Below, one piece after another: positions 1 to 64,000 of a stretch of DNA of 64,000 nucleotides (position 1 is its first letter; the number at the start of each line of letters is the position of its first letter). The DNA comes from Mobula hypostoma (Eukaryota): contig NC_086097.1 of assembly GCF_963921235.1 (NCBI RefSeq), positions 85,562,001 to 85,626,000 of the forward strand, given 5' to 3'. The notes below the pieces were generated by a model. The model saw only the letters and a list, made by a program, of their open reading frames with translations. It had not been told where the DNA came from and did not search any database. A program made the translations under genes and the position numbers.

Positions 1-95
1 CGAAGATCTTGCTATAGAGATAGCATAGCAAAAATTAACTCAAATATGTCCAGGAGTGACACGACCGACACATATAGAGAGAGGCTGAGATTATA

Positions 96-1197
96 TCTAT
101 ATATTACAAAAACTCCCACGCTCTGTCTGTCTGATTGTCTGTTTGTGACCTCCAATTAGCGCAAATGGTGCATTACCATTTATTGACTAAGTCGAATTAA
201 AATGTGCTAACTTACAGAATGCAGGCAAAGTTCAGGGTTATATATTCATATAAAATTGCTCATTCGCCAAAATCAACAGGCTTGTTTTCACCCGAGAGCC
301 GATCCGCCACCATGGAAATCGGGACACGACAACCCGATGCATGCGCACGGCCAGCCTCAGCAGCGACACCTACTGGAGCAAAAGGGCAGGGCAGCTCTAT
401 TTCAAGGGGTCACATTCTGCTAATCACCATCAGCATGTGCAGGATTGGGACAGATCTAACTGCCACCCATCAATAAGAGATAATTAAATCTTATTGTAAT
501 GACGTACTTCGAGACTCCCATAAAACACTTTGCTGCAGCCAAAGGACAGCGGTGACTATATCAAGTCCACTTAGGAGAGCGCCAACCACATCATCAAGAA
601 TAATCAGCATCCTTTGGTGTTACTGCTTCGTATCTTCTATCCAGCATTAGGGTAAAGAAAATGGTCAGCCTAATTATGCCACATGGAAAGGGAAGGGGGA
701 CATTATGGTCAAGAGATGATGCCAAACATCATCAGGAAGCGGCAAGGAGAGGGAGAGGTTAAGAATTGGATGAGGCCGGGGCCGCACAACTCCAGGATCA
801 AAGAGTCAGGACAAAAAAAGATGAGAGAAGAAGAGACAAAGGAGGAGAGGCATGCACGTCTCCAGAATCAGAGACAAACAACAAACAGCAGAAGAGATGA
901 AGAGATGAAGAGACGGGGGATGAAGGGGCTGCTTGTCTCCAGAATGACAACGAGAGGCACAAAGGTGGCAGATCAACCAGAAATGATGCCAACAAAAGTG
1001 TCCTTCGTTGAACGAGGAGGAGCTATATTTGCTTTGCTACGCATTGCTCTTCTTTAATAAATTGAGGTTTGCTACTTCAGTTTCCAATGCAAAGCGATAC
1101 CAATAGCATTCAGGAAAATTTAATGTTCATTCTGGTCACATCAGACTGCACTACCCCTCTCTCAAAGGGTGCCCCAACGGGTCACCCCGTTGTCTAT
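96..1197 (+). mobile_element. Non-autonomous Helitron-like element
   Basis: Starts A|TCTATATATTAC (TC after A). Ends with a GC-rich hairpin (gggtgccc-caac-gggtcaccc, 1167-1187) then CTAT|T (degenerate CTAG|T). Internal ORF 683-1057 has REEETKEERHARLQ, resembling the charged repeats at the N-terminus of RepHel proteins. No Rep or helicase domain is present. Confidence 0.65.
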
Positions 1198-1269
1198 TCT
1201 TTACTAAAACCGAAGTCTCTGAAGACTTTGGATTTTTACTTAGGTGCCTCTGTTTCTAAAGCTCCATTG

Positions 1270-1600
1270 CACATGTGCTATTTTTATTAGTCCTTCCACA
1301 ATGCATCACCTCACACTTATCATGAAGAAATTCCAACTGCATTGCTCCACGTCTCATCACACTAATCAACATCAGTTGTAGCCTGACTACTGTCTTTACC
1401 AAAAACAACTTCACCAATTTTCACATCAAAATTGTTATTGCATACAACAGCACTGATCCCTGTTGTACAATCCAGTCACAAAAAAAGATCCTCCACCGTC
1501 ACTTTCTGCTTCCAATTGCTTACACAATTGTCAGTCCAGTTCCCCAACTTTTCCTGCCTCTTACAGATCCTTAGGCCATGTGGGCCTACCAGAGACTCTG
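1270..1600 (-). mobile_element. Old CR1-like LINE RT fragment
   Basis: Degenerate similarity to the reverse complement of the CR1 RT C-terminal region (e.g. atgcatcacctcacactt). Confidence 0.35.
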
Positions 1601-1619
1601 TACACTAAAGCTTTTTAGA

Positions 1620-1890
1620 GATGAGCTTTATTTGTCACATGTACATCGAAACATGCAGTGAAATGCATCATCTGCATCAGGTCAAATAGGCGAGGATTGT
1701 GCTGGGCAGCCAGCAAGTGTTGCCACATTTCCGGTGCCGACAAAGCATGCCCAGAACTCACTCATCCTAACCCGTACATCTTTGGAATGTGGGAGGAAAC
1801 TGGAGCAGCCAGAGGAAACCCACGTGGTCACGGGGGGAACGTACAAACTCCTTACAGACGCTGGTGGGAGTCACAGCTAATAGTTCTTGG
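1620..1890 (-). mobile_element. V-SINE (HE1-like tRNA-derived SINE)
   Basis: Reverse complement of the V-domain core: tttggaatgtgggaggaaactggagcagccagaggaaacccacgtggtcacggggggaacgtacaaactcc. Confidence 0.75.
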
Positions 1891-2394
1891 CACGATGACA
1901 AATGATCTTGATTCCATCCAAGGTCTCAATCTTATCATATTCTGACTGGGGCAAGAGGTGGGTCTGGGATGGGGCGGTATTGGGGACCTGCATTTCGACA
2001 AGCCTCCAGGAACAGGGAAGTACAACATTTGATTTGTAGGAGTGTTGTACCCTGAGCCACAATGGGACATGTCTCCACTTTCCACATCCAGGTCACAAGT
2101 ACCCCCCCCCACCCAACCATCTGCCCTCTATAACATTGGACCCAGTATTAGAGGGCACCTGCATGATTAATCCCTTTGGATCAAGCAAACTAATATCTTT
2201 ATTTTTACTCCACATATTTCATCTCATCCAACCAGGTTTTCTCTTTGAACTGATTAGTGAGGTCAAAGCTCTTCTGTGGGGAGAATAGTTTAACATTTAC
2301 ATAAGTGCATTTCTTTCCCCCATTAAAGTCCTAATAATGTTCTCCTTCGTCCATTTTGATTTCCTCCACATCCCCGATTTTATTTGAGACTATA

Positions 2395-2950
2395 CACTCA
2401 GTGGTACCCCTGTACATCTGCTTGTTAATGCAATTATCTACGCAGCCAATCATGTGGCAACAACTCAAAGCATTAAAGCATGCAGACATGGTCATGAGGT
2501 TCAGTTGTTGTTCAGACCAAATATCAGAATGGGGAAGAAATGTGATCTAAGTGACTTTGACTGTGAAATGATTGTTGGTGCCAGACAGGATGGTTTGAGT
2601 ATCTCAGAAACTGCTGATCTCCTGGGATTTTCATGCACTACAGCCTCTAGAATTTACAAAGAACGGTGCGCAAGACAAAAAACATCCAGTGAGCAACAGT
2701 TCTGTGGGCGAAAATGACTTGTTAATGAGAAAGGTCAGAGGAGAACAGCCAGACTAGCTCAAGCTGACAGAAAGGTAAGAGGAACTCAAAGAACCACATT
2801 TTACAACGGTGGTGTGCAGAAGAGCATCTCTAAATGCACAACCCTTTGAACCTTGACATGGATGGGCTACAGCAGCAGAAGAGCATGAACATACAGTCAG
2901 TGGCCACTTGACTAGGCACAGGAGGTAGCTAATAAAATGGCCACAGAGTG
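2395..2950 (+). mobile_element. Non-autonomous Tc1-like element with transposase N-terminal HTH remnant
   Basis: TA|cactcagtgg ... ccacagagtg|TA termini. ORF 2454-2717 encodes MGKKCDLSDFDCEMIVGARQDGLSISETADLLGFSCTTASRIY (Tc1 paired-like HTH). A second copy is at 38314-40440. Confidence 0.8.
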
Positions 2951-3459
2951 TATGCCACTATGATGTAGACACACACAATGCCTCCTTGGTGTACCTGAGA
3001 GCTGGCAAACATGTACGCCTCTGTTGTGGAGGCTATCCACAGAAGGATAAGTTCTTGATGAATCAGATTTTTGCCAAATTCTGTGATGACAAGCTGTCAC
3101 TGACTCAATGTTTGTGTGCCTATTTTTACAGTTTGAATCATTCAATAGCTGTGCCGAGGGATGTGACAGGATCATTAAAAGATGTGCAATGTGATTGGGT
3201 CCTAGTCAAAAAGAAAGATGCACAATTCCTATACTGTACTTTGAACTTGATAACATTTTGTGAGCTTGTTCATATGTATGGGTGCCTACAGGTTATGTAG
3301 TAGTAAGTCGGAGGCAGTCTATAGTGAAAATGCGCAATGGGAAAATGGGCAATTCTCTATTGATGAAACAAGCAAAATTTAGTCTTTCAGTTTCGTTACT
3401 TAGATCTCAAAGAAAACAATGCTTAACAGTTAATTAATGCTAGTGCCCATGAGAAAACT

Positions 3460-3945
3460 GTATCTGCCAGTACTGCAGTCCAATGGCAGAGTAACCACCA
3501 GCCCTGTACATGTATTATATAATTTCATCGCTGTCCATCGGTACTGTAGTCCAGTATGGTACAAGTCTGTATCTATCAGTTTTGTGTCCAAATGTTCCAC
3601 TGTAGCAGATAGGTTCCATCATTACAATCTAGTGATAGACCTTTGTCCAACAGTTACGCAGATACAACAGACCTGTATTTGTCAGTAGATTGCCCCAGTG
3701 TTATATAGTCATAGGGCTGCATTCAGAAGTACTCTGGCCTGCTTTTCTGTGGGAACAGACCTGTTCCCATCAGCTCTTTAGCAGTAGATCTGTATCCACC
3801 AGTACTGTACCACCATGTTAGACAGTGACAGGTCCGTGCTCTCCTTTATTATGGCCTTGTATTGTACAGTGACAGAACTACTTCTGCCAATTCTGTCACA
3901 AAATGTTGTACAGTGACAGACCTTTATCCACCAGCACTGTCTGCA
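3460..3945. repeat. Highly diverged tandem repeat, unit near cagtgacagacctgtatccaccagtactgta
   Basis: Recurrent variants: agtgatagacctttgtccaacag, agtagatctgtatccaccagtactgtac, agtgacagacctttatccaccagcactgt. Confidence 0.45.
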
Positions 3946-4410
3946 TCATCTTCTGGTATGAGGGGAGGGGAGGCTACTGCACAGGACTGAAATAAGATGC
4001 AGAGGGTCTGAACTTAGTCAGCTCCATCATGGGCACTAGCCTCTGTAGTAACCAGGACAACTTCAAGGAACGATGCCTCATAAAGGTGGCATCCATCATT
4101 AAGGACCCTCATCACCCAGGACATCCCCGCTTCTCATTGCTACAATCAGGTAGGAGGTACAGAAGCCTGAAGGCACACACTCAGCAATTCAGGAACAGCT
4201 TCTTCCCCTCTACCATTCGATTTCTGAAAGGATATTGAACCCATGAACACTACCTTGTACATTATTTTTATTTTTATTTATGCACTACCTATTTAACTAT
4301 TTTATATATATATATATAATAGTTAAGTAGTGTATAATTTTTTTTCTATTACTGTGTATTGCATTGTACCGCTGCCACAAAGACAACAAATTTTATGACA
4401 TGCCGGTGAT
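3945..4410 (+). mobile_element. Rex1/Babar-like LINE 3' fragment
   Basis: ORF 4029-4238 has IIKDPHHPGHPRFSLLQSGRRYRSLKAHTQQFRNSFFPSTIR (Rex1-type C-terminus), followed by the 3' UTR tail. Confidence 0.75.
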
Positions 4411-5405
4411 CTCAATAGCTCTTCATACGGCCTTGGACCACCTGGACAACACAATGTCGGGGTGCTGTTCATCGACTATAGCTCAGCATTTAATACCATC
4501 ATTCCTACAAACTGATTGAGAAGTTACAGAACCTGGGCCTCTGTACCTCCCTCTGCAAATTGATCCTCAACTTCCTAACCAGAAGACCACAATCTGTGTG
4601 GATTGGTCATAATGTCTCCTCTTGCTGACAATCAACACTGTGCATCTCAGGGGTATATGCTTAGCCCTCTGCTCTACTCTCTCTATACCCATGACTGTCT
4701 GGCTAGGCATAGCTCAAATACCATTTATAAATTTGCTGATGATATAACTATTGCTGGTAGAATCTCAGGTGGTGACGAGAGGGTGTACAGGAGTGAGATA
4801 TGCCAACTAGTGGAATGGTGTCGCAACAACAACCTGGCAATCAATGTCAGTAAGATGAAAGAGCTGATTGTGGACTTCAGGAAGGGTAAAACGAAGTAAC
4901 AAATACCAATCCATATAGAGGGATCAGAAGTGGAGAGTGTGAGCAGTTTCAAGTTCCTGGGTGTCAAAATTTCTGAGGACCTAACCTGGTCCCAACATAT
5001 CAATGCAGTTATAAAGAATGCAAGACAGTGACTATACTTCATCAGGAGTTTGAAGAGATTTGGCATGACAACAAATACATTCAAAAACTTCTATAGATGT
5101 TCTGTGGAGAGCAGTCTGACAGGCTGCATCACTGTCTGATATGGAGGGGCTACTGCACAGGACCGAAAGAAGCTGCAGAGGGTTGTAAACTTAGTCGGCT
5201 CCATCATGGATACTGGCATACAAAGTACCCAGGACAGCTTCAAGGACCGACCGATGTTTCAGAAAGGCAGCACCCATTATTAAGGACTCCCAGCACCCAG
5301 GGCATGCCTTTTTCTCACTGTTACCATCAGGTAGGAGGTACAGAAGCCTGAAGGCACCCACTCAGCGATTCAGGAACAGCTTCTTCCCCTCTGCCATCCG
5401 ATTCA
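4411..5405 (+). mobile_element. Rex1/Babar-like LINE, RT 3' half (degenerate)
   Basis: Motifs [29 protein letters not shown] and YKFADDITIAG. C-terminus matches the copy at 3945-4410. Confidence 0.8.
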
Positions 5406-5807
5406 GCAGTATTGTATCCTTGTACTGAGAGCTGAAGGTGGATCTGGATTCTAGTCTAGAATATTAGCCCAACATTATCCCTGCTACAAGGCCCATGTTG
5501 GTCCCTAGGTCCCTAATCCATTCATAACAATTGAACAGACTTCTCTTCATCGATCAAACATCATTGAGTTCCTACCACTTCTTAACAGAACAATCCAACC
5601 AGTCACATTCCTCACCACTTTCTGAAAACCTTGTAAATGATCTACTCTAGAATGTATGCCCAATTCCATTTTGAAAGCCCTGGCCATCTCTTTTTTTAAA
5701 TCGACCTCCATAGTCAGTGCCTAAAATAGGTTTCTTATCATAAACCAGATGCATCTTTTACTCAGAATTTTGGACCTGTGCTCCAAATAATCTCTCCCTG
5801 GTTCAGG

Positions 5808-6060
5808 TATAAGACCATAAGACATAGGAGCAGAAGTAGGCCATTCATCCCATCGAGTCTGCTCCACCATTCAATCATGGGCTGATCCAATTCTTCCAGT
5901 CATCCCCACTCCCCTCCTTTCTCCCCATACCCTTTGATGCCCTGGCTAATCAAGAACCTATCTATCTCTGCCTTAAATACACCCAATGACTTGACCTACA
6001 CAGCAGCTCATGGCAACAAATTCCATAGATTTACCACCCTCTGACTAAAGCAATTTCTCC
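5808..6060 (-). mobile_element. CR1 LINE 3' end
   Basis: Tail ataagaccataagacataggagcagaagtaggccattc is the reverse complement of the CR1 3' UTR seen at 51240-51330. Confidence 0.75.
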
Positions 6061-6929
6061 AAGTATATTCGCAGTTGCTTGGGTGCAACAGGCAGCTGTG
6101 GAATTCCTATAAAATACATATATAGAATGCATCTGGTGACCCAAAAAAATCATAGAAATTCACAAAATTTATAATATTGAAGACAACTCACTTTGTAATT
6201 TACCCACCAGTCAAGTAAATGTTCCTGGTCGCATGTCATCTTGTTCTCATTTTCCATAAACCCCTTTCATTTCATCCACTTAACCGATTTCACCTTGAAT
6301 TACCAAGCCCAGGAGAATTCCAAAGGCTTTGCTAATTCTTGTGTGAAGATACCCTTCTGGTGTTCTCTTTTAAATCTCTTCCATTAACCATTTCTTCTGT
6401 AACCTCAGTGCAAGAGTGATTGAAAATGTTCTTCCTTTATCCACTATAACATAATCTTAAACACTTGCATCATACTGTCCCATATTTGAGGTAAATACAC
6501 AAGTTAGTCGGTAATGAAGTCAGAATTGCGATATATCCTGAACTGGATGGTTTTAATGACAAAAATACACGCAGTAGGGACAAACTTGATGAAGATATCC
6601 TAGTCAGTCATTTAAAAAACACTAAATTACCAATGGATTGCTAATATTTCCAAGTATAATTAAAATAGAGTCTTCCTGCTAAGTTGCTAATGTTGGCAAT
6701 ATAACAAGTCCTTCCGTTTGATAATCCTACTCCAGCTCGAATTTATGATTTTGTTTATGAAATTTTTTCTCCAGAAATCAAAGCCCTTCATTGAATGTGT
6801 TTGTTCTTCATAGTCAGATCTCAGCATCCTGGGACAGGTACAGAGAAAAGTTCCCTTTGCAATGTGCCCTATAATGTGCATCTCAACAGAAGTGTAACTC
6901 CAAGAAATCTTCGTCAATCTCAGTCAGGA

Positions 6930-7200
6930 AGTGCAGCCGAGTGAGGCAGATGGAGAAACAGACGGGAGGGGTGTCCCAGCTGACCTGCTCAGGGCAGCAG
7001 CCTGAAGGAATAGGTGTATACCAATAGGTGAATACCCACCACTGCTTTATTTGCTTCATGGAAAGACCATTGTCAAAGTAAGAAGGGAGAGGAGTGCAGC
7101 AGGCAGGGAGGGGCCCTGCTGATACTCTAACCAATGGGGAGAAGAATCTCTCCTTATACACCTCACTTAAGGCCTTGCAGAAAGTCCTTAGAAACCTACA
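6930..7200 (+). pseudogene. gag: ERV gag C-terminal remnant
   Basis: Manual translation gives ADLLRAA...PTTALFASWKDH and SLYTSL, resembling class III Gag C-terminal motifs. It lies directly upstream of the protease. Confidence 0.4.
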
Positions 7201-7284
7201 GCAACAGATGACACCTTCCCGTTCCACTCGCGTAGTGGTGTGGCCAGGGCTCCCAGCACTGTTCAGCAACTTTTTTCTCATCTG

Positions 7285-8035
7285 GGAGACCTGAGGCCTT
7301 TTAGAATTATTGCAATACATTGGGGAAAGGAAAATGTAAAACGATGGGTGGCAATAGTCAATACCGGGGCTGAGCACTCTCATCATCCCAGGCGACCCCA
7401 CACTTTCATCCCGGGCGACCCCACATTTTTATCCCGGGCGACCCCACATTTTTATCCCGGGCGACCCCACACTTTTATCCCAGGCAACCCCACATTTTTA
7501 TCCCGGGTGACCCCACATTTTTATCCCGGGCGACCCCACATTTTTATCCCGGGCGACCCCACATTTTTATCCCGGGCGACCCCACACTTTTATCCCAGGC
7601 AACCCCACATTTTTATCCCGGGCGACCCCACACTTTTATCCCAGGCAACCCCACATTTTTATCCCGGGTGACCCCACATTTTTATCCCGGGCGACCCCAC
7701 ATTTTTATCCCGGGCGACCCCACATTTTTATCTCGGGCGACCCCACATTTTTATCCCGGGCGACCCCACATTTTTATCTCGGGCGACCCCACATTTTTAT
7801 CCCGGGCGACCCCACATTTTTATCTCAGGCGACCCGACACTTTTATCGCGGGCGACCCCAACAGGTGGAGAGGTCCCCAGGTGAGGAAACAAGGACTGGA
7901 AGGTCACTTATCCTGGCCCATGCTGTTACTGTAAGGGTGTATATCAGCTCAGAACAACCAGGACCTATGTCAGTGCTGGTCTCAGCATCACCCGAGTGCA
8001 TTTTGGGTATGAATGTGCTGAAAGGTAGGTCCATC
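7285..8035 (+). pseudogene. pro: ERV aspartic protease, inactivated and split by a minisatellite
   Basis: GDLRPFRIIAIHWGKENVKRWVAIVNTGAE..IIPGDP [repeat] IAGDPNRWRGPQVR...VLVSASPECILGMNVL, versus ERV-L-type DLRPF.V.VHWGKG...LLDTGSELTLIPGDP...VVISPVPECIIGIDIL. Catalytic D is replaced by N at 7360. Confidence 0.8.
7378..7860. repeat. 23-bp minisatellite (ccccacatttttatcccgggcga) x ~21
   Basis: Directly visible head-to-tail units with few variants and no spacers. Confidence 0.97.
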
Positions 8036-8036
8036 T

Positions 8037-8867
8037 AGAGGCAGAGCGAAGTTAAGATGGCGCTAAACGGCGACTCCCTTGCTTGCATTTTGGAAACAGC
8101 TCTACTTCCATCTTTAATATCTTTATTTTTCCCTTTCAGGGTTCTTTTGAAGACCCTGACCTGGAGTTTGGTTCGACTTCAGTTCTTTGCGGTAATGGGA
8201 CCCGTCCTCGGGGTTTCAGGACTGACCGTTGTTCGGCACGCTAAGGGTTCGGCCTGAGAGGCCAGCTCAGATTTGGAAGCCTAAGATTTCGGGGCTCTGG
8301 AAACGGGCGGATCGAGGGTCAGTGTCATGGCAGGAGACCCATGTGTCATCGGAGGAGTCAGAAAATCTACCTCTGCATGCCTAAGGACCCGGGATCTTTG
8401 CGATCTTTGGGAACAGAGCTCGGAAAAAGCGATGCAATGGACTTTTAACATTATAAACCAGCGAGTTGTTTGTTATGTCTCCCCGCTTGCTGGGAAAAAT
8501 GGAGACACCTCCTTCTCCCTTATTAGAGTGCCTGTAGTATGTTGAATGCTGGGTGAAACTCAAAGTCTTTGGGGTAACTGTAAGTCTGTGTCTTTGCTAT
8601 TGCTTTGCTCATGCTTGAGTGCTTGGTGATGGGTGCTGATGCTTTTACTTTGCTGGTGGGGTGAGGGGGATTGTTGTTTGCTGCCACTTACGTGCGGGAG
8701 GGAGTGGAGATTGGGGGGACTTTGGGATTCATATGTTTAACTGTCATTCATTCTTTGGGTCACTTCTCTGCTTTCATTGTTGTTTGCAAAGGAAAAGCAT
8801 TTCAGGATGTATATTGTATATATTTCTCTGACATTAATTTGGACCTTTGAACCTCTGAACCTTTGAA
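8037..8867 (+). mobile_element. Non-autonomous retroposon (aagatggcg head, LINE-like 3' tail) inserted in ERV pro-pol
   Basis: Begins gaagttaagatggcgctaaacggcgac and ends tttcaggatgtatattgta...ctttgaacctctgaacctttgaa (short tandem tail). ERV coding sequence resumes on both sides. Confidence 0.6.
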
Positions 8868-8879
8868 TATTTGAACCCT

Positions 8880-9490
8880 GCAGACCGATAGTTTTACTTT
8901 TGGGGTGTTGGAGCTGGCCAAGTGGAGACCCTCATAATCCCGCCTCTGACCCAAGGTGGTGAACATGAAACAGTTCCGCATCCCGGTGGCACCAAGAGAC
9001 CATGGAAACAGTGAATGTACTGTTAAAGAAGGGGTTATTCGGCCAGTAACGTCCCCCGTATAATAGCCCAGTGTACTGGTGCAGAAGGGGGATGAGACAT
9101 AATGAAAGACTTTAGGCAATTGAATAAGCATACCCTGTTCGTCACAGCAGCTGTCCTGGAAGTGGTGACCATTGTAGGAGACATAAAGGGTAGGGAAAGG
9201 AAACATTGGTAAACCGTAATGAATTTGGCCAATACTTTTCCATTCCCAAGTCCCAAGACCAGTTTGCATTTTCATTGGGCGGCAAACAATATACCTTTTG
9301 TCATCTTCTGCAGGGATAATGCACAACCTGACCTTGTGCCACGGCATTATAGCTGGAAACCTACAAGGGATCTCGCTTGACCCAAACATCTCGGTCTCCG
9401 ACTACTATTGCAGGGGTCCTTGGAGGAGATGGTGCAGGAGGCATTAGTCAAGCAGATTATCCCCCTGAGGGAGAGGGGATGGTCTATTTA
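8880..9490 (+). pseudogene. pol: ERV reverse transcriptase N-terminal half (frameshifted)
   Basis: Across frames: AKWRP, PKVVNMKQFRIP, EGVIRPVTSP/YNSPV, DFRQLNKHTLFVTAAVLEVVTIV, MNLANTF, QFAFSLGGKQYTF, LCHGII, LRERGWSI. These match the ERV-L-type RT order (NQKQYRIP, DYRKLN..AAVPDVV, DLANAFF, QFAFSWQGQQYTF). Confidence 0.8.
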
Positions 9491-12054
9491 AAAAAAAAAG
9501 GATGGGTTACTCCTGAATCCGAGGGGGACTAATATCACTGTGGGTGGGTTTGCTAGAGTTGTTCAGGAGCATTTAAACTAACTTAGCAGTGGGATGGGAA
9601 CCAGAGTAATAGTGCTGAGGGTGAGGTAGCTGGTTTACAAACAGTGGCAATGTGCAGTGTTAGCAAGGAGAAGCTGATGACAGGGCAAAACTACAGTCAG
9701 CAGGATGAGTTGCAAAGTGAAAGGAGGACAAAATCGAAAAGGGTGAATACAGGACCAAAGGTGTTATATTTCAAAGTGCACAGTATACGGAATAAGATAG
9801 ATGAACTTGTAGCGCAGTTACAGATTGGCACGTGGACATCACTGGATCATGGCTGAAAGAATATTATAGTTGGAAGCTTAATGTCCAATGATACACAGGG
9901 TGTTGAAAGGACAGGCATGTAGGCAGAGGGGTTGGCATGGTTCTGTTGGTAAAAAATGAAGTCAAATCATTAGAAAGAGGTGATATAGGGTTGGAAGGTG
10001 TTGAATCATTGTGGGTAGAACTAAGGAACTGCAAGGGTAAAAAGGCCCTGATAGGAGTTGTATACAGACCCCCAAAAATAGTAAGGATATGATCTACAAA
10101 TTACAACAGCGATACAAAATCAATGTCAAAAGGTCAATGTTGCAATAGTCATGGGGTATTTCAATATGCAGGTAGATTGGGGAAATTAGGTTCGTGCTAG
10201 ATCTCAAGAGGCAGAATTTCTAGGATGCCCTACCCTAGTTTGGATTTTGTGTTATGAACTGAGAGAGCTTAAGGTAAAGGAACCCTTAGGGTCAGTGATC
10301 ATAATATGATCAAATTTACACTGAAAATTGAGAAGGAGAAGCTAAAGTAATACATATCAGCAATACAGTGGAGTAAAGGGAATTACAGATGCATGAGAAA
10401 GGAGTAGGATATATACATCCCAAAGAGGATGAAGAATTCGAAATGCAGAATGACACAACCGTGGCTAACAATAGAAGTCAAAGCCAACATAAAAACCAAA
10501 GAGAGAGCATATAATAAAAATTAGTGGGAAGTTGGAGGATTTGGAAACTTTTAAGAAACAACAGAAGGCAACTAAAAAAGTCACAAAGAAGGAAAAGATA
10601 GAATATGAAGATAAGCTTGCCCATAATATTAAAGAGGAACCAAAAGTTTCTTCAGATACATAAAGTATAAAAGAGAAGCAAGAGTAGATATCAGACCACT
10701 GGAAAATGATGCTGGAGAGGTAGTAATGGGGGACATGGAAATAGCAGATTAACTGAATAAGTATTTTGCATCAGTCTTCACTGTGGAAGACACTAGCTGT
10801 TTGGTAGAAGTGTCAGGAGACAGAAGTGAGAGTAGCTGCCATTACTAGGGAGAAGATGCTTGGGAAACTGAAAGGTCTTATGGTAGATAAGTCACCTGGA
10901 CAAGATTGAGTAACTACACCCCGAGTTCTGAAAGAGGTAACTGAAGAGATTGTGGAGGCATTAGTAATAATCTTTTGAGAAACAATAAATTCTGGATAGT
11001 TCCAAAGCACTGAAAAATTGCAAATGTCACTCCACTCTTCAAGAAGGAAGAGAGGCTAAAGAAAGTAATTTATAGGCCAGTTAGTCTGACATCAGTAATT
11101 GGGAAGATGTTGGAGTTGATTTTTAAGGATGTGGTTTCAGGGTAGATGGAGACACATAACATAGGCTATAGTCAGCACGGTTTTCTTAAGGGAAAATCTT
11201 ATGGACAAATCTGTTGGAATGCTTTGAAGAAATGGACAAAGGGGAATCAGTGGATGTTGTGTACTTGGATTTTCAGAAAGCCTTTGACAAGGTGCTGCAC
11301 ATGAGGCTTCTTAACAAGTTAAGAGCCCGTGGTATTACAGAAAAGATACTAGCGTGGATAAAGCAGTGGCTGATTGACAGGAGGCAAAGAGTGGGAAAAA
11401 GGGAGCCTTTTCTGGTTGGCTGTCAGTGACTTGTGGTGTTCCACAGTGTTGGGACCGCTTCTCTTCATGTTATCGGTCAATGATTTGGATGATGGAATTG
11501 AAGGCTTTGTGGCCAAATTTGCAGATGATATGAAGATAGGTGGTGGGACAGGTAGATTTGAGGAAATAGAGAGACTACAGAAAGACTTAGGAAGATTAGG
11601 AGAATGGGCAAAGAAGTGGCAGATGGAGTACAGTGTCAGGATGTATATGATCATGCATTTTGGTAGAAGAAATAAAAGGGGTAGACTACTTTCAAAATTG
11701 AGAGAAAATTCAGAAATCTGAGGTGCAAAGAGTCTTGGAAGTCCTCGTGCAGGGTTCTTCAAAGGTTAAATTGCAGGTTGAGTTGGTGGTGAGGAAGGCA
11801 AATGCAATGTTGACATTCATTTTTAGAGGACTAGAATATAAAAGCAAGGTCATAATGCTGAGGCTTTGTAAAGCACTGGTGAGGCCTCACTTGGAGTATT
11901 GTAAGCAGTTTTATGCCCCTTATCTGAGAAAGGATGTGCTGACATTGGAGGGGGTTCACAGCAAGTTCACGAAAATGATTCCGGGATTGAAAGGCTTGTA
12001 ATGTGAGAAGTGTTTGATGGCTCTGGGCCTCTGCTCACTGGAATTCGGAAGAAT

Positions 12055-15000
12055 AAAAACAAAGAAACATAGAAAACCTACAGCACAATACAGGCCCTGC
12101 GGCCCACAATGCTGTGTCGAACATGTACTTACTTAGAAATTACCTAGGGTTACCCATAACCCTCTATTTTTCTAAGCTCCATATACCTGTCCAGGAGTCA
12201 CTTAAAAAACCCTATTGTATCAATCTCCACCCCCATTGCCGGCAGCCCATTCCACTCATTCCCCACTCTCTGCATAAAAAAACTTACCCTGACATCTCCT
12301 CTGTACCTACTCCCTAGCACCTTAAACCTGTGCTATCTCGTGTAAGCTATTTCAGCCCTGGGAAAGAACCTCTTACTAACTACACGATCAATGCCTCTCA
12401 TCATCTTATACACCTCTATCAGGTCACCTCTCATCCTCTGTCGCTCCAAGGAGAAAAAGCCGAGTTCACTCAAACTATTCTCATAAGGCATGCTCCCCGA
12501 TCCAGGCAACATCCTTGAAAATCTCCTCTGCACCCTTTCTATCGTTTCCACATCCTTCCTGTAGTGAGGTAACCAGAACTGAGCACAGTACGCCAAGTGG
12601 GGTCTGACCAAGGTCCCATAAAGCTGTAACATTAACTCTTGGCTTTTAGACTCAATCCCACGATTGATGAAGGCCAATGCACTGCATGCTTTCTTAACAA
12701 CAGAACCTGCACAGCAGCTTTGAGTGTCCTATGGACTCGGACCCCAAGATCCCTTTGATCCCCCACACTGCCAAGAGTCTTACCATTAATACTATATTCT
12801 GCCATCATATTTCATCTACCAAAATGAACCAACTCACACATCTGGGTTGAATTCCATCTGTCACTTCTCAGCCCAGTTTAGCATCCTATTAATGTCCTGC
12901 TGTGACATCCCCACAACCTTTGTGTCATCAGAAAATTTACTAACCCATTCTCCACTTCTTCATTCAGGTCATTTATAAAAGTCACGAAGAGTAGGGGTCC
13001 CAGAACAGATCCCTGAGGCACACCACTGGTCACCAACCTCCATGCAGAATATGGCCCATCTACAACCAATCTTTGCCTTCTGTGTGCAAGCCAGTTCTGG
13101 ATCCACAAAGCAATGTCCCCTTGAATCCCATGCCTCCTTACTTTCTCAATAAGCCTTGCGTGGGGTATCTTATCAAATGCCTTGCTGAAATCCATATACA
13201 CTACATCTACTGCTCTTCCTTCATCAATGTGTTTAGTCACATCCTCAAAAAATTCAATCAGGTTCGTAAGGCACGACTTGCCTTTGACAAAGCCATGCTG
13301 ACTATTCCTGATCATATTATACCTCTCCTAATGTTCATAAATCCTGCCTCTCAGGATCTTTTCCATTAACTTATCAACCACTGAAGTAAGACTCATTGGT
13401 CTATAATTTCCTGGGCTATCTCTACTCCCTTTCTTGAATAAGGGAATAACGTCTGCAACCCTGCAATCCTCCGCGACCTCTCCTGTCCACATTGATGATG
13501 CAAAGATCACTGCCAGAGGCTTAGCAATCTCCTCCCTCACCTCCCACAGTAGCCTGGGGCACATCTCGTCTGGTTCCGGTGACTTATCCAACTTGATGCT
13601 TTCCAAAAGCTCCAGCACATCCTCTTCCTTAATGTCTATATGCTCAAGCTTTTCAATCCACTGTAAGTCATCCCTACAATCGCCAAGATCCTTTTCCGTA
13701 GTGAATACTAAAGCAAAGTATACATTAAGTACCTTTGCTATCTCATCCGGTTCCATACACACTTTTCCACTGTCACACTTGATTGGTCCTATTCTCTCAC
13801 GTCTTATCCTCTTGCTCTTCACTTACCTGTAGAATGCCTAGGGTTTTCCTTAATCCTGCTTGCCAAGGCCTTCTCATGGTCCCTTCTGGCTCCCCTAATT
13901 TCATTCTTAAGCTCCTTCGTGCTAGCCTTCTATTCTTCTAGATATCTATCATTACCTAGTTCTTTGAACCTTTTGTAAGCTTTTCTTCTTGACAAGATTT
14001 TCAACAGCCTTTGTACACCACAGTTCTTGTACCCTGTCTCATTGGAATGTACCTATGCAGAATGCCACACAAATATCCCCTGAATATTTGTCACAGTTCA
14101 GCTGAACATTTCCCTGAGAACATCTGTTCCCAATTAATGCTTCTAAGTTCCTGCCTGATAGGTTCATATTTCCCCTTACTCTAATTAAACATTTCCCTAA
14201 CTTGTCTGTTCTTGTCCCTCTCCAATACTATGGTAAAGGAGGTAGAATTGTGATCACTATCTCCAAAATGCTCTCCCACAGAGACCTGACACCTAACCAG
14301 GTTCATTTTCCAATACCAGATCAAGTACAGCCTCTCCTCTTGTAGGCTTATCTACATGTTGTGTCAGGAAACCTTCCTGAACACATCTAACAAACTCCAC
14401 CCCATCTAAACCCCTTGCTCTAGGGAGATGTCTATCAATATTTGGGAAATTAAAATTCCCTGTTATTATTTCATCTTTCCAAAATCTGCTCCTTGATGTC
14501 CCTCTTACTACTGAGTGGTCTATAAAGAACACCCAGTACAGTTACTGACGCCTTCCTTTTTCTAACTTCTACCCACAGAGACTCAGTAGACAATCCCTCC
14601 ATGACTTCCTCCTTTTCTGCAGGTGTGACACTATCTCTGATCAGCAGTGTCATGCCCCAGCTCTTTTGCCTCCCTCCTTATCTTTTCTGAAACATCTAAA
14701 GCCTGGCACTCTAAGTAACCATTTCTGCCCCTGAACCGTCCAAGTCTCTGTAATGGCCACAACATCATAGCTCCAAGTACTGATCCACACTCTAAGCTCA
14801 TTCGCTTTGTTCATGATGCTCCTTGCAGTAAAATAGACACATCTCAAACCATCGGTCTGAGCACATCCCTTCTCTATCATCTGCCTATTCCCCCTCTCAT
14901 ACTGTCTCCAAGCTTTCTCTAATTATGAGCCACCGCCCCTTCCTCCGTCTCTTCAGTTTGGTTCCCACCCCCCCAGCAATTCTAGTTTAAACTCTCCCCA

Positions 15001-16211
15001 GTAGCCTAAGCAAATCTCCCGTCCAGGATGTTGGTCCCCCTCGGATTCAAGTGCAACCCGTCCTTTTTGTACAGGTCACACCTGCCCCAAAAGAGGTCCC
15101 AGTGATTCAGAAATCTGAATCCCTGCCCCCTGCTCCAATCCCTCAGCCACACATTTATCCTCCACCTCACTCTATTCCTATATTCACTGTCACATGGCAC
15201 AGGCAGTAATCCTGAGATGACTACCTTTGTGGTCCTGCTTCTCAACTTCTTTCCTAACTCCCTGTAGTCTGCTTTCAGGACCTCCTCCCTTTTCCTGCCT
15301 ATGTTGTTGGTACCAATAGGTACCATGACCTCTGACTGTTTTCCTTCCCACATCAGGATATCGTGGATGCGATCAAAAACATCCCAGGACCCTGGCACCT
15401 GGGAGGCAATCTACCATCTGTGTTTCTTTCCAGCATCCACAGAATCGCCTGTCTGACCCCCTAACTACAGAGTCCCCTATCACTGCTGCCATCCTCTTCC
15501 TTTCCCTCCCCTTCTGAGCCACAGGGCCAGACTTTGTGCCAAATGCGTGGCCACTGTTGCTTCCCCCAGGTAGGCCAACTCCCCCAACAGTACTCAAAGA
15601 GGAGTACTTATTGTTAAGGGGGACAGCCACTGGGGTACTCTGTAGCATCTGACTCTTGCCCTTCTCTCTCCTGACTGTTACCCACTTACCTGTCTCCCCA
15701 GGTCCCAGCGTGACTACCTACCTAGAGCTCCTCTCCATCAGCTCCTCACTCTCCCTGATCAGACGAAGGTCATCGAGGTGCAGCTCCAGTTCCCTAACAC
15801 GGATCCCTAAGGAGCTGCAGCTCGACACACCTGGCGCAGATGTGGCCGTCTGGGAGGCTGGGAGACTCCAGGACCTCCCACATCTGATACTGAGCACAGA
15901 ACACCGGCCTCACACACATACTTCCTGTTTCTATTCTTCACAGGTAACCTACCTTGCCTTGACCCTTTGAGCCAAAGCCCTCCTACTCTGTCTACCCCTA
16001 CTCCGTCACCTGCTCCTCTGACACCCGATCTATAAATCTGTCTCCTTTTAAACTCTTCGCGCTGCCTAACTCGCTGACATCCGCATGCTTGTGTAATCGT
16101 CCCTCGATCAAACCACTGAAGGAAAAAGCTATCTCCTTTTAAGCTCTTCAAGCTGGTCTAACTCGCTGACATCCATGCACTTGTGCAGTCGTCCCTTGAT
16201 CAAACCTCATC
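12055..16211 (-). mobile_element. Near full-length CR1 LINE (5' UTR, ORF1 Zn-finger/esterase, ORF2 APE-RT, 3' UTR)
   Basis: ORF1 from about 15919 (MCVRPVFCAQYQMW...HICARC, VIGDSVVRG, GTNNIG, DGLHLN). ORF2 pieces [41 protein letters not shown]. Flanked by an aagaat duplication (12049-12054 and 16212-16217). Confidence 0.9.
15006..15919 (-). pseudogene. CR1 ORF1: zinc finger/leucine zipper plus SGNH esterase (frameshifted)
   Basis: GDS, GxN and DGLH blocks in ORFs 15373-15648 and 15006-15398. Confidence 0.8.
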
Positions 16212-16520
16212 AAGAATGAGGGGTAACATCATTGAAACACACCGAATGTTGAAAGACCTCAACAGAGTGGATGTAGAGAGGATGTTTCCTATAGTAGGGG
16301 AGTCTAAGACCAGTGGACACAGCCTCAAAATAGTTTTAGAATGGAGATGAGGAGGAGTAACTTCAGTCAGAGAATGGTGAAATGTCAGGAGGCCAAGTTA
16401 TTGGGTATATTTGAAGGTCACGTGTTGTTGTGCCATTTATCGGGCGCTTCCCTGAATAACTCCTACAAAAGCTTCTTTACAACCTGTTTATAAGGCTCTC
16501 ATATAACCTCAATAAAAGCA

Positions 16521-17453
16521 ATGGTTAAAAGGAAAAATTGTGGAAATCCTACTGGCGCTATCACTGCTGGCCCTGCACTTCCGGGAGCATCTGGAGTTGA
16601 GGGACGCGGGAGCAATGGTGATGAGGCCTGCTCGTCGGATGGTTCCTCTGAGCCTGTGGAAGGTCCAAGGGTGGCAGCAGGGCGACGTGGTGGCCTCGCG
16701 GCCGCGATTCATGAGTTGACCGATGCAGTCCGGACTTTAACCGGTAGGATGGACAAATTCGAGAATCATTTAGACCTTATCATGCAAGAATCTAAGGAAA
16801 TAAAGCAGGCTTTGGAATCTTTAAATTTGCGAACTCAGGATTTAGAAAATAATATGAAGGATATTGTGAATAGATTACAAAGCCTGGAAAAAGAAAAAGA
16901 TTCCTGGAGGATTGAGAAAGTAAAAATAATGGACAAACTGGACTCCCTTGAAAACTATAGCAGAAGAAATAATATCAAAATAGTGGGTTTAAAAGAGGGA
17001 TTGGAAGGAAGAGACGCAGAGACTTTCTTTCAAGAATGGATCCCCAAAGTTCTGGGGGAAAAGCATTTTGACAAAGAATTAATTATAGAAAGAGCCCACA
17101 GGACTTTAAACCCCCGATCACCTCCAGAGCAAAGGCCGTGCTCTATACGCTTTTTGAAGTATCAGGATAAACAAAAAGCATTACAAGCTGCTGCAATAGA
17201 GGCCAGAGAGAGAAATGGCCTACTAGAGTTTTAAGGGGGAAAGATATTCCTCTTTCCAGATATTAGTGTGGCCTTGTTAAGAAAAAGGAAAGACTTTGAC
17301 TTAACAAGGAGGTTATTAAAGAATAAAGGTCTTCAATATTCTTTATTATATCCAGCAAAACTGAGAATTACTCTGTTGGATGGAGGGAGGAAATTTTTTA
17401 CTAACCCCCAGGAGGTGACAAACTTTATTCAAAAAATATCTGAGACATCGTGA
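16521..17453 (+). pseudogene. L1 ORF1p (coiled coil + RRM + CTD), broken near 17234
   Basis: LENYSRRNNIKIVGLKEGLEG...IERAHR...RFLKYQDK, then RKRKDF...YSLLYPAKLRI. Confidence 0.9.
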
Positions 17454-18254
17454 TTCAGAATATTCTTCTGGAACAAGAGGCCTAGAAAGATGTATCTTGG
17501 ACAAAATATATGAAGACATTTATTTGATTTTCTTTATTAATATAGATTAATTATAACAACATTATAATCTTGAACTTCGAATCTGTATGATTATGGATGA
17601 AGACTGTGATTTAAAATATTGATTATGTATGGTCTTTTTGAATTATACTACTTAGGAACTATATAGTTCATCTAATTTTGTTATAACTAGTATAAATAGC
17701 TTTGATTATATAGATGTCATCTTTTGATATGTTTAATTTTTGGTATGATGGATATGTATTGTCATAGTATTTAGTGTTATATTTAGTAAGTCTCTTTGAA
17801 TTCTATTCTTTATTCGGATATATTGCTATATTAATGATATTTACTTTCAATACTATAGATTATTAGATATTTAGTAATAACGGGTGTGGAATATAATTTA
17901 TTTTTACAGATGTTTAATTAAGGGGTTATTGGGGGAGTGGATAATTTTTTCGTCTCTTTTTAAAAAAAAGATCAATTATGTTATATGTTAAAGAATGCCC
18001 ATCTTTAGTGCGATGTTTATCGGACCCCACAGTAAGAGGGGTTAAGGTGCCGTGGATTTGGAGCGCCAGTTGGGAGGGTTTTTCTCCCTTTCTTTTTCTT
18101 TTTTTTTCTTTTTTTTCTTTCCTCTTTGGTTTCTTTTCTATTTTCTATACTCCATTGAGAATGGCACCAAATATCTCAGAGTCACTCAAAGAAGTGGGAT
18201 TAATTTTTACTTTTTTTGTGGGCAGGATTTATCAACCGATAAAATCAGGTAACT

Positions 18255-21200
18255 ATGAATAGAGCAATTAAATTTTTGTCTTAATGTTAATGGGATAAAT
18301 GGACCAATAAAAAGGAAAAAGGTCCTGGCATATCTTTAAAAAATCATATTGATATTACCTTTCTTCAAGAAACTCATCTTACAGTGACAGAACATAACAA
18401 ATTAAAGAGAGGATGGGTTGGTCAAGTAATAGCATCCCCCTTTAATTCTGAAGCCAGAGGAGTGGCAGTACTGATAGGGAAGAATTTGCCAGTGAAAGTG
18501 GAGAGTACTATCACATATCCAGCCGGGAGATTTGTTATGGTCAATTGTCAAATATATTCAGAATCCTGGACACTTTTGAATTTATATGCCCCCAATTATG
18601 ACAATGAGAAATTTATCCAAAATATTTTTTGAAAGTTGCTCAAGGATATGAAAATATCTTAATGGAGGGGATTTCAATTTTTATCCGGATCCAATTTTAG
18701 ATAGATCAGTTGAAAAAGTCGTGAAGGTCAGGGCAGCAAAAACCACCCTGGCCTTCATGAAGGACCTGAATATAATAGATGCTTGGAGATGGCAGCATCC
18801 AAGGGAAAGAAACTACTCTTTCTATTCAAAACAATATGATTCCTACTCTAGAATTATTTCTAATATCAGGGTAAATTCAAACAGAATATGCCGCTAGACT
18901 ACTATCGGACCATTCACCTTTAATTTTATCAATTGAAATGCCTGATAAACAAAAAACATTATATAGATGGCGTTTTAATCCTTTGCTGTTGAAAAGACCA
19001 GAGTTTTGCAGTTTTATTAGGCCTCAAATAGAATTGTTCTGTGAGACGAACTCACCCTCTATTGCCAATAAGAGGAGAAGATGGTGACGCGACACAGCGC
19101 GCACGGCCGCTCTGAAATGATATCATATTTGTGAAGTAGGATGCCGTGCACAATCTTGATTCCATGGAAACAGCCGTGACAAGCATGGAGGAACATCTGG
19201 AGAAACTTCTGAAATAACTACTTCGCTGCCGCTACTACTGTCCGATCGAGAATCTCCGGAGGGGGAAGCCCCAAATCCTTGGCTTTGCCTATTGCCTGTT
19301 GCTCGGTGTTGGAGGCTCGAAGTTTTCGGAAGGACTCAAGCGTCGGCTGTGGTCGGGTGCTTCCAAGGTGCTGCATCGGCAAGTTTGCGGTGCTGGAGGC
19401 TCATGGCAGGAAGAGAGTTTCTCTTCCTTCTACCATCTGAGTGAGAAGATGGGACATTTGAGAGACTTTGAGACTTTTTTTTACCGTGCCCATGGTCTGT
19501 TGTAACTATATGTTATAATTATGTGGTTTTTGTTAGTTTTTCAGTCTTGGTTTGTCTTGTGTTTCTGTGATATCATTCTGGAGGAACATTGTATCATTTC
19601 TTAATGCGTGCATTACTAAATGACAATAAAAGAGGACTGCGTGTCCTCATAATCTAATCTAATCTAATTATGGGACACATTAAAAGCATACTTAAGAGGA
19701 CGGATAATTGGATATGTTAAGGGTATAAAAAATAAATATTAACAGAATTAAAAGAATTGGAGAAAGAAATAACACAATTAGAAAAAGATTTTCAGAATTT
19801 AACAACGGAGGAAAATTATGAAAAATTAATAAATAAAAAATTAGAATATAACACAAAACAATCCTATAGAATAGGAAAAATGATACTAAGGTCAAAACAA
19901 CAATATTATGAATTAGGAGAGAGAACCCATGAAGTACTATCTTGGCAACTGAGGGTGGAAGAAACCTCTAGAACAATGAATGCGATTCAAACAGAGGAAG
20001 GTAAGATTTCATATAAACCAAAAGAAATAAATGATACTTTTAAGCAGTTCTATTCGGAACTATATAAATCAGAATCAGTGGGTGACTCACTGGAAATTGA
20101 TGATTTCTTGTCTAATTTACAACTTCCCAAATGAGTCAACAAGATCAGGAAGAATTGAATGCTCTTTTTTCCAGGGATGAAATTGAAAGAGCCCTAGGCT
20201 TGTTACAGGCTAATAAATCACTGGGAGATGATGGTTTCCCCCCTGAATTTTTGGAGAATTTAAGGATCAATTAATGCCCCTTTTTATGAGCATTGTGACT
20301 CAGGCTGAGGAGACCCATACTCTACAGGAATCCTTTTCAACAGGAATTATTACATTAATTCTTAAGAAGGATAAGGATCCGCTAAAACCAGCATCTTATA
20401 GGCCTATCTCACTTTTAAATGCGGACTATAAAATTATAGCAAAGGCATTGATTGGCTAATAGACTAGCTCAATATCTCCCAAAATTAATTAAATCCGATC
20501 AAACAGGATTTATTAAAAATAGACAATTATCTGATAACATTGGCAGACTATTGACTATATTACATTTAGCTAGGACGAAGGTGGACCCAACTGTAGCAGT
20601 GGCTTTAGATGCTGAAAAAGGCCTCTGATAGACTTGAATGGGATTTTTTATTTAAAACAATGGAAAAATTTGGTCTAGGCCAAATATTCATAAATTGGAT
20701 AAGAGCACTTTACCATCAGTTTAAGGCCAAAATAATTACGAACGGGCAGATTTCACCAGTTTTCTCTCTACATAGGTCTAGTAGACAAGGTTGCCCATTA
20801 TCTCCAGCTCTATTTGTTCTGGCAATAGAGCCATTGGCTGAGGCTATTAGATGGGATCCAGATATAAAGGGGTTTAAAGTGGCCCAGGAAGAATATAAAA
20901 TTAATTTATTTGCTGATAACATTTTAGTATATTTGGCTGACCCGGCCGGCTCTTTGTTAAGACTTAGGGCCTTGCTGGACAATTATGGTATAGTCTTGGG
21001 ATATCAAATAAATTGGAATAAAAGTGAAATTTTACCTTTAGGTAGACGAGACTATGCCCAATATCAATATGACACTCAGTTTAGATGGGTTAAATTCAAC
21101 ATGAAATATCTGGGGATTAAGTTTAATCGTAATTTGGATGACCTTCAGAAACTTAATTACCTCCCCTTGCTGTGGAATGTCGAGGAGGACCTACGTAGGT

Positions 21201-21915
21201 GGATAAACCTTCCCACCACACTGATAGGCAGGGTAAACTGTATAAAAATGAAGATAATGCCAAGACTTCAGTATTTTTTTCAGTCTTTACCTATCCCATT
21301 ATCCAATAATTTTTTTAAGATTCTCAATGGACATATTCGTTTATTTTTATATTGGGTAAAATATCTAGAATCTCCATGGAAAAATTGACCTGGGACTATA
21401 AATTGGGAGGGTTAAAATTACCAGATTTAAAAAAAATATTATTGAGCTGCACAAGCACACTTTATTGCTTCTTTTTTTGATGAGACAACTATTCCTTCTT
21501 GGGTTACAATTGGCTTACATATGGTAGAAGAGATGGCAGAAGGATTTATAGATAAATGGGACTCCAAATTAATTAAGAAGAAAACAAATTTATATCTGGG
21601 AAAAAAATTAAACAACTTATGGGTCTAAAAAAAGGAATATCCTCAAAGACACCTCTATCTCAGAACAGATTAATACCCATGACTCTGGGTAATAAATTTC
21701 TAGTCACCTGGTATCAACATGATATCAGGCGCATTAAAGATTGTTATAATCAGCAGAAGCAATTTATGTCTTTTGAGGGACTTAAAACTAAATATAATTT
21801 ATCTAATAACACATTCTTCTGTTATCTCCAATTACGATCTTTTTTGAGGGACTGTTTGGCTCCATCACTGGCCCTACCAAGGTGCTCAGACATGGAGATT
21901 CTAATTCCCTTATTA
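18255..21915 (+). pseudogene. L1 ORF2p (APE endonuclease + RT), disrupted, C-terminus missing
   Basis: FLQETHL, LNLYAPN, LWDTLKAYLRG, SYRPISLLNADYKI, SRQGCPLSPALF, LFADN, MKYLGI. Confidence 0.9.
19071..19667 (+). mobile_element. SINE-like non-autonomous retroposon inserted in L1 ORF2
   Basis: GC/CpG-richer block with an aagatggtg head, a 3' hairpin gaggac-tgcgt-gtcctc and a (taatc)n tail. L1 ORF2 resumes immediately after it (LWDTLKAYLRG). Confidence 0.75.
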
Positions 21916-22397
21916 TAAGCTAGTTTCTTTAATTTGTATTTTAAACTGACTCTGAGAGCTGGATGCCTACTCTTCTTTTTCTTTTTTTTCTCTTTTCTTT
22001 TTTCTCCTCTCTTTCTTTCCTCTGTCTTTTATGTTTTTTTTCTCCCTCTTTTTTCTAAATGAGGGGAGATGGTGTCGGGATAGGTGTTTTTTTCCCTCTC
22101 TCGGACTTATTAATGTATTTGAATTAATTTTTTTCAATATGTATTAATTGTTGTATTAATTGAGTCCTTATATTCTTTAAAAAATTAAATAAAATATTTT
22201 TAAAAAAGTTATTGGGTATATTTAAGGCAGAGCTTGATAGGTTTTTGATTAATCAGGGTATGAAAGGATACACGGAGAAGGCAGGAATTTGGGGCTGAGA
22301 GGGAAAATGTATCTGCCATGATAAAATGACAGAGCAGACTCGATGGGTCAAATGGCCTAATTCTGCACCTAGATCTTGTATTCTTAATGCCTATTAA

Positions 22398-22795
22398 TCA
22401 AAGATTCCAAGGTTCATTAATTATCTCGGTATGTATGCAGTACAGAACTCTGAGATCCACCTTCTCCAGATAGCCACGAAACAAAGGAAACCATGGAGGT
22501 CTTTTAAAGAAAAGTATCAACTCCCCCCCCACATGAAGAAACTTATAAATTGCCCCAAATTTAAATCGCAATGTCAACAACAGCATCAAACCACACCCCC
22601 CCCCACAGAAATACAAATTGGTGAAATGCAAGAACATCAAACCCCAACCCCCCCCACACACACACACACAAAAGAACTACAAATTGTACCAAAGTTAAAT
22701 TGCGCTGACACCAACCAAAACGAGTGAAAACACAGAATATAAAAGACATAAAAGTGTCCATTCCAATCCATAAATCACAGAACTTCAGTCACATG
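22398..22795 (-). mobile_element. SINE-like retroposon 3' portion
   Basis: tcaaagattccaaggttcattaattatc...gtatgcagtacagaactctgagat...ttctccagatagcc matches the element starting at about 42915. Confidence 0.55.
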
Positions 22796-22811
22796 CTTTG
22801 GGGGGGGGGGT

Positions 22812-23050
22812 GATCCCGTGGGAAAACATATGAGACACCCAGCATTGGCAGGTCACTGATTATCATGTAGGTGCCCACACTTCATGTGACATGGAGGAGG
22901 CTGCATGCAACACTTACACAGGAAAGGTAAGGGTACAACAACCAACTAGGTGGCCAGAGAGGGAGTGGCCTGGGGCAGGGCAATAAGTGGTGGGTGGCAC
23001 TTTGAGGAGAACAGGGAATAGTGTGTCTGAACACCCAACAATTAATTGAA
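22812..23050 (+). pseudogene. pol: ERV RNase H C-terminus fused by deletion to the integrase C-terminal tail
   Basis: PWENI*DTQHWQVTDYHVGAHTSCDMEEAACN (RNase H HVxAH...N motif), then VRVQQP and GQGNKWWVAL*GEQGIVCLNTQQL, resembling the ERV-L IN tail (KVWV.PP...EGKGNTEWVV). Confidence 0.6.
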
Positions 23051-23089
23051 ATAGAGTGATAGTGTGCTTCCCTTCATTGCAGAAATGCC

Positions 23090-23846
23090 CATCACCACAA
23101 CAGCAATGGTGGTCATGACTAATACCTTTCTCAGAATGTTGTATAAAGTATACTTATCGAAGTGTTGGGTGTGCTCCTGGACTCTAACACTCAGTCATGG
23201 GAGCACTGATCACCATCCCTCTGAATGACACTGAATACTAGACATGAAATGAATTCCTCAAGAACTTTTCATCTAAGACTGTCAATGGGACAGTAAAAGG
23301 GGGACAGTTTAAGGGATGGGACGCACCAGCATGTAATCAGATGTTGTGATGTTGTGTTATATGTATATCACATATACAATCTGGCTAAACACCCCACCCA
23401 CAAGTCAAAACATCAGAAAATGGTATCACAGAGGCCAATCAGTTCTGGATGAAAGTATGGAGCTCCCCAGTTATCATCTTTGATGGCCTGAGAAAGAATA
23501 GAATGACGTTGGATTATATCCTGGAAAGGAAGGAGGTACTTGTGCCATAATAGGCCGGGTCTGTTCTACTTATACCTCCAATGAGTCAGAGAATATAACA
23601 GATTTGACCATATCCAACAGTCGGTAGATAAGATACGTAAGGTGAGAGATCAGTTCCATAAAAGTGAGGTAGTTGTTGGCCCTTTGCAGCACCAGGAGGT
23701 TGGTGGGCTGCTGGAGTACACTGGGGTATTACTACATCCATTTTGCTTTTGTGCTTAGTAGTTTGGCATTTTGCTTGTAATATGGTGGGGCATCTGTGGG
23801 GGTTGTATAAAAGCCTGTGGACCGGATGTAATGGGTTGCAACATTC
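23090..23846 (+). pseudogene. env: ERV env remnant (gamma-type TM: ISD, CX6C, membrane anchor)
   Basis: From 23497: NRMTLDYIL-[1-nt frameshift]-EGGTCAIIGRVCSTYTSNESENIT. Downstream: GGWWAAGVHWGITTSILLLCLVVWHFAC (hydrophobic anchor). A pyrimidine-rich cag acceptor-like site lies at about 23070-23082. Confidence 0.75.
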
Positions 23847-23857
23847 AAGGAGTGGAA

Positions 23858-24340
23858 TATATTGTAAAGGGTTCATCTTTGTGCATGGCAAATGTCTCAT
23901 CACCACCATGTTCTGGAATGTAACAGAACTTTGATTGCTACTGTGGAGTACAACCATGAGAATGCAATACTACCATGGGAACATGGAAGTTAGTTGAACA
24001 CAGGGGTGCGAATCGTGAACAGTGATGATTGGTTCTGATTCTGTGGTTTGGGCTGGTGTTAATATATTAGTCCACTTATTGCAGAATTTCATATCAGTAG
24101 AGACGGTATAAAAGTAGAGTGATTGGAGGGCCTAGGAGTAGCTATTCAAGGCCTCACTGACAGGCTGGTCATGACTAGAGTCATGGATTGAGTGGGAGGT
24201 GTGCTGCATTGAGAGGGGCCCGTGCACACTTAGATAAGTATTTTAATGCTTGCTCTTTTCTATCCATAATCATAGTTTTAGGTAGATAATTGGATTTTGT
24301 GTCTTTTCTGCCTATCTGAGCCAGATCCGAGAACCTATTG
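23858..24340 (+). mobile_element. Candidate ERV 3' LTR
   Basis: Follows the PPT-like aaggagtgga (23847-23856) right after env and contains gtataaaag (about 24106). Boundaries are uncertain and there is no partner LTR. Confidence 0.4.
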
Positions 24341-24602
24341 TTTTAATGGAGCATCCTGCTCATGATTTTCTGATTTCCAACATCATGACACATCCTATTT
24401 TACTCGTGCCCTCTTCTAATTTCTGCTTTCTCCCATTTCATTTCCTAACCCGCCCTTCTCTTGCCGGATTCCCCTACCTGCTGACTCTATATACCCTTCA
24501 CAAGATAACCTCTAATGATCATAGTCATGTTGATTAATGAAACTTTCCCACAGCTGCATTTGTCTTGTTTAAGTATGTTTGCAAAAGATGACATGACAAA
24601 GT

Positions 24603-25305
24603 AACACACACAAAATGCTGGAGGAACTCAGCAGGTTGGGCAGCAGCTATGGAGAGGAATGAAGAGTTGACATTTTGGGCTGTGACCCTTCATCGGGACT
24701 GGAAAGGAAGAGGAAAGAAGCCAGAATAAGAAGTTGAGGGAGGGGAAAGAGTACAAACTGGAAGGTGATAGGTGAAGCCAGATAAAGGGAAAGGTGAATG
24801 AAGTGAGAACCTGGGATGTGATAGGTGGAAAAGGTGAAGGGCTGAAGAAGAATGAATCTGATAGGGGAGGAGAGTGGACCATAGGAGAAAGGGAAGGAGG
24901 AGGGGCACCAGAGGGATGTGATAGGTGGGTGAGGAGAAGAGAAGAGCTAAGAGGGGAAGCATAATGGGGAATGGAAAAGGGGGAGAAATTACTGTAAATT
25001 GGAGAAATCAATATTCATCCCATTAGGTTGCAGGTTACCCAGCTGGAATATGAGGTGTTGCTGCTCCAACCTGAGAGTACCCTCATCATATCAGTCAAGG
25101 AAGCCATGAACCAACATGCTGGAATGGAATGGGGAATGACATTAAAATAGTTGGCCACAGGGAAATCCTGTTGTGGACAGAATGAGGGTACTCACAAAGT
25201 AGTCCTCAATCTCCATTGCGTCTCACCGATGTAGGCGAGACCATTCTGAGAACACCAGATACAGAAGATGACTCACAGGTGAAGTGTTGCCTCACTGGGA
25301 AAGAC
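24603..25305 (-). mobile_element. Penelope-like element 3' fragment (GIY-YIG remnant + pLTR)
   Basis: Collinear with 43060-43780: pLTR acacacaaaatgctggaggaactcagcagg, a GA-rich 3' UTR and cacaggtgaagtgttgcctcac. Confidence 0.8.
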
Positions 25306-25509
25306 ATTCACTCATTCACTTCCCTCATCCTGTGTTAACACCAGTTCTGCTGCCACACTACTGAAAGTACGTGTCTGTGTAGTGCAAAAAAGTGATTCTT
25401 TTGTTCCATGAATTGGATGACTAATTTGAAGAAAATTGAGTTCCAGCTTTTAAGCCTACTTGCTAGAGTTTTTTTCAGTCTGAGACATTCCTCGTTTACC
25501 CTTTCTTTG

Positions 25510-25985
25510 AACCAGGGAAAAATAGAGAGGGTACAGAAGAGATTCCCCAGCATGTTACCTGGTATGGAGGGCTGTACTTGTAGGAAGAGATTGGATAGGC
25601 TGGGTTTACTCCTACTAGAATATCAGAGCTTGAAGAGTGACCTGATACAGGTTTATAAAATTATGAGGGACATGGATAGGATAAATGGAGTCTTTCTCCG
25701 AGGGAGGAGGAATGTAGAATTAGATGGTTTACGGATAGAGGGGAAAAATTTAAAGGAGATCTGAGGATTAAATTTTTCACACATGAAATGAGCTGCTAGA
25801 GGAGGTGGTAGAAACAGGTACAATCATGATGTTTCAAGGGCATTTGAACACATACTTAGATGAGAAAGACATGAGGATATGGGCCTATTATAGGCACACA
25901 TGCTCGGTGTTGATAGGCATCACAGTCAGCATGGATGGGGAGGGCTGAAAGTGTCTGTTTCTGTGTTCTATGATTCTGTGATTCA
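25510..25985 (+). mobile_element. CR1 LINE 3' fragment
   Basis: ERVQKRFPSMLPGMEG...RLGL...DLIQVYKIM followed by a CR1-type 3' UTR. Confidence 0.75.
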
Positions 25986-26019
25986 CTTATAGCTGATAGC
26001 TAACATCTATGAGAAGCTA

Positions 26020-26445
26020 TACTGTTCACTGGAATATAACTATCGAAGAAAGAGAGGAGATTTTATAGAAACATAAATAAAGGTATGAAAGTAATTGATA
26101 AGATAGAGCAGGAAAGTTGTTTCCACTGGTAGGTGAGACTAGAACGAGGAGACATAGCCTCAAGATTCGGGGGAGTAGATTTAGGATGGAGTTGAGGAGG
26201 AACTGCTTTTTCCAGAGGGTGGTGAATCTGTGGAATTCTCTGCCCAGTGAAGCAGTGGAGGCTACCTCAAGAACTATATTGAAGACAAGGTTGGATAGAT
26301 TTTTAGGGAATTAAGGGTTATGGGAAAAAGGCAGGTAGGTGGAGATGAGTCCATGGCCAGATCAGCCATGATCTTATTGAATAGCGGAGCAGGCTCGATG
26401 GGCCAGATGGCCGACTCCTGCTCCTGTTTCTTATGTTCTTATGTT
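26020..26445 (+). mobile_element. CR1 LINE 3' fragment
   Basis: TRTRRHSLK...FFQRVVNLWNSLP, 3' UTR hairpin region and an (ttcttatg)n tail. Confidence 0.8.
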
Positions 26446-26974
26446 AAGTAGGAGGTGCTTGGCTCTTTCTCCCACTCGTGGGAACCCATGAATAGATCTA
26501 TGAAAAACCTGTGCCCAAGTATATTACAGCAGAGTGCAAAAAAAACTACACAATCCCATTCAAGCAAGGCAAACACAGATTCCTAAACTCTTCTGTGTAA
26601 GGATCAAAAGGCAATGGGTTACCGCCATCTCTTAATGGTGACCTACTGAGCCTACTGATTGCCTTGCAAAGCTTCATTAATGAGACACTTTAGCAGCTTT
26701 CAGTACTTTAGTTTTTGGAAATAAATCTGGTTAGGAATTAATTTGATGTGTGGATTGATTCAAATGTCTGGATTAGGAGTAGGAACATGCCACATAAACC
26801 CCTAAACCTGGCCCACAAATCAATACGATCATGTCTATTAATATAAACTCAACACATTCCTGCTGACTAACTCCACACCCCACCACCCTCCCTCCACTAG
26901 TGATCTTTCACTCCCTTGTTAGCCACCTCTGCCCTAAAAATATTCAAAACCTCTTAATTTCATCACCATTTCAG

Positions 26975-28890
26975 GAATCAGAAACAGGTTTAATATCTCC
27001 GGCATATGTTGTGAAATTTGTTATTTTGCGGCAGCAGTACAATGCAATACATAATAAAAAAACTATAATTGACAATAAAAATAAAATAAGTAGAACAGAA
27101 AGACAGCAAGCAAATCAAAAAAAAAAGTGAGGTAGGGTACATGGGTCATCGTCCATTCAGAAGTCTGATGTCGGAGGGGAAGAAGCTGTTCCTAAAGTGT
27201 TGAATGTTGTCTTTAGGCTCCTGTACCTCCTCTTTGATGGAAGCAATGAGAAGGGGGTTTATCCTTTTAAACAAACAGAAGCCAGAACCCCACCAAGCAA
27301 TACAGTGCAAGACCCCACAGAAATGTTGCCAGACGGGGCACTGCTTGACAGACGGAAGTGGTGCACTCTCAACAGAGCGAGAGCGGGAGTTTGTGGGACG
27401 GGAGACAATATGGTGAAGTGGGGTTTAAAGACCAGCGAATCCTGTGAGTGTGGCGAAAGGGTGCAGAAGATTGAACACGTTCTGTGTAGCTGCTCACTCT
27501 CACCTGATTTAGCTGACACTGACCTGCTCATCATCAACCAAACAACACTAGGGTGGCTGGCTGTCTGGTGTGACAAGCTATGATGAATGAGAAGCGGGTA
27601 TATCCTGGGTGGTAAAGCAATGAGAAGAGGGCGTATCTTTTTACAGCCATCATATTTTGAAGATGTCCTCAATGCTGGGGAGGCTAGGCCCATAATGGAG
27701 CTGGTTGAGTTGGCTGCAGTGTGCAGCTTTCTCTGATCCTATGCAGAGGCCCCTCCATACCCGATGGTGATGCAACCGGTTAGATTTCTCTCCACTGTAC
27801 ATCTGTGGAAATTTGCTAGCGTCTTTGGTGACATACCAAGTCCCCTCAAACTCCTAATGAAATATTGCTGCTGACGCGCCTTCTTTGTAATCGCATCAAT
27901 ATTTTGGACTCAGGATAGATCTTCAGAGATTTTGACACCCAAGAGCTTGAAACTGCTAGCCCATTCCACTTCTGATCCCTCAATGAGGACTGGTGTGTGT
28001 TTCCTCAACTTCCCCTTCCCGAAGTCCATAATCAATTCCTTGGGTCTTACTGATGCTGAGTGCAAGGTTGTTGATCTGACTCCACTCAACCAGCTGATTT
28101 ATCTCACTCCAGTACGCTTCCTCGTCACCATCTGAAATTCTGCCAACAGTAGTTTTTATCAGCAAATTTATAGATGGTGTCTGTGCTGTGCCTAGCCACA
28201 CAGTCATGGAGCTGGAGAGAGTGAAGCAGTGGGCTAAGCATGCATCCTTGAGGTGCGCCAGTGTTGACTGCCAACGAGGGGGAGATGTTACTTCTGATCC
28301 ACAGTAACTGTGGTCTCGCAATGAGCAAGTCAAAGATCCAGTTGCAGAGGGAGGTACAGAGGCCTAGATTTTGGGGCTTGTTAATTAGTACTGAGGGTAT
28401 GATGGATTTAAATACCGAGCTGTAATCAATAAACAGCAGTCTGACATGGGTTTCACTACTGTTCACATGATGCAAGGTCAAGCAGACAGCCAGTAAGATT
28501 GCATCCTCTGTAGACCTATTCTGGTGATAGGCAAATTGCAGTGGGTCCAGGTCCTTGCTTAAGCAGAAGTTGATTCTGGCCATGACCATCTTCTCAAAGC
28601 ACTTCATCACACTAGATGTAAGTGCAACTGGGCAATAGTTGTTAAGGCAGCTCACCCTTCTCCTCTTGGGTACTAATATGATTGTTGCCCTTTTGAAGCA
28701 CTGCTCCAGCTGCAGCAGTGAGAGATCGAAGATGTCCTTGAGCACTCCTGCCGGTTGGCTGGGACAGGTTTTCAGTGCCCTACCAGGTATGCCATCAGGT
28801 CCTGATGCCTGGTGAGGGTTCACCCTCTTAAAGTATGTTCTGACGTTGGCCTCTGAGACAGAGATCACAGGGTCAGCAGATGCTGCAGGT
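26975..28890 (-). mobile_element. Rex1/Babar-like LINE, 5'-truncated
   Basis: ORF 28125-28868: GPDGIPGRALK, YCPVALTSSVMKCFEK, LQFAY, LFIDYSS, GAPQGCMLSPLL, YKFAD. The 3' tail at about 26975 matches 4360-4410. Confidence 0.85.
27266..27585 (+). mobile_element. 3' end of an Ingi/Vingi/RTE-X-like LINE inserted in Rex1
   Basis: WCTLNRARAGV...NMVKWG...CECGERVQKIEHVLCSC (CCHC-type C-terminus), stop, tgatga tail. Flanked by a ~21-bp imperfect TSD aatgagaag(g/c)gggt(t/a)tatcct. Confidence 0.65.
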
Positions 28891-28949
28891 GAAGATTTTC
28901 TAAAGCTCCCTCACGATTGTACTTAACTAAAAAATCCTCTCTTTCTTCT

Positions 28950-29035
28950 AAAGGGTTTCGGCCCGAAACGTCGACTTTTTTCCATAGGTGCTGCCTGGCC
29001 TGCTGAGTTCCTCCAGCATTTTGTGTGTTTTGTTC
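28950..29035 (+). mobile_element. Solo Penelope pLTR fragment
   Basis: aagggtttcggcccgaaacgtcgac...gctgcctggcctgctgagttcctccagcattttgtgtg. Confidence 0.75.
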
Positions 29036-29599
29036 CAAAGGTGAAGACCCAACATGCTTGGCCTACCTTGAAAGGTCCACTGAATTTCCAATAAACTCAC
29101 AGGAAGTGAGTGGCCATAAATCCATTTGGTTACCAGGGTGAGGAATGTGTCACAGAGTGGCTGGATTTAGAGCTCTGATAGCAGGTCACTTGGTCTTAAT
29201 CATGAAGATTACATGGCATGGATAGCCACAAGAAAGATGGAAACAAACCATAATGTGAAGTAATAGCATTTATATACCCTGAAGTCTTGAAACAGGGGGA
29301 AAAAACCTGTTTTGATTGAAAACTTCACACTGTGATATGGGCTACAACAATATTGGAATTGTGCAAACACCTTAATGTGGATGTAATTTGCTAGCTACAA
29401 CCATCTGAACTAGTGACAGAAAACAGAAATGTGCTTAGCCCTTAGAACCCGGTAAATAACAGTATCAATCAATCACAACAATTTTTATATCAATAAAGTG
29501 ATGATGCATGCAGGGAATTCTCAATTAATAAACCATCCACAAACCAAAGGCTCAAACAGTTAAGCAGTGGGGAAGAAAAGCAATTATTTAAGGATTAAG

Positions 29600-31090
29600 A
29601 AACAAGGATCAGAAAGGGAGTGGGGATAACACTGGAAATTATAGACCAGTGAGTCTTACTTCAGTGATGAGCAACTTATTAGAAAAGATCTTTAGAGACG
29701 GGATCTATGAGTATTTGGAGAAGCAGAGTCTGATTAGGGATAATTAGTATGGTTTTGTGAGAGATGAGTCATGCCTCAAAGTCTGACTGAATTCTTTGAG
29801 GATGTAACAACGCATATTGATAAAGGGAGAACAGTGGATGTGGTGAATATGGATTTTAGTAAGGCATTTGATGAGGTTCCTCATGGTAAACTCATTCAGA
29901 AAGTCAGTAGCCATGGGATCCAGAGCAACTTGGATGTGTGGATACAGATTTGGCTTTTCCATAGAATCAGAGGGTGATAGTAGATCGAGTATATTCTGCC
30001 TGAAGGTCAGTGACCAGTGGTGTTCCACAGGGATCTGTTTTTTGACCCCTGCTCTTTTTATAAAGGACTTGGATGAGGAAGTGGAAGGGTGGGTTAGTAA
30101 GTTTGCAGATGACATGAAGGTTGGTGGTGTTGTGGAAAGCTTAGGAGGTTGTCAAGGATTTCAGCGAGACATTGACAGGGTGCAGAGCTGATCTGAGAAG
30201 AGCCAGAGCAGTTCAACCCAGGAAAAATGTGAAGTAGTTCCTTTTGGAAGGTCGAATTTGAAGGTAAAATACAGAGTTATTGGACGGATTCTTAGTAGTG
30301 TGGAAGAACAGAGGGACTTGGGGTTCATGTCCATAAAGTTGCTGTGCAAGTTGATAGGGTTGTTAAGAAAGAGTACGGTGTGTTGGCCTTTATCAGTCAA
30401 GGGATTGAACTCAAAAGCCACGAGCTAAAACACTGATTCGACCACACTTGGAGTATGGTTCACTTTCAGTCATCCCAGTGTAGGAAGGATGTCGAAGCTT
30501 TAGAACAGGTGCAGAAAAGATTTATCAGGATACTGCCTGGATCAGAGTACATGACTTATGAGGATAGGTTCCACGAGCGTTTTTTCCTTTAGAGTGAAGG
30601 AGGATGAGAGGTGCACAAACAAGAGCTAATCTGCAGATGCTGGAAACCCAGATCAACACACACAAGATGCTGGAGGAACTCGGCAGGCCATGGAGCATCT
30701 ATGGAAAAGAATCGATGTTTTAGGCCGTAACCCTTCATCAGGATGATAGGTGACTTGATAGAGGTGTACAAGATGATAAGTGGCATAGATTGAGTGGACA
30801 GCCAGAGACATTTTCCCAGGGTGGAAGTGGCTAATATGAGGGGAACGTTAATGTAAAGGTGATTCGAGGAAAGTATAGGGGAGATGTCAGATGTAGGTTT
30901 TTGACACAGAGAGTGGTGGGTGCATAAAATTAGAGACATTTAAGAGACTCTTAGATAGGCACATGAATGATAGGAAAATAGAGGGCTATATGGGAGGGAA
31001 TTGCTAGGATAATCTTAGAGTAGGTTAAAAGGTCAGCACAACATCGGGGCTGAAGGGCCTGTCCTGTGTTGCAAAGTTCTATATTCTACA
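29600..31090 (+). mobile_element. CR1 LINE RT + 3' UTR (5'-truncated)
   Basis: [33 protein letters not shown] and a CR1 3' UTR. Confidence 0.85.
30614..30745 (-). mobile_element. Solo Penelope pLTR inserted in CR1
   Basis: cacaaacaagag..ctgcagatgctggaaa..acacacaagatgctggaggaactc..cccttcatcagga interrupts the CR1 sequence RMRG/DLIEVYK. Confidence 0.8.
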
Positions 31091-31994
31091 TTCAATGACA
31101 TTTTTCATCATTCTATAAATCACATTTGTCTTTGGCAGGAAATACCGTGCTTTCCTGTGGGGCCTGGTGAATGGACCGTTGTAACAAGTCAGCATATTCA
31201 AACAGACTAAACACTAGATTTGTGACACAATAGACCTGTTTGTACTTGCAACTTCTGATGCTGTCCTTGCAGTAATTTCAAAAGGTAAAGGTTCTCTTAA
31301 GTTTTGAATTCAATTGGAATTTAGTTCTCTTCTATACACACAGCTCAGAGACAGAATCCAAAATATTAGTGGTCCCCCAGTAAGCATCACATCATTAAAT
31401 ATAAGAACCCTAAAAATTCCTTGAAGAAATTAATTTTCCCAAGAAGAAATAACATCACTCTCTCCACTTCTGTTAGAGAATATGTTTAAAAGTGAAGGAG
31501 ACTGAGTGATCAGTAAAGGAGGCTGAGATTTCAGCAAATTTGATTGAAATGTGTCAAATAATATTCAAGACAAAGGTTTCTTTTTGGAGTTTAGATTAAG
31601 GCATTTACATCAAAAAAGGGGGGAAAAAACCTGGGATAGAATAGCAGAACAGCAAAGCTTAACCAATAAGACAAGACAAATCTTCCTTGGGATAACACCG
31701 ATAATGTTAAATTACTGAATGTTCCACTGTGAGTATAAAACCAAAAAGATAACATTGCCTGTTCTGCCCTTCATGCAATTCACTTATATTTTTCTACGTG
31801 ATTAAGCATATTTAGCTTTTGTTTTAATGGGCATTTTCTGTGCTGAATCAGGTCACTTCCTGTGCAGCCAGGAAGCAGTAAGTAGAAAAACACAATGGCT
31901 GGTAGTAGGCCAGAGGTTTACGTGAGGAGCAAAATACGTTTCTGTTTAAGTCCATCCTGTTGTTTCTCCATCAGAAGCATTGCTTGTAAGTTGA

Positions 31995-32375
31995 TGTTAT
32001 ATTGTTCAGAAGTTAATCTGAAGGTATCGATAAGATTTTACTGAAATAGAATGTTATTTTTGAGTTTATTGGACACTAATATAGATGCTAATAGTTTACA
32101 CATATTATTTACCTGTACTATTTACTTGTTGGAATCTTATACTTACCTGCAGGAAACTTAACTAAGTTCTTAATTACCTGTGTACAGTATATTTACTTGT
32201 GTGAATGGAACAGTAGGGCAATTGCCCTGTATTTTGTTGTTGTTCAGTTTCACTCCCTATTCCCTATATCACGCCATTGAGTGTGCAATAAACCCTTGGA
32301 GCTGGGAGGCTATATCCTGACTCTCTTGTCATTTTTGTATGGAGTTTGGCTGGCTGTCTAGTTGATATTACAACA
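31995..32375 (+). mobile_element. Possible solo LTR
   Basis: tgttat...tacaaca termini, AATAAA at about 32287, AT-rich body. No TSD found. Confidence 0.35.
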
Positions 32376-34247
32376 CCTCAGTGAGGGCAGTACATTTGCC
32401 TTATTGGTAAACTGAGTATAAGACACCAAGATCAATATAGGCCACTTTACTCTTGGAAGGATGTCTCAACAAAGGAGGGAAATCAGAATAGACCCACTAT
32501 GAGGCTACCAGAAATTAAAAGGACTAAAAGGCTGTTAAAAGAAAATTGAAGAAAACCAGTTTTTTGCCTATGAACAAATTATCTTTGAAGGAGCTTTAAA
32601 AACTAGTGCAATCTTTGACAGGCTCTGTAAAAAGAAATCAGGGAGAAAATTGTTTGTTGATCAATATGGAAATAAAGATTTAAAATACAGAAAGCAGAGA
32701 CTCTTTCAATAGAGTATGCAGTTAGTGCATGATTGTGAAGATTTGGATGTTAGGCATTCTTAGAGTGGCAAATGGGAGCTACACATAGCTCTAACACCAA
32801 ATCCCAAGTATCAATAAAATTTAGAGTACCTTTGCCTTAAGAAGTTATGATGACAGTTTTCACCCTTTTAAGAATGTTTAAACCTAGCCTGTGCATCCCA
32901 CACAAGGTAGCTGTTTTCTCGATGGTCAGCAGCTCAGTCGTTCACAGGAAGTGAGTTAGTGTTTTTAAAAATGATCCTGTGGCATCTATGGAGACGAGGG
33001 AAATCTGGAGCATTATTGGAAGAATTATTGTGGAAAAATTGGAGGGGAAAGGGGGTAAATGGAGGTTTTGGCTCGGTGGTCTCCAGGGGAAGGCCCCCAC
33101 CCCTATACGAGTGGGCTCAAACGTTACCTGTGGCTGTGTGTGTTTCCGAACCCCTGTGATCCATAGGCTCATGGATCAAGTTGATCTCTGAACAATATTC
33201 CTCAGTTCACAAACCACACGGCTTTCTCACAGTTATATTGGCAATAGTACTTAGGCCAAAAATTGAGAGAATGTTTTTATAAAAATGAAAACAACATCCA
33301 GAGAGTTCACTACTGCATAATTTATTACTTTCAAATGTGACACACACATCTTGTTACTATTGTTACTTAAAAAAAAAGTTGTATGACACAACTTTTCAAT
33401 CTAACATCCAGGAGTATTTTCCTGGTGAATGCGAAATAGGAGCCAACACTTCCGAATGGGTACAAATGCTATTCACACTTGATTCCTGAATTAAAGAAGC
33501 AGGCACAAGTGGTTACAGTTCAGGGCAAAAAAAGGCCAGGTAAAACAGATCCAGAAAAAGATTAAAACACCTGATGGAATTGAAAATGGATTTGGGAAAG
33601 GGCAGAAGAAGAGACGAAGGCTGTAAAAGTAATAGTTGCTAGTACTTGGAGATCTTCATTGGAGGCATGAAATCTAAATCACAAGCTCACTTACAGCTGC
33701 AATCTGGTTCCTCACTTAAGGCTTTCCTCCACTTTGGGGAGCAGGAAGACTCACTGGTTGATTCTATTAAATTCAGCTCAGGTTTTCAAATGCACCTGCT
33801 GCTGTTTTTCAAAGGTGAGCAGAATATACATGGTATTACTGCCAAAAAGGCCTCCATATTCAACTAATAAAGTAGGCGGCTACAGTAGGAATCCACACCA
33901 ACCCTTTACATAACCTCACTATTATAAACCCAGCTACCTCCTCCCAACCAAACCTCACAACTGCCCCATCTGCTTATCACAACAAACACACTTTCCTATC
34001 ATTTGCCTGCACTACCTGCATAGTTGTTGGGATTATAGTACAATATATATATATACCATACATCACCTCTGAAACCCACTTCCATTAGAGTCAATTGAGC
34101 ACAGTTTCAGAACATAGTATGACACAGGTGAGTCATCACATTTCTCATTTGATGTGCATAACTGAGCACAATTATCGTTCCTGTTTTATATGAGACAAAA
34201 CACCATGGGCCCATCCACCTTTGCTGCTAAGATGAACACTCCTATCA

Positions 34248-34740
34248 CAAACATGAGATGCTGGAAATCCAAAGCAACACACACAAAATGCTGGAGGAAC
34301 TCAGCAGGCCAGGCAGCATCTACGGAAAAGTGTGTGGTCAACGTTTCCGCCCAAGGTGTGGTGTGCAGAACATGGTGGGAGAAGCAGTCAATTGAACGCG
34401 AGTACCTAGGGTCCTCAAATAGTCCAAATTGAGACACTTGAAAACAAACCTGGAAACAGTGTGTTACAAGCTGGTGGCAAAGACATGTTCCCAGGAAGAA
34501 TACATTGCTGTGGTAGCGGGTCTGAGCAAGCACATGGTCATCCGCCGAAGGGAAGATTTAAACTTCTTCAGGGTAGGCATCCCTGGAAGAGACTTCGCAG
34601 TGTAGTAATCCAATCACAAACAAGAAAAAATCTGCAGACGCTGGAAATTCAAGCAACACACAAAATGCTGGAGGAACTCAGCGGGCCAGGCAGCGTCTAG
34701 GAAAAGAGTACGGTCAATGTTTCAGCCGATGAGCCCTCCC
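34248..34740 (-). mobile_element. Internally deleted Penelope-like element: pLTR - ORF 5' start - pLTR
   Basis: Two direct pLTR copies (34248-34354, 34615-34740) flank sequence homologous to 46220-46510 (QTRYHSNVFFLGTCLCHQL...FQVSQFG..EDPRYS). Confidence 0.8.
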
Positions 34741-35407
34741 ATGGCAGCTACTGGACAACAAGCATTTCCAGTATTACGGCAGTACCATGTAGGGTTTGTC
34801 TGTAAAGCACTTTAAAAATAAAGAAATTTAAAATATTCCAAAAAAATTAATGTGTAAATAAAAATATAATTTTTCCCTTGCAACTCCAAATAATGTAGGG
34901 TTGCAATTGTTCCAAAATTCCAGAAGTATGCATGTAGTAAATGAAGGTGCATTCAGATTACCAGCAAAACCGATTGGGATTAACTGGAAATAGTATTCCT
35001 GTTTCTTTTTAAGATCCTGGTGAATGGTGCAATACAGACTGAGCGCACAGTTGGGCTGACTTGTGTCCATTCCATCAGTTAAATGAATTGTCACCGCACA
35101 CTGCCAAAGGTCGACTGTGAGCTGAGTTTGGCAAGACTCTGGATCCCCAGCAGATGGTTAGCATTGATAAAAATCATCCCTCAAAACAAACTGAAACAGG
35201 AACTAAAAATTAAATTTGCTATTTAAATTATTACCCCCCCCCCATACTTTTAAGAGGTGATAATAAGTGTACAATAACATGAATAACAATTCATATCTAT
35301 CCTTACTGCCAGTCCTATTCAGTCAGTGTCTTCTCCTGGGAAGAAAGCAACTACAAAAGTGGTGAGGCAGGCTGATAAAATGGTTTGTGCAAAGATGAGC
35401 TTCATTA

Positions 35408-36110
35408 TGGGCAGCATAGTAGCACAGCTCGAAGAGCTGCTATGAACTGTTTGATCCTGGACTCCAATGCCGACTGCGTGGGGTTTGTACGTTCTTCCAC
35501 ATGCTCATTTCACATCTAAACACATGTGGGTTGCTGGAGCTGCAGAATCCCAGAAGTAAACAGTTTAGGCTGATGACTACACTAATCCCACTTATCAACA
35601 CTTGGTCTGTAGCCTACCAGGCCTTGGCAATCACATGTGCTTATCAGATGCTGCTTTAATGCCATGGTAGTACCTTCTCAGGCAGCGTGTTCCAAATTGT
35701 AACCATCCTATCCACTGGGTGAAAATTCTTCCTCAGATTCCTCTCTTACTTTATACTGTGCCTGTTCCCTTTGGTCTTCAATGTCTTTGTTTGGGAAAAA
35801 TTTCTTACTATCAACCGTATTTATGCCTCTCATTATTTCTATATACCTCTATCAAGTCATCCTTCACTTAACCATGGAAAACAAACCCAGACTACCTGAT
35901 CTGAAACACCCTCACCCTCTCTTCTGCAATGACGTCCTTAAATCCACCAATTAAGTCCCTAATATGTAGTTGAATAGTAGAATCTAGAAGGATAATGCAA
36001 ATGTGGGGAAAAATAAAAACAATGGGATTATTATAGGATTAATATAATTGGGTGCTTGATTATAGGCATAGGCTGAGGGCCTTTTTCCCTGCTATATCAC
36101 TCTGTGCCTC
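35408..36110 (+). mobile_element. Degenerate V-SINE interrupted by a minus-strand CR1 3' fragment (about 35545-35930)
   Basis: SINE head ggcagcatagtagcacag and core gtggggtttgtacgttct. CR1 antisense piece aggcagcgtgttccaaattgtaaccat...tatacctctatcaagtca. SINE-type tail resumes at about 35990. Confidence 0.5.
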
Positions 36111-36607
36111 TAATGGTTGAAAAATCACTGAGGTAGAATTTCTATTGCTGGATAAAATTTTCATGAGTATTGCGTGTTTGAACTACTTGAGTATACTGTC
36201 TGCAATCTCATAACAAAGTTTTCAAAATTGCTTCTGGGTCATTATGTGCATAATGTACTAACTTTGTCCTCTCTCAGAAAGTCCATCATAGCATGCAGCC
36301 TGTGGACAGTATGGGTCGAATGTAAAAGCAGGCCTTCACAACAAAAATGGTTTCTCCTGGAAAACTGAGACAACTGGCTCCAAACCTGGTACATATTTCA
36401 GATCTCAGAAATGATGGACATCACACATATTCCATTATATCACACCAACAGTGCACACAGTACAAGCAAAGAGTAGGTAAATGGAGTGGTTATGATTCAA
36501 GAGGTTGGAGTCCTGGTGGCAGTTGGATAGGGATAGCGGCTGAGGGCCAAGTAGCTGGATGAGCTACAGACTTCATATCCATGCCATTATCAAGACCGCC
36601 ATATGTC

Positions 36608-37165
36608 ATATAACCATATAACAATTACAGCACAGAAACAGGCCATCTCGGCCCTTCTAGTCTACGCCGGACTCTTACTCTCACCTAGTCCCACCGACCT
36701 GCACTCAGCCCATAACCCTCCATTCCTTTCCTGTCCATATAGCTATCTAATTTAACTTAAAATGACAATATCGAACCTGCCTCAACCACTTCTGCTGGAA
36801 GCTCGTTCCACACAGCTACCACTCTCTGCGTAAAGAAGTTCCCCCTCATGTTACCCCTAAACTTTTGCCCTTTAACTCTCAACTCATGCCCTCTTGTTTG
36901 AATCTCCCCCACTCTCAATGGAAAAAGCCTATTCACGTCAACTCTATCTATCCCTCTCATAATTTTAAATACCTCTGTCAAGTCCCCCCTCAACCTTCTA
37001 TGCGCCAAAGAATAAAGACCCAACTTGTTCAACCTTCCTCTGTAACTTAGAAGATGAAACAGGTAAGATTTTAGTAAATCTCCTCCGTACTCTCTCAATC
37101 TTATTGACATCCTTCCTATAATTCAGTGACCAGAACTGTACACAATATCACACAACTGTACACAA
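36608..37165 (-). mobile_element. CR1 LINE 3' fragment
   Basis: ORF 36757-37110: LSYRGRLNKLGLYSL..RRLRGDLTEVFKIM...TRGH...FFTQRVVAVWNELP. Tail (ataaccat)n. Confidence 0.88.
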
Positions 37166-38806
37166 TGTCCTCTTACATAATATTACCAACTCTCCTTAAA
37201 TTCAGCTCAGCTGCTGCAAAAGCCCTTACCTGGAACTCTGCCAACACCCATGGTAAAGCCCTTCTCTGACCTAGTCATGGGAACTTTGGAAATGTGGTGG
37301 GAAGAGGTGATTAGGCCACAGATGGTACAGTTAAGTCCCTCTGTGCACTCCCAAATCTTCACATTGTTTCACCCCATTTCATCCAAACCTTTTCTGCATA
37401 TGGCCTAATTAGCACAAAATCCCATTAACGCTTGGACTCTGTTCCATAAGGTCAAAATGTATCCTAATTTAACTTTCTGATCTTCATAAATCTTTTTAAG
37501 GTCTCATACCTCCCTATTTCATTAAGCTCCACCAGACTTTTAACCCTCTGAGATATCTGCAAGAACATTACATATCTTACAATTATCACAAAATTAATTT
37601 CTAACTACCAACTCTAAGCATATCTGCAGCTGTAGATCCCCTTATTTCAATGCATCATTTGAAACTCAGCTCCAAAAATGATATATGTGTATCAAACACC
37701 CTATAAAAGATGCACAGTGCAGATGATCCATGGGCCAACATCCTCAGTCTAGCACAAGATTGAAGATGTAAAAGGCCTTTTCTCCACCAGCTGCCTTTGT
37801 AGGCCGTTGGTTGCAATGATAAGGAATAAAGGCCTGAGAATAAACTGTCAGAGGCATTCACTAAGAGCATGGTTTTGAACTGTCGGATCTGCTCAAAGTT
37901 GCAGTAGCAGAAAGCTGCATTGCAAACTGATTCAGCTGATTTGCATGACATTGTTTGAACTTGAGTTACTGCAGGCGTATCTGCTATTTTGTCCTGTCTG
38001 TCACTTACGGTAGTTGTAGTGTGACAGTTGTGCAATATTCTACTGAAGGTCTCCAAGTGTTTTGGTGGGTATCTTGTCCAATGATGCCAGCATAATTTAG
38101 AGTACATTGCATCATGCACTGGTAACAAAGTTCTCAGTGCAGTAGGTGGAATCAGTCACAAGTATTTAAATAAAAACACCTAGGGGATTTTTCAGGTTAT
38201 TAATGGACCATCAACAACAGGTAACTGAACAGAAGATTAACTTTCACCTTGTTTCTCAGAACTGAAAAGCTTGCTCATACATGTAGGGCTTAATGCTTAG
38301 CTCCAAGCAATATCCATCAGTGGCTAGTTTATTAGATATACCTTTACACCTGTTCATTAATGCAAATGTCCAATCAGCCAATCATGTGCACCAGCTCAAT
38401 GCATAAAGGATGCAGACAGGATCAAGATACTCAGTTGTTGTTCAGACCAAATATCAGAATGGGGAAGAAATGTCATCTAAGTGACTTTGACTTTGGACTG
38501 ACTGTTGGTTGCCAGTAGTGGTTTCAGTATCTCAGTAAATGCTGAGCTTCTGGGATTTTCACGCACATCATTCCCTAGAGTTTACAGAGAATGGTGCGAG
38601 AAACAAAAAATATCCAGTGAGCAATAGTTCTGGGGGTGAAAATGCCTTTTTAATGTGAGAGGTCAGTGGAGAATGGTTCATGATGACATGTGTTACAACA
38701 GTGGCATGCAGAAGAGCATCTCTGAATGCACAACACATCGAACCTTAACGTGAATCAGCTACAGCGGCAGAAGACCATGAACATACACTCAGTGACCACT
38801 TTATTA

Positions 38807-40402
38807 CAGACCCCATTTCCAGAAAAGTTGGGATATTTTCCAAAATGCGATAAAAACAAAAATCTGTGATATGTTAATTCACGTGAACCTTTATTTAACT
38901 GACAAAAGTACAAAGAAAAGATTTTCAATAGTTTTACTGACCAACTTAATTGTATTTTGTAAACATACACAAATTTAGAATTTGATGGCTGCAACACACT
39001 CAACAAAGGTTGGGACAGAGGCATGTTTATGATTGTGTTACATCACCTTTCCTTTTAATTACACTTTTTAATCGTTTTGGAACTGAGTATACTAATTGTA
39101 GTAGATTTGCAATTGGAAATTTTGTCCATTCTTGCTTGATATAAGACTTCAGCTGCTCAACAGTCCGTGGTCTCCGTTGTCTGATTCTCCTCTTCATGAT
39201 GTGCCATACATTTTCAATAGGAGATAGATCTGGACTGGCAGCAGGCCAGTCAAGCACACGCACTCTGTGTCTACAAAGCCACGCTGTTGTAGCCCGTGCA
39301 GAATGTGGTCTGGCATTGTCCTGCTGAAATAAGCATGGACGTCCTGGGAAGAGACGTCGCCTTGATGGCAACATATGACTCTCTAAAATCCTAATATACG
39401 CCTCAGAGTCAATGGTACCTTCACATACATGCAACTCACCCATGCCATGGGCACTGATGCGCCCCCATACCATCACAGATACTGGCTTTTGCACCTTTCA
39501 CAGATAACAATCTGGATGGTCATTTTCATCTTTGGCACGAAGAACTCGACGCCCGTTTTTTCCGAAAACTAGCTGAAATGTGGACTCATCTGACCACAGT
39601 ACACAGTTCCACAGTCTTTCGGTCCATCTGAGATGAGCTCGGGCCCAGGGAACTCGCCGGCATTTCTGCATAGAGTTGATGTATGGCTTCCTCCTTGTGT
39701 AATAGAGTTTCAAGTTGCATTTCTGGATGCAGCGACGGACTGTGTTGAGTGACAATGGTTTTCCAAAGTACTCCCGAGTCCAGGTGGCTACAATTGTCAC
39801 AGTAGCATGATGGTTTCTTAGGCAGTGCCGCCTGAGGGCTCGAAGATCACGCGCATTAAACAGTGGTTTCCAACCTTGCCCTTTATGCACTGAGATGTCT
39901 CTGAATTCTCTGAATCTTTTCACAATATTATGTACTGTAGATGTTGAAAGACCTAAATTCTCTGCAATCTTGTGTTGAGAAATGTTCCTTTTGAACTAAC
40001 AATTCGCTCACGAATTTTGGCACAAAGGGGTGAGCTACGACCCATCCTTGCTTGCAAAGGCTGAGCCTTTGATGGACGCTACTTTTATACCCAGTCATGA
40101 TACCTCACCTGCTACCAATTAGCCTGCTTAATGTGGAGTCTTCCAAACCGGTGTTACTTGAATATTCTGTGCAATTTTCAATCTTATTTTAACTCTGTCC
40201 CAACTTTTGTTGAGTGTGTTGCAGCCACCAAATTCTAAATTTGTGTGTATTTACAAAAAACAATTAAGTTGGTCAGTAAAACTATTGAAAATCTTTTCTT
40301 TGTAGTTTTGTCAGTTAAATAAAGGTTCACGTGAATTAACATATCACAGATTTTTTTTTTGCATTTTGGAAAATATCCCAACTTTTCTGGAAATGGGGTT
40401 TG
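38807..40402 (-). mobile_element. Tc1-family (DD34E) DNA transposon with ~210-bp IR/DR-type TIRs
   Basis: TA|cagaccccatttccagaaaagttggga ... tcccaacttttctggaaatggggtttg|TA. Inner direct repeat caacaaaggttgggaca. Confidence 0.95.
39027..40045 (-). pseudogene. Tc1 transposase (DD34E) with a frameshift near the 5' end and an internal stop at about 39498
   Basis: ATG at 40045 (MGRSSPLC...). WSDES, then FQQDNARPH...SPDLSPIENVW with 34 residues between D and E (counted). Confidence 0.92.
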
Positions 40403-41706
40403 TAGATAAATGAGGTACCTAATAAAGCAGCCATTGAGTGTACTTATGATCTGTCTGCATGGCATGAGAACGATGATTACTTGCTGTATCTCACTACATT
40501 TGACAATAATAAACCAATTACCAATAGTTTTTCAGTGTTGATGGATTCACTTCACTTAAACAGCAACCAAACTGGAAACACGATAGTAAATTTCACAGCA
40601 TCATAAAAAAAGTAGACTCTATGTAAGCTCATTTTATTAAGCATACAAATGTTTTCAGGATATTTTTCTTCACTCTGCTTGCTATTTATAGTTTCATTGC
40701 TTATTGAAGGATGGTGCAGTTACAGTGCCATAGGTACTGGGCAGAATATGTATATCAGTGGGGTGCTGGAGGGAGAGTGAGGGCTGGAGAGAGTGGTGTG
40801 TATGTGGGGTGCTTACAGAATAAAGTGTGTGAAATAAAATGGGGTTTCTGGATAAGGGAAGGCTGTTTAGGACAGAAGTGAGGAGTATGTGGAGAGGACG
40901 GGGTTTACCTATAGGAGGAAATGTGAGGCTGATGGGAATAATTTGTGTGGTTATAGGCCCCAGTGAATGACAGGTACTTGGAGGGTTGATTCCTTCGACA
41001 GTGAAGTGTTGATAGTGGAACTTTTCCTGTGGTAGGGTGAGGAGTAGGATGCTACTCACAATGTGCCGAGCTCTCATCACCCTGATCCAGTGTTAATGTG
41101 CTGGACACGATAACATGGGGCTATTCATGATTATGTCCAAGAGCAAAAGAAGTATTGTTGAGGTGCAGGATGAAAACATTTGAAAAGAACTAGATTGTTC
41201 CAGCCTTAGCTGCCTGTGCTTCACTATTTCTGCTATCTGGTACAACTAAAAAGATGAATCAATAAATTCCTTGTCTGTACAACTTTATTATATCAAGCCT
41301 CAACATGAGCAGGCATCCAAAGGGGAAATGGCACAAAACTTGTAAGAATCTCCTTTCAAAAATGTAAGACATTATCAATCAAAGTGGAAAAAATCCAATT
41401 TTTAAAAAAAGGAACTAGATTGAAATCTAGGCAAGTTAGCAATACTATACTGCAATTAGGAATTATCAAAGCACCTTTAACTTAGTAAAAATCCCAAAAG
41501 GACAATTATGAAACAAAATGTGTCAAAGTCTCTCAGGCAGATACTGGATCAGATAGCAGAGAAAGATAAAATTTTAAAAATGTAGACCTTAAGAAGATGA
41601 GTGAAGAAGAGAGGGAATTCCAGGCTTAAAATTGGGTAGTTTCCAGTCCCTTGCAGAACTATCAGTGATACAACATTGAAAAGTGGTGGGGGGAGTTGCC
41701 AAAGAT

Positions 41707-41917
41707 GTCAGAGGTGGAAGTGTGCAAGCGTGGTGGAGGATTTTGGGGTTTTACAGGTAAGAGAGGCCCAATGCAAAAAGGAATACTGAAAATAACATTT
41801 AAAAGTCAGGGGTGCCCTGGAGGTCAGAGCTGGAAGTGTGCAAGCATGGCAGAGGATTTTGGGGTTGGAAGGTGTTTTGCAGGGAAAGAGAGGGCCATTG
41901 CAAAAAGGGATCCTGGA
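41707..41917. repeat. Imperfect tandem duplication (~115-bp period)
   Basis: gtcagag(g/c)tggaagtgtgcaagc..gaggattttggggtt...aagagagg(cc/gc)ca.tgcaaaaagg occurs twice. Confidence 0.8.
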
Positions 41918-43122
41918 CACAAGGATAAGAAGTTTGAAAATCTCTTCATTGGTGTCATTGGGTACTCAGTAAGCACAGAGCTGACGGGTTAAGAAGCATC
42001 GTGGTTTCAATATCCAGTAAAATTTGGAAGCTGTCAAGTTTGTTCGAAGTCTAATGGATTGAATGCACAACGACAACAAAGATGAAGACTTGGGAGCCCA
42101 GGAAGGACAATTACTCTCAGCTTCCTAGGGTCTGGCATGGGGAAAAATACAGATGGGTGTTGCTCTTGACCTCAGATACAACCAGTCGCCTCACTGGGTT
42201 TGTGCCATGCTGGATATTGGATGTGAACAGGACTGAGTTAAAAGGCTCATTGGTAAGCCACCTGAGGAATTACATAGTACAAGGAGTCACCCCTTCAGGA
42301 GAGGTGAGGAAAGGGGAAAAACAGAGAGCAGGAACACTGCAACTGAGTTTCTCTACTTGCATCAACTTTATGTTTAGGTTTCAATGTATGTTCAGGGCTA
42401 TTAACAAACAGATTAGTGCAATAAAATTAAAATTGGTTTAAAGACAGTTATTGTAATTGGACCCAATCTCGCTCAAGTCCAATGAAAACACTGACAATGG
42501 GAGACTTTCCAGCTTTAATTAAGAATATATAGCCCAGTCAGTGACATGTAGATATTAGTCTTCAGCTAATCAACTAATTAAAACATTACAGTTTAACACC
42601 CATTCATTAAACACTGAACCAGTTTGTCTGAACATAGCAAAGAGCTTACATAAATCTGTTTACCCAAGAGTAATATCTAATTGAACTTTTACTGTAGGTC
42701 AGACTCTAGTAACATTAACCCAAAAGCACCGATAACCTAAAGGTAAATACAAATAAATTTGCTAGTAACATAGTGCTGTAATTATACAGGGTACTTGTAT
42801 TTACACCAACACAGTTGTTTTTAATCTAGTGTATTTTCACACAATTTTACATCATATTTTACAATATATTTTATACAAAGCGGCTATATTTTTAAATCCA
42901 CACTTTTAAACTTAGGTTGAAAGTACGTATGCAGAATACAACTCTGAGATTTGTCTTCTCCAGATAGCTATAAAATACAGAAAACCATTGAAGTAGTTGA
43001 ACGAAAGACATCGAATCCTCCCACCCAACAACAGGAATTCTGCAGATGCTGGAAATTCAAGCAACACACATAAAAGTTGCTGGTGAACGCAGCAGGCCAG
43101 GCAGCATCTCTAGGAAGAGGTG

Positions 43123-43160
43123 CAGTCGACGTTTCAGGCTGAGACCCTTCGTCAGGACTA
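43123..43160 (-). ncRNA. Minimal type I hammerhead ribozyme motif in the 3' pLTR
   Basis: Minus strand: tagtc-CTGACGA-AGGGTCTCAGCCT-GAAA-CGTC-gactg. Stem I agtc/gact, conserved core CUGANGA/GAAA, GUC cleavage triplet, palindromic ACGT in place of stem III. Confidence 0.75.
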
Positions 43161-43446
43161 ACTGAAGGAAGAGTGAGTAAGGGATTTGAAAGTTGGAGGG
43201 GGAGATCCAAAATGATAGGAGAAGACGGGGGGGGGGGATCGAGCCAAGAGCTGGACAGGTGATAGGCAAAAGGGATATGAGAGGATCATGAGACAGGAGG
43301 TCTGGGAAGAAAGACAAGGGGTGGAGGGGACCCAGAGGACGGGCAAGGGGTATATTCAGAGGGACAGAGGGAGAAAAAGGAGAGTGAGAGAAAGAATGTG
43401 TGTATAAAAATAAGTAACAGATGGGGTACGAGGAGGAGGTGGAGCA

Positions 43447-46400
43447 TTAGCGGAAGTTAGAGAAGTTGATGTTCTTGCCATCAGGTTGGAGGCTACCCAG
43501 ACTGAATATAAGGTGTTGTTCCTCCAACCTGAGTGTGGCTTCATCTTTACAGTAGAGGAGGCTGTGGATAGACATGTCAGAATGGGAATGGGATGTGGAA
43601 TTAAAATGTGTGGCCACTGGGAGATCCTGCTTTCTCTGGCGGACAGAGCGTAGATGTTCAGCAAAGTGGTCTCCCAGTCTGCGTCGGGTCTCGCCAATAT
43701 ATAAAAGGCCACATCGGGAGCACCGGACGCAGTATATCACCCCAGCCGACTCACAGGTGAAGTGTTGCCTCACCTGGAAGGACTGTTTGGGGCCCTGAAT
43801 GGTGCTAAGGGAGGAAGTGTAAGGGCATGTGTAGCACTTGTTCCGCTTACACGGATAAGTGCCAGGAGGGAGATCAGTGGGGAGGGATGGGGGGGACGAA
43901 TGGACAAGGGAGTTGCGTAGGGAGCGATCCCTGCAGAATGCGGGGGGGGGGGGGAGGGAAAGATGTGCTTAGTGGTGGGATCCCGTTGGAGGTGGTGGAA
44001 GTTATGGAGAATAATATGTTGGACCTCGGAGGCTGGTGGGGTGGTAGGTGAGGACCAGGGGAACCCTGTTCCTAGTGGGGTGGCGGGAGGATGGAGTGAG
44101 AGCAGATGTACGTGAAATGGGGGAGATGAGTTTAAGAGCAGAGTTGATAGTGGAGGAAGGGAAGCCCCTTTCTTTAAAAAAGGAAGATATCTCCCTCATC
44201 CTAGAATGAAAAGCCTCATCCTGAGAGCAGATGCGGCGAAGATGGAGGAATTGCGAGAAGGGGATGGCGTTTTTGCAAGAGACAGGGTGAGAAGAGGAAT
44301 AGTCCAGATAGCTGTGAGAGTCAGTAGGCTTATAGTAGACATCAGTGGATAAGCTGACTCCAGAGACAGAGACAGAAAGATCTAGAAAGGGGAGGGAGGT
44401 GTCGGAAATGGACCAGGTAAACTTGAGGGCAGGATGAAAGTTGGAGGCAAAGTTAATAAAGTCAACGAGTTCTGCATACGTGCAGGAAGCAGCGCCAATA
44501 CAGTCGTCGATGTAGCGAAGGAAAAGTGGGGGACAGATACCAGAATAGGCATGAAACATAGATTGTTCCACAAAGCCAACAGAAAGGCAGGCATAGCTAG
44601 GACCCATACGGGTGCCCATAGCTACACTTTTAGTTTGGAGGAAGTGGGAGGAGCCAAAGGAGAAATTATTAAGAGTAAGGACTAATTCCGCTAGACGGAG
44701 CAGAGTGGTGGTAGAGGGGAACTGATTAGGTCTGGAATCCAAAAAGAAGCGTAGAGCTTTGAGACCTTCCTGATGGGGGATGGAAGTATATAGGGACTGG
44801 ACATCCATGGTGAAAATAAAGCGGTGCGGGCCAGGGAACTTAAAATCATCGAAAAGTTTAAGAGCGTGAGAAGTGTCATGAACATAGGTCGGAAGGGATT
44901 GAACAAGGGGGGGATAAAACCGTGTCGAGGTATGCAGAAACGAGTTCGGTGGGGCAGGAGCAAGCTGAGACAATAGGTCGGCCAGGACAGGCAAGTTTGT
45001 GGATCTTGGGTAGGAGGTAGAAATGGGAAGTGCGAGGTGTGGGAACTATAAGGTTGGTAGCAGTGGATGGGAGATCCCCTGAGCGGATAAAGTCGGTGAT
45101 GGTGTGGGAGACAATGGCCTAGTGCTCCTTAGTGGGGTCACGATCGAGGGGTAAATAAGAGGAGGTATCCGCGAGTTGTCGCTGTGCCTCGGCAAGGTAG
45201 AGGTCAGTACGCCAGACTACAACAGCACCCCCCTTATCGGCGGGTTTAATAATAAGGTTAGGATTAGTGCGCAGGGAGTGGAGAGCAGAGCGTTCCGAAG
45301 GTTGGAATGGGAACAAGGTGCGGTGAAGTCGAGACGGTTGATGTCCCGTCGGCAGTTAGCGATAAAGAGATCCAAAGCAGGCAGAAGACCAGAGTGGGGT
45401 GTCCATGAAGAAGAAGAGGGTTGAAGATGGGAGAAGGGGTCATCGGTGGGGGTGGAAGAGTCCTTGCCGAAGAAGTAGGCTCGGAGACGGAGACGGCGGA
45501 AGAAAAGTTCCGCATCATGGCGAACACGGAACTCACTGAGGTGTGGGCGAAGGGGGACAAAGATGAGGCCCTTACTGAGGACAGAGCGTTCTGCCTCCGA
45601 CAGTTGAAGGTCGGAGGGGATGGTAAAGACCCGGCACGGATGAGAACTGGGATCAGAGGCAGGAGGGGGGAGGCTGGGGGTGTCAATGGAGAGGGGAGGG
45701 TTGGGGTGAGAGGAAGATGGAGCCTCTGAGGGCCCAGGAGCTGACGGTGGGATCTGAGGGAGATGGGATTGCAGAGTATTGGTGGGGGAAGGGGAAACGG
45801 GAGTCACAATAGCAGCACATAAAGACCCGGCCTGGAGTTCAAGGCTGGAGTCACAGTTGGTGGTTGTGCAATCACTTTGAATGTCTCCATGGTCGTTGCT
45901 GGAGTCCGGGTTTTGAATATGCCCTGAGGTGTTGGAGCCGGCGAGATCAATGGCAGGGGCCGCATCTGAAGTTCATGCCTGCTAGTTTCATGGCCAGCAG
46001 GCTCTGGAGTTCGTAGATGTAGGATCTTGAAATCTTTGCCTAACATGAAAAAGTCAAAAAAACGGCGATTGCAGGCGTGAATCCGATGGAGGATGAAATA
46101 ACGGGTAGGACCATTACAGACGGTGAAGAAAGTGTCCCGAAGGTGTGGAAGGGTCTGGGATAGGGACACCAAGTACCTCCTCATGGTGGAGACAGTCGCC
46201 TTCAGAGCTTGACGGGAGAAGCGGCAAGAGGCAGAGTCAATAAAATGTGAGTACCTGGGATCCTCAGAAGGTCCAAATTGAGAGGCTTGGAAACGAATCC
46301 TAAAGCCAACTGGAGTAAGTTGGTGACGGAGACACATTCCAAGAAAGGATATATGGCTGTGATAGTGAGTCTGAGTCAAAGTGTGGTCGAAAAGTTGAAG

Positions 46401-46491
46401 AGCCGAAGAAATTACAGATGGGGAGCAGTGAGAGATGGTTTCACTGAACTCCCGTCGAAGAGAGGATCTAAACTTCTTCGTTGTAGGCATC
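43447..46491 (-). pseudogene. Penelope-like polyprotein (N-terminal domain, RT, GIY-YIG), several frameshifts and stops
   Basis: Collinear ORFs 45804-46568, 45217-45807, 45119-45316, 44002-44994 and 43447-43773. Likely start MPTTKKFRS. Confidence 0.9.
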
Positions 46492-46623
46492 ACCGGAAGA
46501 GGCTTCACAGTAGTGAATTTAAACGCAAACAACAGGAATTCTGCAGATGCTGGAAATTCAAGCAACACACATCAAAGTTGCTGGTGAACGCAGCAGGCCA
46601 GGCAGCATCTGTAGGAAGAGGTG

Positions 46624-46659
46624 CAGTCGACGTTTCAGGCCGAGACCCTTCGTCAGGAC
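46624..46659 (-). ncRNA. Minimal type I hammerhead ribozyme motif in the 5' pLTR
   Basis: Minus strand: gtc-CTGACGA-AGGGTCTCGGCCT-GAAA-CGTC-gactg. Confidence 0.7.
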
Positions 46660-47384
46660 AGCAGGCCAGGCAGCATCTCTAGGAAGAGGTACAGTCGACG
46701 TTTCAGGCCGACATGAAAAGAAAAAGAAACAGAAACTCACAACCCCCAACACCCCCCCATTTCCTCCCTCACTAAAAAGTTAACAGATCACCCACATGAA
46801 GAAACAACAGCAAGATCTTCAAACCCCAAACTTCCAGCCTGCCAATCAGCAACAAGAGAGAATGGGTGAGAACACGAGAAAAAGCATAGAACTAAGAGAG
46901 GCCAATATGAAGTACAGTCCAATTCTTAAATCTCAGAATCTCAGTAACATCTCTGAGGGCAGTGACTCGAACCAGTGACCACAAACCAAATGTGAAGAAG
47001 CTATCTTCTTTTCTCTGTATCTTAAAGGTGAGAACGAGGATACATGATTGTAATCTTATTTTATACATGCAGTGTTAAATCTCCATGATATATTGTTTAT
47101 TTCACATGGTTATTGCATCGTATATCTAGGGGGAGCATAACACTTAAAAATGCCACTGAGTTCCAGCTCATCTTCTAACCTCTTTTGCTTGGAACAGGTG
47201 CTGCTTCTCCTCCAGTATTGATTCATTATTCAAATACACTCCATAATATCATGACCGAGTTTGTCCAATGAGCACATAAATAAGTTTCCCAGCCACTATC
47301 ACTAGATAATGACAAGGAATATTAAGAAAGACTGAACCCGATACATGCAAATCCTCCAGCTAAAGATCAGGTAATTATTTCTTT

Positions 47385-47995
47385 TACTCATTTTTCAGAT
47401 CTGGTGTTGCTGCCAGGGCCAGAATTTATTGCCCATCCTTCATTGTCTTTAAGAAGGCAGCAGCAAGCTGCTTTCTAGAACTGGTGCAGTTCCTCTGGTG
47501 AAAGCACTCCTGCAGATTCATTGGGCGGCAAGTCCCAGGATTTGGGCTCAGCGACAGTGAAGGACCAGTCTATACTTCAAAGTTGGGCGGAGGGTGACTT
47601 AGAGGGGAAGCTGGTGTTCCCGCATACTTGCTGCCCTTATCCTGCTTTGCTGTGGAGGTTTGCAGTTTGAGAGGTGATGTTGGTGTAGATGGACAGTGCA
47701 CTTTGTAGATAATATATATTGCTGCCAATGTGAGGTGACAGTGGAGGCATTGAATATTTAGGGTTGTTGAGAGGTGCCAATCAATTGGGCTTCTGGAGAA
47801 TTGTCGGACCTGCATCCTTTCAGCCAAGTGGAGAATATTCCACAACCCTCTTGTCTTATTAAATATGGTTGAGAAGCTTTGGAGTGTCAGGAAGTGAGTC
47901 ACTCACGGCAGGACAACCAGTCTCCAACCTGCGCTTGAAACCTCTGTATTAACATGCTTGCAACAGGCGAATCTCAGATCTCCGATGACCTCAGG
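47385..47995 (-). mobile_element. Old degenerate LINE (CR1/L2 group) 3' portion
   Basis: atttattgcccatcc...gaaggcagcagcaagctgctttctagaactggtgcagt resembles an antisense elasmobranch LINE 3' end. The family is not resolved. Confidence 0.45.
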
Positions 47996-48221
47996 ATGCT
48001 GATCCACAATATCAAGAAATCAGCTTCATTTGATGTAACATGTGTCTCTGCAGCACTTTAAATGTTGTATTTCATCCCAACCTGCCACCAGGAGCACAAT
48101 TAGACTGAGCATGGAAGCACATTTCAAACAGTACATCGACAGTACTTCACTGATTGACTACCTCAACTGTGTGCAGCACCTTACATCATCGCTGGATGGA
48201 CAGTTCCCAATAGGTACTGGA

Positions 48222-48365
48222 GGAAGGTCTCGGCCTGAAACCAGACCTTATTCATTTGAAATAATCAATAAATAATTTCCATGGATGCTAGCCGACCTGC
48301 TGAGTTCCTCCAGCATTTTGTGTCTGTTGCTTTGGACTGCCAGCATCTTCAGAATTTCTCCTGTT
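48222..48365 (+). mobile_element. Solo Penelope pLTR (degenerate)
   Basis: gaaggtctcggcctgaaac...ggatgctagccgacctgctgagttcctccagcattttgtgt...ccagcatc. Confidence 0.7.
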
Positions 48366-48369
48366 TAAG

Positions 48370-51330
48370 ATACCCTTGTTTACAATGAAGAGAGGGCAGA
48401 TAGTCACTGGACAGCAATCATAAATAGGAACCCTACGAAAAGTACCAAATACTGGTCTTAAGGTGTTATACTTAAATGCACGCAGCATAAGGAATAAGGT
48501 GGGTGATCTTATCGTACAGCTACAGATTGGCAGGTATGATATTGTGGCCATCACTGAGACCTGGCTAAAGGATGCGTGTCTCTAGGAGCTGAACATCAAA
48601 GGATACACGGTGTATCGGAAGGATAGGAAGGTAGGCAGAGGGGGAGGCGTGGCTTTATTGGTAAGAAATGATATTAAATCATTAGAAAGAGGTGATATAG
48701 GATCGGAAGGTGCAAAATCTTTATGGGTTGAGCTAGGAAATTGCAGGGGTAAAAGGACCCTGATGGCAGTTATTTATAGGCCTCCAAACAGCTGCAGGGA
48801 TGTGGACTACAAATTACAACAGGAAATAGAAAAGGCTTGTCAGAAGGGCAGTGTTATGATAATTGTGGGGGATTTTAACATGCGAGTGGATTGGGAAAAT
48901 CAGGTCGGCACTGGATCTCAAGAGAGAGAATTCGTAGAATGTCTGCGAGATGGCTTTTTAGAACAGCTTGTTGTTGAGCCCACTAGGGGATCGGCTGTAC
49001 TGGATTGGGTATTGTGTAATGAACCGGAGGTGATTAGAGAGATTGAGGTGAAGGAACCCTTAGGAGACAGTGATCATAACATGATTGAGTTCACTGTGAA
49101 ATTTGAAATAGAGAAGCCGAAATCTGATGTGTCGGTATTTCAGTGGAGTAAAGGAAATTACAGTGGCATGAGAGAGGAACTGGCCAAAGTTGACTGGAAA
49201 GGGACACTAGCGGGAAAGACAGCAGAGCAGCAGTGGCTGGAGTTTATGCGAGAAGTGAGGAAGGTGCAAGACAGGTATATTCCAAAAAAGAAGAAATTTT
49301 CAAATGGAAAAATGATGTATCCGTGGTTGACAAGAGAAGTTAAAGCAAAGAGAGGGCATACAAGGAAGCAAAAATTAGTGGGAAGGCAGAGGATTGGAAA
49401 GTTTTTAAAACCTTACAAAAGGAAACCAAGAAGGTCATTAAGAGGGAAAAGATTAACTATGAAAGGAAGCTAGCAAATAATATCAAAGAGGATACTAAAA
49501 GCTTTTTCAAGTATATAAAGAGTAAAAGACAGGTGAGAGTAGATATAGGACTGATAGAAAATGATGCTGGAGAAATTGTAACGGGAGATAAGGAGATGGT
49601 AGAGGAACTGAACGAGTATTTTGCATCAGTCTTCACTGGGGAAGATATCAGAAGTATACCGGACACTCAAGGGTGGCAGGGAAGAGAAGTGTGCTTAGTC
49701 ACAATTACGACAGGGAAAGTACTCAGGAAGCTGAATAGGCTAAAGGTCGATAAATCTCCTGGACCAGATGGAATGCACCCGCGTGTTCTGAAGGAAGTAG
49801 CTGTGGAGATTGCGGAGGCATTAGCAATGATCTTTCAAAAGTCGATAGGTTCTGGCATGGTTCCGGAGGACTGGAAGATTGCAAATGTCACTCTGCTATT
49901 TAAGAAGAGAGCAAGGAAGCAAAAAGGAAATTATAGACCTGTTAGCTTGACATCGGTGGTTGGGAAGTTGTTGGAGTTGATTGTCAAGGATGAGGTTACA
50001 GAGTACCTGGAAGCATATGACAAGATAGGCAGAACTCAGCATGGATTCCTTGAAGGAAAATCCTGCCTGACAAACCTATTACAATTTTTTGAGGAAATTA
50101 CTAGTAGGCTAGACAAGGGAGATGCTGTGGATGTTGTATATTTGGATTTTCAGAAGGCCTTTGACAAGGTGCCACACATGAGGCTACTTAACAGGATAAG
50201 AGCCCATGGAATTACGGGAAAGTTACATACATGGATAGAGCGTTGGCTGATTGGCAGGAAACAGAGAGTGGGAATAAAGGGATCCTATTCTGGTTGGCTG
50301 CTGGTTACCAGTGGTGTTCCACAGGGGTCCGTGTTGAGGCTGCTTCTTTTTACATTGTACATCAACGATTTGGATTATGGAATAGATGGCTTTGTGGCTA
50401 AGATTGCTGACGATACGAAGATAGGTGGAAGGGCCGGTAGTGCTGAGGAAAAGGAGAGTCTCAGAGAGACTTGGATAGATTGGAAGAATGGGCAAAGAAG
50501 TGGCAAATGAAGTACAATGTTGGAAAGTGTGTGGTTATGCACTTTGGCAGAAGTAATAAATGGGCAGACTATTATTTAAATGGGGAAAGAATTCAAAGTT
50601 CTGAGATGGAACGGGACTTGGGCGTCCTCGTACAGGATACCCTTAAGGTTAACCTCCAGGTTGAGTCAGTAGTGAAGAAGGTGAATGTAATGTTGGCATT
50701 CATTTCTAGAGGAATAGAGTATAGGAGCAGGGATGTAATGTCGAGACTCTATAAGGCGCTGGTGAGACCTCACTTTGAGTACTGTGGGCGGTTTTGGTCT
50801 CCTTATTTAAGAAAGGATGTGCTGACGTTGGAGAGGGTACGGAGAAGATTCACTGGAATGATTCCGGGAATGAGAAGTTTAGCGTATGAGAAACGATTGT
50901 CCGCTCTTGGACTGTATTCCTTGGAGTTTAGAAGAATGAGGGGAGACCTCATAGAAACATTTCAAATGTTGAAAGGCATGGACAGAGTGGATGTGGCAAA
51001 GTTGTTTCCCATGATGGGGGAGTCTCGTACGAGAGGGCATGACTTAAGGATTGAAGGGCGCGCATTCAGAACAGAAATGCGAAGAAATTTTTTTAGTCAG
51101 AGGGTGGTGAATCTATGGAATTTGTTGCCACGGGCAGCAGTGGAGGCCAAGTCATTGGGTGTATTTAAGGCAGAGATTGATAGGTATCTGAGTAGCCAGG
51201 GCATCAAAGGTTATGGTGAGAAGGTGGGAGTGTGGGACTAAATGGGAGAATGGATCAGCTCATGATAAAATGGCGGAGCAGACTCAATGGGCTGAATGGC
51301 CGACTTCTGCTCCTTTGTGTTATGGTCTTA
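48370..51330 (+). mobile_element. CR1 LINE, nearly complete ORF2 (APE + RT) and 3' UTR; relatively young
   Basis: [60 protein letters not shown]. ORFs 48610-49473, 49533-50510 and 50471-51241. Confidence 0.93.
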
Positions 51331-51399
51331 TTCAATTAATCCTCTGTGTATCCCAGGAAGCAGAAAGAACACATTCTCAGTGAAATGCACCTTACACAA

Positions 51400-52108
51400 G
51401 CACAATAGCATAGTGGTTCATGTAACACTATGACAGCATCCTTAAGATTGTTAGAGCTGGGGGTGGTAATGGCGAAAAACTCCCACTACCTATTAAATGC
51501 TCTCAATGACGTGCACCTCAAATAACCTCTGACAACCAAATCCAGCTGCTGGCCTTCACATGTGGCTTAACTACTAAGCCCAGCAGAACCATTTCTGCTG
51601 ACGAGAAAGGGCAAAGGGAGCTCATCAGCCGTGGTTGACAACTCATCTAGGAGAAGGAAAACTCTGATCTCAAAGTTCAGCTGCCTTGCAGCTAAATACA
51701 CTCATAGGAAAGACTTTGGGAGCAAACCCCAAGGAAAAAATCTAGAGCTGGATTCCCTAAGGCAGCCTTACGTTGAGTTCAATGCTGACTGGCAACTCCT
51801 GCGATGTTGCTGATACAGTCTCTGCCATTCTTTTGGGTACATCAGATGCATGGAGAGAGGGAGCTTGCTGTATGGGCAACAGCTCGCTCTCCATAACGTA
51901 CTGCCCAGGCTTGCATATCTAGACAGCTAGGGTGCAATATCCATAGTCGACCCTATCCGACGGAGGCCTCGCTCACTCGTGACAGCATCATGACCCAGCT
52001 TCAGTTCCACTACTGCCTGTAAGAAATTTGAGTGTTCATTCCGTAATGACTTGGGTTTCCTCCCGATGCTCTGGTTTCCTCCCACATTCCAAAGAGGTAT
52101 GGGTTAGT
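51400..52108 (+). mobile_element. V-SINE interrupted by a 539-bp insertion
   Basis: Head gcacaatagcatagtggttcatgtaacac and core gggtttcctcccgatgctctggtttcctcccacattccaaaga at 52050-52095. Confidence 0.65.
51441..51979 (+). mobile_element. Non-autonomous element resembling an RTE-clade 5' UTR or RTE-mobilised SINE
   Basis: 10-bp TSD tgacagcatc (51431-51440 and 51980-51989). Contains tctaggagaaggaaaactctgat, a motif I associate with RTE 5' UTRs. Confidence 0.5.
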
Positions 52109-52109
52109 G

Positions 52110-52172
52110 TAGTACTGTGCAAAAGTCTTAGACACATATAGCTAGAGTACCTAAGACTTTTGCACAATACTC
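52110..52172. mobile_element. Tc1/mariner-type mini-MITE
   Basis: Inverted repeat agtactgtgcaaaagtcttag / ctaagacttttgcacaatact around a ~19-bp spacer. Confidence 0.75.
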
Positions 52173-52445
52173 TATTTGTCAATGTGGAGTGGAGAGCGAG
52201 TTTGTAAATCTGGTGGGAACAAAGGATGTTAAAAAAGGTAAGAGTGGAGTGCCGCTGGAGGGGTATACGACAGGTGGCAGAGAAGGAGTGTCATGGGTGG
52301 AGGGTGGTGTAGGTACAGACTCACCCAGCACTGAAACACCAGGCAAGGTAATTTGATTCCAACAATTGGTTTATTGATCATAACAGAAAATCTCTCTGGT
52401 CCTTCCCACTCCTTCCCCTCTCCCTTCCTCTTTTCACAAACATAA

Positions 52446-53290
52446 GTCAAAGTATTGAAAGAATTGAAAGTACATTTATTATCAAATATATAAATGATAC
52501 AACCTTAAGATTTGTTTGCTTACAGGCAGTCACAAAGTGAGGAACCCAAACGAACCCAATTAGAAAAAAGACCAACCTACCCATAATGCACAGAGAGAAA
52601 AAAAAACAAATCATGCAAACAATAGAAGCGAGCAACAGCATTCCAAAACAAATTGAGTCCTTAGATCCAAATCCTTGGAGCAGCCCAGAGTAGGCCTAAA
52701 GCCTCAGTATTCTTGTTCTGTTCATCATATTAGCAGGACAAATTGGCGCAAAGTTCACAGACACGAAGCGCAGCAGCCTGGGGCAGTCTCACAGGGTTAG
52801 TGTCATGGGGAGAGGATCCGCCAGTCTGTCTGGGTCAGCGTTTAAATTGTCCAAGCAGCAGATCACGCCTCATACTAGGACCTGGGCCCCACCGCAGCCA
52901 ATCGCTCCAGGCCTAGATTTTGCTGCCAAAGCCGTTCATGACCTCTCCAAATCAGCTTGGCACCCAGAGCGATCCAGCCTCGCCCTACTCTCCGCACCTA
53001 GCCCTTCCAGTCTATATGGGCTGGCAGTTAGGTTATCCAAACAGCAAATTCAACCTCACATTAGGGCTTGGGCCTTGCTGCAGTGCATCACTCGGCCTTG
53101 TATGCACCATCCAGCTATTCACTTGGACCCGGATTTCACTGCCAAGGAAGCCATTCTCGACCTCTCCAAATCAGCTTGGCACTTAGAGCAATCCAGCCTC
53201 GCACCTGGACGGGCATCGGAACTCCTCTGTCCCATCTTCTCCCCTCCAAGTTGTCCACTCCAACCAGCATGGCTCCACCTCCAAGTGCGT
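52446..53290 (-). mobile_element. SINE-like non-autonomous retroposon with an internal duplication
   Basis: Tail attgaaagaattgaaagtacatttattatc. Duplicated block gacctctccaaatcagcttggcac..agagc.atccagcctcgc (about 52940 and 53160). Confidence 0.5.
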
Positions 53291-53294
53291 CGTT

Positions 53295-53495
53295 GATCCT
53301 CTGGGAAAAGCAGTTCCCCCTCATCTCCGTCCTAAATCTACTCCCCTGAACCTTGAGGCTATGTCCCCTAGTTCTAGTCTCACCTACCCGTGGGAACAAC
53401 TTTCCTGCCTCTATCTCTTTCATAATTTTATATGTTTATTCGTTTCTATAAGATCTCCTCTCATTCTTCTGAATTCCAGTGAGTACAGTTCCAGT
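53295..53495 (-). mobile_element. CR1 fragment
   Basis: ORF 53136-53423: KLFPRVGETRTRGHSLKVQGSRFRTEMRGNCFSQR. Confidence 0.75.
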
Positions 53496-53554
53496 GATAT
53501 TTTCTCCCTTATAAATTTACTTAAGTATTGTATCCATGGGATGTATTATTTCAG

Positions 53555-53880
53555 TGGAATGGTGGTGCATCGGGTAGAGCCACAGCCTTACAGTGCCAGT
53601 GACGCATGTCCAACCCTGGCCTCAGCTGCCATCCGTACGGAATTTGCATGTGGTCAAGCGGGTCCAATTTCCTCCCACAATCCAAATGTGGGCTGGCCAC
53701 CGTACACTGCCCCTCATGTACAGGTGAACAGAGAATCAGGGGGAAGTTGATGACAAAGTGGGAGAATGAAAAGTGGGATCGCTATATGATTAGTGTAAAT
53801 GGCTAACTGATGGTCAGCACAGACTTGGTGGGTCCAAGGGGCCTGTTCTCTGGTGCATCTCTCTGTGAGCCCATGACTCT
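53555..53880 (+). mobile_element. Degenerate V-SINE
   Basis: tRNA-like head atggtggtgcatcgggtagagc, core remnant ggaatttgcatgt...tttcctcccacaatccaaa, CR1-like tail gggtccaaggggcctgttctc. Confidence 0.55.
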
Positions 53881-54416
53881 TAAGTATATAAATGCAGTCA
53901 TTCACTCACTGCCAGTTCCTGTGGCAATGCCATTTTTCAATGCATTCCATTTATTTTTTCATTATTCAGTTAAATGATTTAAAGATTCCCATCACTGATT
54001 TCAAATCCTCCTTAGTCTGATTACGTGCTATCTAAATGATCATCCGAGGCCATATGTTCCAGTTCATATTCTCTCCCCTCCTGACTTCAATTACTATTAC
54101 TGAGATTATTCCTGCTGTCACAAACCCTTGACTCATTTGCTCCCCTCCTTTGCCCAGGCAGAATGTCATTGCTGCCATTTCTCTGTTATTATTTTAATGC
54201 ACTCCCTGTTGCTAAACATTAGCAGGTATTTCCCATTATAACAGGTGTTGTACTGGGATTTGACCTTGACCTTAACCCACATTCACCCAGGTGCCTTTCT
54301 CAGCCACTGAGTAAGGGAACAGGAAAATGATTTTCCTGTCCAAAAGGGAAGCTCTCAGAGGTAAACTGATCCAATTCTTCTGTTAAATTTACATATCCCA
54401 TTGAAAGTCTCTAATG

Positions 54417-54700
54417 CGACCCACACAAAACATTGGCAAACTCAGCAGATCAGGCAGTATCTTTGGGAAAAGAATAAACAGTCGGCAATTCGGGCCGAGA
54501 CCCTTCTAAGGCTCCAGCTGCTGCTTCATCTGAAGATTCCATCAAACTGCTCAATCATAATCCTGAAGAAGGGTCTCGGACCGAAACGTCGATTGTTTAC
54601 CCTTTTCCATGGATGCTGCCTGTCGTGCTGTGTTCCTCCAGTGTTTTGTGTGCGTTGCTTTAGATTTACAGCATCTGCAGACTTCCTTATGTTTGTGCTC
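54417..54700. mobile_element. Head-to-head inverted pair of Penelope pLTRs
   Basis: Minus copy 54417-54507 (cacacaaaacattggcaaactcagcag...cgggccgagacccttc), ~50-bp spacer, plus copy 54557-54700 with an intact hammerhead core. Confidence 0.8.
54557..54596 (+). ncRNA. Minimal hammerhead ribozyme motif (plus-strand pLTR)
   Basis: ataatc-CTGAAGA-AGGGTCTCGGACC-GAAA-CGTC-gattgt. Stem I ataatc/gattgt. Confidence 0.65.
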
Positions 54701-55512
54701 GACCCTAATTTTTGATCATCCTCTTCCCTCCTTATAAAGCACTTGGAGGTAAGTAGGATGCTATAGAAATGAAAGTAGTTAGTCATACCTGTACACTTAC
54801 CCTGTGGGCAGTAATGCTACAAATAGCTCTCAAGCCATTAGCGATTCTCCTAAGGTCACATCAGTTCTAAGGTTCTATTTTGGGTTTGAAATGCAATAGC
54901 TAAAGAAGATAGCTTTTGATTTTGCTGATGTATCCTGTCCTGCCTTTTACTGTTTCACTCAGTCAATCACCAGACACGGCCTTATTTTTAATTCATTTGT
55001 GGGGTTGAATGTCACTAGCAAAGCCAGCACTTGTTGCCAACGATAACCAATTGGAAGGGTAAGCCTACTTCAGATAGCAGCAACAACCCCCTGTCTCCGT
55101 GGGGTACATAGTTCAAGTGTAATCCAGACAGCAAGTTAGCAAGGCACCAACATAACTGAGTGAACCGGTTGATTTGTTACATCAGTTCTCCACCTCCATG
55201 ACCATTTTTATTAATACCAGTTCTTTAGGAAAGATTGCACAAACAGGTGATCTTTTCTGTGGAAAAGGTTGTGGGATGAACTCCAGAGTAAATTACAAAT
55301 TATCTTCCATTGACCTGGACTCAAATAATAGGGGAAGAAACTCAGGAGTAATAATTTTATTCAGGGATTAGTCAGACAGTGGAACTTTCTCTAATGTGAC
55401 ATTGTTTGAGGTAAATGATATAGGTACATTCAAAACAAAGCATTTGTGAGATAAAGGAACAAAATAATATAATATACACAAAAGATTATTTTGACCAACA
55501 AAATAATATAAT

Positions 55513-55572
55513 GAACACACAAAATGCTAGAGGAGCTTGGCAGGCCAGGCAGCAGCTATGGAAGGGAATAAG
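55513..55572 (-). mobile_element. Penelope pLTR fragment
   Basis: aacacacaaaatgctagaggagcttggcaggccaggcagcagctatggaagggaataa. Confidence 0.65.
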
Positions 55573-55674
55573 GTAATGGCAGGTTTGGATGAAACAAAGT
55601 TGAAGAAGGTTGCTTAATTTGATTAAAGCCACCTTAGGACTTCAGAGGTCATTTCTTTGCTCAAATTCCGTATG

Positions 55675-55945
55675 TGGCGGAACAGTAGCATAACAGTTAG
55701 TGCAACCCTTTACAGTACCAATGACCTGTGTTCATTTCCTTCCTGTCTTTACTGGCCCCGTGACCATGTGAGTTTCCTCCGGGTGCTTCAGTTTCCTCCC
55801 ACAGTTCAAAGGCGTATCAGTTGGTAGGTTAATCGGTCTTTGTAAATTGTCCCATGATTAGGCTAGGGCTAAATCGGGGGTTGCTGGGTGATACAGTTCA
55901 AGGGTCCGGGAAGGCCTGTTCCACATTGTAGCTCAATAATAATCA
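55675..55945 (+). mobile_element. V-SINE
   Basis: ggcggaacagtagcataacagttagtgcaac...ccccgtgaccatgtgagtttcctccgggtgcttcagtttcctcccacagttcaaag...gaaggcctgttccac..ctcaataa. Confidence 0.75.
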
Positions 55946-56143
55946 TATTAAGCTAGCTGGGTGAGATTGACTCTGTTCTCTGCATTATTAATTTTGTCAT
56001 CCACAATCCTTGACTAGCAACATAACCAGTGCACTGTTTTACTCTATATTAGGCACCGAATGAGGGTGATTCTCCTAGCCAAATGCCATTGACATGGAAC
56101 GTGAATCTTCTAAAGCACAGTGAAATGTCATGCTTCGGTCTGA

Positions 56144-56157
56144 TCAGCAGGGGGCGC
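56144..56157 (+). promoter_or_regulatory. CTCF-like motif
   Basis: tcagcagggggcgc closely matches the CTCF core CCASYAGRKGGCRS (first base differs). Confidence 0.4.
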
Positions 56158-57319
56158 CCGAGTCCTCCAGGCTGTGATGTTCCTCCTCCCCTGATTATTA
56201 GTTGCTTATTTTCACCTGTGTCTTGTTTCAGTTATCAATGCGGCTGTGCCTTGTTTTGTTTCCCCATTTAAGTTCTTGAGTTTAGCTAGCAGATGTGTAG
56301 TGATTCTTTACGAAGCAATCGACAAGTAATGATTCTTTATTCAATCCCATCCTTCTCTCTGCTCATGATTCCACTTGGTGTATGTCCCTCCTGGTAGTCC
56401 ATGGGTTAAAGATATGAAATTTTTCCATAATAGCCCTGGTTCAACCTAGCCAGACAACAACCTTCATTACAGTGAAGACTGCAGTTTATATATAGAACAG
56501 GAAATACAAAAGACATTGAGGTAGGTCTGGCCAAACTTTGATCTTGGCTCTCCGTCTGGATTTTTCTCCCACAAGTTAAAATAACGTTTTCCAGAGCAGC
56601 AGATATGCTGTTTTTCCAAGACTGGTGTTTACAAGCACTAAAATGGCTCAAAATTTGGTTTAGAGTAATGGGGAGGCTAATTGTCCTTGCTGACATGTGT
56701 ATGTAAACACTAGTGAAATTTCAAGAGAGGGCTGATCCCATATTAAACAGATATCAAAGCTTGCCATAGATCATCCTGCTAGTAACTTGCGAAAATGGCA
56801 AATTGTTGTTGTCTCTCCACTGAAGTGTAATTAGAGGTTTGGAGTAGCTGTTTGTTTTTGCTTGATAGGTGTGAACTGAATGCCAGAGATTACCTGAAGC
56901 AGTCTGCATCCTCTCAACATGCTAAATGTTAATTACTGCCAATCAGTCTCTCTAGCACTGGATTACTAAAGAGGAGTTTCCTTCCTTTGGTTCTAAGTTA
57001 TTGTTTCAAATTAAATTAAATTTTTATTAAAAGCTCCCCCTTTGTCTCCTAATCTAATCTTTGTATCCCTCTCTTTGATCCTCTTTCTGTACTTGATTTA
57101 ACATGGAATTTACCTACTAAATTGAGAGCTGTTTCTGTCTGACTGATTAAACATATCCAGTTTGTCTTGCTCATTCAGGCCCGTTATCAGTTTGCCAAGC
57201 TGCTATTAGATCTTAAACAGTAAATTGTCATCCACGGAGTCAGTTTTAGATTCACAGAACTCCTTTGGTTTATCTGCCACATCTTCTATATTTACCAGAC
57301 CAGTTTGTAGAAGCCCTAG

Positions 57320-57620
57320 AGCACCGATCAGGAAAAACAATTCAAACTGACCATGGCAGTTGAGGAAATTAAGTTCAAGTTATTAAATAAATCTGGATTG
57401 TTTATAAATATAACTTCAGGATTAATGAGCATAAAAGACTAGATTGTCATAAAATGCATCTGGTTCATTGATGCTTGACAGGAAATAAAATCACCATGCT
57501 TGATTGCTCTGACATGCATGTTACTCTAAAACCACTAACTTTGACTCTTAACTGCCCCTAGGGTTCTGGACAACAATGCTAACCATTCCGGTGGCAGCTA
57601 CACATCCAATGAATAAATCT
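57320..57620 (+). mobile_element. Ancient degenerate SINE
   Basis: ttcaaact..ccatggcagttg..aataaatctgga...catctggttcattgatg...tgactcttaactgccc...cacatccaatgaataaa. The tail resembles antisense stretches at about 54990 and 47390. Confidence 0.4.
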
Positions 57621-58114
57621 TTTTTTTTAAAGTTGTATTTTCTTCAAGCTTCAATGTGAAACTGACTAATTAGTTACTGTGCCTACTGGGAAGCAGGTTA
57701 TATTTTTACCTGCTTAATATCAAATAAAAGGAAAGTGGGACCTGCAATGTCTAGGACCGTGGTGTTAGTGAACGGGCTGACAAAGCAGTAGCTCAGTCCA
57801 GCAGAGCTCTATTCCAAGCACCTCATCAGATTCTCCACGCTCCGCTAATAACTACTCTAAGCTAGAGAGCTGTCAATCGTATGACCTATGATAGTTACCT
57901 TAAAGGTATAGTTGCCTTCTTACAATCAGTAATTAATGCACTAGAATTCTCCTCCTTTTTAATATGGATGGAAGAAGATTGATAGATGTACAGTACAGTT
58001 ACAGAATTAACAGTATCTTGGGTGCTCTCACTCTTCACTCTCTCCAGGAAGAGGGCTCCTCTCCATGCCTACTGGAGGTGGGAATAACTAGCAATACTGG
58101 TCTTTCTGCAACGC

Positions 58115-58480
58115 CAATGAATAGACTTTATTGTCGCCAAACAATTGATACTAGAGCGTACAATCATCACAGCGATATTTGATTCTGCGCTTTGCGCTCC
58201 CTGGATTACAAATTGATAGTAAATATTAAAAATTTAAATTATAAATCATTAATAGAAAAGGGAAAGTAACGTAGTGCAAAAAACAACCGAGAGGCAGGTC
58301 CGGATATTTGGAGGGTACGGCCCAGATCCGGGTCAGGATCCGTTCAGCGGTCTTCTCACAGTTGGAGAGAAGCTGTTCCCAAATCTGGCCGTACGAGTCT
58401 TCAAGCTCCTCAGCCTTCTCCCCAAGGGAAGAGGGACAAAAAGTGTGTTGACTGGGTGGGTCATATCCTTGACTGGTTGT
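58115..58480 (-). mobile_element. Rex1-like LINE 3' end
   Basis: Antisense encodes SLGEKAEELEDSYGQIWEQLLSN, an alternative frame of the LPSGRR.RS....RF.NSFFP region. Tail aatagactttatt. Confidence 0.6.
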
Positions 58481-59158
58481 GCCAATGAATAAAGATAACT
58501 GAAATTCCATCAGATGGTCATCCTTCACACTGGTTATCTCAGGAACTCTTCAGAACAACATGGTCAACAATTTTATCCAGAATCCTAAATGCTAGTACAA
58601 TATAGTTCATGGCCAATCACAAGCATATCCAGATGCATCTTCATCCACCGATGTCCATGCCCTTTCAAGTACTCATCATAGCCCTGTGAGAGTACATTGC
58701 TTTGTTCTTCAGGCAGCCTTCCTCCCTGACTTGGCTGCACCCCACTTAACCTCTAGTCTACCACTGCAATGTGTCAAGCACCAAAACCTGAGCTGGTAGA
58801 TGAGAAGAGCAGTGTCTTCTTCTCCCTTCCTGGGATGCTGTACCTTGGCAAAGATACTGCCTCAAATAGGATGCCCTATACTTCTGAAGTGATAACGCAT
58901 CTGGTCTTGGGGAGGGTATACACATGGGTTTCATTTGGATCTCCCAAATATTATCAGGCACTGGCAATGAAGGAATATGAGACAAAAGAGCTAGATACAG
59001 GTATAACATCACCTTGAATACATTCTGATCCTCTGATGGTCACCATCTTTATGTCAGCCAGGTCTTTGACAGCAGGCACCCCGTTACAAACGGGAGAGCC
59101 ACTGGCTTTGGAAGGAACGTCTGCCACTTGCTGTTGCAATCTTCAGTTGCTTGCAACA

Positions 59159-61325
59159 TTGAATTGAATTGACTTTATTTCTTACATCCTTCACATACAT
59201 GAGGAGTAAAAATCTTTGTTACGTCTCCATCTAAATGTGCAATTGATAGTCATTTGTAATAAATAGTATGTACAACAGGACAGTCAATATAACATGGAAA
59301 TACAATTGTATCAGCATGAGCTGATCAGTCTGATGGTGGTGGAAGAAGCTGACCTGGAGCCTGTTGGTCCGGGCTTTAATGCTGCAGTACTGTTTCCCAT
59401 ATGGCAGCAGCTGGAACAGTTGTGGTTGGGGTGACTTGGGTCCCCAATGATCCTTCAGGCCACTTTTATGCACCCGTCTCTTTAAATGTCCTGAATAGTG
59501 GGACTACAGATGTGCTTTGCTGTCCGCACCACTCTCTGCAGAGTCCTGCGATCGAGGGAAGTACAGTTTCCATACTAGGCAGTGATGCAGCCAGTCAGGA
59601 TGCTCTCAATTGTGCACTTTTAGAAAGTCCTTAGGATCTGGGGACTCATACCAGGCTATTTCAACCGTCTGAGGTGAAAAAAGTGCTGTTGTGCTTTTTT
59701 CACCACACAGCCAGTATGTACAGACTACGTGAGATCCTTGGTGATGTATATGCCAAGGGACTTAAAGTTGTTCACCCTCTCAACCCCAGATCCATTGATG
59801 TCAATAGGGGTTAGCCTGTCTCCATTCCTCCTGTAGTCCACAAACAGCTCCTTTGTTTTTGTGACATTGAGGGAGAGGTTGTTTTCTTGACACCACTGTG
59901 TCAGGGTGATGACTTCTTCTCTGTTGGCTGCCTTGAGATTAAATCAATGTAGTGTCATCAACAAATTTAATTAGCAGATTGGTGCTGTGGGTGGCAACAC
60001 ATTGCTGGACATACGGAGAGTAAAGGAGGGGGCTTAGGACACAGCCTTGAGGGGCACCTGTGTTGAGGGTCAGAGGTGAGGAGGCCCACTCTTACCACCT
60101 GCTGGTGATCTGACGGGAAGTCCAGGATCCAGCTGCACATGGCAGGGTGAAGGCCAAGGTCTCTGAGCTTCTTGTCAAGCCTGGAGAGAGTTATGGTGTT
60201 GAATGCTAAACTATAATCCAAGAACAGCATTCTCACATAAGCATCCTTCTGCAGACGTGTAAGGATGGTGTGTAGACCTGTGGCTATTGCATCATCTATT
60301 GATGTGTTGTGTCGGTAGGTGAATTGTAGGGAGTCCAGTGTTGGGGGTAGCAAGCTGCAGATGTAGTCCTTGATCAGCCGCTCCAAGTATTTGCTTATTA
60401 TTGCAGTGAGTGCGACAGGACGCCAGTTGTTCAGACACGTTACCTCGGTCGTCTTAGGTACAAGAACAATGGTGGATGTTTTGAAGCAGAAGGGTACTCT
60501 ACACTGGGAGAGGAAGAGATTAAGAATGTCCAGTTGTGCTGCACACATCCTGAATACCCACCCTGGGAGGCCGTCCGGTCCCACAGCCTTGCGACTGTCC
60601 ACTTGTTGGAAACACCTGCGTACTTCAGCCTCAGAGATGAGCAAGGTGCAGGTCTCTTCAGCGGCTCTCCTCGGTGTTGGTGACATCAAACTGAGTGTAA
60701 AAAAGATTTGGCTCAACTGGGAGAGAGGCAGCGATGTTGGCAGCACCACTGCGTTTAGCTTTGAAGTCTGTGATGGTGTACAGACCTTGCCACAAGTTGC
60801 ATGTGTTGCTGGCAGAGAGTTGTGTCTGGATCTTGTCCCTGCATTGTCATTTCACTGCCTTAATGACTTTGCATAGATCGTAGCTACATTTTTTGAGTTC
60901 CTGTTGGTTACCAGCAATGTAAGCTCTGTCTCACGTGATAAGTGCTGCTCGCACAGAACTGTTGATCCAAGGTTTCTGGTTTTGGTAGACCCTGACCGAT
61001 TTCTGGGGGACGACATCTTCCATGCACTTCTGGATGATACTCGTGACCTGTCCGTGAACTTGGAGACATCCTCATCACGCACGACATTCCAGTTGATGTC
61101 ATCAAAGCAGTCCTGCAGCATGAAGACTGATTGGTCGGACCAACAGTGGACGGTTTTAACTATGGCCACCTGTACATTGGCAGAAGCAAGTTGGACAAGT
61201 GATCCGCCTTTCCAAATGGCGGATGGAGGAGTGCTTTGTAAGCATTGTGGAAGGGAGGGTAGTAGTGGTCAAGTATACTATCTCCCCGTGTCCTCACCTG
61301 GATGTGTTGACAAAACTTAAACTTT
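59159..61325 (-). mobile_element. Rex1/Babar-like LINE (APE end + RT + 3' UTR), 5'-truncated
   Basis: TRGDSILDHYY..NAYKALLHPPFGKADH, KAVGPDGLPG, WRPVALTAII, LQFTYRHN, MLFLDYSLAFNTI and an (attca)n tail. Confidence 0.88.
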
Positions 61326-62589
61326 AGACAGCGATGCTCTGTTAATGTCTCCAGCAATGACGTAAGGGTGAAGAGAATATTGAATGTAACAGACCTTACG
61401 ATGGAATTTGAGGCTGCTTCCATTTAACCCTATTCATGTGTATGAGTTCATTAAATTTTGTCCATGATGCTTCTCTTGCCGTTTACCTCTCCTATAACTT
61501 CCTCGCACTGCTACTCCATCTCGGCTAGAGGAAGACTTCCTGTAGCCGTTGGTGAGCTGGATCTCCCTACACCTCTGGATATCACCTGTTAAACCACAAT
61601 CTCAATATTGCATACGTTTCTAGTCACCACATTACAGGAGAGGTACTGGAGAGGGTGCCGGGGAGTCTGACATTTCCAGAAGTGGAATCTTTTACCTGTA
61701 AGAAAAGACTGTATGGGCTGGGGTTGTTCCTTTACAGATGAGGAGTTGCTGTGGAGAGATTTGGTTTAAAAGGAGTTAAAATTAGAGTCCTGGAATTGTA
61801 GAGCACAGAAACAGGTCCTTCAGTTCACCATCGTTTCTATTTTTCCTAATCCCACTTTCATGTTTTAACTTCGTATCCCTCAATCCTCTGCTCATTCAAG
61901 TGCCTATCAACAGCTTAAAATTGAGGACTTGGATGTGCAGTGTTTATCCAAGTCCCGGGGGAGTGAGGGGTCCAGAACTTGGAGCCATGCTTGACGGTGA
62001 ACATAGACATCCCACACACTTAAACAGTATTTGGAAGTGCTCTCAAAGAGCACAGATCGAGTGCAGGAAGATGGGATTAAGCTGAGAAGCTCTTATAACT
62101 AATTCAGACCCAGAGGGCTATGTGGCATGCATCTGTTATGTAAGCCCTCTATGATCCCATCTACCATCTGGAAATGACTTTGTATGCGGTTCTTCAGTGA
62201 CAGCAGGTGTACTTTGGATCTGCAAATCCACTTCACCTCCCCTTCACTTTCACATGACTTTTAAGTGTAACTAATTTGATAAAATGACAATAGACTTGAC
62301 GAGACCACCAGGCAGCACTCTCTCACATCAGGACTCGCATCGGAGGATTGCGGGACACACTCCAGTCCGTGTGCTGCCATTCAGGTGAGGAATGGCTGGC
62401 CAGCAAAACGCAGACTTCCAGTGGTGGTTGGATTCAGTGCTCACTTCTAAGAGGTGGAGCCATACTGTCAGTTAGTTAGCACTGATTGATAATCTCAATG
62501 GACATCAGTCTCACCCTAAAGCACCGGAAAGTCACTCAGACCTCTTAATGCACGAGGTCCACACATAAAACACACGCAGTTCAATCTGG

Positions 62590-62750
62590 TTAGGCCGCAT
62601 GTACAGTATTGCATCAATTCCTTTTACTTCATTAAACAAAGGATGTGGAGGCTTTGGAGAGGATGCAGAAGTGGTTTACCTGGATGCTGTCCGGTTTAGA
62701 GGGCATGTGCTATTAGAGATTAGACAAACTTGCTTCTTCCCCCTCTGGAG
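62590..62750 (+). mobile_element. Old CR1 3' fragment (host of the hAT MITEs)
   Basis: ggatgtggaggctttggagaggatgcagaag..tttacc.ggatgctg...ctctggag. The sequence resumes after 63391 (agaggctgatggaagacccgatagag) and 63499 (gtttataagattatgaga). Confidence 0.6.
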
Positions 62751-63383
62751 CAGTGGTCCCCAATCTCCGGACCGCAGACCGATACCGGGCTGTGAAGCAT
62801 GCAGGGGTGCAGCAGTAGCCAGAGCGCACCCAACACATCTTTAAGAAAAAAGCCGAAATAAACAAGCTAACTAATTAGGTGCTGCCCGGCACGTAAATGT
62901 CGGCTCAGATCAGAGGCGATTGATGATTTCACTTGCTCTACGCGATGTTCACTCCTCCTTCCAGGGCGCTGGAGCCTTTAGCTGTTCCATTGTTTGGTCA
63001 ATTTAAACGCTAGCCCAGACAGGCTGAAAAGACAAGGCTGTCAGGATCCAGGTGACATGTTGAATCTACACAAACTTCTAATAAAGTATAGGCACTGCTG
63101 TGCTTTCTTTTTAATGACAGTTATGTGCTGGTCCCAGGACAGATCCTCTGACACTTTTCAGAGAGAGAAATGTCGATCCTTAATGCCGAAGAATATAAAG
63201 TTATTGACCCTCTCCACCTCAGTTCCTCTAATGAAGACTGGATTCTGGGTGGCACCTAATTAATTAGCTTGTTTATTTCGGCTTTTTTCTTAAAGATGTG
63301 CTGGGTGCATTCCGGTTACCGTTGTACCCTTGCATGCTTCGCGGCCCGGTATCGGTCTGCAGCCTGGAGGTTGGGGACCACTG
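62751..63383. mobile_element. hAT-type MITE with ~135-bp TIRs enclosing a Rex1 LINE fragment
   Basis: cagtggtccccaa...gccgaaataaacaagctaactaattaggtgc (62751-62883) is inverted at 63251-63383 (...ttggggaccactg). CAG termini. The 8-bp TSD is not intact. Confidence 0.75.
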
Positions 63384-63419
63384 AACGAGAGCAACCAGAG
63401 GCTGATGGAAGACCCGATA

Positions 63420-63499
63420 GAGTCCCAACCTCTTTTATGTCATGGACCCCTACCATTCACTGAGGTTCCATGGACTGGGCCCCAGATTGGGAACCCCTG
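63420..63499. mobile_element. Tiny hAT-like MITE remnant
   Basis: gtcccaacc...ttgggaacccctg termini with an internal catggaccc/ggttccatg inverted repeat. Confidence 0.5.
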
Positions 63500-63594
63500 T
63501 AGGTTTATAAGATTATGAGAGCCAGCTTCAAAATATTTAATACTAGAAGACTTGCAATTAAGGTGAGATGGGTAAGTTCAACAGAGATCTGTGG

Positions 63595-64000
63595 TGTTAT
63601 GTTTTGTAACTCTAAAACATAAAATTGATAGAAGGAAAAATATGGGAGCTGGGGATAACGTGTATGTTTAGTTTTACTTTTGTGAAGCAAGCAAAAATGG
63701 TGGAATGACGTATGCCATATGATGTATAAACCATAGTAAATTATGTAAACAACACAGAATGTTTAAACAATGTATTTACAATATTACTCAAATATAACTG
63801 TAACATTAAATACACAACGCTCCGCTCTGCTGAGCTATAATCTCCAACTCAGTATAGAATGCATCTGAACTTGTACACATATAGATATATAAAAATAATA
63901 GAACTACTATATAGACATCTCAACAGAGGAAATTTTAAGTTGTCCCATTCAGACTTAAAGGCTTAATTGCTGTGGAGACTTTCTTACTATTGAGGGATAA
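63595..64000 (-). mobile_element. Gypsy-like LTR retrotransposon 3' end (LTR 63595-63819, PPT, end of pol), continuing beyond the window
   Basis: tgttatg...cacaac(g) LTR-like block with an adjacent purine-rich tract on the minus strand. Minus-strand translation at the window end gives YPSIVRKSPQQLSL*, like Gypsy integrase tails (YPxRxRxPPxRL). Confidence 0.6.

Follow-up and report, generated by a model that had tools for sequence, protein, structure and literature searches.

A long-dead ERV-S-like retrovirus copy with a gamma-type envelope gene in the genome of the ray Mobula hypostoma

Structure of the retroviral copy

The window, that is, the whole 64,000-nucleotide stretch of Mobula hypostoma DNA that was analyzed, contains scattered retroviral remnants that make up a single long-dead retrovirus copy of the ERV-S/ERV-L kind with a gamma-type envelope gene (Table 1). 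The gag tail, protease, reverse transcriptase (RT), RNase H/integrase tail, env, and 3′ LTR are parts of one element. As originally predicted, they are collinear, on the + strand and in retroviral order, as seen when the three frames are read together, and they are hidden by frameshifts: each piece is interrupted by stops and frameshifts, and none of 12 single frames of the window matched a retroviral Pfam family. Missing from the copy are the 5′ LTR, the primer binding site (PBS), the greater part of gag, and some 2 kb of pol. Neither a 5′ LTR nor 5′ gag sequence turned up when the window and the 20 kb upstream of it were searched. A lenient local alignment used for the 5′ boundary drifted, and its result was discarded.

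Table 1. Features of the retroviral copy and of the sequences inserted into it (window coordinates)
Feature	Position	Strand	Remarks
gag 3′ tail, ending in the family TAG stop (7233–7235)	6930–7235	+	5′ boundary uncertain, about 6930–6980
Protease, N-terminal half; frameshifted, active-site codon altered	7236–7400	+	
In-place minisatellite, 20.7 × 23 bp, from the protease's own sequence	7385–7860	+	
Protease, C-terminal half	7861–8032	+	71–80% identity to paralogues
Inserted 845-bp repeat with short tandem tail, LINE/SINE-like	8033–8877	+	No viral bases lost
Protease–RT linker and RT fingers/palm; frameshifted, catalytic motif deleted	8878–9490	+	
Pile of nested LINEs in place of about 1 kb of pol	9491–22818	.	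LINE family names inferred from ORF content
CR1-type LINE in pile	about 9502–22390	+	Split by two inner LINEs
CR1-type LINE in pile	12055–16211	-	Splits the outer CR1-type LINE (+)
L1/Tx1-type LINE in pile	16382–22205	+	Splits the outer CR1-type LINE; holds a repeat at about 19070–19670
Reverse repeat at end of LINE pile	22400–22810		
RNase H, C-terminal piece	22819–22914	+	
Integrase C-terminal tail, fused to RNase H by deletion of zinc finger and core; no dUTPase	22921–23060	+	
env signal peptide and SU, CWVC at about 23163–23174	23085–23460	+	210–260-bp deletion at 23341/23349
env TM remnant: ISD, degenerate CX6CC region, membrane anchor; family-shared 103-bp heptad deletion	23461–23830	+	
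Polypurine tract	23846–23857	+	
3′ LTR, 496 bp	23858–24353	+	

The original prediction treated three intervals as insertions. The first (7401–7860) is not foreign, being a minisatellite whose 23-bp unit was amplified in place from the IPGDP codons of the protease, whereas the second (8037–8867) is a true insertion with somewhat wider limits. The third (9491–22811) does hold nested LINEs, but these also replaced about 1 kb of pol, which was sought inside the interval and not found there; the junction at 22914/22921 joins the end of RNase H to the integrase tail. The TM region placed at 23497–23830 and the polypurine tract/LTR candidate from 23847 onward were both recovered with refined limits, and an SU region with its CWVC motif, which had been missed, was added. 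The ERV-L signatures fared less well, since the window reads NTG and AAVLEVV where DTG and AAVPDVV had been claimed, and the catalytic motif of its RT is deleted.

Compared with database proteins, the RT, protease, env, and RNase H/integrase remnants scored 48.5, 45, 43, and 30 bits, respectively, and in each case none of 40 codon shuffles reached the score. The gag tail gave no significant match to a stingray protein (25 of 40 shuffles reached the score); it matches the gag frame of a paralogue (E = 2e-11) and shows 65–73% DNA identity to paralogues. Pfam searches with 28 paralogue frames returned only sub-threshold matches to RVT_1, RVP, and TLV_coat. A word-indexed search of proteins with a single RT frame as query gave no match, nor did a viral-contig scan with a stingray protein.

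Linkage of the two halves and features of the family

Forty loci were fetched by their similarity to the window, meaning that the counts given here do not describe a random sample. RT was present in 30 loci, and 20 of these also have the 22.8–23.8 kb part downstream on the same strand; among 20 loci picked by RT alone, 12 carry this part as well. It could be argued that the 6.9–9.5 kb and 22.8–24.3 kb parts of the window belong to two different elements that lie 13 kb apart by chance, given the 13.3 kb of LINEs between them and the roughly 1 kb of pol missing at the junction. However, the two parts are collinear in 20 loci, typically only 1.5–2.5 kb apart, and both show the same ray-specific grouping, which largely refutes this idea and leaves it almost no credibility. 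The claim of a single element thus survived its comparison with separate elements; formally, the locus could also consist of two members of the family lying in register. The original prediction had further suggested a search for less degraded paralogues with paired LTRs; this yielded one natural LTR-to-LTR copy of 5.7 kb, which is as dead as the copy in the window.

The family layout comprises an LTR, a tRNA-Ser primer site, gag, an in-frame TAG, protease, RT, RNase H, integrase without dUTPase, env (signal peptide, N-terminal CXXC, ISD, CX6CC, and anchor), a polypurine tract, and an LTR. The window copy being truncated, evidence on the PBS, 5′ LTR, and target duplications comes from the paralogues alone. 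The LTRs are roughly 500 bp long and end in TGT…ACA. Four copies could be read at both ends: the 5-bp target duplications are exact in two of them and agree at 4/5 and 3/5 bases in the rest. In all nine paralogues scored, 10–11 of the first 13 PBS bases match the host tRNA-Ser(AGA), with a 1–2 base insertion relative to the tRNA complement. A stop codon occupies the gag-end column in 13 of 17 copies (TAG in 11, TAA in 2), and single-frame continuity of gag and pol across the stop was seen in one paralogue (L039). The family gag matches stingray Gag proteins named Fv1-like (E values down to 1e-25); the stingray Gag of the ray clade carries this name by automatic annotation and has no Cys–His (CCHC) box. 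The ERV-L/ERV-S branch is the source of the mouse restriction gene Fv1. A search for dUTPase gave no match. Membership in mammalian ERV-L, defined by a dUTPase after integrase and by the lack of env, was rejected, as dUTPase was unmatched and env is present. Taken together, the tRNA-Ser PBS, TGT…ACA LTRs, 5-bp target duplications, in-frame gag TAG, missing dUTPase, and gamma-type env are the ERV-S profile.

A search of sequencing runs turned up no RNA run with the sequence, which has no bearing on expression; one possible RNA run contained only short, divergent pieces of other copies.

Relationships of pol and env

In RT trees, where the family is represented by single-frame fragments filling 18–41% of the columns, the family (support 100/99) groups with stingray proteins in a ray clade (98/97) that falls within a 100/99 clade together with the mouse ERV-L-like P0176 and the XtERV-S-like P0186; HERV-S, HERV-L, gamma, Gypsy, and named foamy sequences were left out of these trees. 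The RT profile scored higher against the foamy RT (54 bits) than against MLV (42 bits) and lentiviral or HERV-K chains (30–35 bits) in the PDB, and the top library matches were stingray, caecilian, toadfish, bichir, and turtle proteins. A grouping of RT with Gypsy, gamma, or epsilon elements had been named as an outcome that would refute the prediction: none of three trees placed the family with epsilon sequences, but this placement was not rejected (AU p 0.07) and no tree held a gamma or Gypsy row. Ty3/Gypsy identity was discarded because the 60 highest-scoring PDB chains for the RT profile include no Ty3, the top library matches were vertebrate ERV proteins, and a gamma-type env is present.

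The family env is of the gamma type, with a CXXC in SU, an ISD, a CX6CC motif (degenerate in the window copy), and a membrane anchor. The TM profile matches syncytin-1, MLV p15E, and filovirus GP2, and TLV_coat scored above the Pfam cut-off in a sister copy. The nearest Envs are from Hypanus, Pristis, and Amblyraja, Pristis pectinata Env being among the nearest TM relatives. RT trees, TM comparisons, and linkage support the predicted combination of a class III (ERV-L/S-like) pol and a gamma-type env in one element, and the predicted cartilaginous-fish host is upheld as well.

The ray clade falls with ERV-L/XtERV-S, and joining it to a 10,688-nt virus record, which we take to be SnRV from its length and ORF sizes, was rejected (AU p 3e-50); a family RT fragment scored 107–123 bits to ERV-L/S anchors versus 40 bits to this presumed SnRV record. 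Hence, it is very unlikely that the family belongs to the snakehead-retrovirus-like lineage of the elephant shark (CmiERV lineage I), even though the accessible text of Han 2015 (PMC4422223) reports there an env-bearing lineage that clusters with SnRV, and that of Chen et al. (bioRxiv 10.1101/2021.11.23.469661) labels its anamniote class III elements SnRV-related. A further, rather doubtful reading is that rays hold an undescribed deep ERV-L/ERV-S branch, separate from the shark elements that resemble SnRV, and that a single homologous gamma-type env was retained through three successive families of this branch. If true, a gamma-type env would be an old and stable partner of class III pol rather than one snatched repeatedly, and the env-less mammalian ERV-L would be derived.

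The original prediction rated the novelty of the element too highly, because class III pol with gamma-type env has been published for HERV-S, XtERV-S, and ERV-SA.a-Ppe (so far as the accessible text of these sources goes), and because gene models of sister lineages are already present in RefSeq for the stingray. The combination is thus known from humans, frogs, and probably another ray. According to the accessible text on XtERV-S of Xenopus tropicalis (Yedavalli et al. 2021, PMC8278194), that element shares the ERV-L-related gag–pol, tRNA-Ser(AGA/TGA) PBS, TGT…ACA ends, 5-bp target duplication, in-frame gag stop, YIDD, lack of a Cys–His box, gamma-type TM, CXXC near the SU N terminus, and internally deleted copies, but it is intact and recent; its LTR measures 705 bp, its gag stop is TGA, and a dUTPase-like segment is predicted. 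The ray family, in contrast, is old and makes up an RT clade of its own; its LTR is shorter, its gag stop is TAG, and it lacks dUTPase. HERV-S (HSERVIII supergroup) is a primate element whose likeness to the ray family is by description only; the available portions of its sources give it a class III pol, a class I env related to PABL/PRIMA41, no dUTPase (Vargiu et al. 2016, PMC4724089), and the shared Ser primer (PMC5210030). ERV-SA.a-Ppe, again compared by description only, combines class III Pol and gamma-type Env in an anamniote host in the accessible text of Chen et al. It may be the Mobula family itself, a sister, or neither; we read Ppe as Pristis pectinata, a name absent from that text. 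A published description of the Mobula family was not found in the literature searched, and the supplements of Chen et al. may contain the element. Mouse ERV-L (P0176, a cluster with Mus musculus members) and HERV-L share the RT clade, Fv1-like Gag, YIDD, and 5-bp target duplication, but have a dUTPase and are mostly without env. The closest relatives in RT and Gag-Pol, which also share the protease, integrase-tail, and Gag features, are the Hemitrygon akajei gene models XP_072911374.1, XP_072891825.1, and XP_072898008.1, sister lineages known only as automatic annotations that may skip stops.

Shared deletions, spread, and age

The integrase core is deleted in 11 of the 16 copies measured, with a near-identical junction, and the 103-bp frameshift deletion in the env heptad region occurs in 14 of 24 copies, including that in the window, with the same junction and length. 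Both deletions sit between short direct repeats, and all four combinations of the two occur. The family tree is star-like (median tip 0.15). That so many copies share an integrase-core or env frameshift deletion suggests copying in trans. Alternatively, the deletions may have arisen repeatedly after insertion, in a family that spread only as an intact, re-infecting virus; this would agree with the direct repeats and with the lack of supported clades among copies sharing a deletion, and because a star-like tree is unable to show such a clade, recurrent loss at the same short repeat could have occurred. However, neutral post-insertion loss is not expected so often at one junction, and the SU deletion of the window copy is private, being found in none of 14 other copies measured. 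We therefore regard recurrent deletion as unlikely.

By analogy with gammaretroviruses and XtERV-S, the virus would have entered cells through a disulfide-linked SU–TM Env and made Gag-Pol by stop read-through. Template switching by RT at short repeats may have generated a genome without integrase core and one with a frameshifted Env, both of which helper copies would have mobilized; co-packaged genomes presumably recombined, since all four deletion combinations occur. The window copy descends from the Env-frameshifted form; it was afterward truncated at the 5′ end, lost portions of pol and SU, and gained the minisatellite and LINEs.

Overall, we are confident that the locus is a dead, 5′-truncated copy of a multi-copy ERV-S-like (class III, ERV-L-related) ERV with a gamma-type env. 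The family likely reached the ray germ line through infection and likely multiplied there in a single ancient burst, for the most part as defective genomes that were packaged in trans. The window copy is predicted to have no present activity. Since it is inert and the gene combination has been published, what is gained is range and detail. With all the ERV-S markers present, the ERV-L/ERV-S branch is firmly established in rays; fish contribute a data point to the question of whether a gamma-type envelope accompanied class III retroviruses from an early stage; and the shared deletions are a clear fossil trace of how defective retroviral genomes spread in a germ line.

The family is old, with LTR pairs differing by a K2P of 0.11–0.28, and its germ-line spread likely took place tens of millions of years ago. 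For K = 0.25, the shark rate of 2.2e-10, as used in the accessible text of Han 2015 (PMC4422223), gives about 560 Myr, which is implausible and was rejected, and a mammal-like rate gives about 55 Myr; we therefore state the age only as at least tens of millions of years.

Provirus remnants and their linkage

As predicted, three-frame reading of the named stretches gave plus-strand remnants of the gag tail, protease, RT, RNase H, integrase tail, and env, every piece broken; no window frame reached a retroviral Pfam family. The protease, RT, RNase H/integrase, and env pieces scored above all 40 codon shuffles when compared with a stingray (Hemitrygon akajei) Gag-Pol model and a sawfish (Pristis pectinata) Env. 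The gag tail failed to beat all 40 shuffles against the Gag-Pol model, and its identity comes from paralogues. Neither a 5′ LTR nor 5′ gag was found in the window or in the 20 kb upstream, and the 3′ end carries the PPT and LTR that had been proposed from 23847 onward.

The original prediction treated three stretches as removable insertions. One (7401–7860) is instead a minisatellite formed in place; the second (8037–8867) is an insertion with corrected bounds; and the third (9491–22811) does consist of nested LINEs but is not a pure insertion, since about 1 kb of pol is missing there. The SU deletion was shared by none of 14 other copies.

Features located along the window
Feature	Position	Remarks
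Minisatellite	7385–7860	23-bp unit; grown out of the protease's own codons
Insertion	8033–8877	Clean
LINE nest	9491–22818	Order from alignments jumping each gap
RNase H–integrase tail fusion junction	22914/22921	
SU deletion	23341/23349	210–260 bp
PPT	23846–23857	
3′ LTR	23858–24353	
Tc1/mariner-like transposon	38853–40360	Transposase frames on minus strand; 168-bp inverted repeats, 96%
Penelope-like element	43027–46711	RT and GIY-YIG-like frames on minus strand; flanked by 132-bp direct repeats
CR1-type LINE	48437–51331	Long open frames; 93% identity to a copy within locus L043

When the RT part and the 3′ part were each used as DNA queries, many of the hits fell at shared places in the host genome (3.48 Gb). 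RT was present in 30 of 40 fetched loci; in 20 of these, the 3′ part followed downstream in the same orientation, as it did in 12 of 20 loci picked on RT alone. Because the two parts are linked across loci, the 6.9–9.5 kb and 22.8–24.3 kb remnants represent one element, as originally proposed, rather than two. At one locus, a copy runs 5.7 kb from LTR to LTR; it too is dead, through stops and deletions.

Affiliation of the family

Family LTRs have TGT…ACA ends, 5-bp target duplications are exact in two of four readable copies, and the primer site matches a host tRNA-Ser(AGA) at 10 to 11 of the first 13 bases (9/9 copies scored). Gag ends in a stop codon in 13 of 17 copies (TAG in 11), and no dUTPase was found in the family. 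The predicted gamma-type env was borne out by a signal peptide, a CXXC close to the SU start, an ISD, and CX6CC, and by profile matches to syncytin-1, MLV p15E, and filovirus GP2; the first protein matches were Hypanus, Pristis, and Amblyraja Envs. The closest proteins point to a ray as host. Two full-length Env models similar to the family env, P0339 (Pristis, 421 aa) and P0341 (Amblyraja, 412 aa), may belong to young proviruses or may have been domesticated.

The family RT profile ranked foamy RT above MLV and lentiviral RT (PDB), and its top library matches came from stingray, caecilian, toadfish, bichir, turtles, and crane. All three RT trees recovered the family as a single clade, with an SH-aLRT support of 99 in the quick tree and 100/99 in each of the two careful ones. 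The clade nested together with proteins from stingray and two sister families from the host within the ERV-L/XtERV-S group, a placement that, on short fragments, upholds the class III (ERV-L/S-like) assignment of pol. The first tree had 79 rows; the second and third had 38 and 44 rows, picked from those 79 plus four virus records. P0176, which we take, partly on its dUTPase, to be ERV-L-like, clustered with mouse proteins, and P0186 matched the motif positions of the Xenopus tropicalis element XtERV-S at a constant offset. RT grouping with Gypsy or gamma/epsilon retroviruses had been named as contrary evidence; in these trees, which had no HERV-S, gamma, Gypsy, or named foamy rows, an epsilon grouping was absent, but the AU test did not reject placing the short family fragments on the epsilon side (p 0.07). 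It did reject a union of the ray clade with a record that we take, from its length and ORF sizes, to be snakehead retrovirus (p 3e-50).

That the ray ERV-S-like element is real is well supported. Its combination of class III pol and class I env is already known from HERV-S, XtERV-S, and ERV-SA.a-Ppe (bioRxiv 10.1101/2021.11.23.469661; PMC4724089; PMC8278194), and gamma-type Envs have been described in six cartilaginous fishes (bioRxiv 10.1101/2021.11.23.469661). The markers given above for the ray family are also tabulated for XtERV-S (PMC8278194), and HERV-S matches the ray family in env type and dUTPase state (PMC4724089). Xu et al. 2018 (PMC6001957) assign class III elements to a clade whose hosts span every major vertebrate lineage, a shark lineage has been reported to cluster with SnRV (Han 2015; PMC4422223), and HERVS/L-like and SnRV-like elements are handled as separate clades (PMC4977317); PMC10699275 and PMC12287698, in the parts available, add nothing specific. 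No published description of the ray family was found in the literature, and supplements of published surveys may contain it.

Age, copy number, and shared deletions

K2P distances between the LTRs of seven pairs were 0.11–0.28, and a tree of 31 copies was star-like (median tip 0.15); the absolute age of the family depends on the substitution rate assumed. A 22-base LTR motif occurred 54 times within one mismatch, versus 0 for a control, which at the family's divergence suggests a few hundred LTRs in the genome. The window locus, with its private breaks and LTR–flank junction, is present in a second organism at 1–2% divergence and partly in a third, so the insertion is far older than their split. 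Copies L030 and L036, about 2.7 Mb apart on contig C1, paired in the tree (100/100) and are likely a local duplication.

Of the copies measured, 11 of 16 have lost about 370 bp at the integrase core, and 14 of 24, including the window copy and one local duplicate pair, share a frameshifting 103-bp deletion in the first TM heptad; all four combinations of the two were seen. Template switching at short repeats would have created both deletions, the deleted genomes would have been mobilised in trans, and co-packaged genomes would have recombined with each other, steps that, we infer, together explain the sharing. Recurrent deletion events, with which the star-like tree is compatible, seem an improbable source of the shared deletions. 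Deleted copies have been described in XtERV-S too (PMC8278194), and the loss of env accompanied by spread within the genome has been reviewed as a pattern (PMC10536682).

Related elements and gene models

Besides this family, two or more other class III families occur in the host genome, less decayed and with a homologous gamma-type env (L081, L084, L093, and L099–L109, on several contigs); one of these copies has a Ser-type primer site (16/18). Near-identical sister-family copies lie on small contigs (L096–L098; C162, C123, and C140), and their RT catalytic-motif region is tandemly amplified, resembling the protease minisatellite of the window. Stingray Gag models from the family's clade (P0328, P0329, and P0332–P0334), known here as automatic gene models, were auto-named Fv1-like. 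Protein P0037 is a class III-like Pol of 1374 aa with thymidylate kinase, thymidine kinase, and dUTPase domains (precomputed Pfam).
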